64,000 nucleotides of DNA from an uncultured Desulfobacterales bacterium (lineage in GTDB: Bacteria > Desulfobacterota > Desulfobacteria > Desulfobacterales > CAJINA01): the NCBI GenBank assembly GCA_964636125.1, contig CAZWPX010000003.1, forward strand, positions 35,606 to 99,605, in the 5' to 3' direction. Positions 1 through 64,000 of the stretch are shown here, piece by piece (position 1 is the stretch's first letter; each line of letters starts with the position of its first letter). The translations under genes and the position numbers were made by a program. The notes beneath the pieces are model-generated. The model did not search any database, was not told the origin of the DNA, and was given only the letters and a program-made list of their open reading frames with translations.

Positions 1-1
1 G

Positions 2-1153
2 ATGCGAATGACCGAGAAACCGAAAAAGCGCCCCCCGACCAAATGGGTGCCCGTTGTCCGGAGCCTGACACTGCAGCAGTCAGCTTACCAGGTTGTGGTA
101 TCCGCCACCGGTACCGTCATTCCGGCCCGGCGGATAACCTTGCGTTCCCGGGTGTCAGGCCAGGTCGTTAAAATCCACCCGGAATTCAATACCGGCGGAT
201 ATATTCCCACAGGTGCCACGGTCGTGACACTCGACAAGGCCGATTACCGCCTGGCCCTGGCCCAGAAAGAAAATGACGCGGTAAACAGCGAATACGCTCT
301 CAAGGTTGAAGAGGGGCGCCAGGCGGTTGCCCGCCGGGAGTGGCAATTGCTGGGTACCAAGGCGCCTGAAAAAACGGAAGGGACCATCCTGGCCCTGAGG
401 GAACCGCACTTGAAAAAAGCACATGCAGATGTGGAAGTGGCCCGCATCCAGGTGGAAAAAGCACAACTGGACCTGGCCCGCACCCGGATCACCGCACCTT
501 TCAACGCCCTGATCATTTCCAGTAACGTCGATATCGGTTCTCAAGTATCACCCCAGGACCCGCTGGCGGAACTGGTGGGCACAGACTATTACTGGGTCCA
601 GGTATCTATACCGGTCGATCGCCTGGGCCGGATCGCCATCCCCCGGGACAGCAGTGAAAAAGGATCTTTGGCACGCATCCGCTACGCCCGGGGACACCAC
701 CTCAACGGCCGGGTCATTCGCCTGTTGGGAGACCTGGAAAGCCAGAGCCGCATGGCCCGGGTCCTGGTGGAAGTCCTTGATCCGCTGCAAAGGAAAAGCA
801 GCACCGCCAATAGCCCGCCCCTGCTCATCGGTGAGTTTGTGCGGGTCGATATTCAAGGAGAGCGTCTTGATGATGCGATGGTAATCCCGCGCACCGCCTT
901 AAGAGACCAGGGAACCGTCTGGCTGCTGAACCCGGGTATGACCCTGGACATACGCCCGGTGACTCCCGTTTGGCGGGATAAAAATACCGTGGTCATTCAA
1001 AACACGTTGACCCAGGGCGACCGTGTCATCGTGTCGGAGCTGTCCGCCCCCGTGGCCGGTATGCAATTGCGCCCGGCACCCGAACTCGCCCCATCTTCTG
1101 ATCAGGAGACTACCGAGAAAACGCAATCGCCCCATAACCCCGGTAACGAATAA
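2..1153 (+). CDS. RND efflux periplasmic adaptor (membrane fusion protein, HlyD/AcrA family); true N-terminus probably upstream of the window
   Basis: 383-aa ORF beginning at the window edge. It shows the MFP barrel-sandwich/hairpin pattern (VSATGTVIPARRITLRSRVSGQV ... LDLARTRITAPFNALI). No signal or TM segment is seen at the N-terminus. The stop lies 2 nt before the AcrB-like gene. Confidence 0.8.
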   Translation: MRMTEKPKKRPPTKWVPVVRSLTLQQSAYQVVVSATGTVIPARRITLRSRVSGQVVKIHPEFNTGGYIPTGATVVTLDKADYRLALAQKENDAVNSEYALKVEEGRQAVARREWQLLGTKAPEKTEGTILALREPHLKKAHADVEVARIQVEKAQLDLARTRITAPFNALIISSNVDIGSQVSPQDPLAELVGTDYYWVQVSIPVDRLGRIAIPRDSSEKGSLARIRYARGHHLNGRVIRLLGDLESQSRMARVLVEVLDPLQRKSSTANSPPLLIGEFVRVDIQGERLDDAMVIPRTALRDQGTVWLLNPGMTLDIRPVTPVWRDKNTVVIQNTLTQGDRVIVSELSAPVAGMQLRPAPELAPSSDQETTEKTQSPHNPGNE

Positions 1154-1155
1154 GT

Positions 1156-4100
1156 ATGCAAACAACATCCCCAGTATCTGCCCAGAGGGCCGCCGGCCCG
1201 ATTCACTGGATGGCCCATCACCCGGTCAGTGCCAACCTGCTCATGCTGGTGCTGCTGCTGGGCGGCTTTTTCTGGGGAACCCGCATCAAGCAGGAGGTCT
1301 TCCCGGATTTTGAACTCGATATGGTGACTGTCTCGGTCCCCTATCCCGGCGCGAGCCCCCAGGAGGTCGAAAGGGGTATTGTGCTGGCGGTTGAAGAGGT
1401 GGTGCAGGGCCTGGAGGGGGTGAAAAAGGTTACCTCACGGGCCAGCGAAGGCTCCGGTTCGGTGACGGTGGAAATGCTGGAAGGGGAAGACATCCAGAGG
1501 CTGGCCCAGGAAATCAAGGCGGAAGTGGACCGCATTACGACCCTGCCGGAGGAAGCGGAAGACCCGCGGGTGACCATCCTGTCCCGTAAACGCTTTGTCG
1601 TTTCCCTGGCCCTGTATGGAAACCAGAGTGAACGGGTGCTGCGAGAGTACGGGGAACGTGTGCGCGAGTCCCTGCTCCAGGATGCGCACATCTCCCAGGC
1701 CGAATTAAAATCGGTCCGCGATTATGAGATCAGCATTGAAATTCCACAAGATACTTTGCGAACCTATGGTCTCACCCTGGCTGAAGTAGCGACTCGCATC
1801 CGCCGGGCCAGTGTGGATCTGCCGGGCGGCGCTATCAAGACATCTGCCGGCGATATCCTTGTGCGCATGAAGGAGCGTCGTGATTTCGGGTATGAATTCG
1901 GACAGATACCGATCATAACCGGACTCGATGGCACCCGGGTCCTGCTGGAAGATATCGCCGATGTGCGCGATACTTTTGCTGAAACCGACTACCAGGCCAC
2001 CTACAACGGCCAGCCGGCCGTGCTGATTGAAGTCTACCGGGTGGGCGACCAGACCCCTATCACGGTGTCCAATGCCGTCAAAAAGGTGGTTGCGGATTTA
2101 AAAACCGCACTCCCGCAGGGCCTGGCCATAGACCTGCGCAACGACCGGTCCGAAATTTATCGCCAGCGCCTCAACCTGATGATAAAAAACGGTTGCCTGG
2201 GACTGGGGCTGGTCTTCATGCTGCTGGCACTTTTTCTGGAACTGCGCCTGGCTTTCTGGGTCAGCCTGGGAATTCCCATCTCATTTCTGGGTTCCCTGCT
2301 CTTTTTACCGCTGGGCGGCGTCAGCATCAACATGGTTTCCATGTTTGCCTTTATCGTCACCCTGGGTATCGTTGTCGATGATGCCATCGTGGTGGGTGAA
2401 AATGTCTACCTGAACCGGCAAAGAGGCGACCGCTGGATGACGGCCGCTGTGGACGGTGCCCGGGAAATAACCATTCCAGTTGTTTTCAGTGTCCTTACCA
2501 ATATGATTGCGTTTCTGCCCATGTTTTTCGTGCCCGGGTTCATGGGCAAGATCTTCAGCCAGATACCGGTGGTGGTGATCTGCGTTTTCACTGTTTCCCT
2601 GGTGGAGAGTCTTTTTATCCTGCCGGCCCATCTCGGGCACCAGCGCGAAAAACAGCGGGCGCTGCTGCCGCTTGTCGGGCGTCTGAAAAAGCTGCAGCAG
2701 CGGTTCAGCGTGCTGTTTATGCAGGTGATCGACAAATGGTACCGCCCGGCCCTGCGCCGTATCCTGCACTGGCGGTATCTGACCCTCGGCATCGGCCTGG
2801 CGATTTTAATTATTGCGCTGGGCTATGTCCGCAGCGGCCGCCTGGGCTTCGAACTGTTTCCCAAGGTGGAATCCGATTACGCCAGGGTGACGGCTACCTT
2901 GCCCATCGGCAGCGCATTCACTAAAACCCTGCAAATACAGGAAGTTTTGGTTAAAGAAGCGCAGAAAATTGCCAATAAAAACGGGAATGGCGCCCTCGTG
3001 GAGGGGATTTTTGCCCACATTTTCGGCAATGTCACCGAAATTCGCGTCTATCTCACACCCCCGGACAGCCGCCCCATCTCGACCTCCGCCTTTGCGGATA
3101 AGTGGCGCAGGCAGGTCGGGGTGCTGCCCGGCCTCGAATCACTGCGTTTTGAATCCGATGCAGGCGGCCCCGGACACGGTGCAGCTATTTCCATAGAACT
3201 TCAACACCAGAACATGGAAGCCCTTGAGAAGGCCGGCATGGAACTGGCCCGGGCACTCAATTTCTATCCCGGTATCCTGGACGTGGATGACGGCGTGGCG
3301 CCCGGTAAAAAGCAGATTGACTTCCAGGTCCGCCCGGAAGCGCGCAGTCTCGGGCTGCGCTCCATCGAGATCGCCCGCCAGGTGCGGCATGCTTACTATG
3401 GGGCCCAAGCCCTGCGCCAGCAGCGCGGCCGTAACGAAGTCCGGGTAATGGTCAGATTGCCGCAAGCGGAACGCGGGTCTCGGTTTTCCCTGGAGGAAAT
3501 GGTGTTGCTCACCCCCGCCGGCGGCGAAATTCTCCTGCGCAATGCAGTGGATATGACACCCGGCCGGGCTTACACCGATATCGAACGACGCAACGGTCAA
3601 CGCATCATCACGGTTACCGCGGATGTCCGGCCCCGCAAAAGGGCCGGTCAAATTCTCAATGCGGTCAAGTCTGAAGTGCTGCCTTCCCTGGTGGATAAAT
3701 ATCCCGGACTGGCCTATAGCTTTGAAGGGCGGCAGGCCGATCGGCGGGAAAGTATGCAGAGCCTGTTCATAGGCATCGGGGTGGTGCTCATCGTTATCTT
3801 TGCCATGCTGGCCATACCGCTCAACAGTTACATACAACCGGTCATTATCATGGCGGCGATTCCCTTTGGCATTGTCGGTGCGGTGATCGGACACATCATT
3901 ATGGGCTATGCCCTCAGCATCATCAGCATGTTTGGTGTGCTGGCCCTGATCGGGGTGGTCATCAATGACTCCCTGGTGCTCATCGACATGGCCAACCGCA
4001 AACGGCGCAACGGTCTTGCGCCCTACGCCGCCATTTTGCAGGCGGCCCCCCTCCGCTTTCGCCCTATTCTTTTAACCACCCTGACCACTTTCGGCGGGTT

Positions 4101-4272
4101 GTCACCCATGATCTTTGAAACGTCCCGGCAGGCGCGATTTCTGATCCCCATGGCGGTATCGCTTGGTTTCGGCGTCCTGCTGGCCACTTTTATTACCCTG
4201 GCCCTGGTTCCGGCGATCTATTTGATTGTGGAAGATGTGAAAAAGATATTCACGCAGAGCATGGACAGATAA
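1156..4272 (+). CDS. RND inner-membrane efflux transporter (AcrB/AcrD/AcrF family)
   Basis: 1038-aa ORF of typical RND length, with two large periplasmic loops and 12 predicted hydrophobic segments. It has conserved TM4-like VVDDAIVVGEN and C-terminal VINDSLVLID motifs and is coupled to the upstream adaptor gene. Confidence 0.9.
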   Translation: MQTTSPVSAQRAAGPIHWMAHHPVSANLLMLVLLLGGFFWGTRIKQEVFPDFELDMVTVSVPYPGASPQEVERGIVLAVEEVVQGLEGVKKVTSRASEGSGSVTVEMLEGEDIQRLAQEIKAEVDRITTLPEEAEDPRVTILSRKRFVVSLALYGNQSERVLREYGERVRESLLQDAHISQAELKSVRDYEISIEIPQDTLRTYGLTLAEVATRIRRASVDLPGGAIKTSAGDILVRMKERRDFGYEFGQIPIITGLDGTRVLLEDIADVRDTFAETDYQATYNGQPAVLIEVYRVGDQTPITVSNAVKKVVADLKTALPQGLAIDLRNDRSEIYRQRLNLMIKNGCLGLGLVFMLLALFLELRLAFWVSLGIPISFLGSLLFLPLGGVSINMVSMFAFIVTLGIVVDDAIVVGENVYLNRQRGDRWMTAAVDGAREITIPVVFSVLTNMIAFLPMFFVPGFMGKIFSQIPVVVICVFTVSLVESLFILPAHLGHQREKQRALLPLVGRLKKLQQRFSVLFMQVIDKWYRPALRRILHWRYLTLGIGLAILIIALGYVRSGRLGFELFPKVESDYARVTATLPIGSAFTKTLQIQEVLVKEAQKIANKNGNGALVEGIFAHIFGNVTEIRVYLTPPDSRPISTSAFADKWRRQVGVLPGLESLRFESDAGGPGHGAAISIELQHQNMEALEKAGMELARALNFYPGILDVDDGVAPGKKQIDFQVRPEARSLGLRSIEIARQVRHAYYGAQALRQQRGRNEVRVMVRLPQAERGSRFSLEEMVLLTPAGGEILLRNAVDMTPGRAYTDIERRNGQRIITVTADVRPRKRAGQILNAVKSEVLPSLVDKYPGLAYSFEGRQADRRESMQSLFIGIGVVLIVIFAMLAIPLNSYIQPVIIMAAIPFGIVGAVIGHIIMGYALSIISMFGVLALIGVVINDSLVLIDMANRKRRNGLAPYAAILQAAPLRFRPILLTTLTTFGGLSPMIFETSRQARFLIPMAVSLGFGVLLATFITLALVPAIYLIVEDVKKIFTQSMDR

Positions 4273-4292
4273 GGATCGGGGACGAAATAAAT

Positions 4293-4351
4293 TGAACGAA
4301 GGCGGATTTCAGTAATGTCGTGGGCCAGTTTTGTACCCACGGCTTCGTTCA
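4293..4351. terminator. Candidate bidirectional terminator-like stem between convergent genes
   Basis: Outer 9-bp stem tgaacgaag (4293-4301) / cttcgttca (4343-4351). Inner 6-bp stem cgtggg (4319-4324) / cccacg (4336-4341). T-rich tracts follow on both strands. The internal loop is asymmetric, so this is weak. Confidence 0.3.
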
Positions 4352-5038
4352 GTCGCATTTTTTTAAGCAAGATATCGTCTCCGCCTGGGAATGCAAATCG
4401 GCCACCGTTTCTTCAAGCCGCTGCATATCTTCCCGGATGAATTGCTGGGTGGCTGTCGCCAGGTAGCTGAAATATGGCAGATTCGTTTCCTGGATGGTCA
4501 GACCGGCGAAAGCGTCGATCCACTGCCCCAGATGAGAATCCAGAAATTCAAGTTGGTGCCCAAGACTTGCGGCAGCTTCGTCAGAACACCCGTTGTGAAG
4601 ACAGTTCAATTCTTCTATTATGAGAACGTGCATGAATTCCAGCTCCACACTGATGTGGTCGGGTGGATTTTTGAATTCCTCGTTTACGGTCAAGCCGGCT
4701 GCTAAATAGCGTTTGATGACATCCAGGGTGCTGTCGCCCATGATTTGACGTTTATCATCCAGGTAGATGGAGCCGTAAGGCGGAGCCAGAAGCTGATACG
4801 GGCCGATAAAGAGTTTGGCGAACTGAATCTCAAGGTCGTCGACCGTAACTCTTGTGTTCAGTTCGCTGCGCATCATGACCACTTGAGAAATAGCGTTCGA
4901 CCCCGTGGCGCACAGTCCGGTTTCGAGCAGTTTCAAAATTTCACCGATACCCGTTTTCGGCAGGCTATAGCAGCTTGATAGAGAGCGATAAATTTCACTG
5001 CGGTATTTCTCGATACTCAGTATTTCGTTGTCATTCAT
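4349..5038 (-). CDS. TorD/DmsD-family redox-enzyme maturation chaperone (ArrD-like by context)
   Basis: The ATG at 5038 has GGAG about 7 nt upstream. The ORF-track start at 5140 adds 34 aa with no RBS. TorD-family pattern: EIQFAKLFIGPYQLLAPPYGSIYL ... PPDHISVELEFMHVL ... FLDSHLGQWIDAF. It is the last gene of the molybdoenzyme operon. Confidence 0.8.
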   Translation of the reverse strand: MNDNEILSIEKYRSEIYRSLSSCYSLPKTGIGEILKLLETGLCATGSNAISQVVMMRSELNTRVTVDDLEIQFAKLFIGPYQLLAPPYGSIYLDDKRQIMGDSTLDVIKRYLAAGLTVNEEFKNPPDHISVELEFMHVLIIEELNCLHNGCSDEAAASLGHQLEFLDSHLGQWIDAFAGLTIQETNLPYFSYLATATQQFIREDMQRLEETVADLHSQAETISCLKKCD

Positions 5039-5099
5039 GTAATCCACTCCATGTGTGATAAAGATTTGCCACTGTAAAGACCATCCGCTTTGAGATCTG

Positions 5100-5130
5100 C
5101 GAGGCGGCCGGGAGGTAAGCGGCCGCCTCG
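5100..5130 (-). other. Perfect 11-bp GC-rich hairpin inside the operon (between the membrane-subunit and chaperone genes)
   Basis: cgaggcggccg (5100-5110), loop ggaggtaag, cggccgcctcg (5120-5130). No U-run follows on the minus strand, so this is not a classic intrinsic terminator. It could be an mRNA processing or stability element. Confidence 0.3.
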
Positions 5131-5152
5131 CAGTTCCCATGGCCGGCAGCAG

Positions 5153-6259
5153 TTAGTCCGGCACGGCTTCCAGTTTCAGGTAGCGTTCACCAAGGCTGTA
5201 CACCAGAAGCATAACCGAGAAGCCAAACAGGGCCACGAAAACCTCGTAGACAGTCGGTAAATAGCTGACAATTTGAGGTCGGCCTTCCGCCATTTGACCG
5301 AGCGGCCGAACAACACCGCTGAGCACAAACTCCAAACGCCCGGCAAACATACCGACGAGCAGGAGCGTGCTGGCAGTCATCTTGCCCCCAATGGTAGCTC
5401 TAATCTTGGGAACCAGCATCAAGACGGTGGGCGCGACCAGGCCCAGCCAGAATTCGATATTGTAAGGGATCGAACCTATCATGTGCTTGAAGGCCTGATA
5501 TTCCACAGCAGTCGACGATATGCCACCGCTGATGGTGCGCCACAGGAACAGGACCCCGATAACTCCGGCGACAATTCCCATCAACCGGGCAAACTCATTG
5601 AACAATGCTTCTCTTTCCGTACTCAATGACTGGTTCGCTAAACGATAGTACACCATGGTGAACAAAAGCAGCGCGGCCATCCCGGAGGCAAGCCCGGTGA
5701 GTGGGAAATAGAATGAAAAGAAAGAGGCATTCAAGGCCGGTCGTGCATCCGTCATACCCAACAACCAGCCAAGGGTCGTGGATGTAAATATTGCAATTAT
5801 AAAGATCAACATCCCCAGTGTTTTGCTTATTGATCCAATGTGTATTCGCCAGAAAGCGCTGAGAAGCAGGACAAAATAAGCACCGTAAAGTATGGCCAAC
5901 CACCATAACGGTGAGGCCGGATTAGGAGAAAGTAAAATATAGACGACATTTAATGGCGCGCCGAGATGCAGAAGCAGGCAAACAAAGGAGCCGAGCAAAA
6001 CGGCAATCTCCAGATACACCGTACGTTTTTCAATCACCTCATATCGTTTTATGCCGAATACAACCGGAAAAGAAGAGACGAAGGCCAGGCCCGCACTGGT
6101 AAGGCTGAAAAAGATATAAGTCGACAGTGGCAGGGTCCAGACCAGGACATCCGTTTTGGCATACAGCGTAAACCCGTCTGAATAGACTTTAAAAGTTGTC
6201 CAAAGGCCGAGCAAAATGCCCAGGCCCAACAATCCAATCCAAAGATGATATCTTTTCAT
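5153..6259 (-). CDS. NrfD/PsrC-family integral membrane quinol-interacting subunit of the molybdoenzyme
   Basis: 368 aa, almost entirely hydrophobic with about 9-10 TM segments. Its start abuts the stop of the Fe-S subunit gene (6260). Confidence 0.8.
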   Translation of the reverse strand: MKRYHLWIGLLGLGILLGLWTTFKVYSDGFTLYAKTDVLVWTLPLSTYIFFSLTSAGLAFVSSFPVVFGIKRYEVIEKRTVYLEIAVLLGSFVCLLLHLGAPLNVVYILLSPNPASPLWWLAILYGAYFVLLLSAFWRIHIGSISKTLGMLIFIIAIFTSTTLGWLLGMTDARPALNASFFSFYFPLTGLASGMAALLLFTMVYYRLANQSLSTEREALFNEFARLMGIVAGVIGVLFLWRTISGGISSTAVEYQAFKHMIGSIPYNIEFWLGLVAPTVLMLVPKIRATIGGKMTASTLLLVGMFAGRLEFVLSGVVRPLGQMAEGRPQIVSYLPTVYEVFVALFGFSVMLLVYSLGERYLKLEAVPD

Positions 6260-6985
6260 CTATAGCCCCCCTTTCGTTCTTGGGTAACCGGCCGCGCTGA
6301 AATCTCTGATGTAATAAACCGCAGGTTCCGTCCCCACGGCCTCTTTCAGCCGAAATGGTCTGAATTTTCCCAATAATTGGTTTACCTCACTCTTCGGGTT
6401 GTCGAGGTCACCGAAGACCCTGGCATCAGCCGGGCAAGCCTCCACGCAACGTGGCAACTTGCCCAGCGCGACCCGGTGATCGCAAAAAGTGCATTTTTCC
6501 ACGACCCCGCGCGGCCGTATATCAGGCAGCGTCGCACCCCTTTCCGGATTGTAGTAGGGCGCGCCTTTACCACCGGCCTTCCGCAGTTCTTCGGCCGGTG
6601 AAACGGTTACACCTTTAATAACGGCTTTGTCCGATTTCCAGGTGGAATGCGCATCCTTCCAGTTGAAATATATCACCCCGTAAGGGCAATTGATCATGCA
6701 GTACCGGCAACCGATGCACTTGTCTGGATCATGCATTGTAATGCCGTTGCCGAGTTTATGCATCGCCCTGGTAGGGCATCCCCGGACACACGGCGCATTG
6801 TCGCAGTGGTTGCAGAGCGTCGGTATGTAGTGATACCGGACATTGGGAAAGGTTCCCGAGGTTTCCGTAATTTTGTGAGACCAGTAAACCCCCTCCGATA
6901 CGTTGTTTTCATTTCTGCATGAGATACTGCACGAGCCGCAGCCAACGCACCGTTGGAGGTCGATAACCATTGCATATCTACCCAT
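6260..6985 (-). CDS. Four-cluster 4Fe-4S ferredoxin subunit (DmsB/PsrB/ArrB type)
   Basis: 241 aa with four Cys groups: CVGCGSCSISC, CNHCDNAPC, CIGCRYCMINCP and CTFCDHR...CVEACP. Confidence 0.9.
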   Translation of the reverse strand: MGRYAMVIDLQRCVGCGSCSISCRNENNVSEGVYWSHKITETSGTFPNVRYHYIPTLCNHCDNAPCVRGCPTRAMHKLGNGITMHDPDKCIGCRYCMINCPYGVIYFNWKDAHSTWKSDKAVIKGVTVSPAEELRKAGGKGAPYYNPERGATLPDIRPRGVVEKCTFCDHRVALGKLPRCVEACPADARVFGDLDNPKSEVNQLLGKFRPFRLKEAVGTEPAVYYIRDFSAAGYPRTKGGL

Positions 6986-6996
6986 TGTTTCCCTCC

Positions 6997-9582
6997 TTAT
7001 ACTTTATCGATCTTTATCCGGGTTACGGCATAGTAAGCTGAACTGCCGCTCAAGGCTTCATACTGGGCCGGGATCAGGTCATTGCTGCTGCCGCCTCTGG
7101 CTGTTTTTCCAAATCTCTTTGAGGCCAACCGGCCGTAAGCCCAGTGGCCCTGACCGTAGCACTTGGCCACAGATCCGGGACGCACACCTTCCCAGAGCTT
7201 GGCGGTACAGACCAGACTGCCGGTTGGTGAAGAAATCTTTATGCGATCCCCGGACTGGATACCGAGCTTTGCGGCATCCACCGGATTGATCTTCGCCACG
7301 TCGTCCCAGGTTTCATCGCCCGGGTCCAGGTCTTTGAAGTCGTAATACCAGGTGCAGTTGGCAGACCGCCCTTCCCTATTTAAGCGGGATTTATGATCCA
7401 CGTGAATGAAGGGAAATTCTTTTTCGTCCCCGAGGATAAACGGCTCCTCATAGTGGGGGACAAATGCCGTTTCACCCCTGGCCAGGTAATTCGTCGCCTG
7501 CATGACGTCATCTACGGAAACGCCGTGCTTCGCGGCATGCTTTTCAAGGGCAGCCTTGAGGGTGACGCTGTAGAATTCGAACTTGCCCGTCTTGGTTTTC
7601 ATATGGCCCCAGCGTTTACGGAAGGAATAGGGTTTCGAGTTCCACACCCCCACCTTGGCGAACTCCTCCCAGCCGCTGAATTTGTCTCCGCCTTTGTATT
7701 TGGCCGGATCCCAGAGGTTCTGGGTGGCGTATTTAAGTGCGTAGAGGGCAAATTCTTTTTCATTGGTCGGTTCTTTGCCGGTCTCCGGGTCCTTGTAGGT
7801 TTTGTAATGCCGCATCAGGTTATCGAAACCGCGCTCGGCCAGTTTCTCGGCCAGCAGCCAGGGAATTTCGGTCTCGTCGATTTTGTAATCCCAGACATTC
7901 TTGACGATAGGCTGCATCAAGGTCACATGGCGGTACCCATTGCCGATGGCCTTCACATAACCCCACTTTTCGAACATGTGGTGGGTATCCGGCAGTACGA
8001 TATCGGAAAACCAGGAGAATTCCGATGCATTGGTCGTAATGTGGACGAGGAAGGGGATTTTCGACAGGGCTCTTTCCCAGCGCTCCGGCTGCGGGGCCGA
8101 AAACGAAAAATTGTTCATGTACCCAATGGCCACTTTGATCTCGTAGGGGTCTTCATTCAAAAGGCCGTCAGCGGCATTGTTGGTGATGACCCCGCTGCCC
8201 GGCTTGCCTTTTTTCAGGCAGGGAATGTGCAATCGGCCGCGCTGGTCAATTTTCTCATGCTTTTTGCCCTTCTTGGCAATCTCATCCATAAAATCATTCG
8301 GCTTGGGAAACTTCGAGGTATACTCCTTGTTAGCTTTCAAGGTGCCACCCACATTGTCCACGGCACCGACAATCCCGTTCAGGGCATGCACGGCCATGGC
8401 CGTATAGCCACCGCGCACCTGCATGCAGGGGCCGCCGCCCAGCCACGATATGGCGTGCGGGGCCGCTTGGCCGAATCCGGTCGCCACGCGGCGAATTTGT
8501 TCAGCTGGAATTCCGGTAATGGAAGCAGCCCATTCAGGGGTCTTGTCTTTCAAAGCAAGATTCCAGTAGTTGACGATTCCGTTGGTATGCTGTTCTGCGA
8601 AGGTGTCAGCATCCACTGTCTGTCCCGGGACAAACAGGTTTTTACCTTCCTTGAAATCCCCGACAAATGGTTTGTACCAGAGCCCTTCGGCGAGTATGGC
8701 GTGCGAGATCGCCACCGCCAGGGCACCATCCTGGCCCGGCTTGATCGGCAGCCATTCATCGGCCTTTCCGGCCGAGGCCGACAGGCGGGGCTCGACTATG
8801 GCAATGGTGGCCTTGTCAACCACGTCGCCCCACACCTTGGAGTAATACGAAACCTGCCGGTTGGCCGCCAGGGGGTCCGCACCCCAGAGCAGCACGTAGT
8901 GCGCATTCAAAACGTCGTATTGCCGATAGCTCCAAATGCCCTCGGTAAAGAAGGGACCGAACTTCTCCGCTTCAGCGCACAGGGAACTGTGGGAGATGTT
9001 GTTTGGTGAGCCGATAATCTTTGTCATACGATCATAAAGCACATCGCGCATGTACGAATAGCGGCCACGCATGAGCATGTACTTGTGCGTTTCGTTGTTG
9101 TTGCGCAGTTCCATGATCTTGTCGGCAATGGTATTCAGGGCCTCATCCCAGGAGATGGGGACAAACTTCGGATCTTCTTTGCGGCCTTTTTTCGGGTTGG
9201 TGCGTTTCATTGGCGTTTTAATTCGATCCGGATCATACAACTGCTGGAGGGCTAAATGCGAACGCGGACAGCCGGCTCCCATGTTTACCTTTGAATGGGG
9301 GTTGCCTCTAACTTTTACGGCCCGTCCGTCGATTACATACACCTGCTTGGAGCACCATGAGGTGCAGCCTTGACAGGTGGCCGGCATCCAGCGTCCCAAA
9401 GCACCTGTTTTCTTACCGGAATCTGCAGCCAGGGCTTTCAATTCCGGCTTTAATCCCGCACCCATAGCGACGGCTGCGCCGGTCGCCGCTGATGCCTTTA
9501 CAAAAGAACGGCGTGAAAGCTTCACGTCGTTCAGAAAACCAGCCATCACGGTTTTTGGCTTATTTCTTGATTTTTTCATCAT
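6997..9582 (-). CDS. arrA: Tat-exported bis-MGD molybdopterin oxidoreductase catalytic subunit; candidate respiratory arsenate reductase ArrA
   Basis: Probable start is the MMKKS ATG pair at 9579-9582, next to GGTGGAGG. The ORF-track start at 9627 is less likely. Twin-arginine motif SRRSFVK (9496-9516). Fe-S motif C-X2-C-X3-C-X27-C (9268-9375). The segment RGRY-X22-HSSLC-X4-K-X11-Y (8926-9069) matches, as I recall them, the ArrA-specific (R/K)GRY motif and the spacing of ArrA active-site residues. Assigning it to Arr rather than Psr/Phs/Ttr needs a phylogeny. Confidence 0.6.
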   Translation of the reverse strand: MMKKSRNKPKTVMAGFLNDVKLSRRSFVKASAATGAAVAMGAGLKPELKALAADSGKKTGALGRWMPATCQGCTSWCSKQVYVIDGRAVKVRGNPHSKVNMGAGCPRSHLALQQLYDPDRIKTPMKRTNPKKGRKEDPKFVPISWDEALNTIADKIMELRNNNETHKYMLMRGRYSYMRDVLYDRMTKIIGSPNNISHSSLCAEAEKFGPFFTEGIWSYRQYDVLNAHYVLLWGADPLAANRQVSYYSKVWGDVVDKATIAIVEPRLSASAGKADEWLPIKPGQDGALAVAISHAILAEGLWYKPFVGDFKEGKNLFVPGQTVDADTFAEQHTNGIVNYWNLALKDKTPEWAASITGIPAEQIRRVATGFGQAAPHAISWLGGGPCMQVRGGYTAMAVHALNGIVGAVDNVGGTLKANKEYTSKFPKPNDFMDEIAKKGKKHEKIDQRGRLHIPCLKKGKPGSGVITNNAADGLLNEDPYEIKVAIGYMNNFSFSAPQPERWERALSKIPFLVHITTNASEFSWFSDIVLPDTHHMFEKWGYVKAIGNGYRHVTLMQPIVKNVWDYKIDETEIPWLLAEKLAERGFDNLMRHYKTYKDPETGKEPTNEKEFALYALKYATQNLWDPAKYKGGDKFSGWEEFAKVGVWNSKPYSFRKRWGHMKTKTGKFEFYSVTLKAALEKHAAKHGVSVDDVMQATNYLARGETAFVPHYEEPFILGDEKEFPFIHVDHKSRLNREGRSANCTWYYDFKDLDPGDETWDDVAKINPVDAAKLGIQSGDRIKISSPTGSLVCTAKLWEGVRPGSVAKCYGQGHWAYGRLASKRFGKTARGGSSNDLIPAQYEALSGSSAYYAVTRIKIDKV

Positions 9583-9659
9583 TCCTCCACCTAGTAAGTT
9601 GTGACTGCTTTCTTTCCTTCTATCCATTTGACTGCAATTCTATGTGAATCGAAAAAAGG

Positions 9660-10073
9660 CTAAGCCTCATCCTTTTTTTCAGACGCCGGTGGATCTCTGG
9701 AATCGGTCTGGTTATCCCTGATGCAGCGGATCCAATAAACCATTTCCTCCGGATCGACCGGTTTATTGATACAGGCAAAAATGTAGTAGCACAGCGCCTC
9801 TTTGAGCTCAGGGTGAAAGCGCTCCCGGGAGGTGCACAGGAAGCAAACGTCCGGGTAGGCCAGGGTCAGGTTGCGAATGGTACGGTTGTCTATATCAAGA
9901 TTATCAATGTCCAATATGACAGCCAGAAAGGCGGATTTGGCCAATACCGTCTGCAGGTCGCCCATAGAGTGGCACACCCGGATCCGGTGTCCTTCGAAGC
10001 GAATCATATCAGCCAGTTTGCTGGATTCATCCCGATCCGAATTGGCTATGAGAACTTCTTGTTCGTTTTTCAC
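9660..10073 (-). CDS. Stand-alone receiver (REC, CheY-like) domain protein; first gene of the molybdoenzyme operon
   Basis: 137 aa. Receiver landmarks are present: VLIANSD (acidic pocket SD, not DD), AVILDID (candidate phospho-Asp), FLCTS (T/S) and INKP (Lys-Pro). There is no output domain. Confidence 0.7.
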   Translation of the reverse strand: MKNEQEVLIANSDRDESSKLADMIRFEGHRIRVCHSMGDLQTVLAKSAFLAVILDIDNLDIDNRTIRNLTLAYPDVCFLCTSRERFHPELKEALCYYIFACINKPVDPEEMVYWIRCIRDNQTDSRDPPASEKKDEA

Positions 10074-10143
10074 AGAATTCCAATATGTTGTCTATAAATT
10101 CAGGATTCATGCGAAACAGTCAGCCGACTTTAGCTATACCTAT

Positions 10144-10159
10144 AACAAGACGCATGCCA
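10144..10159 (-). promoter_or_regulatory. Candidate sigma54 (-24/-12) promoter for the REC-molybdoenzyme operon
   Basis: The minus strand reads TGGCATG-CGTC-TTGTT against the consensus TGGCACG-N4-TTGCW, with correct spacing. The -12 GC is GT, which weakens the call. It lies about 70 nt upstream of the REC start and downstream of a sigma54 activator gene. Confidence 0.35.
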
Positions 10160-10310
10160 GATTCATGATCGTGCCGAAATTAGGCGATCCGGGAAAACCT
10201 CATGCTACGCAACTGTTTGTATTTTTTATAATTAAAATCTTATGGCGCCTATGCCGCGCAAGCAGCCCACGGAGGAAATGGGAAACCCTGTCTTTGAAAA
10301 GCAAGGCCGG

Positions 10311-10339
10311 TTGTCCGGAATCCGGACAATGCTGTCCGG
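10311..10339. promoter_or_regulatory. Perfect 9-1-9 palindrome plus an extra half-site; candidate enhancer (UAS) for the adjacent sigma54 activator
   Basis: TTGTCCGGA-A-TCCGGACAA at 10311-10329, followed by a third TGTCCGG at 10333-10339. It sits about 150-190 bp upstream of the sigma54-like promoter, with an AT-rich stretch (10215-10245) between them. Confidence 0.45.
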
Positions 10340-10533
10340 TAGAATATAAAAAGTTATTGAATAACAAATAGATATATTCGATCGGACACTTGCGAATTGC
10401 CGCCGAGTGGCTGCGGGCAGAGACGCAGCCTCACGATGAATGCGCTGAGGGGGATCTAAACCGGAAGGGGCGGCACGGAGGCATGCATTCAATGCCGGCA
10501 AAAAGGCATTTCAGCGGACCGAAATTTCAATCC

Positions 10534-12789
10534 TCAATGCAGGGTGGGATTTTTGATGCGGTATTTTTTTAGCTTTTCATACAGGGTGCTGCGGCTGATG
10601 CCGAGTTGGGTCGCCGCGGCACTTTTGTTCCCGGAACAGGCCGCCAATGCATCCTGGATTAACTGCTCTTCATTTTCAATGATGGAAACGGGGGGTGCCG
10701 GTCGGCGATTCACAGCTGTACGGAGCTGCATCTCCCTCAGAGACAAGGGCAGATCTCCAGGCTGAACAGCGTCGGATTTTGCCAGCACGACCGCATGCTC
10801 GATACCGTTTTCAAGCTCACGCACGTTGCCGGGCCAGTGGTGGTCCAGCAGCAGGCGCATGGCCTCCTCACCGATACCGGTCAACACTTTATCCCGCTCC
10901 CGGGCAAAATGCCTGAGAAAATGGTTGGCCAGCAGGGGAATGTCGTTGCGACGTTCTCTAAGCGGTGGGATCTGAATAGGGATTACGTTGAGCCGATAGA
11001 AAAGATCCTCGCGGAAACGTCCTGACTTGACCTCGTCTTCAAGACTGCGATTCGTTGCCGCCAGAATACGCACATCGACCTCTATGGACCTTTCACCGCC
11101 CACCCGCTCAATGGTGTGATTCTGGAGTACCCGCAACAGTTTGATCTGGGCGGTGGGGGAAATGTCGCCGATTTCATCCAGAAACACCGTTCCGCCGTGC
11201 GCCTGTTCAAATCGACCGATTTTTTGCCTGGTAGCACCGGTAAAAGCACCCTTTTCATGACCGAACAATTCACTTTCCAATAGGGTGGAAGGATACGCCG
11301 AGCAATTGATCACCACGAAGGCCCCGCCGTGCCTTTCACTTGATCTATGAATGGCTTTGGCCACAAGTTCTTTACCTGTGCCGCTTTCACCCAGGATCAA
11401 CACATTGGCATCGGTTGGCGCCACATCTTCAATGAGTTGATAGACAACCTGCAGCTTGGGGTCGCGGCCAATGATGTCACCGTATGCCGACGATTCTTCC
11501 ACCCGGATCCTGAGCGAATACAGGGCCCGTTCACTTAACAGGGCGCGATTCAAGGCCCCGGCCGCCTGCTTCAGCAGGAGAGACACCATTGCCAGTTCGT
11601 TCTTGAGACAGTGGCAATTATCAGTGCAGGCCACCAGCAGGGCGCCCAGCGGCCGGTTTTCGTAGTGGTAAGGAAATACTGCCAACCGTCGGGCCGCAGT
11701 CAGTTGGCCGGGCACCGGCAGACTGGCCATTTCGTTTACCGGCAACCATCCGAATTCGCCGACCCCCTTCAGCACGCTGACGAGTTGATCGTATTCCTCC
11801 CTGTATACGGGCGGGCCGGCGCTGGCCGCAAGGTACAAAAGGGCGTGCCGTTTTTCATCCAGAACCGCGATGGTCATGTGCCGGCATTGCACGATAGAGC
11901 GAAGCGTTCTGACGATATAATCGCCGATTTCATTGAGGGTCGATAAAGCGGCGATCTTCTGTGAGAAGGTTAAAGACGCGGATATTTGCTTGTGGGCCCG
12001 GTCAAGTTCGATGTTCTTGACCTCCAGTTGATCGTTGGATTGCTCTATTCTAACCAGGTACTTTCTCAAACGCGCGAGCATGCCGTTAAACGCGCTGGTA
12101 AGCGCATTCACTTCCTCGCGGCCCTGTATGTCAAGCCGCGTGTCCACCGAATTTTCATCGATGGTGGCGACCGCCTGTTTGAGTTGGGTCAGGGGACGGA
12201 GCAGTCGACTGATGAGAATATTGGTCAGGACCAATGATAACCCAAGGATTACCAGGGTCAACAGCGTCATGTACACCCACATAGAGGCGACCTGGGCACG
12301 ATACGGGGCCTCCGCCAATCCGATTCGGAGGATACCCGCCCGGCCCTCAAAAATCGGCATTGCCACATCTATGAACCGCTCATTTTTTTCAGAAATGGTT
12401 TTGACGATTTGGCTTTGTCGGCCTTGTACGGACAGATGATTCGAGTCAATCAGGTCACCGGGAATACCATCTTTGAACGTATGCGCCAGCACCTGCTGGT
12501 CCGGTTTGACAATGAACAGGTAGGATACGGCGGCATCGCTGGCAATCTGGTCTTCAATCATTTTCTGGATGGCGACGACGTCATTGATGAGAATCAGATC
12601 AGTGAGATCAAGGGCGAGTTTTTTAGCAATGGCTTCAGCCCGCACCTGGGCGGCCTCGATTAAATTGGCACTGAATCGTTCCGTGAGGACCATTGATATC
12701 ATGAGACCCGAGCAGACTACGATGATCGTGACGGACACCAGCAAAGCATTTTTAAGACTGTCAGAGCGCACCCTACCCCTTTCCCGCAT
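10534..12789 (-). CDS. Membrane-anchored sigma54-dependent transcriptional activator (TM-periplasmic domain-TM-HAMP-GAF-AAA+-Fis HTH)
   Basis: 751 aa. Hydrophobic segments at about aa 15-35 and 169-193 flank a domain of about 130 aa. A HAMP-like region follows ([15 protein letters not shown]...[14 protein letters not shown]), then a GAF-like region. Walker A is GESGTGKE. The GAFTGA loop is at 11233-11250. The C-terminal HTH is [20 protein letters not shown]. No receiver domain is present. Confidence 0.85.
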
Positions 12790-13753
12790 TCAGCGCGGCT
12801 GACATGTCCCGAACGGGTTCGTACCAGGCATTATCAGGGGCGACAAACCGGTCTATCATCAACTCCTTGAGGATAGCCTGGCCCTTTTCGGTATTGTGCA
12901 TATAGAGAACCACACCACGGATTTGATTTTTTAAGCCTTCTGGTATGTGCGCAGACATCACCAGCGGCGGACTCCCGAAGGGGGGCGACTTTTTGATAAT
13001 CCGGGTCTGTGATGTAAAAAAGGATTTGCGGCCCTGGAAATACTCCCACTTGTGGCCATCCACGGCAGCACCATCCACCAACCCTTTGGCAACCGCCATA
13101 ATGGAATTGTCATGGCTGTAAGTGTATACGGTGCTCTTGAAAAAAGTTTCCGGGGTCTCATTGATCTCATGCAGCCAGTAAGTCGGTACCAGCGACCCCG
13201 TGTTTGAATCGGGATCGGTGAAGGCAAACATCTGCTGCCGGAGATCGGTCAAACGCTGAAAGTCGCTGTTGCGATGAACGATCAGATAAGACTGGTAATA
13301 GGGTTTGCCGCGGACTACCGGTGTGGCCACGGCTTCGAATTCATAGACATAGCGATCGGTGGCATAAGGGCCGGTGCAAACGAAGGCCATGTCAATTTTT
13401 CTGCGGGGGAAAAGTTCGTTGATCTCACCGTAGGTTTTGCGCTGAACCAACTGTATGTCGCGGTCAACCTGATCACCGATATAGGACAACAGCTCATTGT
13501 AAAATGTGATGGTTTCCTTGGGAGAAATCATCGCCGCCACCGCCACGCGTAAAGATTTACGGCCGCTAGCCGGTCCGGCAACCGTCCTTGTAGCTGTCTC
13601 TATCTTTTTTTGGGAAAAATCGACCAGCTTGTACTCACTGCCTTTTTCACAGCCTACAGCCACTATCACCAGAAGGGCCAGGCTGACAGCAATCAGTGTC
13701 TCGTTCAATCTGCTTGTTATTTTCCTGGGCACGCTCATCACCTGGGAATTCAA
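12773..13753 (-). CDS. Periplasmic PhnD-type (phosphonate/oxyanion ABC substrate-binding fold) protein, AioX-like by context
   Basis: 326 aa with an N-terminal signal or lipoprotein-like segment (LIAVSLALLVIVAVGC). PhnD-family pattern: LRVAVAAMISPKET...YGEINELFPRRKIDMAFVCTGPY...DPDSNTGSLVP. No ABC permease or ATPase is nearby. Its stop overlaps the activator start by 17 nt. Confidence 0.7.
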   Translation of the reverse strand: MNSQVMSVPRKITSRLNETLIAVSLALLVIVAVGCEKGSEYKLVDFSQKKIETATRTVAGPASGRKSLRVAVAAMISPKETITFYNELLSYIGDQVDRDIQLVQRKTYGEINELFPRRKIDMAFVCTGPYATDRYVYEFEAVATPVVRGKPYYQSYLIVHRNSDFQRLTDLRQQMFAFTDPDSNTGSLVPTYWLHEINETPETFFKSTVYTYSHDNSIMAVAKGLVDGAAVDGHKWEYFQGRKSFFTSQTRIIKKSPPFGSPPLVMSAHIPEGLKNQIRGVVLYMHNTEKGQAILKELMIDRFVAPDNAWYEPVRDMSAALNAGKG

Positions 13754-13839
13754 GGCTTTAAGTAAACGTTCTTACCGCCATACAACACAGGCAAGATGGA
13801 TTTATTCCAGACGTCATATGCCACAATGTGGTATTTCGA

Positions 13840-13868
13840 ATTATAAGGTCGCCCCACTTTCCAGTCAA
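13840..13868 (-). promoter_or_regulatory. Strong sigma70-type promoter for the binding-protein/activator gene pair
   Basis: The minus strand reads TTGACT (13863-13868), a 17-nt spacer, then TATAAT (13840-13845), about 85 nt upstream of the 13753 start. Confidence 0.55.
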
Positions 13869-13909
13869 GCAAATAGTTCTTTCGCACCTGACAGGTAAAA
13901 ATACCGGCC

Positions 13910-14375
13910 CTACAGCAAAATAGGCATCATGCTGTTGACCTCTTCGATAACCTGTTTTCCTGCTTCATTTTTTGAACATGCCACACTACCTGTCATGTAG
14001 GTTTCGTCCTCTATGGGAATCAACGCTATCTTATCAGCATACCCCAGTTTTTCTGCATCATAGATCGTAGAACTAAGAGAAAGAAAATAATCACCACGAC
14101 GATTCAACAGCATTTTCAATGCCTGCCGGCCGAGTTCATCCGTATATAAATAGGATATATTGTCTAACCCTGAATGCGGATATGGCAAGGTTAATAATAT
14201 CAAAGCCGAAACCTGTCGGATCTTTTTCATTTTCCAGAATGAACATGGGCGGATATGTAAAATAGGCCCAGGTAACGACGTTCCCTGCATAGCCTAAAGC
14301 TGCGAAACAGCCAGACCACAGAAGTGAAAGTAGGAGGTAAGTACCCACACCTTTCTTGAAATTCTTGGCATTCAT
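13910..14375 (-). pseudogene. Frameshifted and shortened family-3 solute-binding protein remnant
   Basis: ORF 14136-14375 encodes a signal peptide plus VVTWAYFTYPPMFILENEKDPTGFGFDIINLA. The homology appears to continue in another frame (ORF 13910-14290: DNISYLYTDELGRQALKMLLNRRGDYF...). The combined length of about 155 aa is well below the roughly 250 aa usual for this fold. Confidence 0.4.
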
Positions 14376-14498
14376 AACAACTTACAACCTGTTTCCATCC
14401 AGGACCTGCTCCAGCGCCTTCTTGCATTGTTTTACTTGCTACGGATTGTGCAGGAGGACTTGAGACTGCTCTGCATGGTCTTCGGTATATTTAGAGTT

Positions 14499-15875
14499 TC
14501 ATAGGACCCGCTGGCCGGGATCACAGCTCCCGATACTATCCCGGACAGTTTCGGCGATCTCCTGGCAATACGCAGCAGTCACCTGTTCATCCGGACCTTC
14601 CACCATCACCCGGCAAACCGGCTGGGTTCCGGAATACCTTACCAGTACCCTGCCCTGGTCACCCAGACGGGCTTCAACGTCTGCAATTGCCCGGGCAACA
14701 TCCGTTAATGATTCCAATTCCGGTTTAGCGGTTACCTCAACGGCCAGCAATTCCTGGGGATATACCTGCATCACCCCGGCAAGTTCTGAAAAGGTCTTGG
14801 CCTGCCGCTGCATGGCAGCCAGTACCTTCAGGGCTGACAAAATGCCGTCACCGGTTGAATGCTGATCCCGGAAAATCATGTGCCCTGAGTTTTCACCGCC
14901 GATCACAGCACTGTCCTCAACCATTTTTTCCATGACATATCGGTCACCTACATCGGATACTGAATGTATAACGTCATGTTGTTCCAGGGTCCTGACCAGA
15001 CCGATATTACTCATGACTGTGGTGACTACCCGGTTGTTGTCCAGACGGCCGGCCTGTTTATAATCGATTGCGCAGATAGCGATGAGCTGGTCACCTGAAA
15101 TTTCCCGGCCCGTCTCATCCACAGCGATCAGCCGGTCGGCATCGCCGTCAAAAGCCAGCCCGACAGCTGCGTTTTTTTGGCAAAGGGCCTGAACCAGTCC
15201 ACCGGTATGTTCCGATCCACAGCCAGCATTGATATTGGTTCCGTCCGGGGCGGCGTTGAGAACGGTCAAGTCGGCGCCCAGACGTTTGAACACCACCGGG
15301 GCAATCTCAGAGGCTGCGCCGTGGGCGCAGTCAATGACCACCGGCAGGTCTTTGAGAAGGTCGGGCACGGCCGCGCATTTGCATAGAAAATCGATATAGG
15401 TCCTGCCAGCCTCCGGAAGCGGGGCTACCCGGCCGGTCTTTCGCGGCCCCTCTTTCTCCGGCGATCCTGCGAGTTGGGCAATCCGGTGTTCAATGTCGGC
15501 TTCGACGCTTTCAGAAAGCTTGCGACCGGCGTGGTTGAAAACCTTGATTCCGTTGTCATACCAGGGATTATGCGAGGCCGACACGACAATTCCCACAGCA
15601 GATGGGTCCTGTTTTGCCAGGTACGCAATAGCCGGCGTGGGTACGACACCCGCTTTCAACACATCCAGGCCGGCTGCGCAGACACCGGCGGCGATTGCTT
15701 CCGCAAACATGTCCCCGGATATGCGGGTGTCCTGACCGATGATCACCTTGCTGCAGCGCTGCTGTTCGCCGAAATACTCGGCCACCGCCCGGCCCACGTG
15801 CAGGGCGGTGGCACCTGTCATGGGGGGCGTATTGGCCAACCCCCTGATACCATCGGTTCCAAAAAGTTTTTTCAT
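14499..15875 (-). CDS. glmM: Phosphoglucosamine mutase
   Basis: 458 aa. MKKLFGTDGIRG at the N-terminus, the active-site loop SASHNPWYDNGIK and FDGDADR motifs. Confidence 0.95.
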   Translation of the reverse strand: MKKLFGTDGIRGLANTPPMTGATALHVGRAVAEYFGEQQRCSKVIIGQDTRISGDMFAEAIAAGVCAAGLDVLKAGVVPTPAIAYLAKQDPSAVGIVVSASHNPWYDNGIKVFNHAGRKLSESVEADIEHRIAQLAGSPEKEGPRKTGRVAPLPEAGRTYIDFLCKCAAVPDLLKDLPVVIDCAHGAASEIAPVVFKRLGADLTVLNAAPDGTNINAGCGSEHTGGLVQALCQKNAAVGLAFDGDADRLIAVDETGREISGDQLIAICAIDYKQAGRLDNNRVVTTVMSNIGLVRTLEQHDVIHSVSDVGDRYVMEKMVEDSAVIGGENSGHMIFRDQHSTGDGILSALKVLAAMQRQAKTFSELAGVMQVYPQELLAVEVTAKPELESLTDVARAIADVEARLGDQGRVLVRYSGTQPVCRVMVEGPDEQVTAAYCQEIAETVRDSIGSCDPGQRVL

Positions 15876-15886
15876 TGAATAGACAC

Positions 15887-17143
15887 CTATTGTAATGCGG
15901 GCAAATGGCTCATAACATCCGCGCTGATCTGGTTGACAATCGACTGGAGCCAGTCGCTGCCGGCTTCGCGTTCATTTGATTCCAGGCCCTGGATCACTGT
16001 CAGGTAATGATTACCCCGGGTTTTAATTGCAAGCTGGATGGATTCCAGGAAACACTCCTGCAAATCGTTGTCCCCGGTTATTTCCAATCCGCCCTGCAGG
16101 GCTAATTCCACGTCCCCCCAACGGTCGTATAAAGCTTGTTGCTGCCCCGCCGCCCCGCCGCCCCGCGCGGATGTCTCGCCATCAGCCAGCAGTTCTATGG
16201 AAGACGGCATTTTCATTGCAAACGCCTTGAATTGCTTTACGCGTTCGTGCAGCGCCAAATCAAGGGTATCATTTAAACCTGCGGCCAGTTCTGTCGGGTA
16301 GCGGTCAGAGATAAATTGCGATCGTACCTGGCGGTACCACTGCCGGAGAGCAAAAAGATTGGCTATGTAGCGGACATTGTGGCCCACAACGCGCTTGATT
16401 CCCAGGTATGTACCCGGCGAAAATGGGATTCTGGCCGAACGGGCCGCCCCTTCGACAATCAGACGCCCGGGCCGGGATTCATCTTTACGGCAGATAGAGC
16501 CGGCCGCAACGATGGTACCGTAGGTCAAATGGCAGGGGCCCACCAGCCCCCCCTGCCCGCCCAGGAAGATCGGGCGGCGATCCAGCATGACGCCCCGGGA
16601 TACATCCCCGAGTAAGGATGCCGTGGCTTTGTCCTGGTTCGGGGTATAATTGAAATGAATATAGGAACTGCCCACCTCACTGTGGTCTTTCACGGACGTG
16701 CCGCCAGCCATGAAAATGTCACAGAAGTTAATCAGGCTGCCCAGCGTCACCCAGGGAAAGAGGATCGTCTGTTTCAAACCCACGGTATGGGCGCAACGGG
16801 CCTGTTCCTCGAAAATGGTGCCGGCCCGGACATGGGCCCCGGAACCACAACTGGCCCCCTCCAGGAATACGGCCCCCGAGAAATAACCACCCTTAAGCGC
16901 CACATCCGGACCCACGCAGCAATCTTCGATGGTCACGGGCGCTTCCCGGCCCAGGCGAACGCCTTCCAGAATGATCGTTTTCGCCCCATAAATTCGGCAG
17001 CCGGGATAAAGTACAACGGCGTTGCCCGAAATTTTGTCCGGGTCCACCTCTGCACCGATATCAATGCTGGCCGGATTTGATATGGCAACCCCTTTTTCCA
17101 ACAGGAGCCTGATTTTTTCTGCACTTGATTGGGACATGGGCAA
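15887..17143 (-). CDS. Left-handed beta-helix (hexapeptide-repeat) acyltransferase resembling the GlmU C-terminal domain, with an extra C-terminal helical region of about 170 aa
   Basis: 418 aa. The N-terminal two-thirds is rich in hexapeptide repeats (GVAISNPASIDIGAEV..., GNAVVLYPGCRIYG...). No nucleotidyltransferase domain is present. It lies directly upstream of glmM. Confidence 0.55.
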   Translation of the reverse strand: MPMSQSSAEKIRLLLEKGVAISNPASIDIGAEVDPDKISGNAVVLYPGCRIYGAKTIILEGVRLGREAPVTIEDCCVGPDVALKGGYFSGAVFLEGASCGSGAHVRAGTIFEEQARCAHTVGLKQTILFPWVTLGSLINFCDIFMAGGTSVKDHSEVGSSYIHFNYTPNQDKATASLLGDVSRGVMLDRRPIFLGGQGGLVGPCHLTYGTIVAAGSICRKDESRPGRLIVEGAARSARIPFSPGTYLGIKRVVGHNVRYIANLFALRQWYRQVRSQFISDRYPTELAAGLNDTLDLALHERVKQFKAFAMKMPSSIELLADGETSARGGGAAGQQQALYDRWGDVELALQGGLEITGDNDLQECFLESIQLAIKTRGNHYLTVIQGLESNEREAGSDWLQSIVNQISADVMSHLPALQ

Positions 17144-17281
17144 CCTTTTCTAATTGACAACCGGGATCAAGATTAAGATCGTGAGCAATAGGATATTCTT
17201 TAAGTTCAACTTAGGGAGTGATGCTCCTCCAGTATAGCGGGATGCATATCGAAAACTAACTACGCAAGCACCCTGCCGCCC

Positions 17282-18583
17282 CTAATCCGGCAGCAGGTCA
17301 TAAAAATACAGCATGGTATCCGAACGGGTAATGATACCCACCACCTGGTCGTCAGTGACCACCGGCAGACGGCCAATATCATGCTTGACCATCAGGTTGG
17401 CCGCCTGCATGGGGCTCTTGCCCGGGTCAATGGTGAGCACCTCGGTTGTCATGAAAGCCTTGACGGAAGAATCCAGGCGGGCTTCGGTTTTGACGCGTTT
17501 GAAATCGCGTCGGGAAATCATGCCCGTGATCCGGCCCTCATTGTCCGTGACCGGTATCCCTGTGCAGCCTTTTTCCCGCAGAACAATCGCGGCCGCACGC
17601 ATGCTCGTGTCGGCGGGAATGGTCACAACCGGAAAGGACATGAGGTCACTGACCCGGATGGATGACTGCTGACCGCTGGTGATGAACTGCACAATCATCT
17701 GTTCAATGGTCTCGGTGTTGGCTTTTTTCAGCATGGCCGACCCGGCCCCGGGGTGCCCGCCCCCGCCCAGACCGCGCATGATCACACCCACATCCAGGCT
17801 ATCTGAAACACTGCGGCCAATCACCATGCAACGTTTGCGTTCCGGGTTGCTGAAGATGCCGAAAGCGGTCTCCACATTGAGAATCTCCCGGTACATGCGG
17901 ACCACGACGGCCAGGCTTTCCACATGCCCGGATATCTCCTGGCAGTTGATACTGACGTTGTGTCCGTTAATGCTGGTTCTATCAGAATCCTGCAGCATTT
18001 TGAAAAGGATGTTTTTTTGCTTCACACCATAAGCGGGTTTCAAAAAAGTGGCCAGGATAGTGAGATCCGCCTTGCGTTCCAGGAGCCATCCGGCAGCGTA
18101 GGCATCATCGGCCGTGGTGGCAGGAAAGGCCAGATTGCCGGTGTCCTCATAGAGCCCCGCCAGAAAAAGGGTGGCCTGGATCGGGGTCAGGACCTTGTTT
18201 TCGGATTTCAGCTTCTGGACCATCAGGGTAATGTTGGCTCCCACCTCGGCCTGGCAGGACCAGTTGCTGCTGATGTTGCTGCCGCCGCCATGGTGGTCCC
18301 ACAGGTGGACATCCAGCTCTTTTTTATCTGCCAGCTGCCTGAGCCGGCCCAGCCTTTCCCAGCGATTGATATCCACAACCACCAACTGGGTGACCCTGTC
18401 GAGGTCGATCTCACCGGGTGTCTTGAAATTAAAAAGATCCTTGTGAATGGATAAGAAAGGTTTGAGATTCGGATTGACCTGGGTTGGCAGAACCGGAATA
18501 CAGCCGGGGTAGATCAAGGTGGCGGCAATAACCGATGCCAGTCCGTCAAAATCCGTATTCCTATGGGTCGTGGCGATGATCAT
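17282..18583 (-). CDS. DHH-family phosphoesterase with DHHA1-like region and a C-terminal CBS pair
   Basis: 433 aa. HRNTDFDGLAS (DHH motif I-II region), LWDHHGG, GGGGHPGAGS (DHHA1), then two CBS repeats (VSDLMSFPVVTI..., VKAFMTTEVLTI...). Confidence 0.8.
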   Translation of the reverse strand: MIIATTHRNTDFDGLASVIAATLIYPGCIPVLPTQVNPNLKPFLSIHKDLFNFKTPGEIDLDRVTQLVVVDINRWERLGRLRQLADKKELDVHLWDHHGGGSNISSNWSCQAEVGANITLMVQKLKSENKVLTPIQATLFLAGLYEDTGNLAFPATTADDAYAAGWLLERKADLTILATFLKPAYGVKQKNILFKMLQDSDRTSINGHNVSINCQEISGHVESLAVVVRMYREILNVETAFGIFSNPERKRCMVIGRSVSDSLDVGVIMRGLGGGGHPGAGSAMLKKANTETIEQMIVQFITSGQQSSIRVSDLMSFPVVTIPADTSMRAAAIVLREKGCTGIPVTDNEGRITGMISRRDFKRVKTEARLDSSVKAFMTTEVLTIDPGKSPMQAANLMVKHDIGRLPVVTDDQVVGIITRSDTMLYFYDLLPD

Positions 18584-19419
18584 CAGGCCGGGTTCCCGTC
18601 CGTAGAGTTCTTACCTTCAACCGAAGCGTTGTCATAGGTAACCTGCCGGGCTGCGCCGGTAGAAGCCTGTTCAGGCGGCAGCAGCAGCGCCTGTCGATTT
18701 TCAGGGTGCATTTCCAGCTGAATCCTGAATTTATCCACTTCAACCTGACTCTCAATGGTTTTACGGGCGAGCAGGTAGCGCAGGTAAATGACCCAGACAA
18801 CCAGGGCCAGGAGGACCCCCACGGCTCCCAGGACCACCCACTTATACTGGACGATGGTTTCGAGCCCGACTGTTCCGATCCGGGTCAGCATATTGGGCAG
18901 CATCCAGATCGCCAGGGCCGTGAGAAAAGTGAGCGCCCCGATTACGAAAATATTAAACTGGCTCACTTTGCGGATAACCCTTTCAAATCTGGTCTCAGAT
19001 TCATCCGGAGCCGATTCAGGCGCCGGTCGGGCACGGGTTTCCGGATAGACCAGCGACGCATAGGCCCGCACCGCGAACCCAAAAAGCAGGATGGCGCCCA
19101 CGGGCACACCGACGGCAGCCGCAAACCAGGCCCGGAAAGGAAACGGAACCACACTGGTTACCAGCTGGGTGGCATAATTTTCCAGGGGGCCGAATGTCTG
19201 TTCGAAGTAGTATCTGTTGAATTCGGTCAACTGCCGACCGTCGGCCTCATAGATCAGCTGACCCTGGTGCCCCAGGACCTGCAGCCGGGCCTCACGGCCG
19301 GATTTCATTGCCGCAAGGGCGAATATTTCAAGTTCAATCAGTAAAAGACCCACGCCGATAAATATAAAAACGGTTCTATTTTCCCTGATGAGTTGCAGTA
19401 TTCCGGATTGCTCAGGCAT
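18583..19419 (-). CDS. Hypothetical multi-pass membrane protein
   Basis: The ATG at 19419 has AGGA upstream. The ORF-track start at 19530 is less likely. There are four hydrophobic segments. The stop overlaps the DHH gene start by 1 nt. No family was recognised. Confidence 0.6.
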   Translation of the reverse strand: MPEQSGILQLIRENRTVFIFIGVGLLLIELEIFALAAMKSGREARLQVLGHQGQLIYEADGRQLTEFNRYYFEQTFGPLENYATQLVTSVVPFPFRAWFAAAVGVPVGAILLFGFAVRAYASLVYPETRARPAPESAPDESETRFERVIRKVSQFNIFVIGALTFLTALAIWMLPNMLTRIGTVGLETIVQYKWVVLGAVGVLLALVVWVIYLRYLLARKTIESQVEVDKFRIQLEMHPENRQALLLPPEQASTGAARQVTYDNASVEGKNSTDGNPA

Positions 19420-19540
19420 TGTGTTCCTATGGGGCAAAAGATGTCGTTTGTGGATGGACACTGAATAACACAAGCGCGATACCCGGTTCAAGACACAATA
19501 GCAGACTTTTTGTACCTGTATAAACCTCAACGTTGCAAAA

Positions 19541-19630
19541 GTCGGAGGGCTTCAGAGCCAAGGCTGAAAGGGTGAAGTTGTAGTGTACTACCGCGAACCC
19601 TTGAAAACGCAGGATCTGGAGCCCTCCGGC
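19541..19630. repeat. Structured imperfect-palindrome element, copy A of a local repeat family
   Basis: The outer arms 19541-19559 and 19612-19630 are complementary at 16/19 positions. Inner stems are aagggt/accctt and gtag/ctac. It contains caaggctgaa (19559-19568) and gaaaacgcag (19603-19612), both shared with the element at 20341-20508. Confidence 0.5.
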
Positions 19631-19918
19631 TTTCCCGCAGGGTTACTAACATGGCAAAATTGGCCCAATCCTTTGAATTCACTTACGGTCAACTCCAGAC
19701 AGAGTTGGAATTGTCGCGGTATCTGAAAAAATTGCAAGCGCTTAACACCACTTTGCCATGTTGTTTATGCAACCTTGTGGAAAAACACCGGTTGACACAC
19801 CTTTGGGTTCTGATACTAGAAAAAAATCCAGTTGCCTCTGTCAACGTCATATATAGAGTGAGAACATAATGAACCCTGAACGGGGAACCTCTTAACTCCA
19901 ATACCAGGTGGTCCGGCC

Positions 19919-20332
19919 ATGCTGCTGTACAAGTTTCTGGACATCTTTTTCCTTGTTTTTCACACCCTGATCATCCTGTTTAACCTGACAGGCTGGATCT
20001 GGAAAAAAACCCGTCTGGCTAACCTGGCCGTCCTGTCCATCACCGCCTTTTCATGGTTTTTCCTCGGATTCTGGTATGGGTTTGGCTACTGTTTCTGTGT
20101 GGACTGGCACTGGACCGTGAAGATGAAACTGGGTGAACACGACCTGCCGCACTCTTACATAAAGTACCTGCTTGACCTGCTGACCGGCCTTGACTGGAAT
20201 GCAACCCTGGTCGACATCCTGACATTTGGATTCTTTTTTGCAGCCTTGCTGATCTCGCTCGGCCTGAATATCAGAGACTGGCTTCGCCGCAGAAAGCAAA
20301 ACCACAGCCCCGGGCCAGAAGACGCCCCTTGA
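19919..20332 (+). CDS. Small four-TM membrane protein (tentatively DUF2784-like)
   Basis: 137 aa, hydrophobic, with a CFCVDWHW motif. The family assignment is from memory only. Confidence 0.6.
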   Translation: MLLYKFLDIFFLVFHTLIILFNLTGWIWKKTRLANLAVLSITAFSWFFLGFWYGFGYCFCVDWHWTVKMKLGEHDLPHSYIKYLLDLLTGLDWNATLVDILTFGFFFAALLISLGLNIRDWLRRRKQNHSPGPEDAP

Positions 20333-20340
20333 ATCGAGAG

Positions 20341-20508
20341 TGTCCCGTCACAAGGGGTAGGTTTTGGTTCAGGGCGTCGCGAAGCAAGTGCCTATCGTGG
20401 TGCAAGGCTTGAACGTTTTTGAAACCGCAGGCATAGCGGGCTATTCCGAGGATTTCAAAAAAGTGAAAACGCAGCCCTGGGCCAAAAGATGCCCCTTGTG
20501 TCGGGACA
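20341..20508. repeat. Structured element, copy B of the same repeat family, filling the convergent intergenic gap
   Basis: The terminal inverted repeats 20341-20357 and 20492-20508 match at 16/17 positions. The inner hairpin is acgtttttgaaa / tttcaaaaaagt. It contains caaggcttgaa (20403-20413) and gaaaacgcag (20465-20474). Its right end repeats 27 nt of the upstream gene's 3' end. Confidence 0.5.
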
Positions 20509-20901
20509 CTACTTGACTGTCAGGACGGGACACCCCGCCCTAATAATTACAAACTGGGCGTTCGAGCCCATCAGGATTTTACCCACCCTTGAACGGCGCT
20601 TGACGCCCACCACAATCAGGTCAACATCATTTTCGGCCGCAAACGCCACAATATCCTCGCCCACGGTGTTCCCCCGGATGAGCAGATGCGGGCTGCACGC
20701 CACCCCGGCCTGCTCCGCCTGCTGCCGGGCTGCTTCCAGCCCCTTTTCAGCAATGCGGATATCATTGTTTTCATCGGTGGTGCCGGTAGTCTTGGATGTT
20801 ACCACCAGCAATTGTGCACTAAAAGCAGCGGCACTTTTAATCGCCATCTGCAGGGCTGCCTGGGAAGCGTTGGAACCATCGATGCCGACAAGTATTTTCA
20901 T
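20509..20901 (-). CDS. Universal stress protein (UspA family)
   Basis: The ATG at 20901 is preceded by AGGAG. MKILVGIDGSNASQAAL ... C-terminal GSNAQFVIIRAGCPVLTV matches the Usp ATP-binding pattern. Confidence 0.85.
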   Translation of the reverse strand: MKILVGIDGSNASQAALQMAIKSAAAFSAQLLVVTSKTTGTTDENNDIRIAEKGLEAARQQAEQAGVACSPHLLIRGNTVGEDIVAFAAENDVDLIVVGVKRRSRVGKILMGSNAQFVIIRAGCPVLTVK

Positions 20902-21038
20902 TGCGGTCTCCTTTCCTGAAATGGTTGTCGATCCTGTCCTTATGGTGTATATCTCTGGTAATTGAGCAGTTGATAGATTTCGCAATAGTAAGGCATCAAC
21001 AGCAGTTACGCAAGGCTGCCTGACAAAACGGAGAAATT

Positions 21039-21950
21039 ATGCCGGCCACTGGAACCCGCCGCACACACAAGCAGGTTGCCGTACTTGCTATCATTTGCCT
21101 GACGACTCTCATTGGCATACTGGTGTTTGCGTACAGCGGCATATTAAAAAAACAAGTCCCGCCGGACGACCATGAGGTGTCCGGAGGGACTCATAAAATT
21201 GACAAGCGTGCACTTATTGCCACCCTGGAGAAAAAGGTCCGGGCCATCCCGGCCGAGAATATAGCCGCCAACCTTGATGGTTATCAACGTCTGCTCAAGC
21301 TTTCAGCGGGCAATGCCCGGTATGAACGTAAAGTCGCCTACTATAGAGCCCGGGAAACGGCTGCCAGCCGGACAGAGCCCACCAAAATTGAAACCAAAAG
21401 CACTCGCCGGGAATACATCAAGGTTGGATTTCCTGATCCACGTGTGCTGTCTGCCCCGGAAACGGGTGCAATGATTGGCCGGGTTGATTCGGGAAAGCTT
21501 GTGGAGATCCTCGATAGACAGGTTATCGAATCGGGATCGCTTAAAATCACCTGGTATAAAATCAAATACGGAGACCGTTCCGGCTGGCTGAGCCAGCTTG
21601 GTACCACTGGAGAGGAGATTGTTCAGGTTAGTGACGCGGCGGGGACCATGTCCGAACAGCGTACACCGACTGCGGGGCTGAATCCCTGGGAGAAACTGGC
21701 GGCCACCATGATCGACGATTACCAGGGTAAGATCGTCGCAATTGAACGGCTGGATATCGAGGAAAGCCATTTTTCTCTGTACAGCGGCATGCACCCCGAG
21801 CAGGTCCGGCAAACCTGTGAAAACATCGGTTATTACATTCGCAACAGTACCGGCGAATCGCCCGTCGTTGTGGCCCTGGTTGACGGCCAGCCGGTTGCCA
21901 GGGCACATCCGGCCGGCACTAAATATCAGGCTTCCCTGCTTACAAGATGA
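21039..21950 (+). CDS. Membrane-anchored hypothetical protein with an SH3b-like domain
   Basis: 303 aa. N-terminal TM segment (VAVLAIICLTTLIGILVFAY). The central segment YIKVGFPDPRVLSAPETGAMIGRVDSGKLVEILD...WYKIKYGDRSGWLSQ resembles bacterial SH3. Confidence 0.55.
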   Translation: MPATGTRRTHKQVAVLAIICLTTLIGILVFAYSGILKKQVPPDDHEVSGGTHKIDKRALIATLEKKVRAIPAENIAANLDGYQRLLKLSAGNARYERKVAYYRARETAASRTEPTKIETKSTRREYIKVGFPDPRVLSAPETGAMIGRVDSGKLVEILDRQVIESGSLKITWYKIKYGDRSGWLSQLGTTGEEIVQVSDAAGTMSEQRTPTAGLNPWEKLAATMIDDYQGKIVAIERLDIEESHFSLYSGMHPEQVRQTCENIGYYIRNSTGESPVVVALVDGQPVARAHPAGTKYQASLLTR

Positions 21951-21977
21951 TACGGTTGGAAAGGAGAAGGAATTCAC

Positions 21978-22283
21978 ATGTACGTCATGGTTGATCTTTG
22001 TGTCGTTCCCCTTGGTGTCGGTGTTTCGGTATCAAAATATGTGGCCGCCTGTCAGCAGGTAATTGAAAAGGCCGGCCTGGAATTTACCTTGCATGCTTAC
22101 GGTACCAACATAGAAGGTGACTGGGATGCCGTATTCACAGCTATTAAAGCCTGCCATAAGGTTGTCCATGGCCTGGGCGCGCCGCGCATCACCACGACTT
22201 TAAAAGTCGGCACCCGCACAGATCGTGAGCAGTCCATGGCAGATAAAATTTTAAGTGTTCAAAAACAATTGCGAGACTCGTAA
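21978..22283 (+). CDS. MTH1187/YkoF-family (UPF0045) small protein
   Basis: 101 aa. VDLCVVPLGVGVSVSKYVA...HAYGTNIEGDWD...ITTTLKVGTRTD is typical of this family. Confidence 0.75.
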   Translation: MYVMVDLCVVPLGVGVSVSKYVAACQQVIEKAGLEFTLHAYGTNIEGDWDAVFTAIKACHKVVHGLGAPRITTTLKVGTRTDREQSMADKILSVQKQLRDS

Positions 22284-22777
22284 TGGGCAAGAAAGCATTC
22301 CCGATCACACCGGCTATCAGGATACTGCGCAAAACAAAACCTCCCTTCAGTGTCCATCTCTACAACTATGAGGACCGTGGCGGTGCCCGACAGGCTGCCC
22401 GGGCGCTGTCTCTGCCGGAGGACGCCATTATCAAGACCCTGGTGTTCCAGGATCACCGCAATAAGGGGCTCCTGGTCCTGATGCATGGTGACCGACAGGT
22501 CTCGGCCAGGCAGTTGGCCCGTACCCTGAATTGTAAAAAAGCAACCCCCTGCGACCCCCAACAGGCATTCAAGCTCACCGGCTATAAAGTGGGCGGTATC
22601 AGTCCCTTTGGTACGCGCACAGCCTTGCCCGTTTATGTGGAGTCATCCATTCTGGACCTTGAAACGCTTTATATAAATGGCGGCAAACGGGGCATGCTGG
22701 TCCAGATTGAAGCCACCCTTATACAATCCGAGCTCAAGGCGACCCCGGTGCGTGTCGCCCTGCCCCTTGATCATTAG
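22283..22777 (+). CDS. ybaK: YbaK/EbsC-type Cys-tRNA(Pro) deacylase
   Basis: 164 aa. The family motif GYKVGGISPFG is present. The start overlaps the previous stop (TAATG). Confidence 0.8.
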   Translation: MGKKAFPITPAIRILRKTKPPFSVHLYNYEDRGGARQAARALSLPEDAIIKTLVFQDHRNKGLLVLMHGDRQVSARQLARTLNCKKATPCDPQQAFKLTGYKVGGISPFGTRTALPVYVESSILDLETLYINGGKRGMLVQIEATLIQSELKATPVRVALPLDH

Positions 22778-22817
22778 CAGCCTTACGGGTTTAAAATCGA
22801 GTACACAGGAGGGCCCC

Positions 22818-23279
22818 ATGGCCATTTACCTTGTCCAGCACGCAGCCTGCCTGCCCAAAGAGCAGGATCCTGAGAAAGGTCTGTCGGAAGCCGGTACCGC
22901 CGACGCCATCCGAATTGCCGAGGTAGCCGCAGGATACCGGGTCCCTGTGTCCCAAATTTTGCACAGTGGAAAAAAGAGAGCCCGGCAGACCGCTGAAATT
23001 TTCGCCCGGCATCTGGAACCGGCGGGTACCGTCAGCCCGATACAGGGTATAAAGCCCCTGGATGATGTTACCGTTTTTGGTGATCAACTGGACCCTGCGG
23101 CCAACACGATGTTTGTGGGCCATCTGCCTTTTATGGAGCGCCTGGCCGCTTATCTGGTCACAGGCACAACGGAACCACCCATATTCAAATTTCAGAATGC
23201 CGGCATTGTCTGTCTGGACCGGTATCCCGATACAGACGCCTTCGTGATACGGTGGGCGCTTATGCCGGATATCCGTTAG
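22818..23279 (+). CDS. sixA: Phosphohistidine phosphatase SixA
   Basis: The ATG at 22818 follows AGGAGG. The MAIYLVQHA N-terminus is a histidine phosphatase RHG-like motif variant. About 153 aa. The longer ORF-track N-terminus has no RBS. Confidence 0.75.
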   Translation: MAIYLVQHAACLPKEQDPEKGLSEAGTADAIRIAEVAAGYRVPVSQILHSGKKRARQTAEIFARHLEPAGTVSPIQGIKPLDDVTVFGDQLDPAANTMFVGHLPFMERLAAYLVTGTTEPPIFKFQNAGIVCLDRYPDTDAFVIRWALMPDIR

Positions 23280-23438
23280 TGTCCATTCACAGGGTGCATC
23301 TTCCGGCCCATTCCTGCGTTCGCGCCTTTTTTGCAATCCTCACCGTAGAACATCTACGCCTCCGGTTGCAAAACTTACCTGTCGACATCGGCAAGGGGTT
23401 GAGATATAAATAACGCCACCATTCAAAAGGAGAATCGA

Positions 23439-23927
23439 ATGTCCCCATGCCCCTGCGGCTCAGCCAACGAATATGATCATTGCTGCGGTCCCCTGATAAC
23501 TGCCGAACGGGAAGCCGACACGGCTGAAGCCCTGATGCGGTCACGCTATACCGCCTACACCCGAACTGAAACAGAGTACCTGCTCCGGACAATCCATCCC
23601 GCCAAGCAGGACACCTATGATGCCGAATCCATTCGCAAGTGGTCTGAAGAAGCGGATTGGCAAGGATTGGAAATCATGGCAACGGACAAGGGCGGCCGGG
23701 AAGACGATACGGGTACCGTGGAATTTACGGCCCGCTACACGGAGAGCAAAGAACCCTGTGAGCACCATGAGATCGCGGATTTTAAGAAACTGGACGGGAA
23801 GTGGTATTTTTTCGATGGCCGTACGCCCCGCCCGGAGACCTTTGTCCGCCAGGAGCCAAAAATAGGGCGCAATGCGCCGTGTCCCTGCCAGAGTGGTAAA
23901 AAGTATAAAAAATGCTGCGGCCGCTAA
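23439..23927 (+). CDS. ychJ: YchJ-family protein with SEC-C metal-binding motifs at both ends
   Basis: 162 aa. N-terminal [13 protein letters not shown] and C-terminal [14 protein letters not shown]. Confidence 0.85.
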
Positions 23928-23955
23928 ATCCGTGAATCCCAGGAAAGGTCCCCCC

Positions 23956-25293
23956 ATGCCGGACAGAAAACAGATCCCCCGGAAGGTCATCAGCTATTTA
24001 GACACGGAGATCTGGCGCACCCGCCTTGACACAATGCCCGCATACCGGGCTTTTCCCATCAAAATCGTGCGGATCGCCCTCCTCTCTGTACGCGGCTTTG
24101 CCAAAGACGGTTGCACCCTGAGGGCCTCGGCCCTTACGTTTTACTCGCTGCTCTCGCTGGTACCGGCGGCAGCGCTGGCGTTTGGCATTGCCAAAGGGTT
24201 TGGTTTCGAAAGGTTGCTGGAGCGACGCCTCCTTGAAGATTTCCAGGCTCAGCAGGAAGTGGTTCTCAAGGTCATTGCGTTTGCCCAGTCGTTTCTGGAA
24301 AACACGCGCGGCGGCCTCATTGCCGGTATTGGTGTGGTCGTCCTGCTCTGGACACTGCTGAAGGTGCTTTCCAACATCGAACAGGCCTTCAATACCATCT
24401 GGGAAGTACACCAGAATCGCACCCTGGTTCGTAAATTCAGTGACTACCTGTCCATCATGTTCATCGGGCCGCTGCTGATTATCGTATCCAGCAGCGCCAC
24501 GGTATTCATTACAACCCGGATTACTGATCTTGTCAGCAATATTGATATGATAGATTCTTTGAGCCAGTGGATTTTCACCACTCTGAAGATGATTCCCTAT
24601 GGGCTTATCTGGGCTCTTTTCACGCTGGTCTACATGGTTATGCCCAATACCCGGGTCAGATTTTCAGCCGGCTTGACAGCCGGTATCATTGCCGGCACCA
24701 CCTATCAACTGGCCCAGTGGTTCTATATTGCCTTTCAAGTCGGCGCTGCCCGCTACAATGCCATTTACGGCAGTTTTGCCGCTCTGCCCCTTTTTCTCAT
24801 ATGGCTGCAGATCAGCTGGTTTATTGTCCTGTTCGGCGCTGAAATTTCATACGCCTGCCAGCATGCCGACGAATATGAGTATGCCCCTGATTTCACCAAC
24901 ATCAGTCCGCACTACAACCGGGTGCTGTCCCTTCTGATCGCCCACCGTGTGGTCCACAATTTTGCAGCCGGCCAACAGCCTTTTACGGCCGTGGGACTCT
25001 CCCACAACCTGAACATACCCATACGCCTGGTCAGGCGCATTCTGCACGGGTTTGTGGAAAGCAAGGTGTTCTCAAAAGTGCCCGCCGGGAACCGAGCCGG
25101 CACGGCCTACCAGCCGGCCCGCGATATCAACCTTTTCACGATCAAGTATATCACCGACGCCCTGGATAAGAACGGCGTAAACGACCTGCCCGTCAACAGA
25201 ACGCCCGCGCTTGACCTGATTGATCAGAGCCTGGACGCCTTCGACACAACCCTCCAAAATTCTGAGAGCAACCGGCTGCTGAAAGATTTCTGA
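23956..25293 (+). CDS. YihY/BrkB-family membrane protein with a C-terminal winged-helix-like extension
   Basis: The ATG at 23956 follows AGGAAAGG. The six-TM YihY core (LRASALTFYSLLSLVP..., GAEISYA) is followed by a soluble tail of about 140 aa. Confidence 0.8.
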   Translation: MPDRKQIPRKVISYLDTEIWRTRLDTMPAYRAFPIKIVRIALLSVRGFAKDGCTLRASALTFYSLLSLVPAAALAFGIAKGFGFERLLERRLLEDFQAQQEVVLKVIAFAQSFLENTRGGLIAGIGVVVLLWTLLKVLSNIEQAFNTIWEVHQNRTLVRKFSDYLSIMFIGPLLIIVSSSATVFITTRITDLVSNIDMIDSLSQWIFTTLKMIPYGLIWALFTLVYMVMPNTRVRFSAGLTAGIIAGTTYQLAQWFYIAFQVGAARYNAIYGSFAALPLFLIWLQISWFIVLFGAEISYACQHADEYEYAPDFTNISPHYNRVLSLLIAHRVVHNFAAGQQPFTAVGLSHNLNIPIRLVRRILHGFVESKVFSKVPAGNRAGTAYQPARDINLFTIKYITDALDKNGVNDLPVNRTPALDLIDQSLDAFDTTLQNSESNRLLKDF

Positions 25294-25294
25294 C

Positions 25295-27001
25295 ATGTTT
25301 TTGCCCACAACCAGATCTGAATGCCGTGACCTCGGCTGGCAGCGGCTGGATGTCATCCTCATCACCGGGGACAGCTATATTGACAGCCCTTACAGCGGCA
25401 CAACCTTGATCGGCAAACATCTTGTCGCCCATGGGTTTAAAGTCGGGATCATCGCCCAGCCGGATACCGACAGCCCGGACGACATTACCCGCCTGGGTAA
25501 ACCGCTGCTCTGGTGGGGCGTGTCAGGCGGCAGTGTGGACTCCCTGGTGGCGAACTATACCCCCACCCGCAAATGGCGCAAAACGGATGACTTTACGCCT
25601 GGAGGAATCAATAACCGGCGCCCGGACAGGGCTGTTATCGTTTATTCCAACCTTATTCGGCAATATTATAAAGATACCTGTCCCATTGTTTTAGGCGGTA
25701 TCGAAGCCAGTCTCAGAAGGATATCCCACTACGACTACTGGTCCAATCAGGTGCGCCGCTCGATCCTGTTTGATGCCCGGGCGGACTTTTTGGTCTACGG
25801 CATGGGGGAGCAGGCCGCCCTGGCCATCTCTTTGCACCTGGAAAGCGGACACGCGCTCACGGATATGCCCGGCATCTGCTACATCTCTAAAACCAGGCCG
25901 CCCGGGTTTTTAGCCCTCCCGTCCCATGCCCGGGTCAAAGCCGATAAACAGCTTTTTACCCGTATGTTTCTCGACTTTTACGAAAACAACGACCCCCTGA
26001 CAGCCAGGGGCCTTTACCAGCAGCAGGATACCCGCTACCTGGTTCACAATCCCCCGGCACCGGTTTTGGACCAGGGCCAGCTCGATGCCCTGTATGATCT
26101 GGACTTTGAACACACCCAGCATCCATTTTATGCCGCCATGGGACCTGTCAAGGCGCTGGATACCATCCGGTTCTCCATTACGACCCACCGGGGCTGCCAC
26201 GGCGAATGCAATTTCTGCGCTATTTCCGCCCACCAGGGCCAGACAGTGAGCTGGCGCAGTGAGGCATCAATTCTTAACGAGGCACGCAGGCTGGCGAAAC
26301 GACCCGATTTCAAAGGCATACTCCATGATGTGGGCGGCCCCACCGCCAATATGTACGGGTATGAATGCCGCAAAAAACTAAAGCAGGGCTGCTGCTCTGA
26401 TAAAAGATGCCTTTTTCCTGAAATCTGTCGGCAGATGCCGGTCAACCACGGCCCCCAGACAACCCTGCTCAAAAAACTGGCCGGCCTGCCGGGCATTAAA
26501 AAAGTATTTGTGGCCTCCGGCATCCGTTATGATCTCATCATGTCAGACAAGCGTGCCGGAGACGCCTTCCTTAAACAGCTGGTTTGGCAGCATGTGTCCG
26601 GGCAGATGAAAGTAGCGCCTGAGCATATGGACGATAATATATTGACTTTAATGGGCAAACCAGCCAATAAACTGCTCGTGGATTTTAAGAAGAAATTCGA
26701 CCGGCTATCCAGCGCCGCCCAAAAAAAACAGTTTTTGACCTATTATTTTATCGCTGCGCACCCGGGCTGCACCCTGGCGGACATGCGCCGCCTGTCCGGC
26801 TTTGCCCGCACCAGTCTTAAGCTCAATCCGGAGCAGGTGCAGATTTTCACACCAACCCCATCCACTTTTGCAACACTGATGTATCATACCGGCCAGGACC
26901 CTTTTTCCGGAAAACGGGTTTTTGTTGAAAAACATGTTCAGGGGAAATCCGCCCAAAAAGATGCGTTAGTGAATAAGAGAGTCCGAAAATTTAGAAAATG
27001 A
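25295..27001 (+). CDS. ygiQ: YgiQ-family radical SAM protein (UPF0313)
   Basis: 568 aa. N-terminal MFLPTTRSECRDLGWQRLDVILITGDSYIDSPYSG. Radical SAM cluster motif CHGECNFC. Confidence 0.9.
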   Translation: MFLPTTRSECRDLGWQRLDVILITGDSYIDSPYSGTTLIGKHLVAHGFKVGIIAQPDTDSPDDITRLGKPLLWWGVSGGSVDSLVANYTPTRKWRKTDDFTPGGINNRRPDRAVIVYSNLIRQYYKDTCPIVLGGIEASLRRISHYDYWSNQVRRSILFDARADFLVYGMGEQAALAISLHLESGHALTDMPGICYISKTRPPGFLALPSHARVKADKQLFTRMFLDFYENNDPLTARGLYQQQDTRYLVHNPPAPVLDQGQLDALYDLDFEHTQHPFYAAMGPVKALDTIRFSITTHRGCHGECNFCAISAHQGQTVSWRSEASILNEARRLAKRPDFKGILHDVGGPTANMYGYECRKKLKQGCCSDKRCLFPEICRQMPVNHGPQTTLLKKLAGLPGIKKVFVASGIRYDLIMSDKRAGDAFLKQLVWQHVSGQMKVAPEHMDDNILTLMGKPANKLLVDFKKKFDRLSSAAQKKQFLTYYFIAAHPGCTLADMRRLSGFARTSLKLNPEQVQIFTPTPSTFATLMYHTGQDPFSGKRVFVEKHVQGKSAQKDALVNKRVRKFRK

Positions 27002-28866
27002 ATCATTCTGCCATATTGAGCGTCAAAAATGTGAATCTGGCCTTCGGGGATGCACCGCTCCTGAAGCAGGCCTCCTTGCAGATCCATCCCGGGGACCGAA
27101 TTTGCCTGGTGGGCCGAAACGGGTCAGGCAAGTCCACCCTGCTGAAACTCCTGGCCGGACGCCTGCAGGCGGATGAAGGACGTATCGAACGTTCTAAAAC
27201 GGCTGTCGTCGCCTACCTGCCGCAGGAGGTTCCGCCCGGGTGCAATGAAACCGTGTTTAATATGATCGCGGCAGGATCTGGCACCAACGGAAACGCCCTC
27301 CCGGAACGGGGCGCCGCCGGCAAAACCGGAAAGTTGACCCGTCAGGTCACAGAAACAGAGAGCTGGGAAGTCCAGCACCGGTTTGAGAAAATTCTCACAA
27401 CCCTCCATTTAAATGCCCATGACCGGTTTAGTGATCTTTCTGCCGGCCTTAAACGGCGCGTGCTGCTGGCCCGTGCTCTGGCCCGGTTTCCCGATATTTT
27501 ATTGCTGGATGAGCCCACGAACCACATGGATATACCTTCAATCCAGCTCATCGAGAATCTCCTTTTGAAAAACGCCCGGACCCTGGTATTTGTTTCCCAC
27601 GACAGGACCTTTACGGGCACCCTGGCCACCCGGATCGTCGAACTGGACCGGGGGGAACTGAGAAACTGGGACTGCAGCTATGGGGATTTTATCCGGCGCC
27701 GGGAAAACCTGCTTACCGCCGAGACACAGCAGCGGCATAATTTTGACCGCAAACTCGAAAAAGAGGAAGCCTGGATTCGCCAGGGGCTCAAAGCCCGTCG
27801 CAACCGCAATGAAGGCCGGGTTCGGGCCCTTGAAAAACTCAGGGCCCTGCGCGCGTCCCGGCGAGAGAGAATCGGAAATGTCAACTTCCGGATTCAGTCT
27901 GGGGATTCATCCGGCAAGATCGTATTTAAAATCCGTAATACGGGCTTCCGATACACCGACAGCTGGATTGTGCGGAACTTTTCAACCACGATCCTGAGGG
28001 GCGACAAAATCGGCATCATAGGGCCCAACGGTTGTGGTAAAACGACTCTCCTGGGATTGATCCTGGGTAATATCAAACCCCTACAGGGGTCGGTAACCCA
28101 GGGAACCCGGATTGAAATCGCATTTTTCGACCAACTCCGGGAACAGCTTGACCCGGACAAAACGGTGCAGGAAAGTGTCGGTGATGGAAACGACCTTATA
28201 TCGGTTAACGGGAAAAGCCGGCATGTCATCGGCTATCTCAAAGACTTTCTGTTCAGTCCGGAAAGATCCCGAAGTCCGGTCCGCACGCTTTCCGGGGGAG
28301 AGCGCAACCGTCTCCTGCTGGCCCGCCTGTTCACCCGGCCGGCAAATGTACTGGTCCTGGATGAACCCACCAATGATCTCGACACGGAAACCCTGGAGCT
28401 GCTCGAGCAAAAGCTGATCGATTATCCGGGCACTTTGCTGCTGGTGTCGCATGACCGGACCTTTTTAAACAATGTTGTGACCAGTACACTCGTATTTGAG
28501 GGCGCCGGCCGGTTCGGGGAGTATGCCGGCGGTTACGATGACTGGTTCCGGCAGCAGAACAAGCCGGCCCAGAAAGTCCGCTCATCAGGGGCGTCCCCAA
28601 AAGCCAAAAAAAAACCGATACGCCGGTCTAAAAATAATAAATTGGGCTTTAATGAGCAAAGAGAGCTGTCTGGTTTGCCAGAAAAGATTGAAACCATGGA
28701 GCAAGAGCAGCAGGCCCTTTACGCCGAAATGTCAGATCCTGATTTTTATACCCGGGAAAGTGTCGTGATCTCCCGGGCCAAAAGCAGGCTGGAAGTGCTC
28801 GAAACGGATATCGCGCACGCCTATCAAAGATGGGAAAACCTGCAAACCCGGGCGGACGCGATATGA
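26998..28866 (+). CDS. uup: ABC-F family ATPase (Uup-like)
   Basis: 622 aa. Two ABC cassettes (GRNGSGKST, GPNGCGKTT; LSAGLKRR, LSGGERNR), no TM domain, and a C-terminal coiled-coil/basic tail. Confidence 0.85.
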   Translation: MNHSAILSVKNVNLAFGDAPLLKQASLQIHPGDRICLVGRNGSGKSTLLKLLAGRLQADEGRIERSKTAVVAYLPQEVPPGCNETVFNMIAAGSGTNGNALPERGAAGKTGKLTRQVTETESWEVQHRFEKILTTLHLNAHDRFSDLSAGLKRRVLLARALARFPDILLLDEPTNHMDIPSIQLIENLLLKNARTLVFVSHDRTFTGTLATRIVELDRGELRNWDCSYGDFIRRRENLLTAETQQRHNFDRKLEKEEAWIRQGLKARRNRNEGRVRALEKLRALRASRRERIGNVNFRIQSGDSSGKIVFKIRNTGFRYTDSWIVRNFSTTILRGDKIGIIGPNGCGKTTLLGLILGNIKPLQGSVTQGTRIEIAFFDQLREQLDPDKTVQESVGDGNDLISVNGKSRHVIGYLKDFLFSPERSRSPVRTLSGGERNRLLLARLFTRPANVLVLDEPTNDLDTETLELLEQKLIDYPGTLLLVSHDRTFLNNVVTSTLVFEGAGRFGEYAGGYDDWFRQQNKPAQKVRSSGASPKAKKKPIRRSKNNKLGFNEQRELSGLPEKIETMEQEQQALYAEMSDPDFYTRESVVISRAKSRLEVLETDIAHAYQRWENLQTRADAI

Positions 28867-30008
28867 ATTACCTATACCAGCAAAATGGACGCCTGTTTGC
28901 CCAGACTGCCCCGGGATTGGAATCGGCTGCCGCACAGGAGTTGAGCGCCCTGGGGGCGGCCCGGGTGGAACCTCGATTCATGGGTGTGGCCTTTGACGCG
29001 GACAAATCAGCCCTCTACCGGGCCAACTACGAATCACGCCTGGCCAGCAGGATACTGGCACCGCTGATCAGTTTCCCTTTCCAGTCGGAAAACGACCTGT
29101 ATACCGAAGCGGTGGGCCTGCCCTGGACCGACTTTGTAAAACCACACCAGACGTTCGCCATCTATGCCACCCGTTCCCGGAGCAGCCGGGTCAAGCACAC
29201 CGGGTACGCCGCGCTGAAAGTGAAAGACGCGGTCGCCGACTTTTTCCTGAAAAAGTTTAACCGCCGGCCAAATGTCGACAAACGCAACCCCGATGTATGG
29301 ATCAATGTCCATTTTGACAAACACAGCGCCACGCTCAACATCGACACCTCCGGGGGTTCTCTGCACAAAAGGGGTTACCGGCGCAAGACTGTCCCGGCGC
29401 CCATGCAGGAAACACTGGCCGCGGCGATCCTGCATTTCAGCGGGTGGGACGGCACCTGCCCCCTGTACGACCCCATGTGCGGCTCAGGCACCCTCCTTTC
29501 GGAGTCCTTAATGCGTTATGCCGGGATTCCGGCAGGCTATCTCCGCCAGCGGTTTGGTTTTGAAAACCTGCCTGATTTCGATCCGCTGTTGTGGCAGCGT
29601 GTAAAAACAGCCGCCGACAGGCTAATCCGACCGCTGCCGGTCGGCCTTGTGGGGGGCAGTGACCAGTCGCGCATGGCTGTCGCGGCCGCCGTTGAAAACA
29701 GCCGGGCGCTGCCCTTCGGCAATCGGATCACCATCGGGTCCAAACGTTTCCAACAAATAGCAGACCTCAGGGGTGCGCTCATCGTTTGTAACCCGCCTTA
29801 CGGAATACGCCTGGAAACTAAACAGGACACTGCCCGGCTTTACGGCCACTTCGGTGATTTTTTAAAACGCAGATGCCCCGGCGCTAAAGCCTACGTCTAT
29901 TTTGGCGATCGGGCGTTGATCAAACATATCGGCCTGAAACCCACCTGGAAAAAACCGCTTAAAAACGGTGGCCTTGACGGACGGCTGGTCGAGTACTTAC
30001 TTTACTGA
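28863..30008 (+). CDS. THUMP-domain class I SAM-dependent RNA methyltransferase (RlmL/UPF0020 type)
   Basis: The ATG at 28863 overlaps the uup stop (ATGA). It has a THUMP-like N-terminus, DPMCGSGTLL (SAM site) and NPPYG (catalytic) motifs. Confidence 0.8.
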   Translation: MNYLYQQNGRLFAQTAPGLESAAAQELSALGAARVEPRFMGVAFDADKSALYRANYESRLASRILAPLISFPFQSENDLYTEAVGLPWTDFVKPHQTFAIYATRSRSSRVKHTGYAALKVKDAVADFFLKKFNRRPNVDKRNPDVWINVHFDKHSATLNIDTSGGSLHKRGYRRKTVPAPMQETLAAAILHFSGWDGTCPLYDPMCGSGTLLSESLMRYAGIPAGYLRQRFGFENLPDFDPLLWQRVKTAADRLIRPLPVGLVGGSDQSRMAVAAAVENSRALPFGNRITIGSKRFQQIADLRGALIVCNPPYGIRLETKQDTARLYGHFGDFLKRRCPGAKAYVYFGDRALIKHIGLKPTWKKPLKNGGLDGRLVEYLLY

Positions 30009-30035
30009 GTCAATATTTTTAAACTGGGCTGTAAG

Positions 30036-30521
30036 ATGCAAAAAGACCTGAATATCGAAAACACGATTGTGGCGGGTGTCATTTCCGATACCCATGGAAA
30101 ATTGAGTGCCGGTGCCCGGTCAGTTCTAAGCCGGGCGGACTTGATTCTGCATGCCGGGGACGTGGACACGCCGGATGTCCTGACCGCTCTCGAAAGTCTC
30201 GCCCCGGTCACACTGGTCCGCGGCAATATGGACTATGGCCGCTGGGCCGCAAATCTGCCGGTCACCGACATGTTTGAGTTGGGCGGCCTCGGTTTCTACA
30301 TGCTGCACAATCTGCACGCCCTGGATCTGGACCCATCCGCGGCCGGCGTCAAAGTTGTCATCAGCGGGCATACCCACCAGGCAGCGGCTGTAGAATCAGA
30401 CGATGTTATGTTTCTGAATCCGGGCAGCTCCACAGCGCCCCGGCACGGCTCGGAAGCCTCGGTAGCCCTGCTCACGATTGTGCACGGAAAGATCAGTTAC
30501 CGTTTCTATGAGGTAGAATAA
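30036..30521 (+). CDS. YfcE/MJ0936-family metallophosphoesterase
   Basis: 161 aa. Motifs ISDTHG, HAGD, VRGNMD and GHTH. Confidence 0.85.
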   Translation: MQKDLNIENTIVAGVISDTHGKLSAGARSVLSRADLILHAGDVDTPDVLTALESLAPVTLVRGNMDYGRWAANLPVTDMFELGGLGFYMLHNLHALDLDPSAAGVKVVISGHTHQAAAVESDDVMFLNPGSSTAPRHGSEASVALLTIVHGKISYRFYEVE

Positions 30522-30527
30522 ACAGTA

Positions 30528-31976
30528 ATGTCCTGTTCTGATGGAAAAATTAGCCTGGCCGCGACAGCGGGTGTCTGTTGCGGTCTCCTCTTCTTTACGC
30601 TGCTGGCTGTCCGGCTGGACCTGTTCACGGAATCTCGGCCAATGCCGCTGCCCGTCACCAAAAGCAATCCGGCTGCTTACACCTGGCACGAGATATATCA
30701 GGAATCAGAAAAAATCGGCTACTCACACCGGCGCATGACACCCCTGACAGATGGCCACCGAATCTCAGAAACCACTTTCATGCGGATTAACACCATGGGC
30801 CTGGTTCAGGATATTAACGTCCTTACCACGGGCACCCTCGCCCCCGACATGAGCCTGACCTCATTTTCTTTTGAACTCAAATCAAGCCGTTTCAATTTTA
30901 AGGCCAGTGGGCAGGTGCATGCAAACGAGATACGGCTGCAGGTAAACGGCCAGCACTCGGTGCTCCCGGTAGAAACACCCGTGTACCTCACCGCAGGCCT
31001 TTTTGATGCTGTTTCGGCAATCGATATCAATATTGGCGAGACCCGCACGTTCAATATTTTCGACCCTTCTTCAATGAGCCAGCGCCCCATTCAGGTTACT
31101 TTCGCAGGAATGGAAAAAATCAGAATTATGGGCAGCCAGATCACCGCCCGCAGACTGGAAACGGATTTTTTAGGCGCCCGGCATACTGCCTGGGTATCCC
31201 TTGAGGGAGAAATCCTCCAGGAAACCGGTCCCCTGGGGATTACCCTGAAGAAATCCGATGCCACCCAGGCCCTGAAAAATATCAGCAATCATACCCAGGA
31301 TCTTACGCGGCTCGTCTCCGTGGATGGCGGCAGACGGTTGCCCAATCCCGAGAAGATTAAGGTAATAGACTACAAAATCAAGGGAATCCGGATGCTGCCG
31401 GAGATGGCTGGTGGCCGCCAATCCCTATCGGACAATCTGCTCACCGTCCGACTGGAAAACCCATACGCACCCGGCGCCCCCCCCGTGCCCGGGCAGCCCG
31501 AATTCCTGTCACCCTCGCTTTTTGTACAGTCAGACCAGCCCGATATTGTCGCCCTGGCGGACAGCCTGGTCCAGACCGATGCCCCCCGGATCGATAAAGT
31601 CAAGGCCATCAAGAACTGGGTCTACACCGAAATAGAAAAGCGCCCGGTGCTGTCGGTACCCAATGCTCTGGAAACGCTGCAAAACAAAACCGGCGACTGT
31701 AACGAGCACGCCGTGCTGTTCGCGGCCCTGGCCCGGGCCGCCGGGGTACCGACCCGGATCGAGGCCGGCCTGGTTTACCTGAACGGACGGTTTTATTATC
31801 ACGCCTGGAACGCTGTTTTGCTGGACCGCTGGATCACCGTGGATGCCCTGATGAATCAGTTTCCCGCCGATGTCACCCATATTCGGTTTACCCGCGGAGG
31901 CCCTGAAAGCCAGCTTGACCTGATGGGTGTCATTGGTAACCTGAACCTGGAGATAGTAGACTTACAAAATGATTGA
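30528..31976 (+). CDS. Membrane-anchored transglutaminase-like cysteine protease-fold protein
   Basis: 482 aa. N-terminal TM segment. C-terminal transglutaminase core TGDCNEHAVLFAALARAAGVPTRIEAGLVY...YYHAWN..D (Cys-His-Asp). Confidence 0.8.
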   Translation: MSCSDGKISLAATAGVCCGLLFFTLLAVRLDLFTESRPMPLPVTKSNPAAYTWHEIYQESEKIGYSHRRMTPLTDGHRISETTFMRINTMGLVQDINVLTTGTLAPDMSLTSFSFELKSSRFNFKASGQVHANEIRLQVNGQHSVLPVETPVYLTAGLFDAVSAIDINIGETRTFNIFDPSSMSQRPIQVTFAGMEKIRIMGSQITARRLETDFLGARHTAWVSLEGEILQETGPLGITLKKSDATQALKNISNHTQDLTRLVSVDGGRRLPNPEKIKVIDYKIKGIRMLPEMAGGRQSLSDNLLTVRLENPYAPGAPPVPGQPEFLSPSLFVQSDQPDIVALADSLVQTDAPRIDKVKAIKNWVYTEIEKRPVLSVPNALETLQNKTGDCNEHAVLFAALARAAGVPTRIEAGLVYLNGRFYYHAWNAVLLDRWITVDALMNQFPADVTHIRFTRGGPESQLDLMGVIGNLNLEIVDLQND

Positions 31977-32703
31977 ACTTGTAGATATCACAAAGCATTA
32001 TGGAAAAAACCGGGCAGTGGACGGCATCAGCCTTGAAGTTCCGGATGGCGAGCTGTTCGGCTTCATAGGCCCCAACGGCGCCGGCAAAACCACGACCATT
32101 GGCATGATCGGCGGGCTCCTCGCCCCCACTTCCGGCACTGTCCTGATTGACGGTACCGACATCTCCAAAGATCCGGTAGCGGTAAAACGCAAAATCGGGC
32201 TTATTCCCGACCGGCCCTTTCTATATGAGAAGCTGACCGGGAACGAATTTTTAAAATTTACCGCCGACCTTTTTGACGTCGAGCAAAAGGATTTCGATAC
32301 CAGATCCCGTGAACTCTTGAACCTGTTCGGATTGTGGGACCGGGCCAATGAACTGATTGAAGCCTATTCACACGGCATGAAACAGCGGCTGATCATGTCG
32401 GCCGCACTCCTGCATGACCCCAGGCTTTTAATCGTCGATGAACCCATGGTGGGCCTTGACCCCCGGGGCATAAAAATGGTCAGGCATCTCTTTCGTGAGT
32501 TGGCTGACACAGGGGTGACCGTGTTCATGTCCACCCATACCCTTTCTCTGGCAGAAGAGATTTGCGATCGAATCGGAATTATCAACAAAGGCAAATTGAT
32601 TGCGACCGGTACCATCGCCGAATTAAAAGATGCTGCCCGCCTGGGTCAGGCCAACCTTGAACAGGCCTTTCTCGAACTCACCCAGGAGCAGGCAATGCAA
32701 TGA
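31969..32703 (+). CDS. ABC transporter ATP-binding protein
   Basis: 244 aa. Walker A GPNGAGKTT, signature YSHGMKQRL, Walker B LLIVDEP. It overlaps both neighbouring genes. Confidence 0.9.
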   Translation: MIELVDITKHYGKNRAVDGISLEVPDGELFGFIGPNGAGKTTTIGMIGGLLAPTSGTVLIDGTDISKDPVAVKRKIGLIPDRPFLYEKLTGNEFLKFTADLFDVEQKDFDTRSRELLNLFGLWDRANELIEAYSHGMKQRLIMSAALLHDPRLLIVDEPMVGLDPRGIKMVRHLFRELADTGVTVFMSTHTLSLAEEICDRIGIINKGKLIATGTIAELKDAARLGQANLEQAFLELTQEQAMQ

Positions 32704-34391
32704 AACAGATATTGACCCTGATAAAACCCCGACTGCTCTCTTTCAAGAACGCCGGGGGTGAAAACGGCAAACGCGGCAGGCTCCTGCTCTTCGGGGCCTT
32801 CGGGGCAGTCTTCTGGGTGGGTATTTTTGTCATAACCTACCGAGTTCTCAGCTATTTCCAGAGCGTGAAGGGATTTGGCGACATCCTGGCCTATAAACTC
32901 CTGTCCATGGTGATTCTCACCTTTTTTTCCCTGCTCATTTTCAGCGCTATCCTCACGGTTCTCTCCAAACTCTATCTGAGTAAAGACCTCATGCTGGTTC
33001 ACAGCCTGCCCGTCTCATCTGAAACCATTTTTCTGGCCCGCTGGATTGAAAGTACGGCTGACAGTGCCTGGATGGTGGTCGTTTACACGATCCCGGTATT
33101 TCTGAGTTACGGCATCGTTTACGAAGCCGGATTATTATTCTACATCAACATTCTTATCGCACTGCTGCCTCTGTGTATCACCGCATCAGCCGCCAGTGCC
33201 CTGCTGGTGATGAGTGCGGTGATGATTTTACCGGCCAGCCGTATCCGCAGCATCTTCGTCTTCCTGGGCATCGTGGTGTTGATTGTATTGTATGTGACCT
33301 TTCGGATGCTGCGCCCCGAAAGACTGGTGGATCCGGACGCGTTTATCTCTGTCATGGCCTACCTGCAGTCTTTGAATACGCCGGCCTCGCCCCTGCTCCC
33401 CACCACCTGGGCTTATGACAGCCTGAAAGCCTCCCTGAACGGGCAGCTGCAAGGCGTCCTGCTGCACAATTCGCTGGCCTGGAGTTTTGCTGGTTTTGTT
33501 ATTTTCATTCAACTGCTGTTCGCCCGGGTGGTCTATTATAAAGGGTTTTCCAAAACACAGGGCGCCCTGATTCGTCTGTATGAAACCCAGGGGCAGTTCC
33601 TGTACAGGCTGTTTGCCTTTCTAAACGGCCCGGCCCGGGCATTTGTCATCAAGGAGTATAAAACATTCTGGAGAGATCAAACCCAGTGGTCCCAGATTTT
33701 TCTGATCGCCGCCTTGATCGTGATTTACCTGTACAACTTTTCAGCCCTGCCCCTGGAAAAATCACCGGTAAAAACCATCTATCTGCAGAACCTGTTTGCA
33801 TTTTTGAACATGGCCCTGGCCGCGTTTGTTCTCACCGCCGTTACGGCCCGGTTCGCCTTTCCATCCGTGAGCATCGAAGGCAGTTCCTTCTGGATTGTCC
33901 GCTCCGGTCCCATCCGGATCAATACCCTGCTGTGGATCAAGTTCTCAATCTACTTTGTACCCCTCATGATCCTTTCAGAAACACTGATTGTCGCCACCAA
34001 TATCTTATTGAACGTCACGCCCTTCATGATGGGCTTGTCTGTTATCACGCTCTTTCTGATGACCCCCGGCATTATTTCACTGGGGATCGGGCTCGGGGCG
34101 GCATACCCTGATTTTACATCTGAAAACCCGGCCCAGACCGTTACCGGATTTGGCGGTTTGATGTTCATGATCTACTCGGCCGGATTTATCGGGGCAGTCA
34201 CTATTTTGCAGGCCGGCCCAGTCTATTCAATTTTTATGGCCGATATCAGAAATGTACCGATCTCACTCTATCAATGGATCTGGATTGGCTTGTCGTTTGC
34301 CCTGGTGGCACTGGTCTGCTGGCTTGCCCTGGTACTGCCCATGCGATTTGGAGTCTCGCGACTTTCATCCATTTCCACTGGGAAATCATAA
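32700..34391 (+). CDS. Large polytopic putative ABC exporter permease
   Basis: 563 aa with about 12 hydrophobic segments. It is translationally coupled to the ATPase (ATGA overlap). Confidence 0.65.
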   Translation: MKQILTLIKPRLLSFKNAGGENGKRGRLLLFGAFGAVFWVGIFVITYRVLSYFQSVKGFGDILAYKLLSMVILTFFSLLIFSAILTVLSKLYLSKDLMLVHSLPVSSETIFLARWIESTADSAWMVVVYTIPVFLSYGIVYEAGLLFYINILIALLPLCITASAASALLVMSAVMILPASRIRSIFVFLGIVVLIVLYVTFRMLRPERLVDPDAFISVMAYLQSLNTPASPLLPTTWAYDSLKASLNGQLQGVLLHNSLAWSFAGFVIFIQLLFARVVYYKGFSKTQGALIRLYETQGQFLYRLFAFLNGPARAFVIKEYKTFWRDQTQWSQIFLIAALIVIYLYNFSALPLEKSPVKTIYLQNLFAFLNMALAAFVLTAVTARFAFPSVSIEGSSFWIVRSGPIRINTLLWIKFSIYFVPLMILSETLIVATNILLNVTPFMMGLSVITLFLMTPGIISLGIGLGAAYPDFTSENPAQTVTGFGGLMFMIYSAGFIGAVTILQAGPVYSIFMADIRNVPISLYQWIWIGLSFALVALVCWLALVLPMRFGVSRLSSISTGKS

Positions 34392-34485
34392 GCTTGAATG
34401 CCCTATTGACGTTTGTCCCAAAAGTGTGCTTACCTGAAAAATAAGCGTGTGCACCTAAATTAATCGTCCAAGGACAGGAATGTGA

Positions 34486-34977
34486 ATGCAGAATAAAGAG
34501 CAAAATGCCTATGGCTGGGACAGCGGACACCCCGAATCGCTGCTGGTAAAAATCAGGGCGGATTTAAAAACTGCCATGCTGGGTAAGGATGTTTCCGGCC
34601 GGGACACCCTGCGGCAGGTCATATCTGAGTTCCCCAATCTCACCGTGCCGCTTGTGCTGGAAAGCGGTAAAAAAACAACCCGGGTAAAAAAGCCCGATGA
34701 GATAACCGATGAGGACATTCTGGACATCATCCGCAAACTGGTAAAATCTGAAAAAACGGTCCTTGAATTGAAAGGCGCCGGCCGCTCCCCCTACCTCGAC
34801 ATGCTGGAAAAATACTTGCCCCGCATGGCCTCAACCGATGAAATTAAAACCTGGATATCTGCCAACCTCGACCTCACAACCTTTAAAAGCCCGTTACAGG
34901 CCATGGGGCCCGTAATGAAACATTTTGGAAAACTGGCGGATGGAAACCTCGTAAAGCAGATCCTCCAGTCTTTGTAG
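34486..34977 (+). CDS. GatB/YqeY domain protein
   Basis: 163 aa. IRADLKTAMLGKD...RDTLRQVISEF ... SPLQAMGPVMKHFGKLADGNLVKQIL matches the YqeY pattern. Confidence 0.8.
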   Translation: MQNKEQNAYGWDSGHPESLLVKIRADLKTAMLGKDVSGRDTLRQVISEFPNLTVPLVLESGKKTTRVKKPDEITDEDILDIIRKLVKSEKTVLELKGAGRSPYLDMLEKYLPRMASTDEIKTWISANLDLTTFKSPLQAMGPVMKHFGKLADGNLVKQILQSL

Positions 34978-35018
34978 GGCTGCTCTGGAATGCGCCTGTA
35001 GCGCTTCAACTTGATTCG

Positions 35019-35873
35019 ATGATACAACTGGCTGACATACTAAGGGCCTGCCGGCTCTGTCCCCGGAAGTGCGGCAGCAACCGCTGTGACAATGAGACCG
35101 GTTACTGTCAAACCGGTAAAGATGCAGTCGTTTACAGTTTTGACGCCCATTTTGGTGAAGAACCGGAACTGGTCGGAAGCCGCGGCTCCGGCACCATCTT
35201 CTTTTCCCATTGCAGCCTCTTGTGCAGTTTCTGTCAGAACTATGAGATCAGTCACCTGGGCCACGGACGCACCGTATCAGACAATCAACTGGCCGGGATC
35301 ATGCTCGAAATTCAGCGGATGGGGTGCCACAACATCAACCTGGTCACCCCCACGCACGTTGTGCCGCAGATAATAGGCGCACTTGAAATTGCCCGTCGGA
35401 AAGGAATGCGTCTGCCGATTGTCTACAATTCCAGCGGGTATGAACGTGTCTCCACATTGAAAATGCTCAAGGGCCTGGTTGACATTTACATGCCGGATTT
35501 CAAATTCTGGCACCCTGAGATTGCCGAAAAAACATGCGGCGCGCCGGATTACCCGGAAGTGGCCCGCCAGGCAATCCTGGAAATGCACCGGCAGGTGGGG
35601 CCTTTGCAGACCAATTCAGCTGGAGTTGCCCAACAGGGCCTTTTAATCCGGCACCTTGTTTTACCCGGAAATCTTGCGGGTACCGGTGAAATATCTGAAT
35701 TTATAGTTGAAAACATCTCACCCGATGCCTACGTTAACATCATGCCCCAATATCGGCCCTGCGGCCGGGCCCGCCAAACCAAAGGGCTCGAACGCCGGTT
35801 GACGGCCCAGGCGTTCGTGGAGGCTATAAAAACTGCCCGGGATAAGGGCCTCACCCGTTTCAAAAGGTTTTAG
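35019..35873 (+). CDS. Radical SAM protein, PflX-like (pyruvate formate-lyase activase-related)
   Basis: 284 aa. CX3CX2C cluster motif CSLLCSFCQN, preceded by a Cys-rich N-terminus (CRLCPRKCGSNRC). Confidence 0.7.
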   Translation: MIQLADILRACRLCPRKCGSNRCDNETGYCQTGKDAVVYSFDAHFGEEPELVGSRGSGTIFFSHCSLLCSFCQNYEISHLGHGRTVSDNQLAGIMLEIQRMGCHNINLVTPTHVVPQIIGALEIARRKGMRLPIVYNSSGYERVSTLKMLKGLVDIYMPDFKFWHPEIAEKTCGAPDYPEVARQAILEMHRQVGPLQTNSAGVAQQGLLIRHLVLPGNLAGTGEISEFIVENISPDAYVNIMPQYRPCGRARQTKGLERRLTAQAFVEAIKTARDKGLTRFKRF

Positions 35874-35879
35874 ACAGCG

Positions 35880-36797
35880 ATGCGCGCAAGAAAATTATCA
35901 GATCTTGTGGAAGCCGGGCACCCCGACGCCGTGCTGGACGAAATCCTCGCCATTTTAAACCAGTTTGCGCCCGGAGCGAATACGGCCACCCTGCGTCTGG
36001 CCTTTCTTGAAACCGTGCGCCTGTATAAGGGCGAATACCCGGGATATAAAGCCTGCAACACCGAATACCACAATCTGCGCCACACCACGGATACGGCCCT
36101 GTCCATGACCCGTCTGATACATGGTGCGTTTCTGGAAGGTCACACCCTGGAGCGCCAACAGATCATCCTGGGGGTAATAGCGGCCCTGTTTCACGATTCA
36201 GGCTATATCCAGAAAGAAGGCGACCGGGAAGGCACCGGCGCCAAATATACCCTGACACATGTGAACCGCAGCATGGATTTTCTGGCCGCCGCAGCACCGG
36301 CTTTCGGTTTCAGCGGTGCTGACATCAGGGCCGGAAGATCAATGATCCTGTTAACAGACCTTTCGGTTGATCCCGAGTCAGTTGAATTTGAAACACCCAA
36401 CGGGGAATTTTTAGGCAAAATGCTGGCAGCGGCCGACCTGCTCGCGCAGCTTTCAGACCGAACCTACCTTGAAAAACTGCTGTTTCTTTACCGGGAATTC
36501 AAAGAGGCCGGCATTGGAGATTATTCCGGAGAACGACATCTGCTGGAACAGACAGTCCATTTTTACGACATGGTGGCGCACAGGCTGGACTCCATTTTCG
36601 ACAAAGGCCTCCAGTTTATGCAGGCCCACCTTTTCGCCCGCTGGAACATCCAGTCAAACCTCTACCGGGAAGCCATCAGCAACCAAAAACAATACCTTCA
36701 ACAAATACTTGAAGACCCCGATACAAACCACCGCAATCATTTTAAAAGGGATGGCATTGTGAACCTTGTGCGCCTGAAATACGGCAACGCGCAATAA
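35880..36797 (+). CDS. HD-domain protein
   Basis: 305 aa. YHNLRHT ... ALFHDSGY supplies the H...HD metal ligands. Confidence 0.6.
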   Translation: MRARKLSDLVEAGHPDAVLDEILAILNQFAPGANTATLRLAFLETVRLYKGEYPGYKACNTEYHNLRHTTDTALSMTRLIHGAFLEGHTLERQQIILGVIAALFHDSGYIQKEGDREGTGAKYTLTHVNRSMDFLAAAAPAFGFSGADIRAGRSMILLTDLSVDPESVEFETPNGEFLGKMLAAADLLAQLSDRTYLEKLLFLYREFKEAGIGDYSGERHLLEQTVHFYDMVAHRLDSIFDKGLQFMQAHLFARWNIQSNLYREAISNQKQYLQQILEDPDTNHRNHFKRDGIVNLVRLKYGNAQ

Positions 36798-36918
36798 CCC
36801 TTTGGGCCGGACTATCGCCAGCCGGTCCATCGCCAGGCCTCCACGGGCCTGCCAGGCTGCACCCGACAATCCCCATTACCTGTTGACAGCACGTCCCTTT
36901 TCATATATCAGCGGCTAC

Positions 36919-36949
36919 AACCGGGTGGGTGCTGCATCCGGTTTTTTTT
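36919..36949 (+). terminator. Small hairpin plus T8 run in the gap between the HD gene and prfC
   Basis: aaccgg (36919-36924) / ccggtt (36938-36943) with a 13-nt loop, followed by T8 (36942-36949). The stem is weak. It could terminate the HD gene or act as a leader element for prfC. Confidence 0.3.
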
Positions 36950-36992
36950 ATGCCCCGGTGAAGCACAATCAGAACCTCAAAAAAGACATACA

Positions 36993-38579
36993 ATGACCAA
37001 ATCCTATCAAAAAGAGATCGATAAACGCCGGACATTCGGCATCATCAGCCACCCGGACGCAGGTAAAACCACCCTCACGGAAAAACTCCTTCTATTTGGT
37101 GGTGCCATCCAACTGGCCGGGGCGGTCAAAGCCCGCAAAGCGGCGCGACACGCCACCAGCGACTGGATGACAGTTGAAAAGGAGCGGGGCATATCGGTGA
37201 CCACATCGGTCATGAAGTTCAACTACCAGGGGTTTGCAGTGAACCTGCTGGACACACCCGGTCATCAGGACTTCTCCGAAGATACCTATCGGGTCCTGAC
37301 AGCCGTGGACAGCGCCCTGATGGTCATCGACAGCGCCAAAGGCGTTGAACCCCAGACTGAAAAGCTGATGGAAATATGCCGGATGCGCAACACCCCTATC
37401 ATCACCTTCATCAATAAACTTGACCGGGACGGAATGCCGCCGCTTGACCTGCTCAGCGATATTGAGGACCGGCTCCAGATTGAGTGTGCCCCGCTTTCCT
37501 GGCCGATTGGGGCCGGCAAACTTTTCAAGGGTGTTTACAGTCTGTATGACAAAAAACTCAAGCTCTTCAAGCCGGGTCAGGAAACGCGTCACAGCGATGA
37601 AATCCTGATCGATAACCTGGCTGATGAATCCTTTGATCAACTGGTCGGCGACCAGGCCGACGAGTTCCGGGAAGAGATCGAACTGTTGGAAGGCGCGGCC
37701 AATCCTTTTAACCTCCAGGACTACCTGCAGGCCAGCCAGACACCGGTTTTTTTCGGGAGCGCGGTGAATAATTTCGGTGTCCGGGAGCTGCTCGAAGCAT
37801 TTGTTGAGATTGCCCCGGCGCCCGGGAACAGGCCCAGTAGCAGTCGCGATGTGTCTCCTTATGAACAACCGTTCTCCGGGTTTGTCTTTAAAATTCAAGC
37901 CAATATGGATCCTGCCCACCGGGACAGGATTGCCTTTTTAAGAATCTGTTCGGGAAAATTCACCAAGGGCATGAAAGTGACCCACCACCGGATCGGAAAA
38001 ACCATCAACCTTTCCAAGGCCACGGTTTTTCTGGCCCAGGACCGGGCCCATGTAGACGAGGCCTACCCCGGGGACATCATCGGGTTGCACAATCACGGCA
38101 CCATCAAAATCGGAGACACCTTTACCGAAAAAGAACCGTTGAAATTTACCGGCATTCCCAATTTCGCCCCGGAACACTTCCGCCGCGTCATCCTTGAAAA
38201 CCCACTAAAAACCAAGCAGTTGCAAAAGGGTTTGACTCAACTGGCCGAAGAGGGCGCCATCCAGGTGTTTCGCCCGAAAACCAGCAACGCCTACATCCTG
38301 GGGGCCGTGGGGGTTTTGCAGTTCGATATCACCATGGCAAGGCTCAAGGCCGAATACAGCGTAGACGCTGGTTGTGAGGGTGTGGACCTGTCCGTGGCCC
38401 GCTGGGTCAGGTGCCAGGACCCCAAAATGCTGCGTTCTTTTGAAAAAGAGTGTATGGCCAACCTGGCCAGTGATGCCCAGGGCCACCTGGCTTTTCTGGC
38501 GCGCAGTGAATGGAATCTCGAGTATGAAATGAAACAATGGCCCGAGATTGAATTCTTAAAATCCAAGGAACACAACTAA
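36993..38579 (+). CDS. prfC: Peptide chain release factor 3
   Basis: 528 aa. [34 protein letters not shown]. Confidence 0.95.
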
Positions 38580-38840
38580 ATGAGCTTACATACCCATGAT
38601 TTCGTTGAAAATTACACCGGCCTGGTCGGATTCGGGGCGGATCGCGAGACAGATGAAAATACAATCATCTATTACCTGCAGAAGTTTTCCGACGATACCC
38701 TGATGGCCAGCCTGGTCAAGCGGATGACGGACGATGAACTGGCTGAAATATTTACACTGGTAAGCCGCCTCATGAAACATCATTTGAAGGAGTCGGAATA
38801 TCACCGCCTGTTTCTGAAAGATGCGGGCCATTCCCATTAG
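38580..38840 (+). CDS. Small conserved-looking hypothetical protein immediately coupled to prfC
   Basis: 86 aa. The ATG directly follows the prfC TAA. The protein is acidic and helical, and the coding-like composition continues. No family was recognised. Confidence 0.5.
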   Translation: MSLHTHDFVENYTGLVGFGADRETDENTIIYYLQKFSDDTLMASLVKRMTDDELAEIFTLVSRLMKHHLKESEYHRLFLKDAGHSH

Positions 38841-38851
38841 AGGGGCTGCAA

Positions 38852-40051
38852 TTGTTTACCGATAAGCAAATTGAACGCTACGCCGAGGTCTTGTTGTGGG
38901 GCCTGAAAATATCCCGCAAAGGGCGATCCAGAAAAAATGAGACGATCCTGATTCGTTACCACCGGCCGGCCCTCGCTCTGGCTGAGGCTCTTTATGCGCG
39001 TTTGCTGGATATGGGGCACAACCCGCTCCAGCGAATGGATCTCACGCCCGGCATGGAGAAAAGCTTTTTCAAGCGGGCCAACCGCAAGCAGCTGGTGCAC
39101 CAGGCCCCCGGCGACAGAGAACTTTACGAGAACCTACATGGCAGCATTTTCCTGCACGCCCCCGAGTCCATCACCCACCTGAGTGACATAGATCCCGTTA
39201 AAATTGGAAAAGTGGCGATCTCCCGGAAATACCTGCGGGATATATTGACCCGGCGGGAAGAAGAAGGCTTGTTCAGCTGGACCCTGTGCACCTACCCCAC
39301 CCCGGAACTGGCCCGCCAGGCGCACACCACCCAGAAGACCTACGCACAGCAGATTGTTTCGGCCTGTTTTTTAAATAAAGTCAACCCGGTGGAAAAGTGG
39401 AATCAGATCTACAAGGATGCCGGCCGAATCAAACGCTGGCTGAGTAAAATGGATGTGAAACATTATCACATTCTGTCACCCGGAACGGACCTTGAAATCA
39501 CACCCGGCCGGGACCGGCGCTGGATTGGCGTCTCGGGGCACAATATTCCCAGTTTCGAATTGTTTGTCTCCCCGGACTGGCGGGGCACCCGGGGTGTCTA
39601 TTACGCGGATCAACCCTCTTTCAGAAACGGCAACTACGTGAAAGGTGTCCGCCTGGAGTTTGAGCGGGGTAAATTAACCGGTATTGCGGCGGAGCGGGGC
39701 GCAGATTTCGTTAAGACGCAACTGGCCATGGATAAAGGTGCCGGCAGACTGGGAGAATTCTCCCTCACCGACAAGCGGTTTTCAAAAATCACCCGCTTTA
39801 TGGCCAACACACTGTTTGACGAGAATTTCGGCGGCCGCCAGGGGAATTGTCATGTGGCCCTGGGAGCCTCCTACTCTGACACCTATGCCGGAGATCCCAC
39901 CGCACTGACCAAAAAATTGAAAGCCGATCTGGGCTTCAACGATTCGGCGCTCCACTGGGATCTGGTCAACACGGAAAAAAAGCAGGTGGTGGCGCATCTA
40001 AATAACGGAAAACGCGTCACCATCTATGAAAACGGGAAATTCAACTATTAA
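38852..40051 (+). CDS. M29-family aminopeptidase (AmpS/PepS-like)
   Basis: 399 aa. TTG start with GAGGGG 6 nt upstream. QIERYAEVLLWGL at the N-terminus and a GNCHVALG motif near the C-terminus. Confidence 0.7.
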   Translation: MFTDKQIERYAEVLLWGLKISRKGRSRKNETILIRYHRPALALAEALYARLLDMGHNPLQRMDLTPGMEKSFFKRANRKQLVHQAPGDRELYENLHGSIFLHAPESITHLSDIDPVKIGKVAISRKYLRDILTRREEEGLFSWTLCTYPTPELARQAHTTQKTYAQQIVSACFLNKVNPVEKWNQIYKDAGRIKRWLSKMDVKHYHILSPGTDLEITPGRDRRWIGVSGHNIPSFELFVSPDWRGTRGVYYADQPSFRNGNYVKGVRLEFERGKLTGIAAERGADFVKTQLAMDKGAGRLGEFSLTDKRFSKITRFMANTLFDENFGGRQGNCHVALGASYSDTYAGDPTALTKKLKADLGFNDSALHWDLVNTEKKQVVAHLNNGKRVTIYENGKFNY

Positions 40052-40099
40052 GAGCGTTTGTCAAGTAAGTTACCTGACATTCGGCCTTGTTCAAAGGCA

Positions 40100-40597
40100 T
40101 CAGACTTTGTACTTGCCAAAATCTTCCGGGGAGAGATTCTTGAGGTAATCGGCCCACTTTTGCCCCTCTTCACTTTTATCACCCATTTCCATGTCCGGAC
40201 CAGTGTCCTGGGACTTGCGGATCACTTTTTCGTCCACAAACACCGGCGCACCATATCGCAGGGCCAGCGCGATGGCATCGCTGGGCCGGGCGTCCAGTGT
40301 AAAAGGCCCCTCGGGAGCATTAAAATAGATCAACGCAAAATAGGTATTGTCGCGGATATCAGTCACCGCAACCCTGGAGACACTGATTTTACGGTTATCC
40401 GCAAAATTTTTAAATAAATCATGTGTCATGGGCCGGTCAAATTTGATGTCTTTCATGGCCGAGGCAATGGAGGTGGCTTCCAGAAGCCCGATCCAGATGG
40501 GTACAACCTGTTCGTCGTCCTCAGATTTCAATAGTATGATAGGGGTGTTGGAGGATGGATCCATGGCTATCCCTGCGATACTCATTTTATGCAGCAT
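40100..40597 (-). CDS. Bifunctional nuclease family protein (DUF151)
   Basis: The ATG at 40597 follows AGGAG. MSIAGIAMDPSSNTPIILLKSEDDEQVVPIWIGLLEA...RPMTHDL...DARPSDAIALALR is the family pattern. The start overlaps the miaB 3' end by 11 nt. Confidence 0.8.
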   Translation of the reverse strand: MLHKMSIAGIAMDPSSNTPIILLKSEDDEQVVPIWIGLLEATSIASAMKDIKFDRPMTHDLFKNFADNRKISVSRVAVTDIRDNTYFALIYFNAPEGPFTLDARPSDAIALALRYGAPVFVDEKVIRKSQDTGPDMEMGDKSEEGQKWADYLKNLSPEDFGKYKV

Positions 40598-42023
40598 GGC
40601 AGCTTTCTCCTTTCGGGTCACAGGCGATCCGGATGCCTGAATCGGATGGCACCCCCCAGAGCGAATGGGCAAACGCCTTTTTGATGGTCACCGGTATCAA
40701 AATCCCTTTCCCAAACCCGCGGTGCTGCCCGGAACTGTCCGTAGCCGGTATGTGCACGATTTTATTGGTTGAGGTGCGCCCCGTCCATTGACCTGTGTTC
40801 GCCGCCTGCTTGTCCGGCCCGTGACCGGTTCTGGACTGAAATGACTCAATCAGCACTTCAGTCGTTTGCCCCACTAGTGCCTGGTTTTTTTGCAATGTAA
40901 ATTTCTCCTGTAAACTTAAAATTCGCTGCAATCGTCTGTTCTGGTCGGCCAGATTGACCTTGTCAGCAAACCTGGCAGCGGGTGCATTGGGCCGGTCGGA
41001 GTATTTGAAGGCGAAAAGTCCATCGTAAGCCACGGTCTGGATCATGGATACCGTGTCCTCAAAATCCTGGTCGGTCTCACCCGGAAAGCCAACGATGATA
41101 TCCGACGTAATGGCTATATCCGGACAGGCCCGGCGCAGGGCGTCGATCTTATCGAGATACTGGCCCCGGCTGTAGTTCCTGTTCATGCGCTTTAATACCT
41201 GGTCGGAACCCGACTGCACCGGGAGGTGGATGTGGTGGCATAATTTCTCCAGGCTGCCGAAGGCGTTTATCAGGTCAGCCGACAGATCTTTGGGATGGGA
41301 GGTGGTAAAACGGATTCTCTCCAGCCCTTCTACGGTATTAATCTTATCCAAAAGCCGGACAAAGGTGGGGAGCCCCTCTTTTTTGCCGTAACTGTTGACA
41401 TTTTGCCCCAAAAGCGTGACTTCCCGAACGCCGCCGGTAACCAGGCGGCGAATTTCAGCGACTATTTTATCCGGCGGCCGGCTGCTCTCCCGGCCCCGCA
41501 CGTAGGGGACAACACAATAGGTGCAGAAGTTATCACACCCTTGCATAATCGTCACAAAGCGGGATACTTCGGATTCTTCCGGGGCAGACACCACGTCTTC
41601 GGGTTCTTCAATCCCGGTTCCCATCTGGATATCCACCAGCCGCGTGCGTTTTCGGGCAATCTTTTCCACCAGAAGCGGTAAACGCCCCAGTGCATGGGTG
41701 CCAAAAACCAGATCGACATACGGGGCCCGTTTCAGAATACGCTCCCCCTCCTGCTGGGCCACGCACCCGCCGACCGCCAGGATCATGTGGGGCCGGGTCT
41801 TTTTAATGCCGGCAAGGCGGCCGAGATAACTGAATACCTTTTGAACTGCTTTTTCCCTGATCGCACACGTATTGACAACAACCACATCGGCCGACTGGGG
41901 TGTGTCGGTCAAACGATAGCCCAGTGGCTGCAGGCAGTTGGCAATTCTTTCCGAATCGTAGACATTCATCTGGCAGCCGATTGTATTGATATGCAGTTTT
42001 TTCTGTGACACTTGCCAGTCCAT
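40587..42023 (-). CDS. miaB: tRNA-i6A37 methylthiotransferase
   Basis: 478 aa. INTIGCQMNVYDSE N-terminal cluster region, radical SAM motif CDNFCTYC, and a TRAM-like C-terminus. Confidence 0.9.
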   Translation of the reverse strand: MDWQVSQKKLHINTIGCQMNVYDSERIANCLQPLGYRLTDTPQSADVVVVNTCAIREKAVQKVFSYLGRLAGIKKTRPHMILAVGGCVAQQEGERILKRAPYVDLVFGTHALGRLPLLVEKIARKRTRLVDIQMGTGIEEPEDVVSAPEESEVSRFVTIMQGCDNFCTYCVVPYVRGRESSRPPDKIVAEIRRLVTGGVREVTLLGQNVNSYGKKEGLPTFVRLLDKINTVEGLERIRFTTSHPKDLSADLINAFGSLEKLCHHIHLPVQSGSDQVLKRMNRNYSRGQYLDKIDALRRACPDIAITSDIIVGFPGETDQDFEDTVSMIQTVAYDGLFAFKYSDRPNAPAARFADKVNLADQNRRLQRILSLQEKFTLQKNQALVGQTTEVLIESFQSRTGHGPDKQAANTGQWTGRTSTNKIVHIPATDSSGQHRGFGKGILIPVTIKKAFAHSLWGVPSDSGIRIACDPKGESCHAA

Positions 42024-42038
42024 TCGTTTTTATTCGGG

Positions 42039-42266
42039 TTACTCGCTCGCGGCCGCGGTATCAGGCTCAAGTAGAATATCACCGTCAAGATCTGCCAGCA
42101 GAGTATCCACCTCGGTCTCACACCCCGGCGGAACGAGCAGGACCACCCGCCCGGCAACCTGGTCAACGGTTGTCAGGGTGGCAATTCCCTCGTAACCCTC
42201 AAGGAAGAAGCGCAGCAGACCAATCTGTTTGCGGTCAATGCGGAAATATCTTCTAAGCGACTCCAT
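42039..42266 (-). CDS. Small DUF4911-like protein upstream of miaB
   Basis: 75 aa from the ATG at 42266 (GAGGG upstream). RIDRKQIGLLRFFLEGYEGIATLTTVD pattern. The family name is recalled from memory. Confidence 0.6.
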   Translation of the reverse strand: MESLRRYFRIDRKQIGLLRFFLEGYEGIATLTTVDQVAGRVVLLVPPGCETEVDTLLADLDGDILLEPDTAAASE

Positions 42267-42485
42267 AACCCTCGTATCTGATCGTCTGTCGGCCAAAAGA
42301 TCCTTGCCCCGGGACTGTGAACCATTCCTGCCGACCAGGCACCCTGGGCCCATACCAAACCCGTCCGGACAGCGCGTGGCGTATTATAATCATATCGGCG
42401 GGCTTTTCAACATATATAACTTGTGCCCATCCATAAACTGCAATTTCCATTGTCAGAAAGAAACCAATGGGCTATATGCCCCTGC

Positions 42486-44195
42486 ATGGAAGCCGCCCTG
42501 GAGATTCTAAAACCGGACCGAGATTGTATTGATGCGCTGTCTCGAGCACTCAAATGCCACCCGACCTTAAGCACCCTGCTTGCCAACCGCCACATTGCCG
42601 ATGCCCAGGCAGCGCTCGATTTCATACAGCCGTCGCTAAAAAATCTGCGACCGCCGGAAACACTTTGTGATATTGACCGGGCTGTTGAGAGGATCGTGGC
42701 GGCCGTAATCGATGGTGAAAAAATTCTGGTCTTCGGTGATTATGATGTGGACGGCATAACCGCCACCTGTCTGATATTCACGTTTTTGAAAGAGATCGGT
42801 GCTGTTGTTTCTTATTATATCCCGCACCGGATCAATGAGGGCTACAGTATAAGTGCGGCCCATCTGACCAACGGGGCAGTACCTGCCCATACGCGGTTGA
42901 TCATCACGGTGGACTGCGGCACCACGAGTACTAAAGCAGTTGAGGCGGCCAGTGCGGCTGGAATCGATGTTGTTGTTACCGACCATCACAATATCACCGG
43001 GTACCTGCCGGCGGCCATAGCGGTCATCAACCCCAAAAGAGATGAGTGCACCGCCGGCCTGGAGCAGCTCGCCGGCGTGGGCGTTGTTTTTTATCTTGTC
43101 ATCGCCCTGCGCAAGGCACTGCGCGAAAGGCAATATTTCACCCGGATCCCGGAGCCGAACCTGAAAAAGCTCTGCGACCTGGTGGCCCTTGGCACAGTGG
43201 CAGACATGGTTCCCCTGGTTCAGGAAAACAGGGTATTGACAGCCATAGGCCTCGACATCATCAATACCGGGACGCGCCCCGGTTTGAATAGCCTGCTCAC
43301 CGCCAGTAAACTGGCCGCCGGCCGGGTTGACAGTGAAGCCATCGCATTCAAACTGGCCCCCCGTTTGAACGCCGCCGGGCGAATGGGCCATGCGTCGCAA
43401 TCGGTAGATCTACTTGGCGCAACTGAAAACGAGAACCCCGGTGATTTGGCGGCCGCCCTTGAAAACCTGAACCAAGCGCGTCAGAAAACCGAGAAAGAGA
43501 TAACCGAAAATATTACCGACACACTGGCGCGGACCCCTGCACTCTTAACGCGGCCGGCCCTGGTGATGTCCAGCGACACCTGGCATCCAGGTGTGACCGG
43601 CATTGTCGCCGCGCGCCTGGCCCGGAAATACAATCGCCCTGCCATCCTTGTCTGCACCCGGACAGGTATCGGCAAGGGGTCGGGGCGCAGTGTTCCCGGA
43701 ATTGATATGGTCAGCTGCCTTCACGAGTGCGCCCCGCTTCTGAAAAGGTTCGGCGGTCACCCCGCCGCCGCCGGGTTGACCCTTGAAACCGACAATTTCG
43801 ATGCTTTCAGGGAACGCTTTGAAGCATCTGTTCAAAAGCGAGTCGCTCAGGGAATTCCCGCGCCCGGTCTCCGTATCGATTGCGAGCTTGAGTTCGCCGC
43901 CATTAATCCCGGCCTCATGGACTTGATTGAACTGCTGCAGCCCTTTGGGCAGGGAAACCCTGAACCCCTTTTTATAGCCAGACGCGTAAGGGTGTCGTCC
44001 TCACGGAGCGTGGGGCAGGGACATGCCCGCCTGGTGATTGCCCAGCAAACCAGTGGACGCAATCTGTCCCTGCCGGCCATCTATTTCAATGCCGGTACCA
44101 TTCCCGCAATGGCCGGGGTGGTTGTTTTTGCGTTGCACTGGAATCACTGGAACGGGAAGAAATCCATCCAGGCGGTGGTCAAGCATATGGCCTGA
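42486..44195 (+). CDS. recJ: Single-stranded-DNA-specific exonuclease RecJ
   Basis: DHH motifs FGDYDVDGITA, DCG and VTDHH, plus a DHHA1 GGHPAAAG motif. The start is ambiguous: ATG at 42486 or GTG at 42423. Confidence 0.9.
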   Translation: MEAALEILKPDRDCIDALSRALKCHPTLSTLLANRHIADAQAALDFIQPSLKNLRPPETLCDIDRAVERIVAAVIDGEKILVFGDYDVDGITATCLIFTFLKEIGAVVSYYIPHRINEGYSISAAHLTNGAVPAHTRLIITVDCGTTSTKAVEAASAAGIDVVVTDHHNITGYLPAAIAVINPKRDECTAGLEQLAGVGVVFYLVIALRKALRERQYFTRIPEPNLKKLCDLVALGTVADMVPLVQENRVLTAIGLDIINTGTRPGLNSLLTASKLAAGRVDSEAIAFKLAPRLNAAGRMGHASQSVDLLGATENENPGDLAAALENLNQARQKTEKEITENITDTLARTPALLTRPALVMSSDTWHPGVTGIVAARLARKYNRPAILVCTRTGIGKGSGRSVPGIDMVSCLHECAPLLKRFGGHPAAAGLTLETDNFDAFRERFEASVQKRVAQGIPAPGLRIDCELEFAAINPGLMDLIELLQPFGQGNPEPLFIARRVRVSSSRSVGQGHARLVIAQQTSGRNLSLPAIYFNAGTIPAMAGVVVFALHWNHWNGKKSIQAVVKHMA

Positions 44196-44272
44196 AAGGC
44201 GTGCGGGCAGGATTTTGCAGTCCGGGTAAACCTTTCCGGGCGGCTAACCGATAAAAGCCATTTATTCTGTCT

Positions 44273-45049
44273 TTACAGCAAATTGGAAACAGGTACAAAT
44301 TCTACGCCGGGTTTCAGCCTGTGGCGCACAAAAGCGTCCAGGGCTGCCGCCGTTTCCGGGAAGGGGTGGCCGATGGCAAGTGCCTGGCCGTGGTTCAGGG
44401 CAAGTGTCTGGAGTTTGTCCAGTTGGTTGAGGATAGCCGGGATCGCCACCCGATTATCCAGGAATACATTTCTCTGGATGGTTGAGATACCCAGTCTCTG
44501 GGCGGTGCGGCAGCCGGCAGAACGATGGGTGGTCATGCTGTCCACAAAAAACAAGCCTTCTGATTTAATCACTTTCAGAGCCTGCTGCATCTTGTCAGAA
44601 TCGGCGGTGAATTTAGAACCCATGTGGTTATTGACACCCGTGAGGTTTTGTATCTGATCAATATTTTGACCCATAGCCGCAGAAATTTCAGTCTGGCGGT
44701 CGGAAATATACAGGGCTCCGGGACCTGGATTAAAACCCCTGTCAACGGGTTCCATGGGTTGGTGCAGCATAATCTCGTATCCGGCCGTGTGCAGCTTTGC
44801 AGATAACTCGCGGGTGAACGTGACCCTGGGAAGCACCGAAAAGGTGAGCGGCAGTTTGAGATCCACAAACCTGTAGGCCCGGGAGCGACTGAAACCGATA
44901 TCATCGATGATAACCGCTATTTTAGCCCGACGCATTGTTTGAATTGGGACTTTTCCGGCCAGGACCGACGCCGCCGGCCACGGCCCTATACCCGCCAGAC
45001 CTGTGAGGAATGCGGAGGAAGCTGTACTCAAAAATTGTCGCCGGTTCAT
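44273..45049 (-). CDS. Divergent polysaccharide deacetylase family protein (YibQ-like), exported
   Basis: 258 aa. Tat-like N-terminus MNRRQFLSTASSAFL. Also AVIIDDIGFS and NNHMGSKFT motifs. Confidence 0.75.
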   Translation of the reverse strand: MNRRQFLSTASSAFLTGLAGIGPWPAASVLAGKVPIQTMRRAKIAVIIDDIGFSRSRAYRFVDLKLPLTFSVLPRVTFTRELSAKLHTAGYEIMLHQPMEPVDRGFNPGPGALYISDRQTEISAAMGQNIDQIQNLTGVNNHMGSKFTADSDKMQQALKVIKSEGLFFVDSMTTHRSAGCRTAQRLGISTIQRNVFLDNRVAIPAILNQLDKLQTLALNHGQALAIGHPFPETAAALDAFVRHRLKPGVEFVPVSNLL

Positions 45050-45251
45050 AGAAATCTACCAGATATTGGAGAGGATACTTTGTTGAGCCGACAGATACAA
45101 CATATAGTATCCTGCCGTCAAGCAAATACAACATAATGTCATTTTTTTCATCTCTATCGTCATATTTTGCTTGCAATAATCACCACTTGCTCCTATTATG
45201 GCGCTCAAAGTATTTACCCGTTGCAGTTATTATTGAAAGGTACCCCCAACG

Positions 45252-45674
45252 ATGGCGAAGGTATTCAGACCCAGTTCTCGCGAATCCAAGATCCTGTCAA
45301 AAATTGAATCCCAGAAGGAATACGCCCGGCGAAAGGCGCTGGGTGGTATTCGCGATTGCCTGGAAACGCTGGCCAATCACATATCCTCCAAACTGGTCGA
45401 GAATAAACTGGTCGAAACCACGAGTAAAAATGCCCTTGAAGAGCAAATCACCAAATGCCTTGAAACACTCAGCTACGCGGATGATTTTGATATTGACTAT
45501 AAAAACGCGCCCTTTCGGGCCGTCGTACCCAACCCCAATGTCATCAGCCTCTATATCACCGCCTTTGTAATCGAAACTTTGATCAATCACAAAGCCGTGG
45601 TTGATATCTTCGGGTCTGACGAAGAGATTTACCTCTGCATCAACCAACAGGTTGGCAGACACCTGCCTTCCTGA
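45252..45674 (+). CDS. Hypothetical protein
   Basis: 140 aa, predicted helical, 8 nt upstream of tex. No family was confidently recognised. Confidence 0.5.
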   Translation: MAKVFRPSSRESKILSKIESQKEYARRKALGGIRDCLETLANHISSKLVENKLVETTSKNALEEQITKCLETLSYADDFDIDYKNAPFRAVVPNPNVISLYITAFVIETLINHKAVVDIFGSDEEIYLCINQQVGRHLPS

Positions 45675-45682
45675 CGCCGCCC

Positions 45683-47950
45683 ATGACATCCGAACATGTT
45701 GCAATCATAGCCGACCAGATGCATCTGCCCACCGGCCAGGTGCAGGCCGTAGCCAAACTCCTGGCTGCAGGCGCCACGATCCCTTTTATTGCGCGCTACC
45801 GCAAAGAGGCTACCGGCAGTCTTGATGAAGTGGCTGTAACCGGTATTCGTGACCAGTTGAAGCTGCAGGCCGATCTGGCAGGCAGGAAAGAAGCCGTACT
45901 AAAATCTCTTGATCAAAATGGGCACCATACCCCGGAACTGGAAACGCAGATTCAGGCAGCCCCTACCCTGGCACAGGTGGAGGATATCTACCTGCCCTAT
46001 CGGCCAAAAAGACGCACCCGGGCCAACCAAGCCAGGGAGAAAGGATTGGAGCCCCTGGCTCTCGACCTGTTCGCCCAGACGGGCACCGAGCCCGAACAGG
46101 CCGCCCAGGCCTTCATCAATCCTGATAAAGGGGTTGATTCTATCGATACCGCCCTGGCCGGCGCCAGGGACATCATCGCTGAAATTATCAATGAAGATTC
46201 CCAGGCCCGATCGGAACTCAGACGTTTGTATGTTTCCAGCAGCCGTTTCGTATCTTCGGTCGCCAGAGGGAAAGAAGAGGAAGGTGCCAAATACAGGGAT
46301 TACTTTGAGTGGTCAGAGTATGCCCGCGCAGCGCCCTCCCACCGGATACTTGCCATGCGCCGGGGGGAAAAAGAAGGCTTTTTAAACCTTGAGGTAACGC
46401 CCCCTGAACCTGAAGCACTGGCCCTGCTGGAACAATTGTTTGTCAGGGGCACAGGGCCGGATACCGAACAGGTCCGATTGGCAGTGTCAGACAGCTACCG
46501 GCGTTTGCTTTCCAGGAGCATGGAAACAGAGATTCGACTGACCACCAAAAAAAAGGCGGACACCGCCGCCATTAAAATTTTTGCTGAAAACCTGCGTCAA
46601 CTGCTGCTCGCCGCACCTCTGGGTGCCAGGCGAATCCTGGGACTGGACCCGGGTTTCAGGACCGGCTGCAAGCTTGTCTGCCTGGACCGGCAGGGGCAGC
46701 TGCTGCATCACGATACGATCTTTCCGCATACATCTGCCAAAAGATCATCGGCCGCGGCACACACGGTGCAAAGCCTCTGTAAGCGTTTTGCGATTGAAGC
46801 CATTGCCATTGGTAATGGTACCGCCGGAAAAGAGACAGATGCTTTCGTGCGCGCCCTTAAACTGGAGCCCGGCCTACCGGTGGTCATGGTGAACGAGAGC
46901 GGCGCTTCGATCTATTCAGCCTCTGAGGCAGCCCGGCAGGAATTCCCTGACCTTGATCTCACCGTGCGAGGGGCCGTATCCATCGCGCGGCGACTCATGG
47001 ATCCCCTGGCGGAACTTGTTAAGATTGACCCCAAGGCCATCGGCGTTGGTCAATACCAGCATGATGTTGATCAGAGTGCATTGAAACAGGCCCTGGATGA
47101 TACCGTTGCAAGCTGTGTGAATGCCGTTGGGGTGGACGTCAACCGGGCCAGTGTGCAACTGTTAACCTATGTATCGGGTATTGGCCCCCGGGTTGCTAAA
47201 AATATCCTCGCCTATCGTGATACAAACGGGCCCTTCGAAACGAGGCAGGCCCTGAAAAAGGTACCCCGCCTGGGACCTAAGGCTTTCGAACAGGCAGCCG
47301 GTTTTCTGCGCATTCCGGCCGGTGCCAATCCCCTGGACGCCAGTGCGGTGCATCCGGAAAGCTATGCGCTTGTAGATGTAATGGCCCGGGACCTGGACTG
47401 CTCGGTTAAACGGCTGATAAATGACCCACGGGTGCGCAAAGAGATAAGTGCACAACACTATGTGTCGGCCGAGATTGGGCTGCCCACGCTCACAGACATT
47501 CTGCAGGAACTGGATAAACCAGGACGGGATCCGCGCCGAAATTTTGAGTTGTTTTCTTTTGCGGCGGGCATTGACACCCTGGCAGACCTGAAACCGGGGA
47601 TGAAATTGCCCGGTCTGGTCACAAACGTGACAGCCTTCGGCGCCTTTGTAGACGTGGGTGTCCACCAGGACGGTCTGGTCCATATCAGCCAGATGGCCGA
47701 CCATTTTGTGAAAGATCCGGCTGACATCGTAAAGGTCCGTCAGCCGGTGCAGGTCACTGTGCTGGAAGTGGATACGGCCCGATCAAGGATAGCCCTCTCG
47801 TTAAAAACCGACACCGAGGCTTCCCGGACTCCTGCCGATCGCAGCCGGGGCACTGCCGGCAGGCAAAAAACCGCACGTAATACCGGAAAAAAACAGTCCC
47901 GCCCCTTTAACAACCCGTTTGCCGAATTATTAAAGGGCCAACCTAAGTAA
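45683..47950 (+). CDS. tex: Tex-like transcription accessory protein (YqgF/HhH/S1 domains)
   Basis: 755 aa. N-terminal IPFIARYRKE, and a C-terminal S1 domain (GMKLPGLVTNVTAFGAFVDVGVHQDGLVHISQM). Confidence 0.9.
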   Translation: MTSEHVAIIADQMHLPTGQVQAVAKLLAAGATIPFIARYRKEATGSLDEVAVTGIRDQLKLQADLAGRKEAVLKSLDQNGHHTPELETQIQAAPTLAQVEDIYLPYRPKRRTRANQAREKGLEPLALDLFAQTGTEPEQAAQAFINPDKGVDSIDTALAGARDIIAEIINEDSQARSELRRLYVSSSRFVSSVARGKEEEGAKYRDYFEWSEYARAAPSHRILAMRRGEKEGFLNLEVTPPEPEALALLEQLFVRGTGPDTEQVRLAVSDSYRRLLSRSMETEIRLTTKKKADTAAIKIFAENLRQLLLAAPLGARRILGLDPGFRTGCKLVCLDRQGQLLHHDTIFPHTSAKRSSAAAHTVQSLCKRFAIEAIAIGNGTAGKETDAFVRALKLEPGLPVVMVNESGASIYSASEAARQEFPDLDLTVRGAVSIARRLMDPLAELVKIDPKAIGVGQYQHDVDQSALKQALDDTVASCVNAVGVDVNRASVQLLTYVSGIGPRVAKNILAYRDTNGPFETRQALKKVPRLGPKAFEQAAGFLRIPAGANPLDASAVHPESYALVDVMARDLDCSVKRLINDPRVRKEISAQHYVSAEIGLPTLTDILQELDKPGRDPRRNFELFSFAAGIDTLADLKPGMKLPGLVTNVTAFGAFVDVGVHQDGLVHISQMADHFVKDPADIVKVRQPVQVTVLEVDTARSRIALSLKTDTEASRTPADRSRGTAGRQKTARNTGKKQSRPFNNPFAELLKGQPK

Positions 47951-47998
47951 AGCCTCACGGTTCGGGAGCAGCCCTATCTGTTGGGCCAGGAGGAACCT

Positions 47999-48469
47999 GT
48001 GAAAGCAGTCATTCAACGGGTAAGCAGCGGATCAGTCACCGTATCCAATCGAATAATCGGATCAATCCAGCACGGTTTTGTCGTCCTGCTGGGTGTCTCA
48101 GTTGACGATACCCCGGCAGACGCAGACTATCTGGCAGAGAAAATATCTCACCTGCGGGTTTTTGAAGACCCGGCCGGAAAAATGAATCTATCCCTGCGGG
48201 ATACGACCGGCAGCATGCTGGTGGTGTCTCAATTCACACTGCTCGCCGACTGCCGCAAAGGCCGGCGCCCTTCTTTCGTAAGGGCTGCCCGACCCGAAGC
48301 GGCCAAGCACCTTTTCAACTATTTTGTCGAACAGGTACGCCGGAAACAGATCCCGGTAGCAACAGGCCAATTCGGCGCAAACATGGCTGTAGCCCTTGTA
48401 AATGACGGACCGGTCACGATAACCATTGACAGCACTCAAACCGGTCCGGCCGGGAGGCAGCGTGGCTGA
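47999..48469 (+). CDS. dtd: D-aminoacyl-tRNA deacylase
   Basis: GTG start at 47999, 5 nt after [15 protein letters not shown]..., SQFTLLAD and NDGPVTI motifs. Confidence 0.9.
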
Positions 48470-49730
48470 GTACTTACCCCACTGCCGCAACACCCGTTTT
48501 CATTCCCGGCCGTGGTTCAGAGCAATGCTGCTGCTGTATTGCAGCCTCCTGATTGGCTGGCAGCCCACCCATCTTTACGCAAGCGGTGCAGAGCAGATTC
48601 TGAATCTTCTTGGTCCGGCAGACACCCTGCTTCTGTCCGGGCCTGACCGCCGCGTCATTCTTGAAAAAAACAGTGCCACGCCGCTCATCCCCGCCTCAAC
48701 CCTTAAACTGCTGACAGCCCTGGTAGCAATGGATACGCTGGGAGAAAAGTCCCATTTTAACACCGATTTTTATTACGATTCCAAAGGGACACTCAAGATC
48801 AAAGGGTTTGGAGACCCCCTGTTGATATCAGAAGTCGTTGCGAAAATGTCCTCAAAAATCTCCCGGGCCGCGGCTGAGCGCAACCTGCGCATCCACCGCC
48901 TGGGCGTGGATGACAGCTATTTCGTAAAGCCCATTCACATCCCGGGCAGTTCACCGTCTATCCAGCCCTACGATGCGCAGCCAGGCGCTTTGTGCGTAAA
49001 CTTCAATACGGTGAATTTCAAAGTTCAAGGCGGCCTGCTGTCCAGCGCAGAGCCGCAAACGCCCCTGCTTCCATTTGCCCGGCGTTTCATTCAACAAAAC
49101 ACCACGCCCACCGGCAGAATCATTTTGTCACACGACCATGAAGCCATTGCCCTCTACGGGGGACACCTTTTCGCTCATTTTTTACAGGAGAATTTGAAAA
49201 ACCCGATTGACCAGGTTGCGCTTGGGGCGGTGGATCTTAAAACAGACACCCGCCTGCTGACCTGTCGATCCCCATTTTCCGTGCGGGACGCCATTCAAAA
49301 AATGATGGCCTTTTCAAACAATTTTGTGGCCAACCAACTACTGATTGCCTCCGGCGCAAAAAAGTTCGGTTCCCCCGGAAACCTGGCCAAAGCGGTGCGC
49401 ACGCTCCAAGCGTACTGTCGGGAAAAGCTGCAAATCTCGAATGCGACCCTTGTGGAGGGCTCTGGTATTTCAAGGGCCAACCGGATATCGGCGCAGTCAC
49501 TCCTGCGAATTGTTCAAGCGTTTGAACCGCATTATATGCTATTGCGCCGACGCGGCGGGGAGTATTTCAAAACCGGGACGCTGCAGGGTATCAGCACCCG
49601 GGTGGGGTATCTCGAACACCCGGTCAGCGGACGGTATCATTTTGTAATCATGGCCAATACGCCGGGTCGGTCAGCCGCCACAATTAAACGGGCTCTTGCA
49701 GCGTATATGCTTCAGAATGGTTATCTTTAG
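48426..49730 (+). CDS. D-alanyl-D-alanine carboxypeptidase/endopeptidase (PBP4, peptidase S13)
   Basis: SxxK (ASTLKL), SxN (SNN) and KTG (FKTGTL) motifs. The start is uncertain: the ATG at 48525 gives a cleaner signal peptide. Confidence 0.8.
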
Positions 49731-50496
49731 AGCTTGTGATATGGGCGTAGGCACTGTGATTATGGATGGATTCAAAGTTTTCCGCACTCACCGAAAACCA
49801 GGTAATATTATTATCTTGGTTTAGTTTTTCAGCAATGTCACGCACCACATCTTCCACAAATTTCGGATTCTGATAGCCCTTTTCGGTGACACACTTTTCA
49901 TCCACCCGTTTAAGAACGGAAAACACTTCACAAGAAGCGGTCGATTCCACCAGATCAATCATATCTTCCATCCAGATGAATTTTTTAAACCGTGTGCTTA
50001 ACCGCACCTCGCCTCTCTGATTGTGCGCGCCGGAGTCGCTGATTTCCTTGGAACAAGGGCAGACCGATGAGATTGGCACCACCACTTCAGAAATCAGGTC
50101 CACCTTGTTGTCCGGGGCACTAAACCCAGATATCCGACAGGTATAATCCATCAGGCCGGGGGCTTTGCTCACGGGGGCAGATTTTTCGATAAAATAGGGG
50201 AAGGAGACCTCAATGTGGGCCGACGCGGCGTTGAGATGCTTTTTCATCTGGCCGAGAACATCCGAGATACCCTGAAGTGATATTTCAGGACGCAAAAGAT
50301 GCAGGATCTCAACAAAACGGCTCATATGCGTCCCCTTGTATTCGTGGGGCAGATCGACATACATATTGATGGTAGCGACGGTGTTCTGGACAGAATTCTT
50401 CCGGTCCAGAACCGTGATTGGATAACGCAGGTTCTTGATGCCGACTTTGTCAATGGGGATGTTTCGAAAATCCCTCTGGTTTTGTATATCTTTCAT
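49684..50496 (-). CDS. folE2: GTP cyclohydrolase FolE2/MptA family
   Basis: 270 aa. N-terminal pattern DIQNQRDFRNIPIDKVGIKNLRYPI, plus VCPCSKEIS. Confidence 0.85.
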   Translation of the reverse strand: MKDIQNQRDFRNIPIDKVGIKNLRYPITVLDRKNSVQNTVATINMYVDLPHEYKGTHMSRFVEILHLLRPEISLQGISDVLGQMKKHLNAASAHIEVSFPYFIEKSAPVSKAPGLMDYTCRISGFSAPDNKVDLISEVVVPISSVCPCSKEISDSGAHNQRGEVRLSTRFKKFIWMEDMIDLVESTASCEVFSVLKRVDEKCVTEKGYQNPKFVEDVVRDIAEKLNQDNNITWFSVSAENFESIHNHSAYAHITSSKDNHSEAYTLQEPV

Positions 50497-50556
50497 TCGG
50501 ATTATAGTACTCCAAAAGAATTGTGACCGTTGAGTTCAGATGCTTTCACGATTTCA

Positions 50557-51258
50557 TCAGAGCAAATAGTCCAGTTTAACATGCTGCAGGGATCGAAAAA
50601 TATTCCCTCTTATCTTCCTGTTAGACCGGTAGAGCCTGTGGAGCATCTCTTTAACTGCATGCCTTTTTGATTTTTTCGCAGAAGGGCAGGTATTTTCAAA
50701 CACAGGGAATTCCATCATTTGTGAGAATTTCTGAATAATGCCCTCATCCACAAAAGCCAGGGGTCTAATGATAGTGATAGCCCCTTTAAACAGCTCTTGC
50801 TTGGGCAACATGGTACTTATTTCACCGGCATAAAACATGTTCAGAAAGAGGGTTTCAATAATGTCATCCTTGTGGTGACCCAGAGCCACTTTTTTAGCCC
50901 CGATGCTCTCCGCAATTTCAAACAGGCGCTTTCTTCTTAACCGTGAACATAAAAAACAGGGATTCTCCCTGTTTTCCGTACTGTGCGCAACCGGGCCGTT
51001 GTCCGTGTGTTCCACAATCAGCGGAATCCCCAGCCGGGCGCACAGTTTTTCAAGATCCTGGTCAAAACCGTTTTCAAAACCAGGGTCTATATACAGTGCC
51101 GTAAGTTCGTAGTGGATCGGAAGGTGACGCAGCCGGTTTTTGAGGAACCAGGCAAGTGTCAGGCTGTCTTTTCCACCGGAAAGCCCTATGGCGATCTTAT
51201 CACCGTCGGCAATCATCGCGTATTGATGGATGGCCTTGCCGATCCCGCTTTTGATCAC
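50557..51258 (-). CDS. PP-loop ATPase of the TtcA tRNA-thiolation family
   Basis: 233 aa. PP-loop SGGKDS, and Cys motifs CFLCSRLRR and CPS. Confidence 0.8.
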   Translation of the reverse strand: MIKSGIGKAIHQYAMIADGDKIAIGLSGGKDSLTLAWFLKNRLRHLPIHYELTALYIDPGFENGFDQDLEKLCARLGIPLIVEHTDNGPVAHSTENRENPCFLCSRLRRKRLFEIAESIGAKKVALGHHKDDIIETLFLNMFYAGEISTMLPKQELFKGAITIIRPLAFVDEGIIQKFSQMMEFPVFENTCPSAKKSKRHAVKEMLHRLYRSNRKIRGNIFRSLQHVKLDYLL

Positions 51259-51274
51259 CTTGTAAGAACGGGCT

Positions 51275-51496
51275 CTATTCCACTGTGGCGGGATGGTCTT
51301 TTTCCTCCGGCAGTTTCAACTCTACTTTCCCTGCGGCGATTTCCCGCAAAGAAACAACGATATCTTCATTCTTGGGGGAATTTACCAGATAATCAGATCC
51401 TTCCCGAATCTGCCGGACTCTTTTGGAAACCATATTGACCAACATGAATCTATTGGGTACCTTTTTCAGGCAATCTTCAACTGTAACTCGCGCCAT
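51275..51496 (-). CDS. rpoZ: RNA polymerase omega subunit
   Basis: 73 aa. [39 protein letters not shown]. Confidence 0.9.
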
Positions 51497-51558
51497 GGGC
51501 GTCCTCCCTTTATTGTGCAGCCGTCTGACAGGCAGCTTTTCGATTATTAGCGTATACC

Positions 51559-52026
51559 TTAAAGGATTTCAACCAGTTCGTAGTATCTTTTACCACCAGG
51601 GGCCTGCAAGGTGATTTCATCTCCCGGAACTTTGCCCAGCATGGCCTTGCCCAGGGGCGATGATACGGATATCATACCCTTATCAATATCGGACTCATCC
51701 GGGCCGACTATCTGATACTCAACACTTTCTTCCGTGTCAACGTTTTCCAGGATAACCCGACTTGCGAACACAACCTTTTCCCGCGATAGGGTTTCCGGAT
51801 CTATTACATCCGCGTTGGAAATTTTATACGACAGTTCATTTATGCGCCCTTCCAAAAAACCCTGGCGATCTTTGGCTGCATCAAATTCGGCATTTTCCGA
51901 CAGGTCGCCGTGGGCGCGGGCTTCTTCTATCGCCTTGATGTTTTCAGGTCGTTCAACGGTTTTCAGCCGCTCAAGTTCTTTCTTGAGTTTTTCCCACCCT
52001 TGCCGGGTTATCGGAATCCTATCCAC
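51559..52026 (-). CDS. greA: Transcription elongation factor GreA
   Basis: 155 aa. [17 protein letters not shown] ... [15 protein letters not shown] ... [14 protein letters not shown]. Confidence 0.95.
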
Positions 52027-52057
52027 TCCATTTATCTCCTTTTACTTTGTGCACTCA

Positions 52058-52096
52058 ATAAAAAACAACGGAGCAGGTGCTGTGTCGCCTGCTCCG
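52058..52096 (-). terminator. Rho-independent terminator downstream of psd
   Basis: The minus strand has a 9-bp stem cggagcagg/cctgctccg (52069-52096) followed by TTGTTTTTTATT (52058-52068). Confidence 0.6.
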
Positions 52097-52169
52097 ATAA
52101 GACATCACATCTTATTCAGGACGCCCGGCCCGATTTAGAATCTGGTCGGCCATTGGTAAAGGGCGTCTA

Positions 52170-52826
52170 TTAAATAAGGGTCCCGAGGATGCTGGTTCCC
52201 GCTTTAACCTTCTGCCCGCGGGCCACCTGGATGCGAACCCGCTCAGGCAGATAGACATCCAGCCGTGATCCAAAGCAGATCATCCCAAAACGGTCTCCTT
52301 TGAACACCCGGTCCCCGGAATCAAGGTTGCAGATAATGCGCCGGGCAATCAACCCCGCAATCTGGACAAAACAGATTTTTTTTCCCCTGTCAGTCACCAG
52401 GGTAACAGCATTATGCTCGTTATCCCGGGACGCTTTGTCAAGGTTGGCTGAAAAAAACTTCCCGGGATTGTAACTGACTCCTGAAATGGTACCGCTACAG
52501 GGGATCCGATTGATATGGACATTGAAAACAGACATGAAGATACTGATCTTATTGCATCTTTCATGGTAATAGGGACTTCTCTCCAGTTGCTCTACCTTGA
52601 TGATTTTACCATCTGCCGGACTGATAACCGCTCCATTTACATCCGGGGCAGCTCTTTCCGGGTCTCTGAAAAACCAGCCGATGAACCCGGCCGCCAGTAC
52701 GCCGATAAGGGCGATCTGGCCCATCCCGGCTACCATGAACGCAACCGTAACAATCCCGGTTGCAATCAGAAAGGCTATTCCCGGTCGAGCAATTCGAATG
52801 GATTTAAGGCTTACAGGGTTTCGCAT
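52170..52826 (-). CDS. psd: Phosphatidylserine decarboxylase proenzyme (short form)
   Basis: 218 aa. N-terminal TM segments and the self-cleavage region GMICFGSRLDVYLP. Confidence 0.85.
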   Translation of the reverse strand: MRNPVSLKSIRIARPGIAFLIATGIVTVAFMVAGMGQIALIGVLAAGFIGWFFRDPERAAPDVNGAVISPADGKIIKVEQLERSPYYHERCNKISIFMSVFNVHINRIPCSGTISGVSYNPGKFFSANLDKASRDNEHNAVTLVTDRGKKICFVQIAGLIARRIICNLDSGDRVFKGDRFGMICFGSRLDVYLPERVRIQVARGQKVKAGTSILGTLI

Positions 52827-52990
52827 GGCATTATCCCCACCACATTTTCAGGGCATTTCTGCAGTTGCTGTCGGCCCGGCAGCCAGCCGATCAGTTCGTA
52901 CCTGTCAACCGCTCCTCCGAGCGGGTTTATTTTAATATGTAAAATTATATGTTTTGTCAATACTTACCGTAATTTATTCGACTTACCAAT

Positions 52991-53707
52991 TTATTTGTTT
53001 CCGGCCAGCCCTGTGTCCCCTACCGATAGGTTTTTGCTTTTCTGCGCATCTGGCCTGCGGATGTAATTTGGCACCAGCCTGTCGGCAGGGGCATAATGAT
53101 CAACCTGCAGTTTCGCAAGGCCCATCCGGGCAACAGTTGCAGCCCGTAAATAACTTGCTTCCGGTTCCGCAAAGCGAGCGGTCTGTGCAGTAGATTCCCA
53201 TATGAGATCGTGATAGGCCGCGGCACCGTTGCCGATGAAGAGGCAGTCGCCGGTTATGGTCTCCAGGGCCTCACGGGGTGCCATGGCACGCTCGCTTGAA
53301 ATTTTTTTAAGCTTTTGATTTTTTACCGCATATAAAGCGGTGTACACTTCGCCCCGCCGGGCATCAAGCATGGCGCAGACGCTCCCGGCCTTAATTGCAG
53401 CCTGTTGTGACAGGGCATCCAGGCTGGAAACACCCACAACCGGTTTCCCGGTGGCGGCCGCCAGCCCTTTAATCAGTGCCAGGCCAATTCTAAGACCCGT
53501 GAAAGTTCCCGGACCGGTATCCACGGCAAAAGCATCTACGGCTTCTAACTTGACGGCCGCCAGCTGCAACAGGGCCGCTACCATGTCCGCCAAATGTCTG
53601 GAATGGGTCCGGCCGCGCATAAAACTCAATTCGGCAATGGTGCCTTCGGCATCTGCCAGGGCCACACTACAGGTATTTGTGGCGGTATCTACCGCGAGGA
53701 TTTTCAT
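52991..53707 (-). CDS. tsaB: tRNA t6A biosynthesis protein TsaB (YeaZ)
   Basis: From the ATG at 53707: MKILAVDTATNTCSVALA...DTGPGTFTGLRIG. The longer ORF-track N-terminus overlaps lon. Confidence 0.85.
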   Translation of the reverse strand: MKILAVDTATNTCSVALADAEGTIAELSFMRGRTHSRHLADMVAALLQLAAVKLEAVDAFAVDTGPGTFTGLRIGLALIKGLAAATGKPVVGVSSLDALSQQAAIKAGSVCAMLDARRGEVYTALYAVKNQKLKKISSERAMAPREALETITGDCLFIGNGAAAYHDLIWESTAQTARFAEPEASYLRAATVARMGLAKLQVDHYAPADRLVPNYIRRPDAQKSKNLSVGDTGLAGNK

Positions 53708-53717
53708 GTGGGCAGCA

Positions 53718-56126
53718 TCATTTTTTATCAGGTGTCGATGGATCATGGTCCTTTTCTTGTAGCAGAGCCAGGGGCACGACCTCATCCATGTTTTGCACTG
53801 TGATAAAACGAATTTTTCTTTTCACATTGGCCGGAATCTTGACCAGGTCCCGTTTGTTTTTTTCGGGTAGTACAATGGTTTTAATACCGGCCCGCAGGGC
53901 TCCCAGGGCTTTTTCTTTCAAGCCTCCGATGGGCAATACCCGACCGCGCAGGGTGATCTCGCCGGTCATGGCCACATCTTTGTTCACCGGGGTATCCGTC
54001 AACACCGAGATCAGGGCCGTGGCAATGGCAATTCCGGCCGAGGGGCCATCCTTGGGTGTGGCGCCCGCCGGGACATGGATGTGAATATCCACATTCTCAA
54101 GCAGGTTTTTGTCAATATTGTATTTTTCCAGGTTGGCCCGGGTGTAACTGAGTGCCGCCCGGGCAGATTCCTGCATCACATCACCCAATTGGCCGGTTAC
54201 AATCAGTTCGCCTTTCCCACCTATCAAAGTGGCTTCAATATAGAGCGCTTCTCCGCCGAAGGGCGTCCAGGCCAAACCAGTGGAGAGTCCCACCTGGCTG
54301 ACTTCCTTGTCCATTTCGGGTATGAATATGGGCGCTCCCAGGTATTTATGTAAATTGGTCCGGGTAATGGCGAAGGTCCCTTTTTCACCCTCGGCTACTT
54401 TCCGGGCAACTTTTCGGCATACCTGGCCGATGGTTCTTTCAAGATTTCTCAGCCCGGCTTCAAGGGTATACTCATCAATAATTGTTCGCAGGGCGCCCGG
54501 GCTGATTGAGAGTCCCTTCGGCTTTATCCCGTTTTCCTTTTTCTGACGGGGAATGAGAAAGGCGGCGGCAATTTTCTCTTTTTCCTCCTGGGTGTAACCC
54601 GATAAGGAAATAACCTCCATTCTATCCAGAAGAGCTGAGGGGATGGTGTCGGTCATATTGGCGGTGAGGATAAAGATCACTCCAGAAAGGTCAAAGGGCA
54701 GATTCAGGTAATGATCGCTGAACTCTGCATTCTGTTCGGGATCCAGGGCTTCCAGCAGCGCCGAAGAGGGGTCGCCACGGAAATCGGACCCGAGTTTGTC
54801 AATTTCATCCATCATAAAAATCGGATTGTTCGTGCCACTCTGTTTCAAGCCCTGTATGATCCTCCCCGGCAGCGCCCCGATGTACGTCCGGCGATGGCCG
54901 CGAATCTCAGCCTCATCCCGGATACCGCCCAGTGAAATACGGACATATTTCCGCTTCATGGCCCGGGCAATGGCCTGCCCCAGAGAGGTTTTTCCCACAC
55001 CCGGAGGGCCCACGAAGCAGAGGATCGGCCCCTTCATTTTAGGATTCAGCTTTTTAACACTTAAATACTCGAGAATACGGTCTTTTATCTTATCGAGTCC
55101 ATAATGATCTTTGTCCAACACCGCCTTGGCCCGGGGAATGTTAATGCCCCCTTTGGAAGACTTGCTCCAGGGCAGTTCCACAAGCCAGTCCAGATACGTC
55201 CGCACCACCGACGATTCGGCCGAGTCAGGGTGCATCTGTTCGAGCCGTTTGAGCTGTTTGCCCGCCTCTTCCTTTACTTTTTTGGGCATGCGGGCCTTTT
55301 TAATTTTGGCCTTATATTCTTTTATTTCCTGGGCTTTTTCATCGCTTTCACCGAGTTCACGATGAATGGCCCGCACCTGTTCGCGTAAAAAATAATCCCG
55401 TTGGTTCTTGGATATCTCATCGCGCACGTCCGACTGGATTTTCGCCTGCATGGAGGAGAGTTCCACCTCTTTTGACAGGATATCATTAATTTTACCCAGT
55501 CTCTCCAGAGAATCGAAGGTTTCCAGAAGATTCTGGGCGTCCTCAATGCGCATTTTCAAATTCGAAGCCACGAGGTCCGCAAGTTTTCCCGGATCCTCAA
55601 TGCTTTCGAGTATTGCGCCGATTTCGTTGGTCAGTTCACCTCTGAGAGCCAGGATTTTTTCAGACTGTTCTCTCACGTTGCGCATGAGGGCTTCAGTCTT
55701 GACACTGATTGCGGCAACCGGTTCCTCCACCACGATTTCAACATCAACTTTAAATAGAGATCGTCTCCGGACATACTTCTTGATTCGGGCCTTGGCCACA
55801 CCCTGGACCAGAGCCTTCACCCTGCCGTCGGGGAGTTTGAGCATCCGCAGGATGCGGCACACTGTCCCCACTTTATAAATGTCATCCGTAGAAGGATTTT
55901 CAATGCCCGGATCTCTCTGGGTAGACAGCATCATGATACTGTCCTTTTCCACGGCAATTTCCACGGCATTGATCGATTTGTCCCGACCGACAAAAAGCGG
56001 CATCAGCATATCTGTAAAAATCACCACATCCCTGACCGGCATCAGCGGCATGGTCGCCGGCAGCTCTTCGTTGAATTCTTCATCGTCGATGATGCTTATC
56101 AAATCGTCCTTGTCAGTTTCAGCCAT
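53718..56126 (-). CDS. lon: ATP-dependent Lon protease
   Basis: The ATG at 56126 follows GGGAGA. Contains a LON N-domain, Walker A GPPGVGKTS, and the catalytic PKDGPSAG serine and K sites. The 61 extra codons in the ORF track are unlikely to be real. Confidence 0.95.
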   Translation of the reverse strand: MAETDKDDLISIIDDEEFNEELPATMPLMPVRDVVIFTDMLMPLFVGRDKSINAVEIAVEKDSIMMLSTQRDPGIENPSTDDIYKVGTVCRILRMLKLPDGRVKALVQGVAKARIKKYVRRRSLFKVDVEIVVEEPVAAISVKTEALMRNVREQSEKILALRGELTNEIGAILESIEDPGKLADLVASNLKMRIEDAQNLLETFDSLERLGKINDILSKEVELSSMQAKIQSDVRDEISKNQRDYFLREQVRAIHRELGESDEKAQEIKEYKAKIKKARMPKKVKEEAGKQLKRLEQMHPDSAESSVVRTYLDWLVELPWSKSSKGGINIPRAKAVLDKDHYGLDKIKDRILEYLSVKKLNPKMKGPILCFVGPPGVGKTSLGQAIARAMKRKYVRISLGGIRDEAEIRGHRRTYIGALPGRIIQGLKQSGTNNPIFMMDEIDKLGSDFRGDPSSALLEALDPEQNAEFSDHYLNLPFDLSGVIFILTANMTDTIPSALLDRMEVISLSGYTQEEKEKIAAAFLIPRQKKENGIKPKGLSISPGALRTIIDEYTLEAGLRNLERTIGQVCRKVARKVAEGEKGTFAITRTNLHKYLGAPIFIPEMDKEVSQVGLSTGLAWTPFGGEALYIEATLIGGKGELIVTGQLGDVMQESARAALSYTRANLEKYNIDKNLLENVDIHIHVPAGATPKDGPSAGIAIATALISVLTDTPVNKDVAMTGEITLRGRVLPIGGLKEKALGALRAGIKTIVLPEKNKRDLVKIPANVKRKIRFITVQNMDEVVPLALLQEKDHDPSTPDKK

Positions 56127-56385
56127 CTTATCTCCCGTGCATCTCCTGATGCTATGCGCTCCGGCAAATCCGGAGGGATATATACAAATTGCTGCAGCGG
56201 TCTCATTAACAGGATCATGCCCGCATACGCTCAAACCCGGGCCGGCGTGTGAACGGCTGCCACCGCTGCCCCAATGGCATCCGGTATAATCCATGCTGTC
56301 TACAAACACCGAATATAAGACGGGTTTTGTTTTTTACAATATCTATATTGATTTATTTCAATAAAACGCATATTTTACGAAACCA

Positions 56386-57198
56386 TTGGATGCAACCCCC
56401 AGCAGATTGGAATCAGCGATGCTGTTAACTGTTCTGGATATCTATATATTCCTGGTGGCACTGTGTGTTGGCAGTTTTCTGAATGTGTGCATCTACAGGC
56501 TCCCGGATCCAGAAAAATCAATTGTTTTTCCGGGATCAAAATGCCCGACCTGTGATACCCCCTTGCATTTTTATGACAATATCCCCGTTTTCAGCTATTT
56601 ACTGCTTGCCGGCAAATGCCGGGCCTGCAAGTCTAAAATCTCACCGCGTTATCTCATCGTGGAACTACTGTCCGGTTTGGCCGCCCTGGCGGTCATTTTC
56701 AGGTTTGGATATACCCTGGAGGGTTTGGTCGTATACCTTTTTATCGCGGTCATGATTTTGGTCACTTTTATCGATATTGATCACCAGAAAATCCTTGACA
56801 TCATCACGCTGCCTGGAATCGGGTTCTGTTTTCTGGGGTCATTTTTCCTCGAATCGGTCACCTGGCAGGCGTCTCTCATCGGCATCATAGTCGGCGGCGG
56901 CAGCCTCTACGTGGTGGCAAAGACATATCTGCTATTAACAGGCAAAATGGGTATGGGCGGTGGTGATATCAAGCTTCTGGCAATGATTGGCGGCCTGACC
57001 GGCTGGAAGGGGGTCCTCTTTACTATTTTTGCCGGTTCTGCGACCGGAACGGTTGCCGGTGTGCTCCTGATTGCGGCCGGAAGATTTTCCAATTTAAGGT
57101 TGAAAATTCCCTTTGGACCCTTTCTGGCCATGGGCGCCGTTACTTACCTTTTTTATGGTGAGCCTTTGTTTTATTGGTACATCAACCTTTTCAGGTGA
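56386..57198 (+). CDS. pilD: Prepilin peptidase / N-methyltransferase (peptidase A24)
   Basis: Zn-finger-like CPTCDTPL...CRACKSKI, and the conserved Asp motifs IDIDHQ and GGGDIKLL. The start is either the TTG at 56386 or the ATG at 56419. Confidence 0.85.
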   Translation: MDATPSRLESAMLLTVLDIYIFLVALCVGSFLNVCIYRLPDPEKSIVFPGSKCPTCDTPLHFYDNIPVFSYLLLAGKCRACKSKISPRYLIVELLSGLAALAVIFRFGYTLEGLVVYLFIAVMILVTFIDIDHQKILDIITLPGIGFCFLGSFFLESVTWQASLIGIIVGGGSLYVVAKTYLLLTGKMGMGGGDIKLLAMIGGLTGWKGVLFTIFAGSATGTVAGVLLIAAGRFSNLRLKIPFGPFLAMGAVTYLFYGEPLFYWYINLFR

Positions 57199-57539
57199 CA
57201 GTGCCCACCAGGCATCTACTACCAAGTGTAGTTCCCATCAGTGACATCAGGCGCCCATGAAACGATCTCAAAATCCCGGACCGATTTTTAATAGCACTCT
57301 ATTTGGTATTGATCTCATAGTATGGATATGATAGGAAAATTACTGAACATTTGGACATTCCAGAAATTTCCCCGAATCACCGGGCCATGTTCAACGGAAG
57401 GTGTGACTCCCAATCAGGTTACCCTTTCATTTAGGAACTGTTATTTCCATCAGGTAGCGATTTACAACATTAATCATCAGGGGAAAATTTTCAGCAAAAT
57501 TAAGATGTAACAGACCATCACAAGCCGCGTGGCCCCCCC

Positions 57540-57555
57540 GGTGCGCGGCGGATTC
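57540..57555 (+). promoter_or_regulatory. Weak sigma54-like -24/-12 match upstream of the Roadblock/GTPase cluster
   Basis: TGGCCCCCCCGGTGCG has GG and GC at the canonical 12-nt register. The interior is poor (GTGC instead of TTGC). It lies about 40 nt upstream of the 57593 start. Confidence 0.2.
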
Positions 57556-57592
57556 CGTTTTCCCCGCCACACATTGCGAAAGGTGAAAATCG

Positions 57593-57985
57593 TTGGACTA
57601 CACTGTAGATCTAGACAAAAAACAGTTTGAGAGTATTGAGGGAATCCTGTCGGAAGAGCTGATTGAGTTGGGCGTCAGGTGTGTCCTCCTCATAGATCTG
57701 GCCGGAAATATTATCGTGAACCTGGATGATGGCGATCTGGAACACGATATTTATTCACTGGCTGCTCTGGCCGCTGGAAACTTCGGCGCGGTAAGTGCCA
57801 TGGCAAAAATTGTGGGTGAAGAGGATTTTTCCCTTCTGTTCCACAAGGGTGAGAGTGAAAGTATCCATTTCAGTAAGATCGACGACGAGCTGCTGCTCGT
57901 CACGATTTTTGGAAAAGATGTGTCGCTCGGGTTTCTGCGTTTGAAGGTGACTGAAGCCACCAAGAAGATTAAAGCGATTCTGTAG
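57593..57985 (+). CDS. mglB: Roadblock/LC7-domain protein, MglB-like
   Basis: 130 aa. TTG start with AAAGGTGA upstream. Pattern LGVRCVLLIDLAGNII...LAALAAGNFGAVSAMAK...LLVTIFG. It lies directly upstream of the MglA-type GTPase, as in mglBA operons. Confidence 0.65.
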   Translation: MDYTVDLDKKQFESIEGILSEELIELGVRCVLLIDLAGNIIVNLDDGDLEHDIYSLAALAAGNFGAVSAMAKIVGEEDFSLLFHKGESESIHFSKIDDELLLVTIFGKDVSLGFLRLKVTEATKKIKAIL

Positions 57986-58038
57986 CAGCGCTTTCTATAA
58001 CTGATTTCCGGATACTGATAACGATAGAGGTATGACCA

Positions 58039-58653
58039 TTGGCATTGATCAATCCCAAAAAAAAAGAGGTCCAGGTTAAACTCGTTTACTACGGGCCTGG
58101 GCGTGGCGGTAAAACCACAAATCTAGAATACATTTTCAGCAAATTCCGCAAACGGATAAAGGGCAACCTCACCACGGTCAAAACCTATGGTGACCGGACC
58201 CTCTTCTTTGACTTTATGCCCATGGAAATAGGTGTAATCAAAGGGTATAATATAAAAATGCAGTTTTATACCGTCCCGGGTCAGGTGAAATACAGCGCTA
58301 CCCGGCGTCTGGTGCTCAGAGGCGTAGACGGTATTGTCTTTGTGGCCGACTCCATGGCCTTGCGGCAGAAAATGAACATCATATCCCTGAAAGACCTGCA
58401 GGACAATCTGGCTACCTTTGACAAGAGCATTTTTAAGATCCCGCTTGTTATTCAGTACAATAAAAGGGATCTGGCTGATGAAGGCATCCCGATATTACCG
58501 GTGGAAACGCTTGATCACGATCTCAACCGGAAACTGAAAGTCCCCAGCATTGCGGCGAGCGCGATTACAGGTGAAAACGTCGTTGAAACAATGAAAAAAG
58601 CCATCTCAATTACGGTTGCATCGCTTGAGAAACGGTTGGACATAGGGGGGTAA
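58039..58653 (+). CDS. mglA: MglA-family Ras-like small GTPase
   Basis: 204 aa. TTG start 8 nt after GAGG. P-loop GPGRGGKTT (58093-58119), DRTLFFDF with Arg at position 53, YTVPGQ (Thr78 in place of the Ras DxxG Asp, Gln82), and NKRD. Confidence 0.8.
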   Translation: MALINPKKKEVQVKLVYYGPGRGGKTTNLEYIFSKFRKRIKGNLTTVKTYGDRTLFFDFMPMEIGVIKGYNIKMQFYTVPGQVKYSATRRLVLRGVDGIVFVADSMALRQKMNIISLKDLQDNLATFDKSIFKIPLVIQYNKRDLADEGIPILPVETLDHDLNRKLKVPSIAASAITGENVVETMKKAISITVASLEKRLDIGG

Positions 58654-58657
58654 TACC

Positions 58658-59416
58658 TTGAGTAAAAACAAGGGTGAACTAACTTCAGAACTCAACAGCA
58701 GGCTTGATAACCTATTCAGTGAAGAGGATGATTTCGATGACGAGGCGCCGGCCGTTCCCGCAGCCGACGTTGAAGATGTGGTCGAATCCAGCGACCTCGC
58801 AGAACAGGGTGTTCAGGCTACCCCTGAACCCGCGATGGCCGCCGAACCCGATTTGAATAAATCCCCGCTGATCGAGTTGGATGCGATTGTGCTTTCTCTT
58901 GATTGGGAGATTACGGATGAGAACCTTGACAAACTGCTGGCTGAGATAGAGCGCCTCAAGCAAATATATAAAGATGCGCGCCTGCCCTACATGTTTCTGC
59001 AATTACACGGCTCCGTGGGCAAATACATCGCCAGCAAGAAAGTAGATGCGCACCCCGATTCTATAAAACTGCTGCACTCCGTTCATATGGGGCTTGAGAA
59101 AATCTTGCTGAAACCCGGTATGAATGAAACGGAAAAGAAAAAAATTCTTTCCGAGGAGGTTAAAAAATTCAAAGGCCTCAAGCACCAGATAATGCTCACC
59201 AAAAGTATGGATGAAGATAACATCGAGGCAGAACCGGTCAAAAAGACCCTGGCTGCCGCCACCCCCACCCCGCCGCCTGCCAAACCGGCAGATCGCCCGG
59301 AAGATGGCGTCGCGCTTGCAAATCAGCCTTTAATTGATGAAATCAAACAAGTCATTCGAGCAGAGTTCAAGGAGTTGAAAGCTGAAATCATGTCCTGGAA
59401 ACAGGGACAGGCGTAA
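58658..59416 (+). CDS. Hypothetical acidic protein with a Pro/Ala-rich linker (no recognised family)
   Basis: 252 aa. TTG start 4 nt after the GTPase stop. Very acidic N-terminus (SEEDDFDDE), a central helical region (LDWEITDENLDKLLAEIERLK), PTPPPAKPADRP, and an amphipathic C-terminal helix. Confidence 0.55.
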   Translation: MSKNKGELTSELNSRLDNLFSEEDDFDDEAPAVPAADVEDVVESSDLAEQGVQATPEPAMAAEPDLNKSPLIELDAIVLSLDWEITDENLDKLLAEIERLKQIYKDARLPYMFLQLHGSVGKYIASKKVDAHPDSIKLLHSVHMGLEKILLKPGMNETEKKKILSEEVKKFKGLKHQIMLTKSMDEDNIEAEPVKKTLAAATPTPPPAKPADRPEDGVALANQPLIDEIKQVIRAEFKELKAEIMSWKQGQA

Positions 59417-59504
59417 AGCAGACATCGAACGGACAGGATCTGGACAGACCGGCTTCACGACAGCATGATGCCGGCTTACAGGCAAACACTCTGGAGGAGA
59501 ACAG

Positions 59505-59969
59505 ATGGTCGATTTATCCGGTGACATATCGGGATTGGTTTTAAAAGGCTCCATCAAAGGCAACCTGGGGGAATTTTCGTTAGACAGCCACATGCTGCAA
59601 GTGCTCATGCAACTGGATGGAAAAAAACCGCTCGCGGCAGTAGCAAAATCGTTAAACATTGAACCGGCTACCATAAAAATGGTTATCGCTAAATTAGGGG
59701 AGCTTGGCCTCGTCGCTGAAGCGGCACCCGTTGTACCCGGCATCAGCAAAGAATTCATCGACTATCTGCTCAGTCAGCTCGCAAACGCCATGGGACCGAT
59801 TGCAGAAGTCATTTTCGAGGATGAAATAGAGCAATTCGGCGGTGATCCGACAAATATCCCCAAAAGCCGGGCTGCGGAACTGATTACGCGGTTGGCCAAT
59901 GAAATCCCGCGCGAAGAAAGACGGCTTGAATTCCAACAGGCCATGGTCGCCCGGCTCAAGTTAATCTAA
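59505..59969 (+). CDS. Hypothetical protein with a winged-helix-like N-terminal half and a conserved-looking MGPIAEVIFED C-terminal half
   Basis: 154 aa. LQVLMQLDGKKPLAAVAKSLNIEPATIKMVIAKLGELGLV resembles a MarR/DUF742-style wHTH. GGAGGAGAACAG lies upstream of the ATG. Confidence 0.55.
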   Translation: MVDLSGDISGLVLKGSIKGNLGEFSLDSHMLQVLMQLDGKKPLAAVAKSLNIEPATIKMVIAKLGELGLVAEAAPVVPGISKEFIDYLLSQLANAMGPIAEVIFEDEIEQFGGDPTNIPKSRAAELITRLANEIPREERRLEFQQAMVARLKLI

Positions 59970-60078
59970 GCCGGCCATTGTCCGGATGACATGGCAGCCA
60001 GGAGCGGGCAATTTTCCCGTTGACAGCGGTTGCTCTGCGTTGCAAGAAAATCGTGAATAAATGAATCAAGGAGACACC

Positions 60079-61314
60079 ATGACAGTATCAGTTATCTGTG
60101 AAGAGTGCGGCAAAGTTTACCACATCCCGGTTGCGAAACTGGACAAGATAAAAGGGGCTGTGGTGAAAACCAAATGCAAAGACTGCGGGCACATCATACA
60201 GATACAAAAAGAGCAAAAAGTCCATGTTGCGACCCAGGAATTTGACAGCCTGGAAGAGATCGCCGAGGAAGGATTCAGTGCAGACGAATTCGACGATGAA
60301 GATTTTGACAATTTGGAAAAAGCTTTTCAGGAATCCGCCCAGGAGGCTGCCGAAGAGGCTGCCCAGGAATCTGCCAGCGCATCGACTGCAGCAGTTGCGC
60401 CTAAGAAAAAGAAGGCCGCCAAGAAAAATAAATTCGGCCTGGGGCTTCGGTTGAAAATGATCTTGCTGTTTATGATCGTTCCGCTGGTACTCATGTCCGT
60501 GTCAGGGTTTCTGACCCAGCGGCAGATGAACACTTTGACAAATGATATTACCATTGAGAGCACCAATATTCTTAAACAGATGGGTGAGGCGAATATTGCA
60601 GGTACCGGGACTGCGGTTGCCACGCAGTGCAAGTTGTACCTGGATGCCAACCCCAACCTCAAACGGGAGGATTTCAGATCCGACGCGTTATTGAGCAAAA
60701 TGGGCGTTCAGAAGGTTGGGAAAACCGGTTACACCGCCCTCTATTCCACTGGTCCTTTCAGAACATGGCTCCATCCGAATCCAAAGCTTCACGGCGTTCA
60801 GCTCACCAAAATCATAAAAAAGCCCCTGGGGTCTGAATACCCTCGATTTTTTAAAATAATTGCCGCTGTGGAAAAGGGAAAGAACGTAAAAAGCAGCGGC
60901 TACTATCTCTGGCAGGACGCGGATGGATCCAAGAAAGAGAAATTTATGACCCTCACCCCGATAGCCGGAACTGAATTCGGTATCGCCGCCACAACTTATA
61001 TTCACGAATTTACCAGCCCGCTTAGAGAACTGGAAACACGGACTGAATCCCTTGCGGTTGCTTCCCGAAACCTTAGCCTTATCACCATTATCGGAACCAT
61101 CGTCATTATCGGCCTTATCGTCGCCCTGTACGGCCACAATCTTGTCTCAAAAATTCGCCACCTTACCGATGTGGCCGACCGGATCAGTGTGGGCGAGCTG
61201 GATGCTGAAATCAAGATCAAATCCAAAGATGAGATCGGCAGTCTGGCAGAGGCGATCACGAGAATGCAGGACAGTCTTAGTCTTTCAATTGCCCGGCTAC
61301 GGAAAAAAAGGTAA
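60079..61314 (+). CDS. Zinc-ribbon (MJ0042-type) / acidic linker / TM / Cache-like periplasmic domain / TM / HAMP protein lacking any output domain
   Basis: The ATG at 60079 follows AAGGAGA. CEECGKVYHI...CKDCGHII. TM segments MILLFMIVPLVLMSVSGFL and LITIIGTIVIIGLIVALY flank about 190 aa containing GKTGYTALY...GYYLWQDADGSKKEKFMTLTPI. The protein ends right after the HAMP domain (DEIGSLAEAITRMQDSL). Confidence 0.7.
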   Translation: MTVSVICEECGKVYHIPVAKLDKIKGAVVKTKCKDCGHIIQIQKEQKVHVATQEFDSLEEIAEEGFSADEFDDEDFDNLEKAFQESAQEAAEEAAQESASASTAAVAPKKKKAAKKNKFGLGLRLKMILLFMIVPLVLMSVSGFLTQRQMNTLTNDITIESTNILKQMGEANIAGTGTAVATQCKLYLDANPNLKREDFRSDALLSKMGVQKVGKTGYTALYSTGPFRTWLHPNPKLHGVQLTKIIKKPLGSEYPRFFKIIAAVEKGKNVKSSGYYLWQDADGSKKEKFMTLTPIAGTEFGIAATTYIHEFTSPLRELETRTESLAVASRNLSLITIIGTIVIIGLIVALYGHNLVSKIRHLTDVADRISVGELDAEIKIKSKDEIGSLAEAITRMQDSLSLSIARLRKKR

Positions 61315-61332
61315 GCCGCCGTAGGAGTTTAT

Positions 61333-62328
61333 ATGATAGTCATGCCCAAAAACAGGCCGGTTGTGCAAGGCCTTAACAGCTTCTTTCTGAACGTGGGACG
61401 GTTTGTGGAACATTTCAGCGGTGAAGTTTCCACTGCCGGTATTCATTTCCATTCCAACAGGGCCGAAGGGGTTATTTTCATTGACGAGCACAGCGTTTTA
61501 AATGGTATATTCTCCGGTAAAAACGGTATGTTAAAAGGTTCTGAGGCTGTCGACCACCTTATCCAGAATGCCGGTGAAAACACATGGGTGGTTTCGGTCT
61601 ATGAAATCGGCCCCGAACAGATTCACTACTGGTCCAACCTGCCCAATGCTGAATTGATCCATGGCAAACTGTCCACCGAGTTTACAGATCTGAAAAAACT
61701 GATTATCAAAATGCAGTCCGAGAAACTCACCGGCTACGTAGAGGTTACCCTGAACAGCCTGCAGGACAAAGGAGCTATATTCCTCAACATGGGCAGTATT
61801 TCCGGTGCCCTCTTTCCCTGGAACCGGGAAAAACTGACCAATTCACGTCGGGACATGGAAAAACTTATCACCACCAGTGAGAAAGCAGGGGGTGAGTTTA
61901 ATGTTTACCAGGTTAAACTGATTAACAACAGTTTTGCCGAGACGGTCGAGATCGCCCGCAACGCTAAAAAATCAGATGGTCCCGAGATGCGTCTCGCCAT
62001 CATAGAAGAATTGCTCAACATTTTCGAGAATACGTTTAAGTCCAACCACAAAGGCAAGGCCAAATTTAAAACACTGTTAAGGCGCAAATTCGTCGAGAAA
62101 GCGGACCAGTATGAATTCCTGGACCCTTTCGCAGCAGAATTCCAATACACCGATGGTACAATAGAGTTTAGCGGAGATGCAAGTTTGGCTATCCTGGCCA
62201 GGGGAATGGTCGATTGCATTAAAGAAATCGCTGAAGAAGTTGATATCTATTACCCCCTCTTAAAGGCAATTGTCCCCTGGACGGAAAAATACGCTGCAGA
62301 AATCGACAACGCGGAAGCGGGGTTCTGA
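61333..62328 (+). CDS. Hypothetical protein with two DUF4388/PATAN-like repeats and a novel C-terminal domain
   Basis: 331 aa. Two segments fit the DUF4388 pattern (FVEHFSGEVSTAGIHF...GVIFIDEHSVLNG...GSEAV and LIIKMQSEKLTGYVEV...GAIFLNMGSISGA). No receiver domain is present. Confidence 0.5.
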   Translation: MIVMPKNRPVVQGLNSFFLNVGRFVEHFSGEVSTAGIHFHSNRAEGVIFIDEHSVLNGIFSGKNGMLKGSEAVDHLIQNAGENTWVVSVYEIGPEQIHYWSNLPNAELIHGKLSTEFTDLKKLIIKMQSEKLTGYVEVTLNSLQDKGAIFLNMGSISGALFPWNREKLTNSRRDMEKLITTSEKAGGEFNVYQVKLINNSFAETVEIARNAKKSDGPEMRLAIIEELLNIFENTFKSNHKGKAKFKTLLRRKFVEKADQYEFLDPFAAEFQYTDGTIEFSGDASLAILARGMVDCIKEIAEEVDIYYPLLKAIVPWTEKYAAEIDNAEAGF

Positions 62329-62331
62329 AAA

Positions 62332-63399
62332 ATGACTCAAAATGTACTGATCGTAGACGATGATCACATCTGGCTGCGACTGATCAAAAATAAATTTGAG
62401 AACTACAGCGGTACGTTCACAACCCTCACCGCTCTTGACGGCGAACAGGCCGTCGATAACTTGAAACATAACATGGTGTCTCTCGTGGTGACGGACATGC
62501 AGATGCCCAAGATGGATGGCCTGGCCCTATTGGCCCACCTGTCTGAAAACTACCCGGATATACCGGTAATTATAATGACCGCCTACAGCACGCCCACTTC
62601 TAAAAAAGCTGTGCTTGGCCAGGGCGCTGCCGCCTATATCGAAAAACCATTCGTGGTTGAAGACCTGGCCACAAAGATTATCAAAACTTTACAGAAAGAA
62701 ACCGAAGGCGGGACCCTCCAGACAGTTCCCCTGGATATGTTTATCCAGCTTATCGAAATGGAGCAAAAAACCTGTACCATTCGAGTTGTCAACAAGGCCA
62801 CCGGGAAAAAAGGCATCCTGTTTTTCCTCAAGGGTGATTTGATGGATGCCAGGATCAATAATCGCCAGGGCAACAAGGCGGCCTATGAAATTTTCGCCTG
62901 GGACAGTGTGACGCTATCCATTCAGGATGAATGCGCCATTCAGGAAAAAAAGATAAAGGGCGAACTCCAGGCCATTCTTTTTGAAGCAATGCGCATGAAA
63001 GACGAGGCCGCTGGCGAACCGGAGGATTTTGACGAGAAAACGCCTGAACCCGCCAAAGAGCCGCCCAGGCCAGCGCCGGTTAAAAAGGCACCTAAAAAAG
63101 CAGCGCCGCCACCCAAGCCGGTACGCCTCTCCTATCCGGAAATACTGAGAAAAAAATATCATTCCGCAGCAGGTACGACAGCCGGACTGGAGGACATTTA
63201 TACGGACGAATCCTGGTATGAATTGTTGGAACACGCCAAGCTGATAGCGCCTTTTTTTGCCTCTGGGCCTTTGAGGTTGTGTTTCATAAACAGAGGCGCT
63301 AGATTAAACCTGATCGTGATTCCCCGGGAGGAACCCACTGTTCTGGCGGTGACTGCGGACTGCCCCCGTGACCAGGTTTTGGAGGTGTTGAGAAAGTAA
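62332..63399 (+). CDS. Response regulator: REC + DUF4388 (PATAN-type) + Pro/Lys-rich linker + small C-terminal domain
   Basis: 355 aa. Canonical REC (VDDD, VVTDMQMPKMDG, IIMTAYS, IEKPF). DUF4388 pattern GTLQTVPLDMFIQLIEMEQKTCTIRV...GILFFLKGDLMDA. Linker KEPPRPAPVKKAPKKAAPPPKP. Confidence 0.8.
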   Translation: MTQNVLIVDDDHIWLRLIKNKFENYSGTFTTLTALDGEQAVDNLKHNMVSLVVTDMQMPKMDGLALLAHLSENYPDIPVIIMTAYSTPTSKKAVLGQGAAAYIEKPFVVEDLATKIIKTLQKETEGGTLQTVPLDMFIQLIEMEQKTCTIRVVNKATGKKGILFFLKGDLMDARINNRQGNKAAYEIFAWDSVTLSIQDECAIQEKKIKGELQAILFEAMRMKDEAAGEPEDFDEKTPEPAKEPPRPAPVKKAPKKAAPPPKPVRLSYPEILRKKYHSAAGTTAGLEDIYTDESWYELLEHAKLIAPFFASGPLRLCFINRGARLNLIVIPREEPTVLAVTADCPRDQVLEVLRK

Positions 63400-63749
63400 T
63401 GAAAGAACTTTTCAATGACATCATGGGTCTTAAGGGCGTGAACGGCGCACTGTTCATAGATGCGAATCGCCAGATTAAGCTTGAAGCATATAACTTCTCG
63501 CCCGCACCCCGCCTAAAACCGCACGACCTTGCGGCCTTCATAAAAGCACTGGGAGACAATAAGGAAACTGAGCTGCATTTTGAAAACCTGAGGCTCTATA
63601 TCAGAAAAATAGAGACTGGACACCTCTTCCTCCTAACCGGATACAACGCCCAGATGGCCCTGGTTCGCCTGAATTGTGATGTCCTGGCACCCATGATCAA
63701 AGCCCACCTTGTAAAGCCTACCGGGATTGGCCGCTTTTTCAAGAAATAA
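63399..63749 (+). CDS. Second Roadblock/LC7-like small protein, with start overlapping the response regulator stop
   Basis: 116 aa. TAATG overlap. GLKGVNGALFIDANRQI ... GHLFLLTGYNAQMALVRL resembles the Roadblock fold pattern. Confidence 0.5.
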   Translation: MKELFNDIMGLKGVNGALFIDANRQIKLEAYNFSPAPRLKPHDLAAFIKALGDNKETELHFENLRLYIRKIETGHLFLLTGYNAQMALVRLNCDVLAPMIKAHLVKPTGIGRFFKK

Positions 63750-63862
63750 TACCGGCCCCGGACGAACAAGCCGCTCCCCATTTGACTAATCCCGCAGGCG
63801 CTCCCTATAAATCATGTGGCCCCCCTGCCTGTGCAATTTTTAGAGCAATCGCAATAAAATAT

Positions 63863-63891
63863 TTGAATTATTATACAAATCACTATATAAT
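63863..63891 (+). promoter_or_regulatory. Near-consensus sigma70 promoter for the downstream response-regulator gene
   Basis: TTGAAT (63863-63868), a 17-nt spacer, then TATAAT (63886-63891), about 40 nt upstream of a GAGGA RBS and the ATG at 63933. A second candidate, TTGACT-18-TATAAA, lies at 63782-63811. Confidence 0.55.
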
Positions 63892-63932
63892 ACGCTCAAT
63901 TAAAAATGCGTATATGGCCAATGAGGATCCAC

Positions 63933-64000
63933 ATGAAAAAGAATGTCCTGGTTGTTGATGACGATCGCATTTTGAGACACCTGATAAAAAAGAAATTCCA
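63933..64000 (+). CDS. Response regulator receiver domain protein (5' fragment, continues beyond the window)
   Basis: MKKNVLVVDDDRILRHLIKKKF is a typical REC N-terminus. GAGGA RBS. Confidence 0.7.
   Translation, partial: MKKNVLVVDDDRILRHLIKKKF

Follow-up and report, generated by a model that had tools for sequence, protein, structure and literature searches.

In Shewanella the arr operon consists of arrAB only, and quinol oxidation depends on the cytochrome CymA. ArrA of Shewanella ANA-3 has been crystallised (PDB 6CZ7-6CZA); it is exported by the Tat pathway and its gene is followed by arrB. ArxA, a member of the same enzyme family, forms a sister clade and is encoded in Sulfuricella denitrificans skB26 (pSCD) and Cereibacter azotoformans (pORIO3) by clusters that have an extra gene, arxB2, 5' of arxA and whose sensor acts through a histidine kinase and a response regulator. 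PMC6549141, citing Glasser 2018, distinguishes the two catalytic subunits by a motif that reads (R/K)GRY in ArrA and XGRGWG in ArxA. In the arrXSR, aioXSR and arxXSR systems the gene of a periplasmic PhnD-family protein lies beside that of a regulator (Badilla et al. 2018, PMC5908839); the same source gives an arsenate Kd of 1 µM for ArrX and states that ligand specificity is not set by the binding-pocket residues alone. The arrA gene has already been reported in MAGs of marine Desulfobacterota (PMC10060404).

The window, that is, the whole stretch of 64,000 nucleotides that was analysed, carries an arrX-like gene, a σ54 activator gene, a small ORF and arrABCD. All features described below lie on the minus strand unless stated otherwise. 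Judged from its sequence, the arrABCD operon is complete and its host is a Desulfosarcina-like sulfate reducer. Like the Shewanella enzyme, the window ArrA has a Tat signal and arrB as the next gene, and it shares the Fe-S motif, the Mo-ligand Cys and the arsenate-binding residues. Unlike in Shewanella, the operon includes an NrfD-type arrC, a TorD-type arrD and an ArrX/σ54 module, and the related genomes are Desulfobacterota, whereas Shewanella belongs to the Gammaproteobacteria. The window ArrA is an ordinary, previously unnamed copy of ArrA, through which anaerobic bacteria respire arsenate, and leaves the understanding of how ArrA works unchanged; the sole unusual feature of the locus is its kinase-less regulatory module.

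The arrA gene and its product

The arrA gene (6997..9579) is predicted to encode the catalytic Mo-bisPGD/[4Fe-4S] subunit of a respiratory arsenate reductase. Its open reading frame reaches further 5' to a first ATG at 9627, which would give 876 aa. A ribosome-binding site, GGTGGAGG, stands immediately ahead of the ATG at 9579, and most homologues among the matches listed are about 860 aa long; the product is therefore probably 860 aa, which agrees with the size of about 860 aa given in the initial annotation. The Tat signal proposed there is present as SRRSFVK and is recognized by PF10518 (25 bits) and TIGR01409 (24.9 bits), both above the Pfam/NCBIfam cut-off. The Pfam domains of the protein are Molybdop_Fe4S4, Molybdopterin and Molydop_binding. 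A long antisense ORF (7393..9009, plus strand) faces the conserved arrA frame and is not counted as a gene.

Family scores, structure and active site

The window ArrA aligns with the crystallised Shewanella ANA-3 ArrA (PDB 6cz7) with 59% identity, 76% positives and 3 gaps in 806 columns (1165 bits). The NCBIfam ArrA model NF041714 matches it with 1326 bits over model positions 2-848 of 848. On the same model Shewanella ArrA scores 1710 bits, other representatives of the Arr clade 667-1178 bits, and the ArxA references together with the ArxA-like protein P0154 425-438 bits. The score of the window ArrA misses the equivalog cut-off of 1600 bits. We read the model as narrow and centred on Shewanella; its cut-off serves annotation and does not define ArrA biologically. 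An AF2 model of the fold of the apo-protein (pLDDT 93), built from an alignment of 57 diverse sequences, superposes in Foldseek on 6cz7_C with TM scores of 0.92/0.98 and an rmsd of 1.3 Å over 807 columns.

The stretch that leads from the Fe-S cluster to the active site (8926..9375) begins with Cys69 (codon 9373-9375), passes through RGRY and HSSLC, and ends with Tyr218 (codon 8926-8928; numbering of the 860-aa product). A regular-expression search found the Fe-S motif from residue 69 onward as CQGCTSWC, 27 residues and C, which is exactly the C-X2-C-X3-C-X27-C of the initial annotation, with C69, C72, C76 and C104 as ligands. RGRY corresponds to R171-G172-R173-Y174 and conforms to the (R/K)GRY that had been put forward as diagnostic for ArrA. 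The further active-site residues are H197, S198, C201 (the predicted Mo ligand), K206 and Y218, in the pattern H-S-x-x-C-x4-K-x11-Y. The BLASTP alignment with Shewanella ArrA runs without gaps over this stretch, each window number being the Shewanella number plus 8, and it pairs these residues with Cys61/64/68/96, Arg165/Tyr166, His189/Ser190, Cys193, Lys198 and Tyr210 of strain ANA-3. Arg165, and Cys193 as the Mo ligand, we take to be as in Glasser 2018, with the alignment in agreement. The offsets from Y to H (23), from C to K (5) and from K to Y (12) are the same as in Shewanella (Y166/H189, C193/K198 and K198/Y210), and the spacing Y-23-H-S-x-x-C-5-K-12-Y given in the initial annotation is correct. 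Of the residues named there, Tyr166, His189, Ser190, Lys198 and Tyr210 are listed together with Cys61/64/68/96 for PDB 6CZ7 in PMC10654088. A chance motif match is ruled out, because the motifs lie within a full-length alignment (E = 0) and none of the named residues varies in 21 relatives. Among 123 aligned sequences the full set of (R/K)GRY, HS..C, K and Y occurs nowhere outside the Arr clade.

Arr-like enzymes have been linked to the respiration of antimonate, and the gene might encode a paralogue within the Arr clade that acts physiologically on another oxyanion, for example antimonate or selenate. We consider this very improbable. The subclade, of at least 70% identity, is uncharacterised and scores below the NCBIfam equivalog cut-off, and variant active sites with KGRS and H-D..C occur within the wider Arr clade (P0129, P0130); all the residues that contact arsenate in Shewanella are nevertheless identical in the window ArrA and invariant over its subclade, the fold matches that of ArrA to 1.3 Å, and the neighbouring sensor is ArrX-like.

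Phylogenetic position

The tree was calculated by neighbour-joining with bootstraps from 69 sequences and 773 columns. The references for tree and alignment were the crystallised ArrA, two ArxA, Salmonella PhsA and 54 full-length cluster representatives. The ArxA references were taken from arxXSR-arxB2ABCD clusters of Sulfuricella and Cereibacter; the plasmid search yielded two ArxA clusters and PhsA, and no ArrA. The window ArrA falls inside the Arr clade in 99 of 100 bootstraps, and the Arx clade stands apart in 100 of 100, in a tree where the sole named ArrA is that of Shewanella and the ArrAs of Chrysiogenes, Bacillus and Alkaliphilus are not labelled. An alignment with a tree and a structural model had been suggested as checks when the gene was first read as a catalytic subunit of the ArrA type; the identity to Shewanella ArrA, the placement within the Arr clade and the close superposition on 6cz7 all bear that reading out.

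It is very improbable that the protein is an ArxA-type enzyme, which would oxidise arsenite anaerobically in vivo and deliver electrons into the quinone pool. Arx is the sister of Arr. The arx clusters and the window share the H-S-x-x-C Mo-ligand segment, genes in the order A-B-C-D, and a σ54-type activator alongside a sensor of the PhnD type; Sulfuricella ArxR shares 44% identity with the AAA+/HTH part of the window activator. Identity to the two ArxA references is, however, 33-34%, against 59% to ArrA, and the Arx clade excludes the window protein. Where the window ArrA reads LMRGRYSY, both ArxA references read YGRGWG, in keeping with the GRGWG-type motif that the initial annotation had attributed to ArxA; XGRGWG is absent from the window protein, and the ArxA equivalent of Lys198 is not Lys. 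Immediately upstream of the window arrA lies a 137-aa non-Fe-S ORF, whereas at this place each of the two arx reference clusters carries arxB2, a 4Fe-4S gene. The best match of the window sensor is the arsenate-binding ArrX, and related genomes bear the names of sulfate-reducer lineages. Such lineages use low-potential menaquinone, which is suited to arsenate reduction.

A polysulfide, thiosulfate or tetrathionate reductase of the PsrA/PhsA/TtrA type, such as a sulfur-cycling deltaproteobacterium could be expected to have, has a practically negligible probability, for although PhsA is the second-best NCBIfam family, PsrA the runner-up structure and the arrangement of A, B and C subunits with an NrfD anchor the same, the PhsA model reaches 248 bits (below its cut-off of 694) against 1326, identity to Salmonella PhsA is 23%, PsrA superposes in Foldseek with TM scores of 0.69/0.80 and an rmsd of 5.0 Å against 0.92/0.98 and 1.3 Å for ArrA, and PhsA has neither RGRY, whose occurrence in Psr/Phs enzymes had been raised as a possible objection, nor a YGRGWG-type motif, nor the K and Y residues. 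To the extent that sequence and structure can decide, a Psr/Phs identity of the window protein is refuted.

Downstream operon genes

The arrB gene (6260..6985) encodes the iron-sulfur electron-transfer subunit, of 241 aa. Its best match is the ArrB model NF041715 with 336 bits, below the cut-off of 450, and the next is DsrO with 191. The product has 16 cysteines in four cluster-binding groups and is 57-90% identical to ArrB of syntenic relatives. The arrC gene (5153..6259), syntenic in most relatives, encodes an NrfD/PsrC-type integral membrane anchor of 368 aa (Pfam PF03916 NrfD, 63 bits) in which a hydropathy scan found several hydrophobic transmembrane-type segments; ArrC is presumed to be the site of menaquinol oxidation. 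The arrD gene (4349..5140) encodes a chaperone of the TorD/DmsD family for Tat proofreading and cofactor insertion (Pfam PF02613, 108 bits; NCBIfam TorD/DmsD). Its ORF has 263 aa, and translation may in fact begin at the internal Met35 (about 5038).

Proposed function

Sequence and structural model together make it highly probable that the gene is arrA and that its product belongs to ArrABC, a dissimilatory arsenate reductase anchored in the membrane and facing the periplasm, with ArrD as its chaperone. ArrD would keep the apo-enzyme during insertion of the Mo-bis(pyranopterin guanine dinucleotide) and the Fe-S clusters, and the folded ArrAB dimer would then be exported by the Tat pathway through its SRRSFVK signal. 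Menaquinol would be oxidised by the NrfD-type anchor ArrC, and the electrons would be relayed by the four Fe-S clusters of ArrB and the [4Fe-4S] cluster of ArrA (Cys69/72/76/104) to the Mo, with Cys201 as its ligand. Arsenate, held by Arg173, Tyr174, His197, Ser198, Lys206 and Tyr218, would be reduced there to arsenite. Arsenate would probably also turn expression on, through the ArrX-like protein, the membrane-bound σ54 activator and a conserved σ54 promoter. We infer the substrate, the in-vivo catalytic direction, the quinone and the signalling path of ArrABC; the direction is not fixed by sequence alone, because enzymes of both kinds, Arr and Arx, can reportedly work in either direction (PMC7327174).

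Relatives and distribution

About 50 Desulfobacterales genomes carry the cassette of arrX, σ54 activator, small ORF and arrABCD in synteny. ArrA proteins 72-89% identical to that of the window are found in Desulfobacterales and Desulfosarcinaceae MAGs, in the Delta3 and Delta4 symbionts of Olavius algarvensis and in Desulfoluna species, among them the cultured carriers Desulfoluna limicola ASN36 and D. spongiiphila AA1 (72-74%); identity does not exceed 89% for any public sequence. The Desulfobacterales, Olavius and Desulfoluna relatives have the same cassette, but the genes that flank it differ. More widely, the clade with this ArrA comprises Desulfobacterales, Anaerolineae, Omnitrophota, Planctomycetota, SAR324, Methanoperedenaceae and the Olavius symbionts. 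Among the ORFs scanned elsewhere in the window, which are housekeeping genes, arsC, acr3 and arsR are absent.

The window ArrA scores under the narrow NCBI cut-off of 1600, and the ArrA proteins of its relatives are accordingly labelled only 'molybdopterin-dependent oxidoreductase' or 'anaerobic selenocysteine-containing dehydrogenase'. A widespread clade is hidden by such generic annotation, the cut-offs of the NCBI ArrA and ArrB models being very narrow, and this bears on surveys that use genes to track the mobilisation of arsenic in marine and aquifer sediments. With the window ArrA, a respiratory arsenate reductase is assigned with confidence to a Desulfosarcina-like sulfate reducer. Arsenate respiration may occur in marine sulfate reducers of the Desulfosarcina group, gutless-worm symbionts among them.

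Upstream regulatory module

The first gene of the module (12773..13753) encodes an ArrX-like periplasmic oxyanion-binding protein of the PhnD family. Its best PDB match is Chrysiogenes ArrX (6x6b, 200 bits), followed by AioX (150 bits) and by PhnD/PtxB (at most 55 bits). It is 42% identical to ArrX and 34-37% identical to the two ArxX, which like AioX are arsenite binders; the margin of ArrX over ArxX is modest (197 vs 140-155 bits). The protein is a probable arsenate sensor, to judge from these similarities, and we read the AVGC that closes its N-terminal hydrophobic segment as a lipobox.

The second gene (10534..12789), syntenic in about 50 loci, encodes a membrane-anchored σ54-dependent activator of 751 aa. 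By its Pfam domains and two transmembrane segments (11-40 and 165-198) it is organised as TM, sCache_3_2, TM, HAMP, a weak GAF-like domain, AAA+ and HTH_8, and Pfam found no kinase and no receiver domain in it. It resembles ArxS no better than chance. This activator is the sole regulator beside the arrX-like gene, where a histidine kinase and a receiver-domain regulator are absent. The module is like the arrXSR, aioXSR and arxXSR systems in that a PhnD-family gene adjoins the regulator, and it shares a σ54-dependent output with Aio and Arx. It differs from them in that one membrane protein combines the periplasmic Cache, HAMP, AAA+ and DNA-binding parts and in that a small receiver-like ORF heads the operon.

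This ORF (9660..10073; 137 aa) is the first gene past the putative σ54 promoter. Its weak matches in Pfam are below threshold (FleQ, E = 0.005; Response_reg, E = 0.014), its position is kept in 56 related loci, and it possibly modulates the activator. We propose tentatively, and with limited confidence, that the XSR phosphorelay has been replaced in this module, ArrX signalling directly to the σ54 activator and the 137-aa receiver-like protein serving as a feedback modulator. Kinase-less arsenate sensing of this kind was not found described in the literature searched, which held nothing specific on membrane-bound HAMP-containing σ54 activators and, on ArrX, Badilla 2018 and one paper on an archaeal element.

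Two elements were read in the DNA ahead of the 137-aa ORF. The inverted repeat CCGGACA-GCAT-TGTCCGG with a third CCGGACA half-site (10312..10339) lies about 165-180 bp upstream of the putative σ54 promoter. The closest relative, L004, has a similar cluster of sites; the sequence is not conserved more widely, and the repeat is for that reason weak evidence for a candidate binding site of the activator. The putative σ54 (-24/-12) promoter itself, TGGCATGCGTCTTGT (10145..10159), stands 86 nt 5' of the 137-aa ORF, and in a raw pattern count sites of the type TGGCAY-N5-TTGC occur at -61 to -115 in 44 of the 56 related loci.

Identification of the catalytic subunit

By its sequence, motifs, clade, fold and operon context, the product of arrA is a bona fide ArrA-type catalytic subunit; for the arr locus we infer arsenate reduction, the in vivo direction of catalysis and the signaling path. 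The arrA ORF extends from 6997 to 9627 on the minus strand (876 aa from the first ATG). A ribosome binding site, GGTGGAGG, precedes a second pair of ATGs; translated from the ATG at 9579, the product is 860 aa long, the length of most homologues among the matches listed and the size expected in the initial annotation. The interval 8926-9375 (minus strand), for which ArrA-type signatures were claimed, lies within this ORF and begins and ends exactly with the codons for Tyr218 and Cys69 in 860-aa numbering. It contains the [4Fe-4S] motif C69-Q-G-C72-T-S-W-C76-(27 residues)-C104, that is, C-X2-C-X3-C-X27-C, then R171-G172-R173-Y174, and residues H197, S198, C201, K206 and Y218. The twin-arginine signal, SRRSFVK, scores above the Pfam and TIGRFAM cut-offs. 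Because the motifs, the range and the Tat signal are all present, the initial annotation is right on every point that the sequence itself can show, and its interpretation is right as well. A 538-aa ORF lies antisense to arrA (7393-9009, plus strand); we regarded it as a spurious frame opposite a conserved gene, not a real gene.

The protein is 59% identical (76% positives) to the crystallised ArrA of Shewanella sp. ANA-3 (PDB 6cz7) by BLASTP, with 3 gaps in 806 columns and none through the active-site stretch. The Shewanella chain sequence was transcribed from a search alignment to 6cz7. Adding 8 to the Shewanella numbering gives that of the window protein, so that C69/C72/C76/C104 correspond to Cys61/64/68/96, R173/Y174 to Arg165/Tyr166, H197/S198 to His189/Ser190, C201 to Cys193, K206 to Lys198 and Y218 to Tyr210. 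Arg165, and Cys193 as the Mo ligand, are presumed from the alignment. The residue spacing that the initial annotation gave for the Shewanella active site is thus reproduced, and most of the residues (Cys61/64/68/96, Tyr166, His189, Tyr210, Ser190 and Lys198) are given for 6CZ7 in PMC10654088.

An AlphaFold model built with 57 diverse sequences (pLDDT 93, pTM 0.89) has 6cz7_C as its best Foldseek match in the PDB, with TM scores of 0.92 (query-normalised) and 0.98 (target-normalised) and an rmsd of 1.3 Å over 807 columns, a comparison of fold only. The predicted structure therefore superposes on that of ArrA.

Phylogeny and sister families

HMMER, run exhaustively against 1.84 billion cluster representatives, returned 150 matches; 108 full-length ones were aligned with the reference sequences and the ArrA homologues of ten named genomes. 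ArxA and PhsA references came from a tblastn search of plasmids, which recovered two classical arx clusters (Sulfuricella denitrificans skB26 pSCD, whose ArxA is discussed in PMC6549141, and Cereibacter azotoformans pORIO3) and Salmonella phsABC. In a neighbour-joining tree of 69 sequences and 773 trimmed columns the window protein groups with Shewanella ArrA. The Arr clade has bootstrap support of 99/100, its inner core with Shewanella 79/100, and the separate Arx clade 100/100. Over the trimmed columns the window protein shares 60% identity with Shewanella ArrA, 33-34% with ArxA and 23% with PhsA.

The full set of (R/K)GRY, H-S-x-x-C, Lys and Tyr is found only in sequences of one clade. In or near that clade, cluster representatives P0123 and P0139 depart from the set at the Lys or the Tyr position, P0129 and P0130 read KGRS and H-D..C, and P0142, a member of the extended Arx group, reads GGRY. 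YGRGWG is present in both ArxA references, as the initial annotation held for the GRGWG type, and FGRGWG in P0154. PMC6549141, citing Glasser, likewise places (R/K)GRY in ArrA where ArxA has XGRGWG. With RGRY in place of YGRGWG, low identity to ArxA and a position outside the Arx clade, the window protein is very unlikely to be an ArxA. A PhsA or polysulfide reductase is still more remote: the aligned Salmonella PhsA has neither motif, which answers the concern that the signature might extend to Psr/Phs enzymes, PhsA is the runner-up NCBIfam model at 248 bits, and Thermus polysulfide reductase, the second Foldseek match, reaches TM 0.69/0.80 at 5.0 Å.

The top NCBIfam model, NF041714 (ArrA), matches over positions 2-848 of 848 with 1326 bits. 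Since this is below the curated cut-off of 1600, the model was calibrated on reference sequences: the Shewanella ArrA chain scores 1710 bits, other Arr-clade cluster representatives 667-1178, and two real ArxA proteins 431 and 438. We read NF041714 as a narrow, Shewanella-centred model; the window protein is by a wide margin closest to ArrA. ArrB is also under threshold (top match NF041715, 336 bits; cut-off 450). These equivalog cut-offs shut out the large clade to which the window ArrA belongs, which is probably why its relatives are named in public records only "molybdopterin-dependent oxidoreductase" or "anaerobic selenocysteine-containing dehydrogenase". Gene surveys relying on such names would undercount arsenate respirers.

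The arrABCD operon

Behind arrA, on the same strand, lie arrB (6260-6985; 16 Cys in four groups), arrC (5153-6259; an NrfD-type anchor with multiple hydrophobic segments) and arrD (4349-5140; a TorD/DmsD-type chaperone). The four genes are arranged head to tail and therefore constitute an arrABCD operon. Both arx reference clusters encode a PhnD-type binding protein, a HAMP histidine kinase, a σ54-type or response regulator and a 4Fe-4S protein (arxB2), followed by A, B, C (NrfD type) and D (TorD type), whereas no arxB2-like gene precedes the window arrA.

Two types of ArrC occur among close relatives (loci L004-L083), 56-92% or 33-47% identical to that of the window, while ArrA (70-89%) and ArrB (57-90%) remain steady, which suggests that the membrane anchor was swapped within the cassette. 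Omnitrophota, Planctomycetota and Brocadiaceae MAGs (L064, L070, L073-L075, L078, L081) have an arrB homologue upstream of arrA and no ArrC homologue detected nearby; gene order and anchoring differ despite 70-73% identical ArrA.

Regulatory module

Upstream of arrA, all on the minus strand, are a 137-aa ORF (9660-10073; FleQ/receiver-like matches, all sub-threshold), a 460-bp intergenic region, a gene for a 751-aa protein (10534-12789) and, overlapping it by 17 nt, a gene for a PhnD-family protein (12773-13753). The 751-aa protein is a membrane-anchored σ54 activator with a periplasmic sCache_3_2 domain between two TM segments, then HAMP, a weak GAF-like region, a σ54-interaction AAA+ domain and HTH_8. 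Among solved structures, the PhnD-family protein is closest to the arsenate-binding ArrX of Chrysiogenes arsenatis (200 bits, versus 150 for AioX); it is 42% identical to ArrX and 34-37% to two ArxX proteins. For ArrX, a Kd of about 1 µM for arsenate and no binding of arsenite have been reported (PMC5908839).

The published arrXSR, aioXSR and arxXSR systems have three components, whereas here an ArrX-like protein is paired with a single σ54 activator; domain and similarity searches of the module found neither a histidine kinase nor, on the activator, a receiver domain. This kinase-less module is conserved in about 50 Desulfobacterales loci and is the only feature of the arr locus that we regard as non-routine.

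A putative σ54-type promoter, TGGCATGCGTCTTGT (10145-10159, minus strand), lies 86 nt before the 137-aa ORF, the first gene behind it. Of 56 related loci, 44 have a putative site of the pattern TGGCAY-N5-TTGC between -61 and -115. About 165-180 bp farther upstream, an inverted repeat, CCGGACA-GCAT-TGTCCGG, with a third CCGGACA half-site (10312-10339, minus strand) is a candidate binding site of the activator; of the relatives, only L004, the closest, shows the repeat clearly. A near-consensus σ70-type promoter (13840-13868, minus strand; TTGACT, 17 nt, TATAAT; 11/12 matches) lies a short way upstream of the arrX-like gene, in a region where such sites are no more numerous overall than in shuffled sequence. 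It could provide constitutive expression of sensor and activator.

Distribution and possible horizontal origin of the cassette

Synteny extends over the whole cassette (arrX, activator, small ORF and arrABCD) in about 50 Desulfobacterales genomes but not into its flanking genes. The nearest ArrA carriers are a Desulfosarcina MAG and the Delta4 and Delta3 symbionts of Olavius algarvensis (87-89% identity), and the cultured carriers are Desulfoluna limicola and D. spongiiphila (72-74%). Homologues of about 70% identity are present in Anaerolineae, Omnitrophota, Planctomycetota, Brocadiaceae, SAR324, Saprospiraceae and Methanoperedenaceae MAGs. Earlier work has reported arrA in MAGs of marine Desulfobacterota (PMC10060404) and genes of the Arr/Arx group in Methanoperedenaceae (PMC7327174). 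The Delta4 and Delta3 organisms (L004, L006), sulfate-reducing symbionts of a gutless marine worm, have the complete cassette, and no paper tying them to arsenate respiration was found in the literature searched.

The ORFs scanned in the rest of the window have housekeeping functions, and arsC, acr3 and arsR are absent among them. The neighbours of the cassette, an RND efflux pump and glmM, are syntenic with it in no relative. Its G+C content (4300-14300) is about 0.49-0.56, versus 0.58-0.59 in the flanks (1-4000 and 15000-17000). This composition and the non-syntenic neighbours would both fit a cassette that was acquired horizontally, as one unit.
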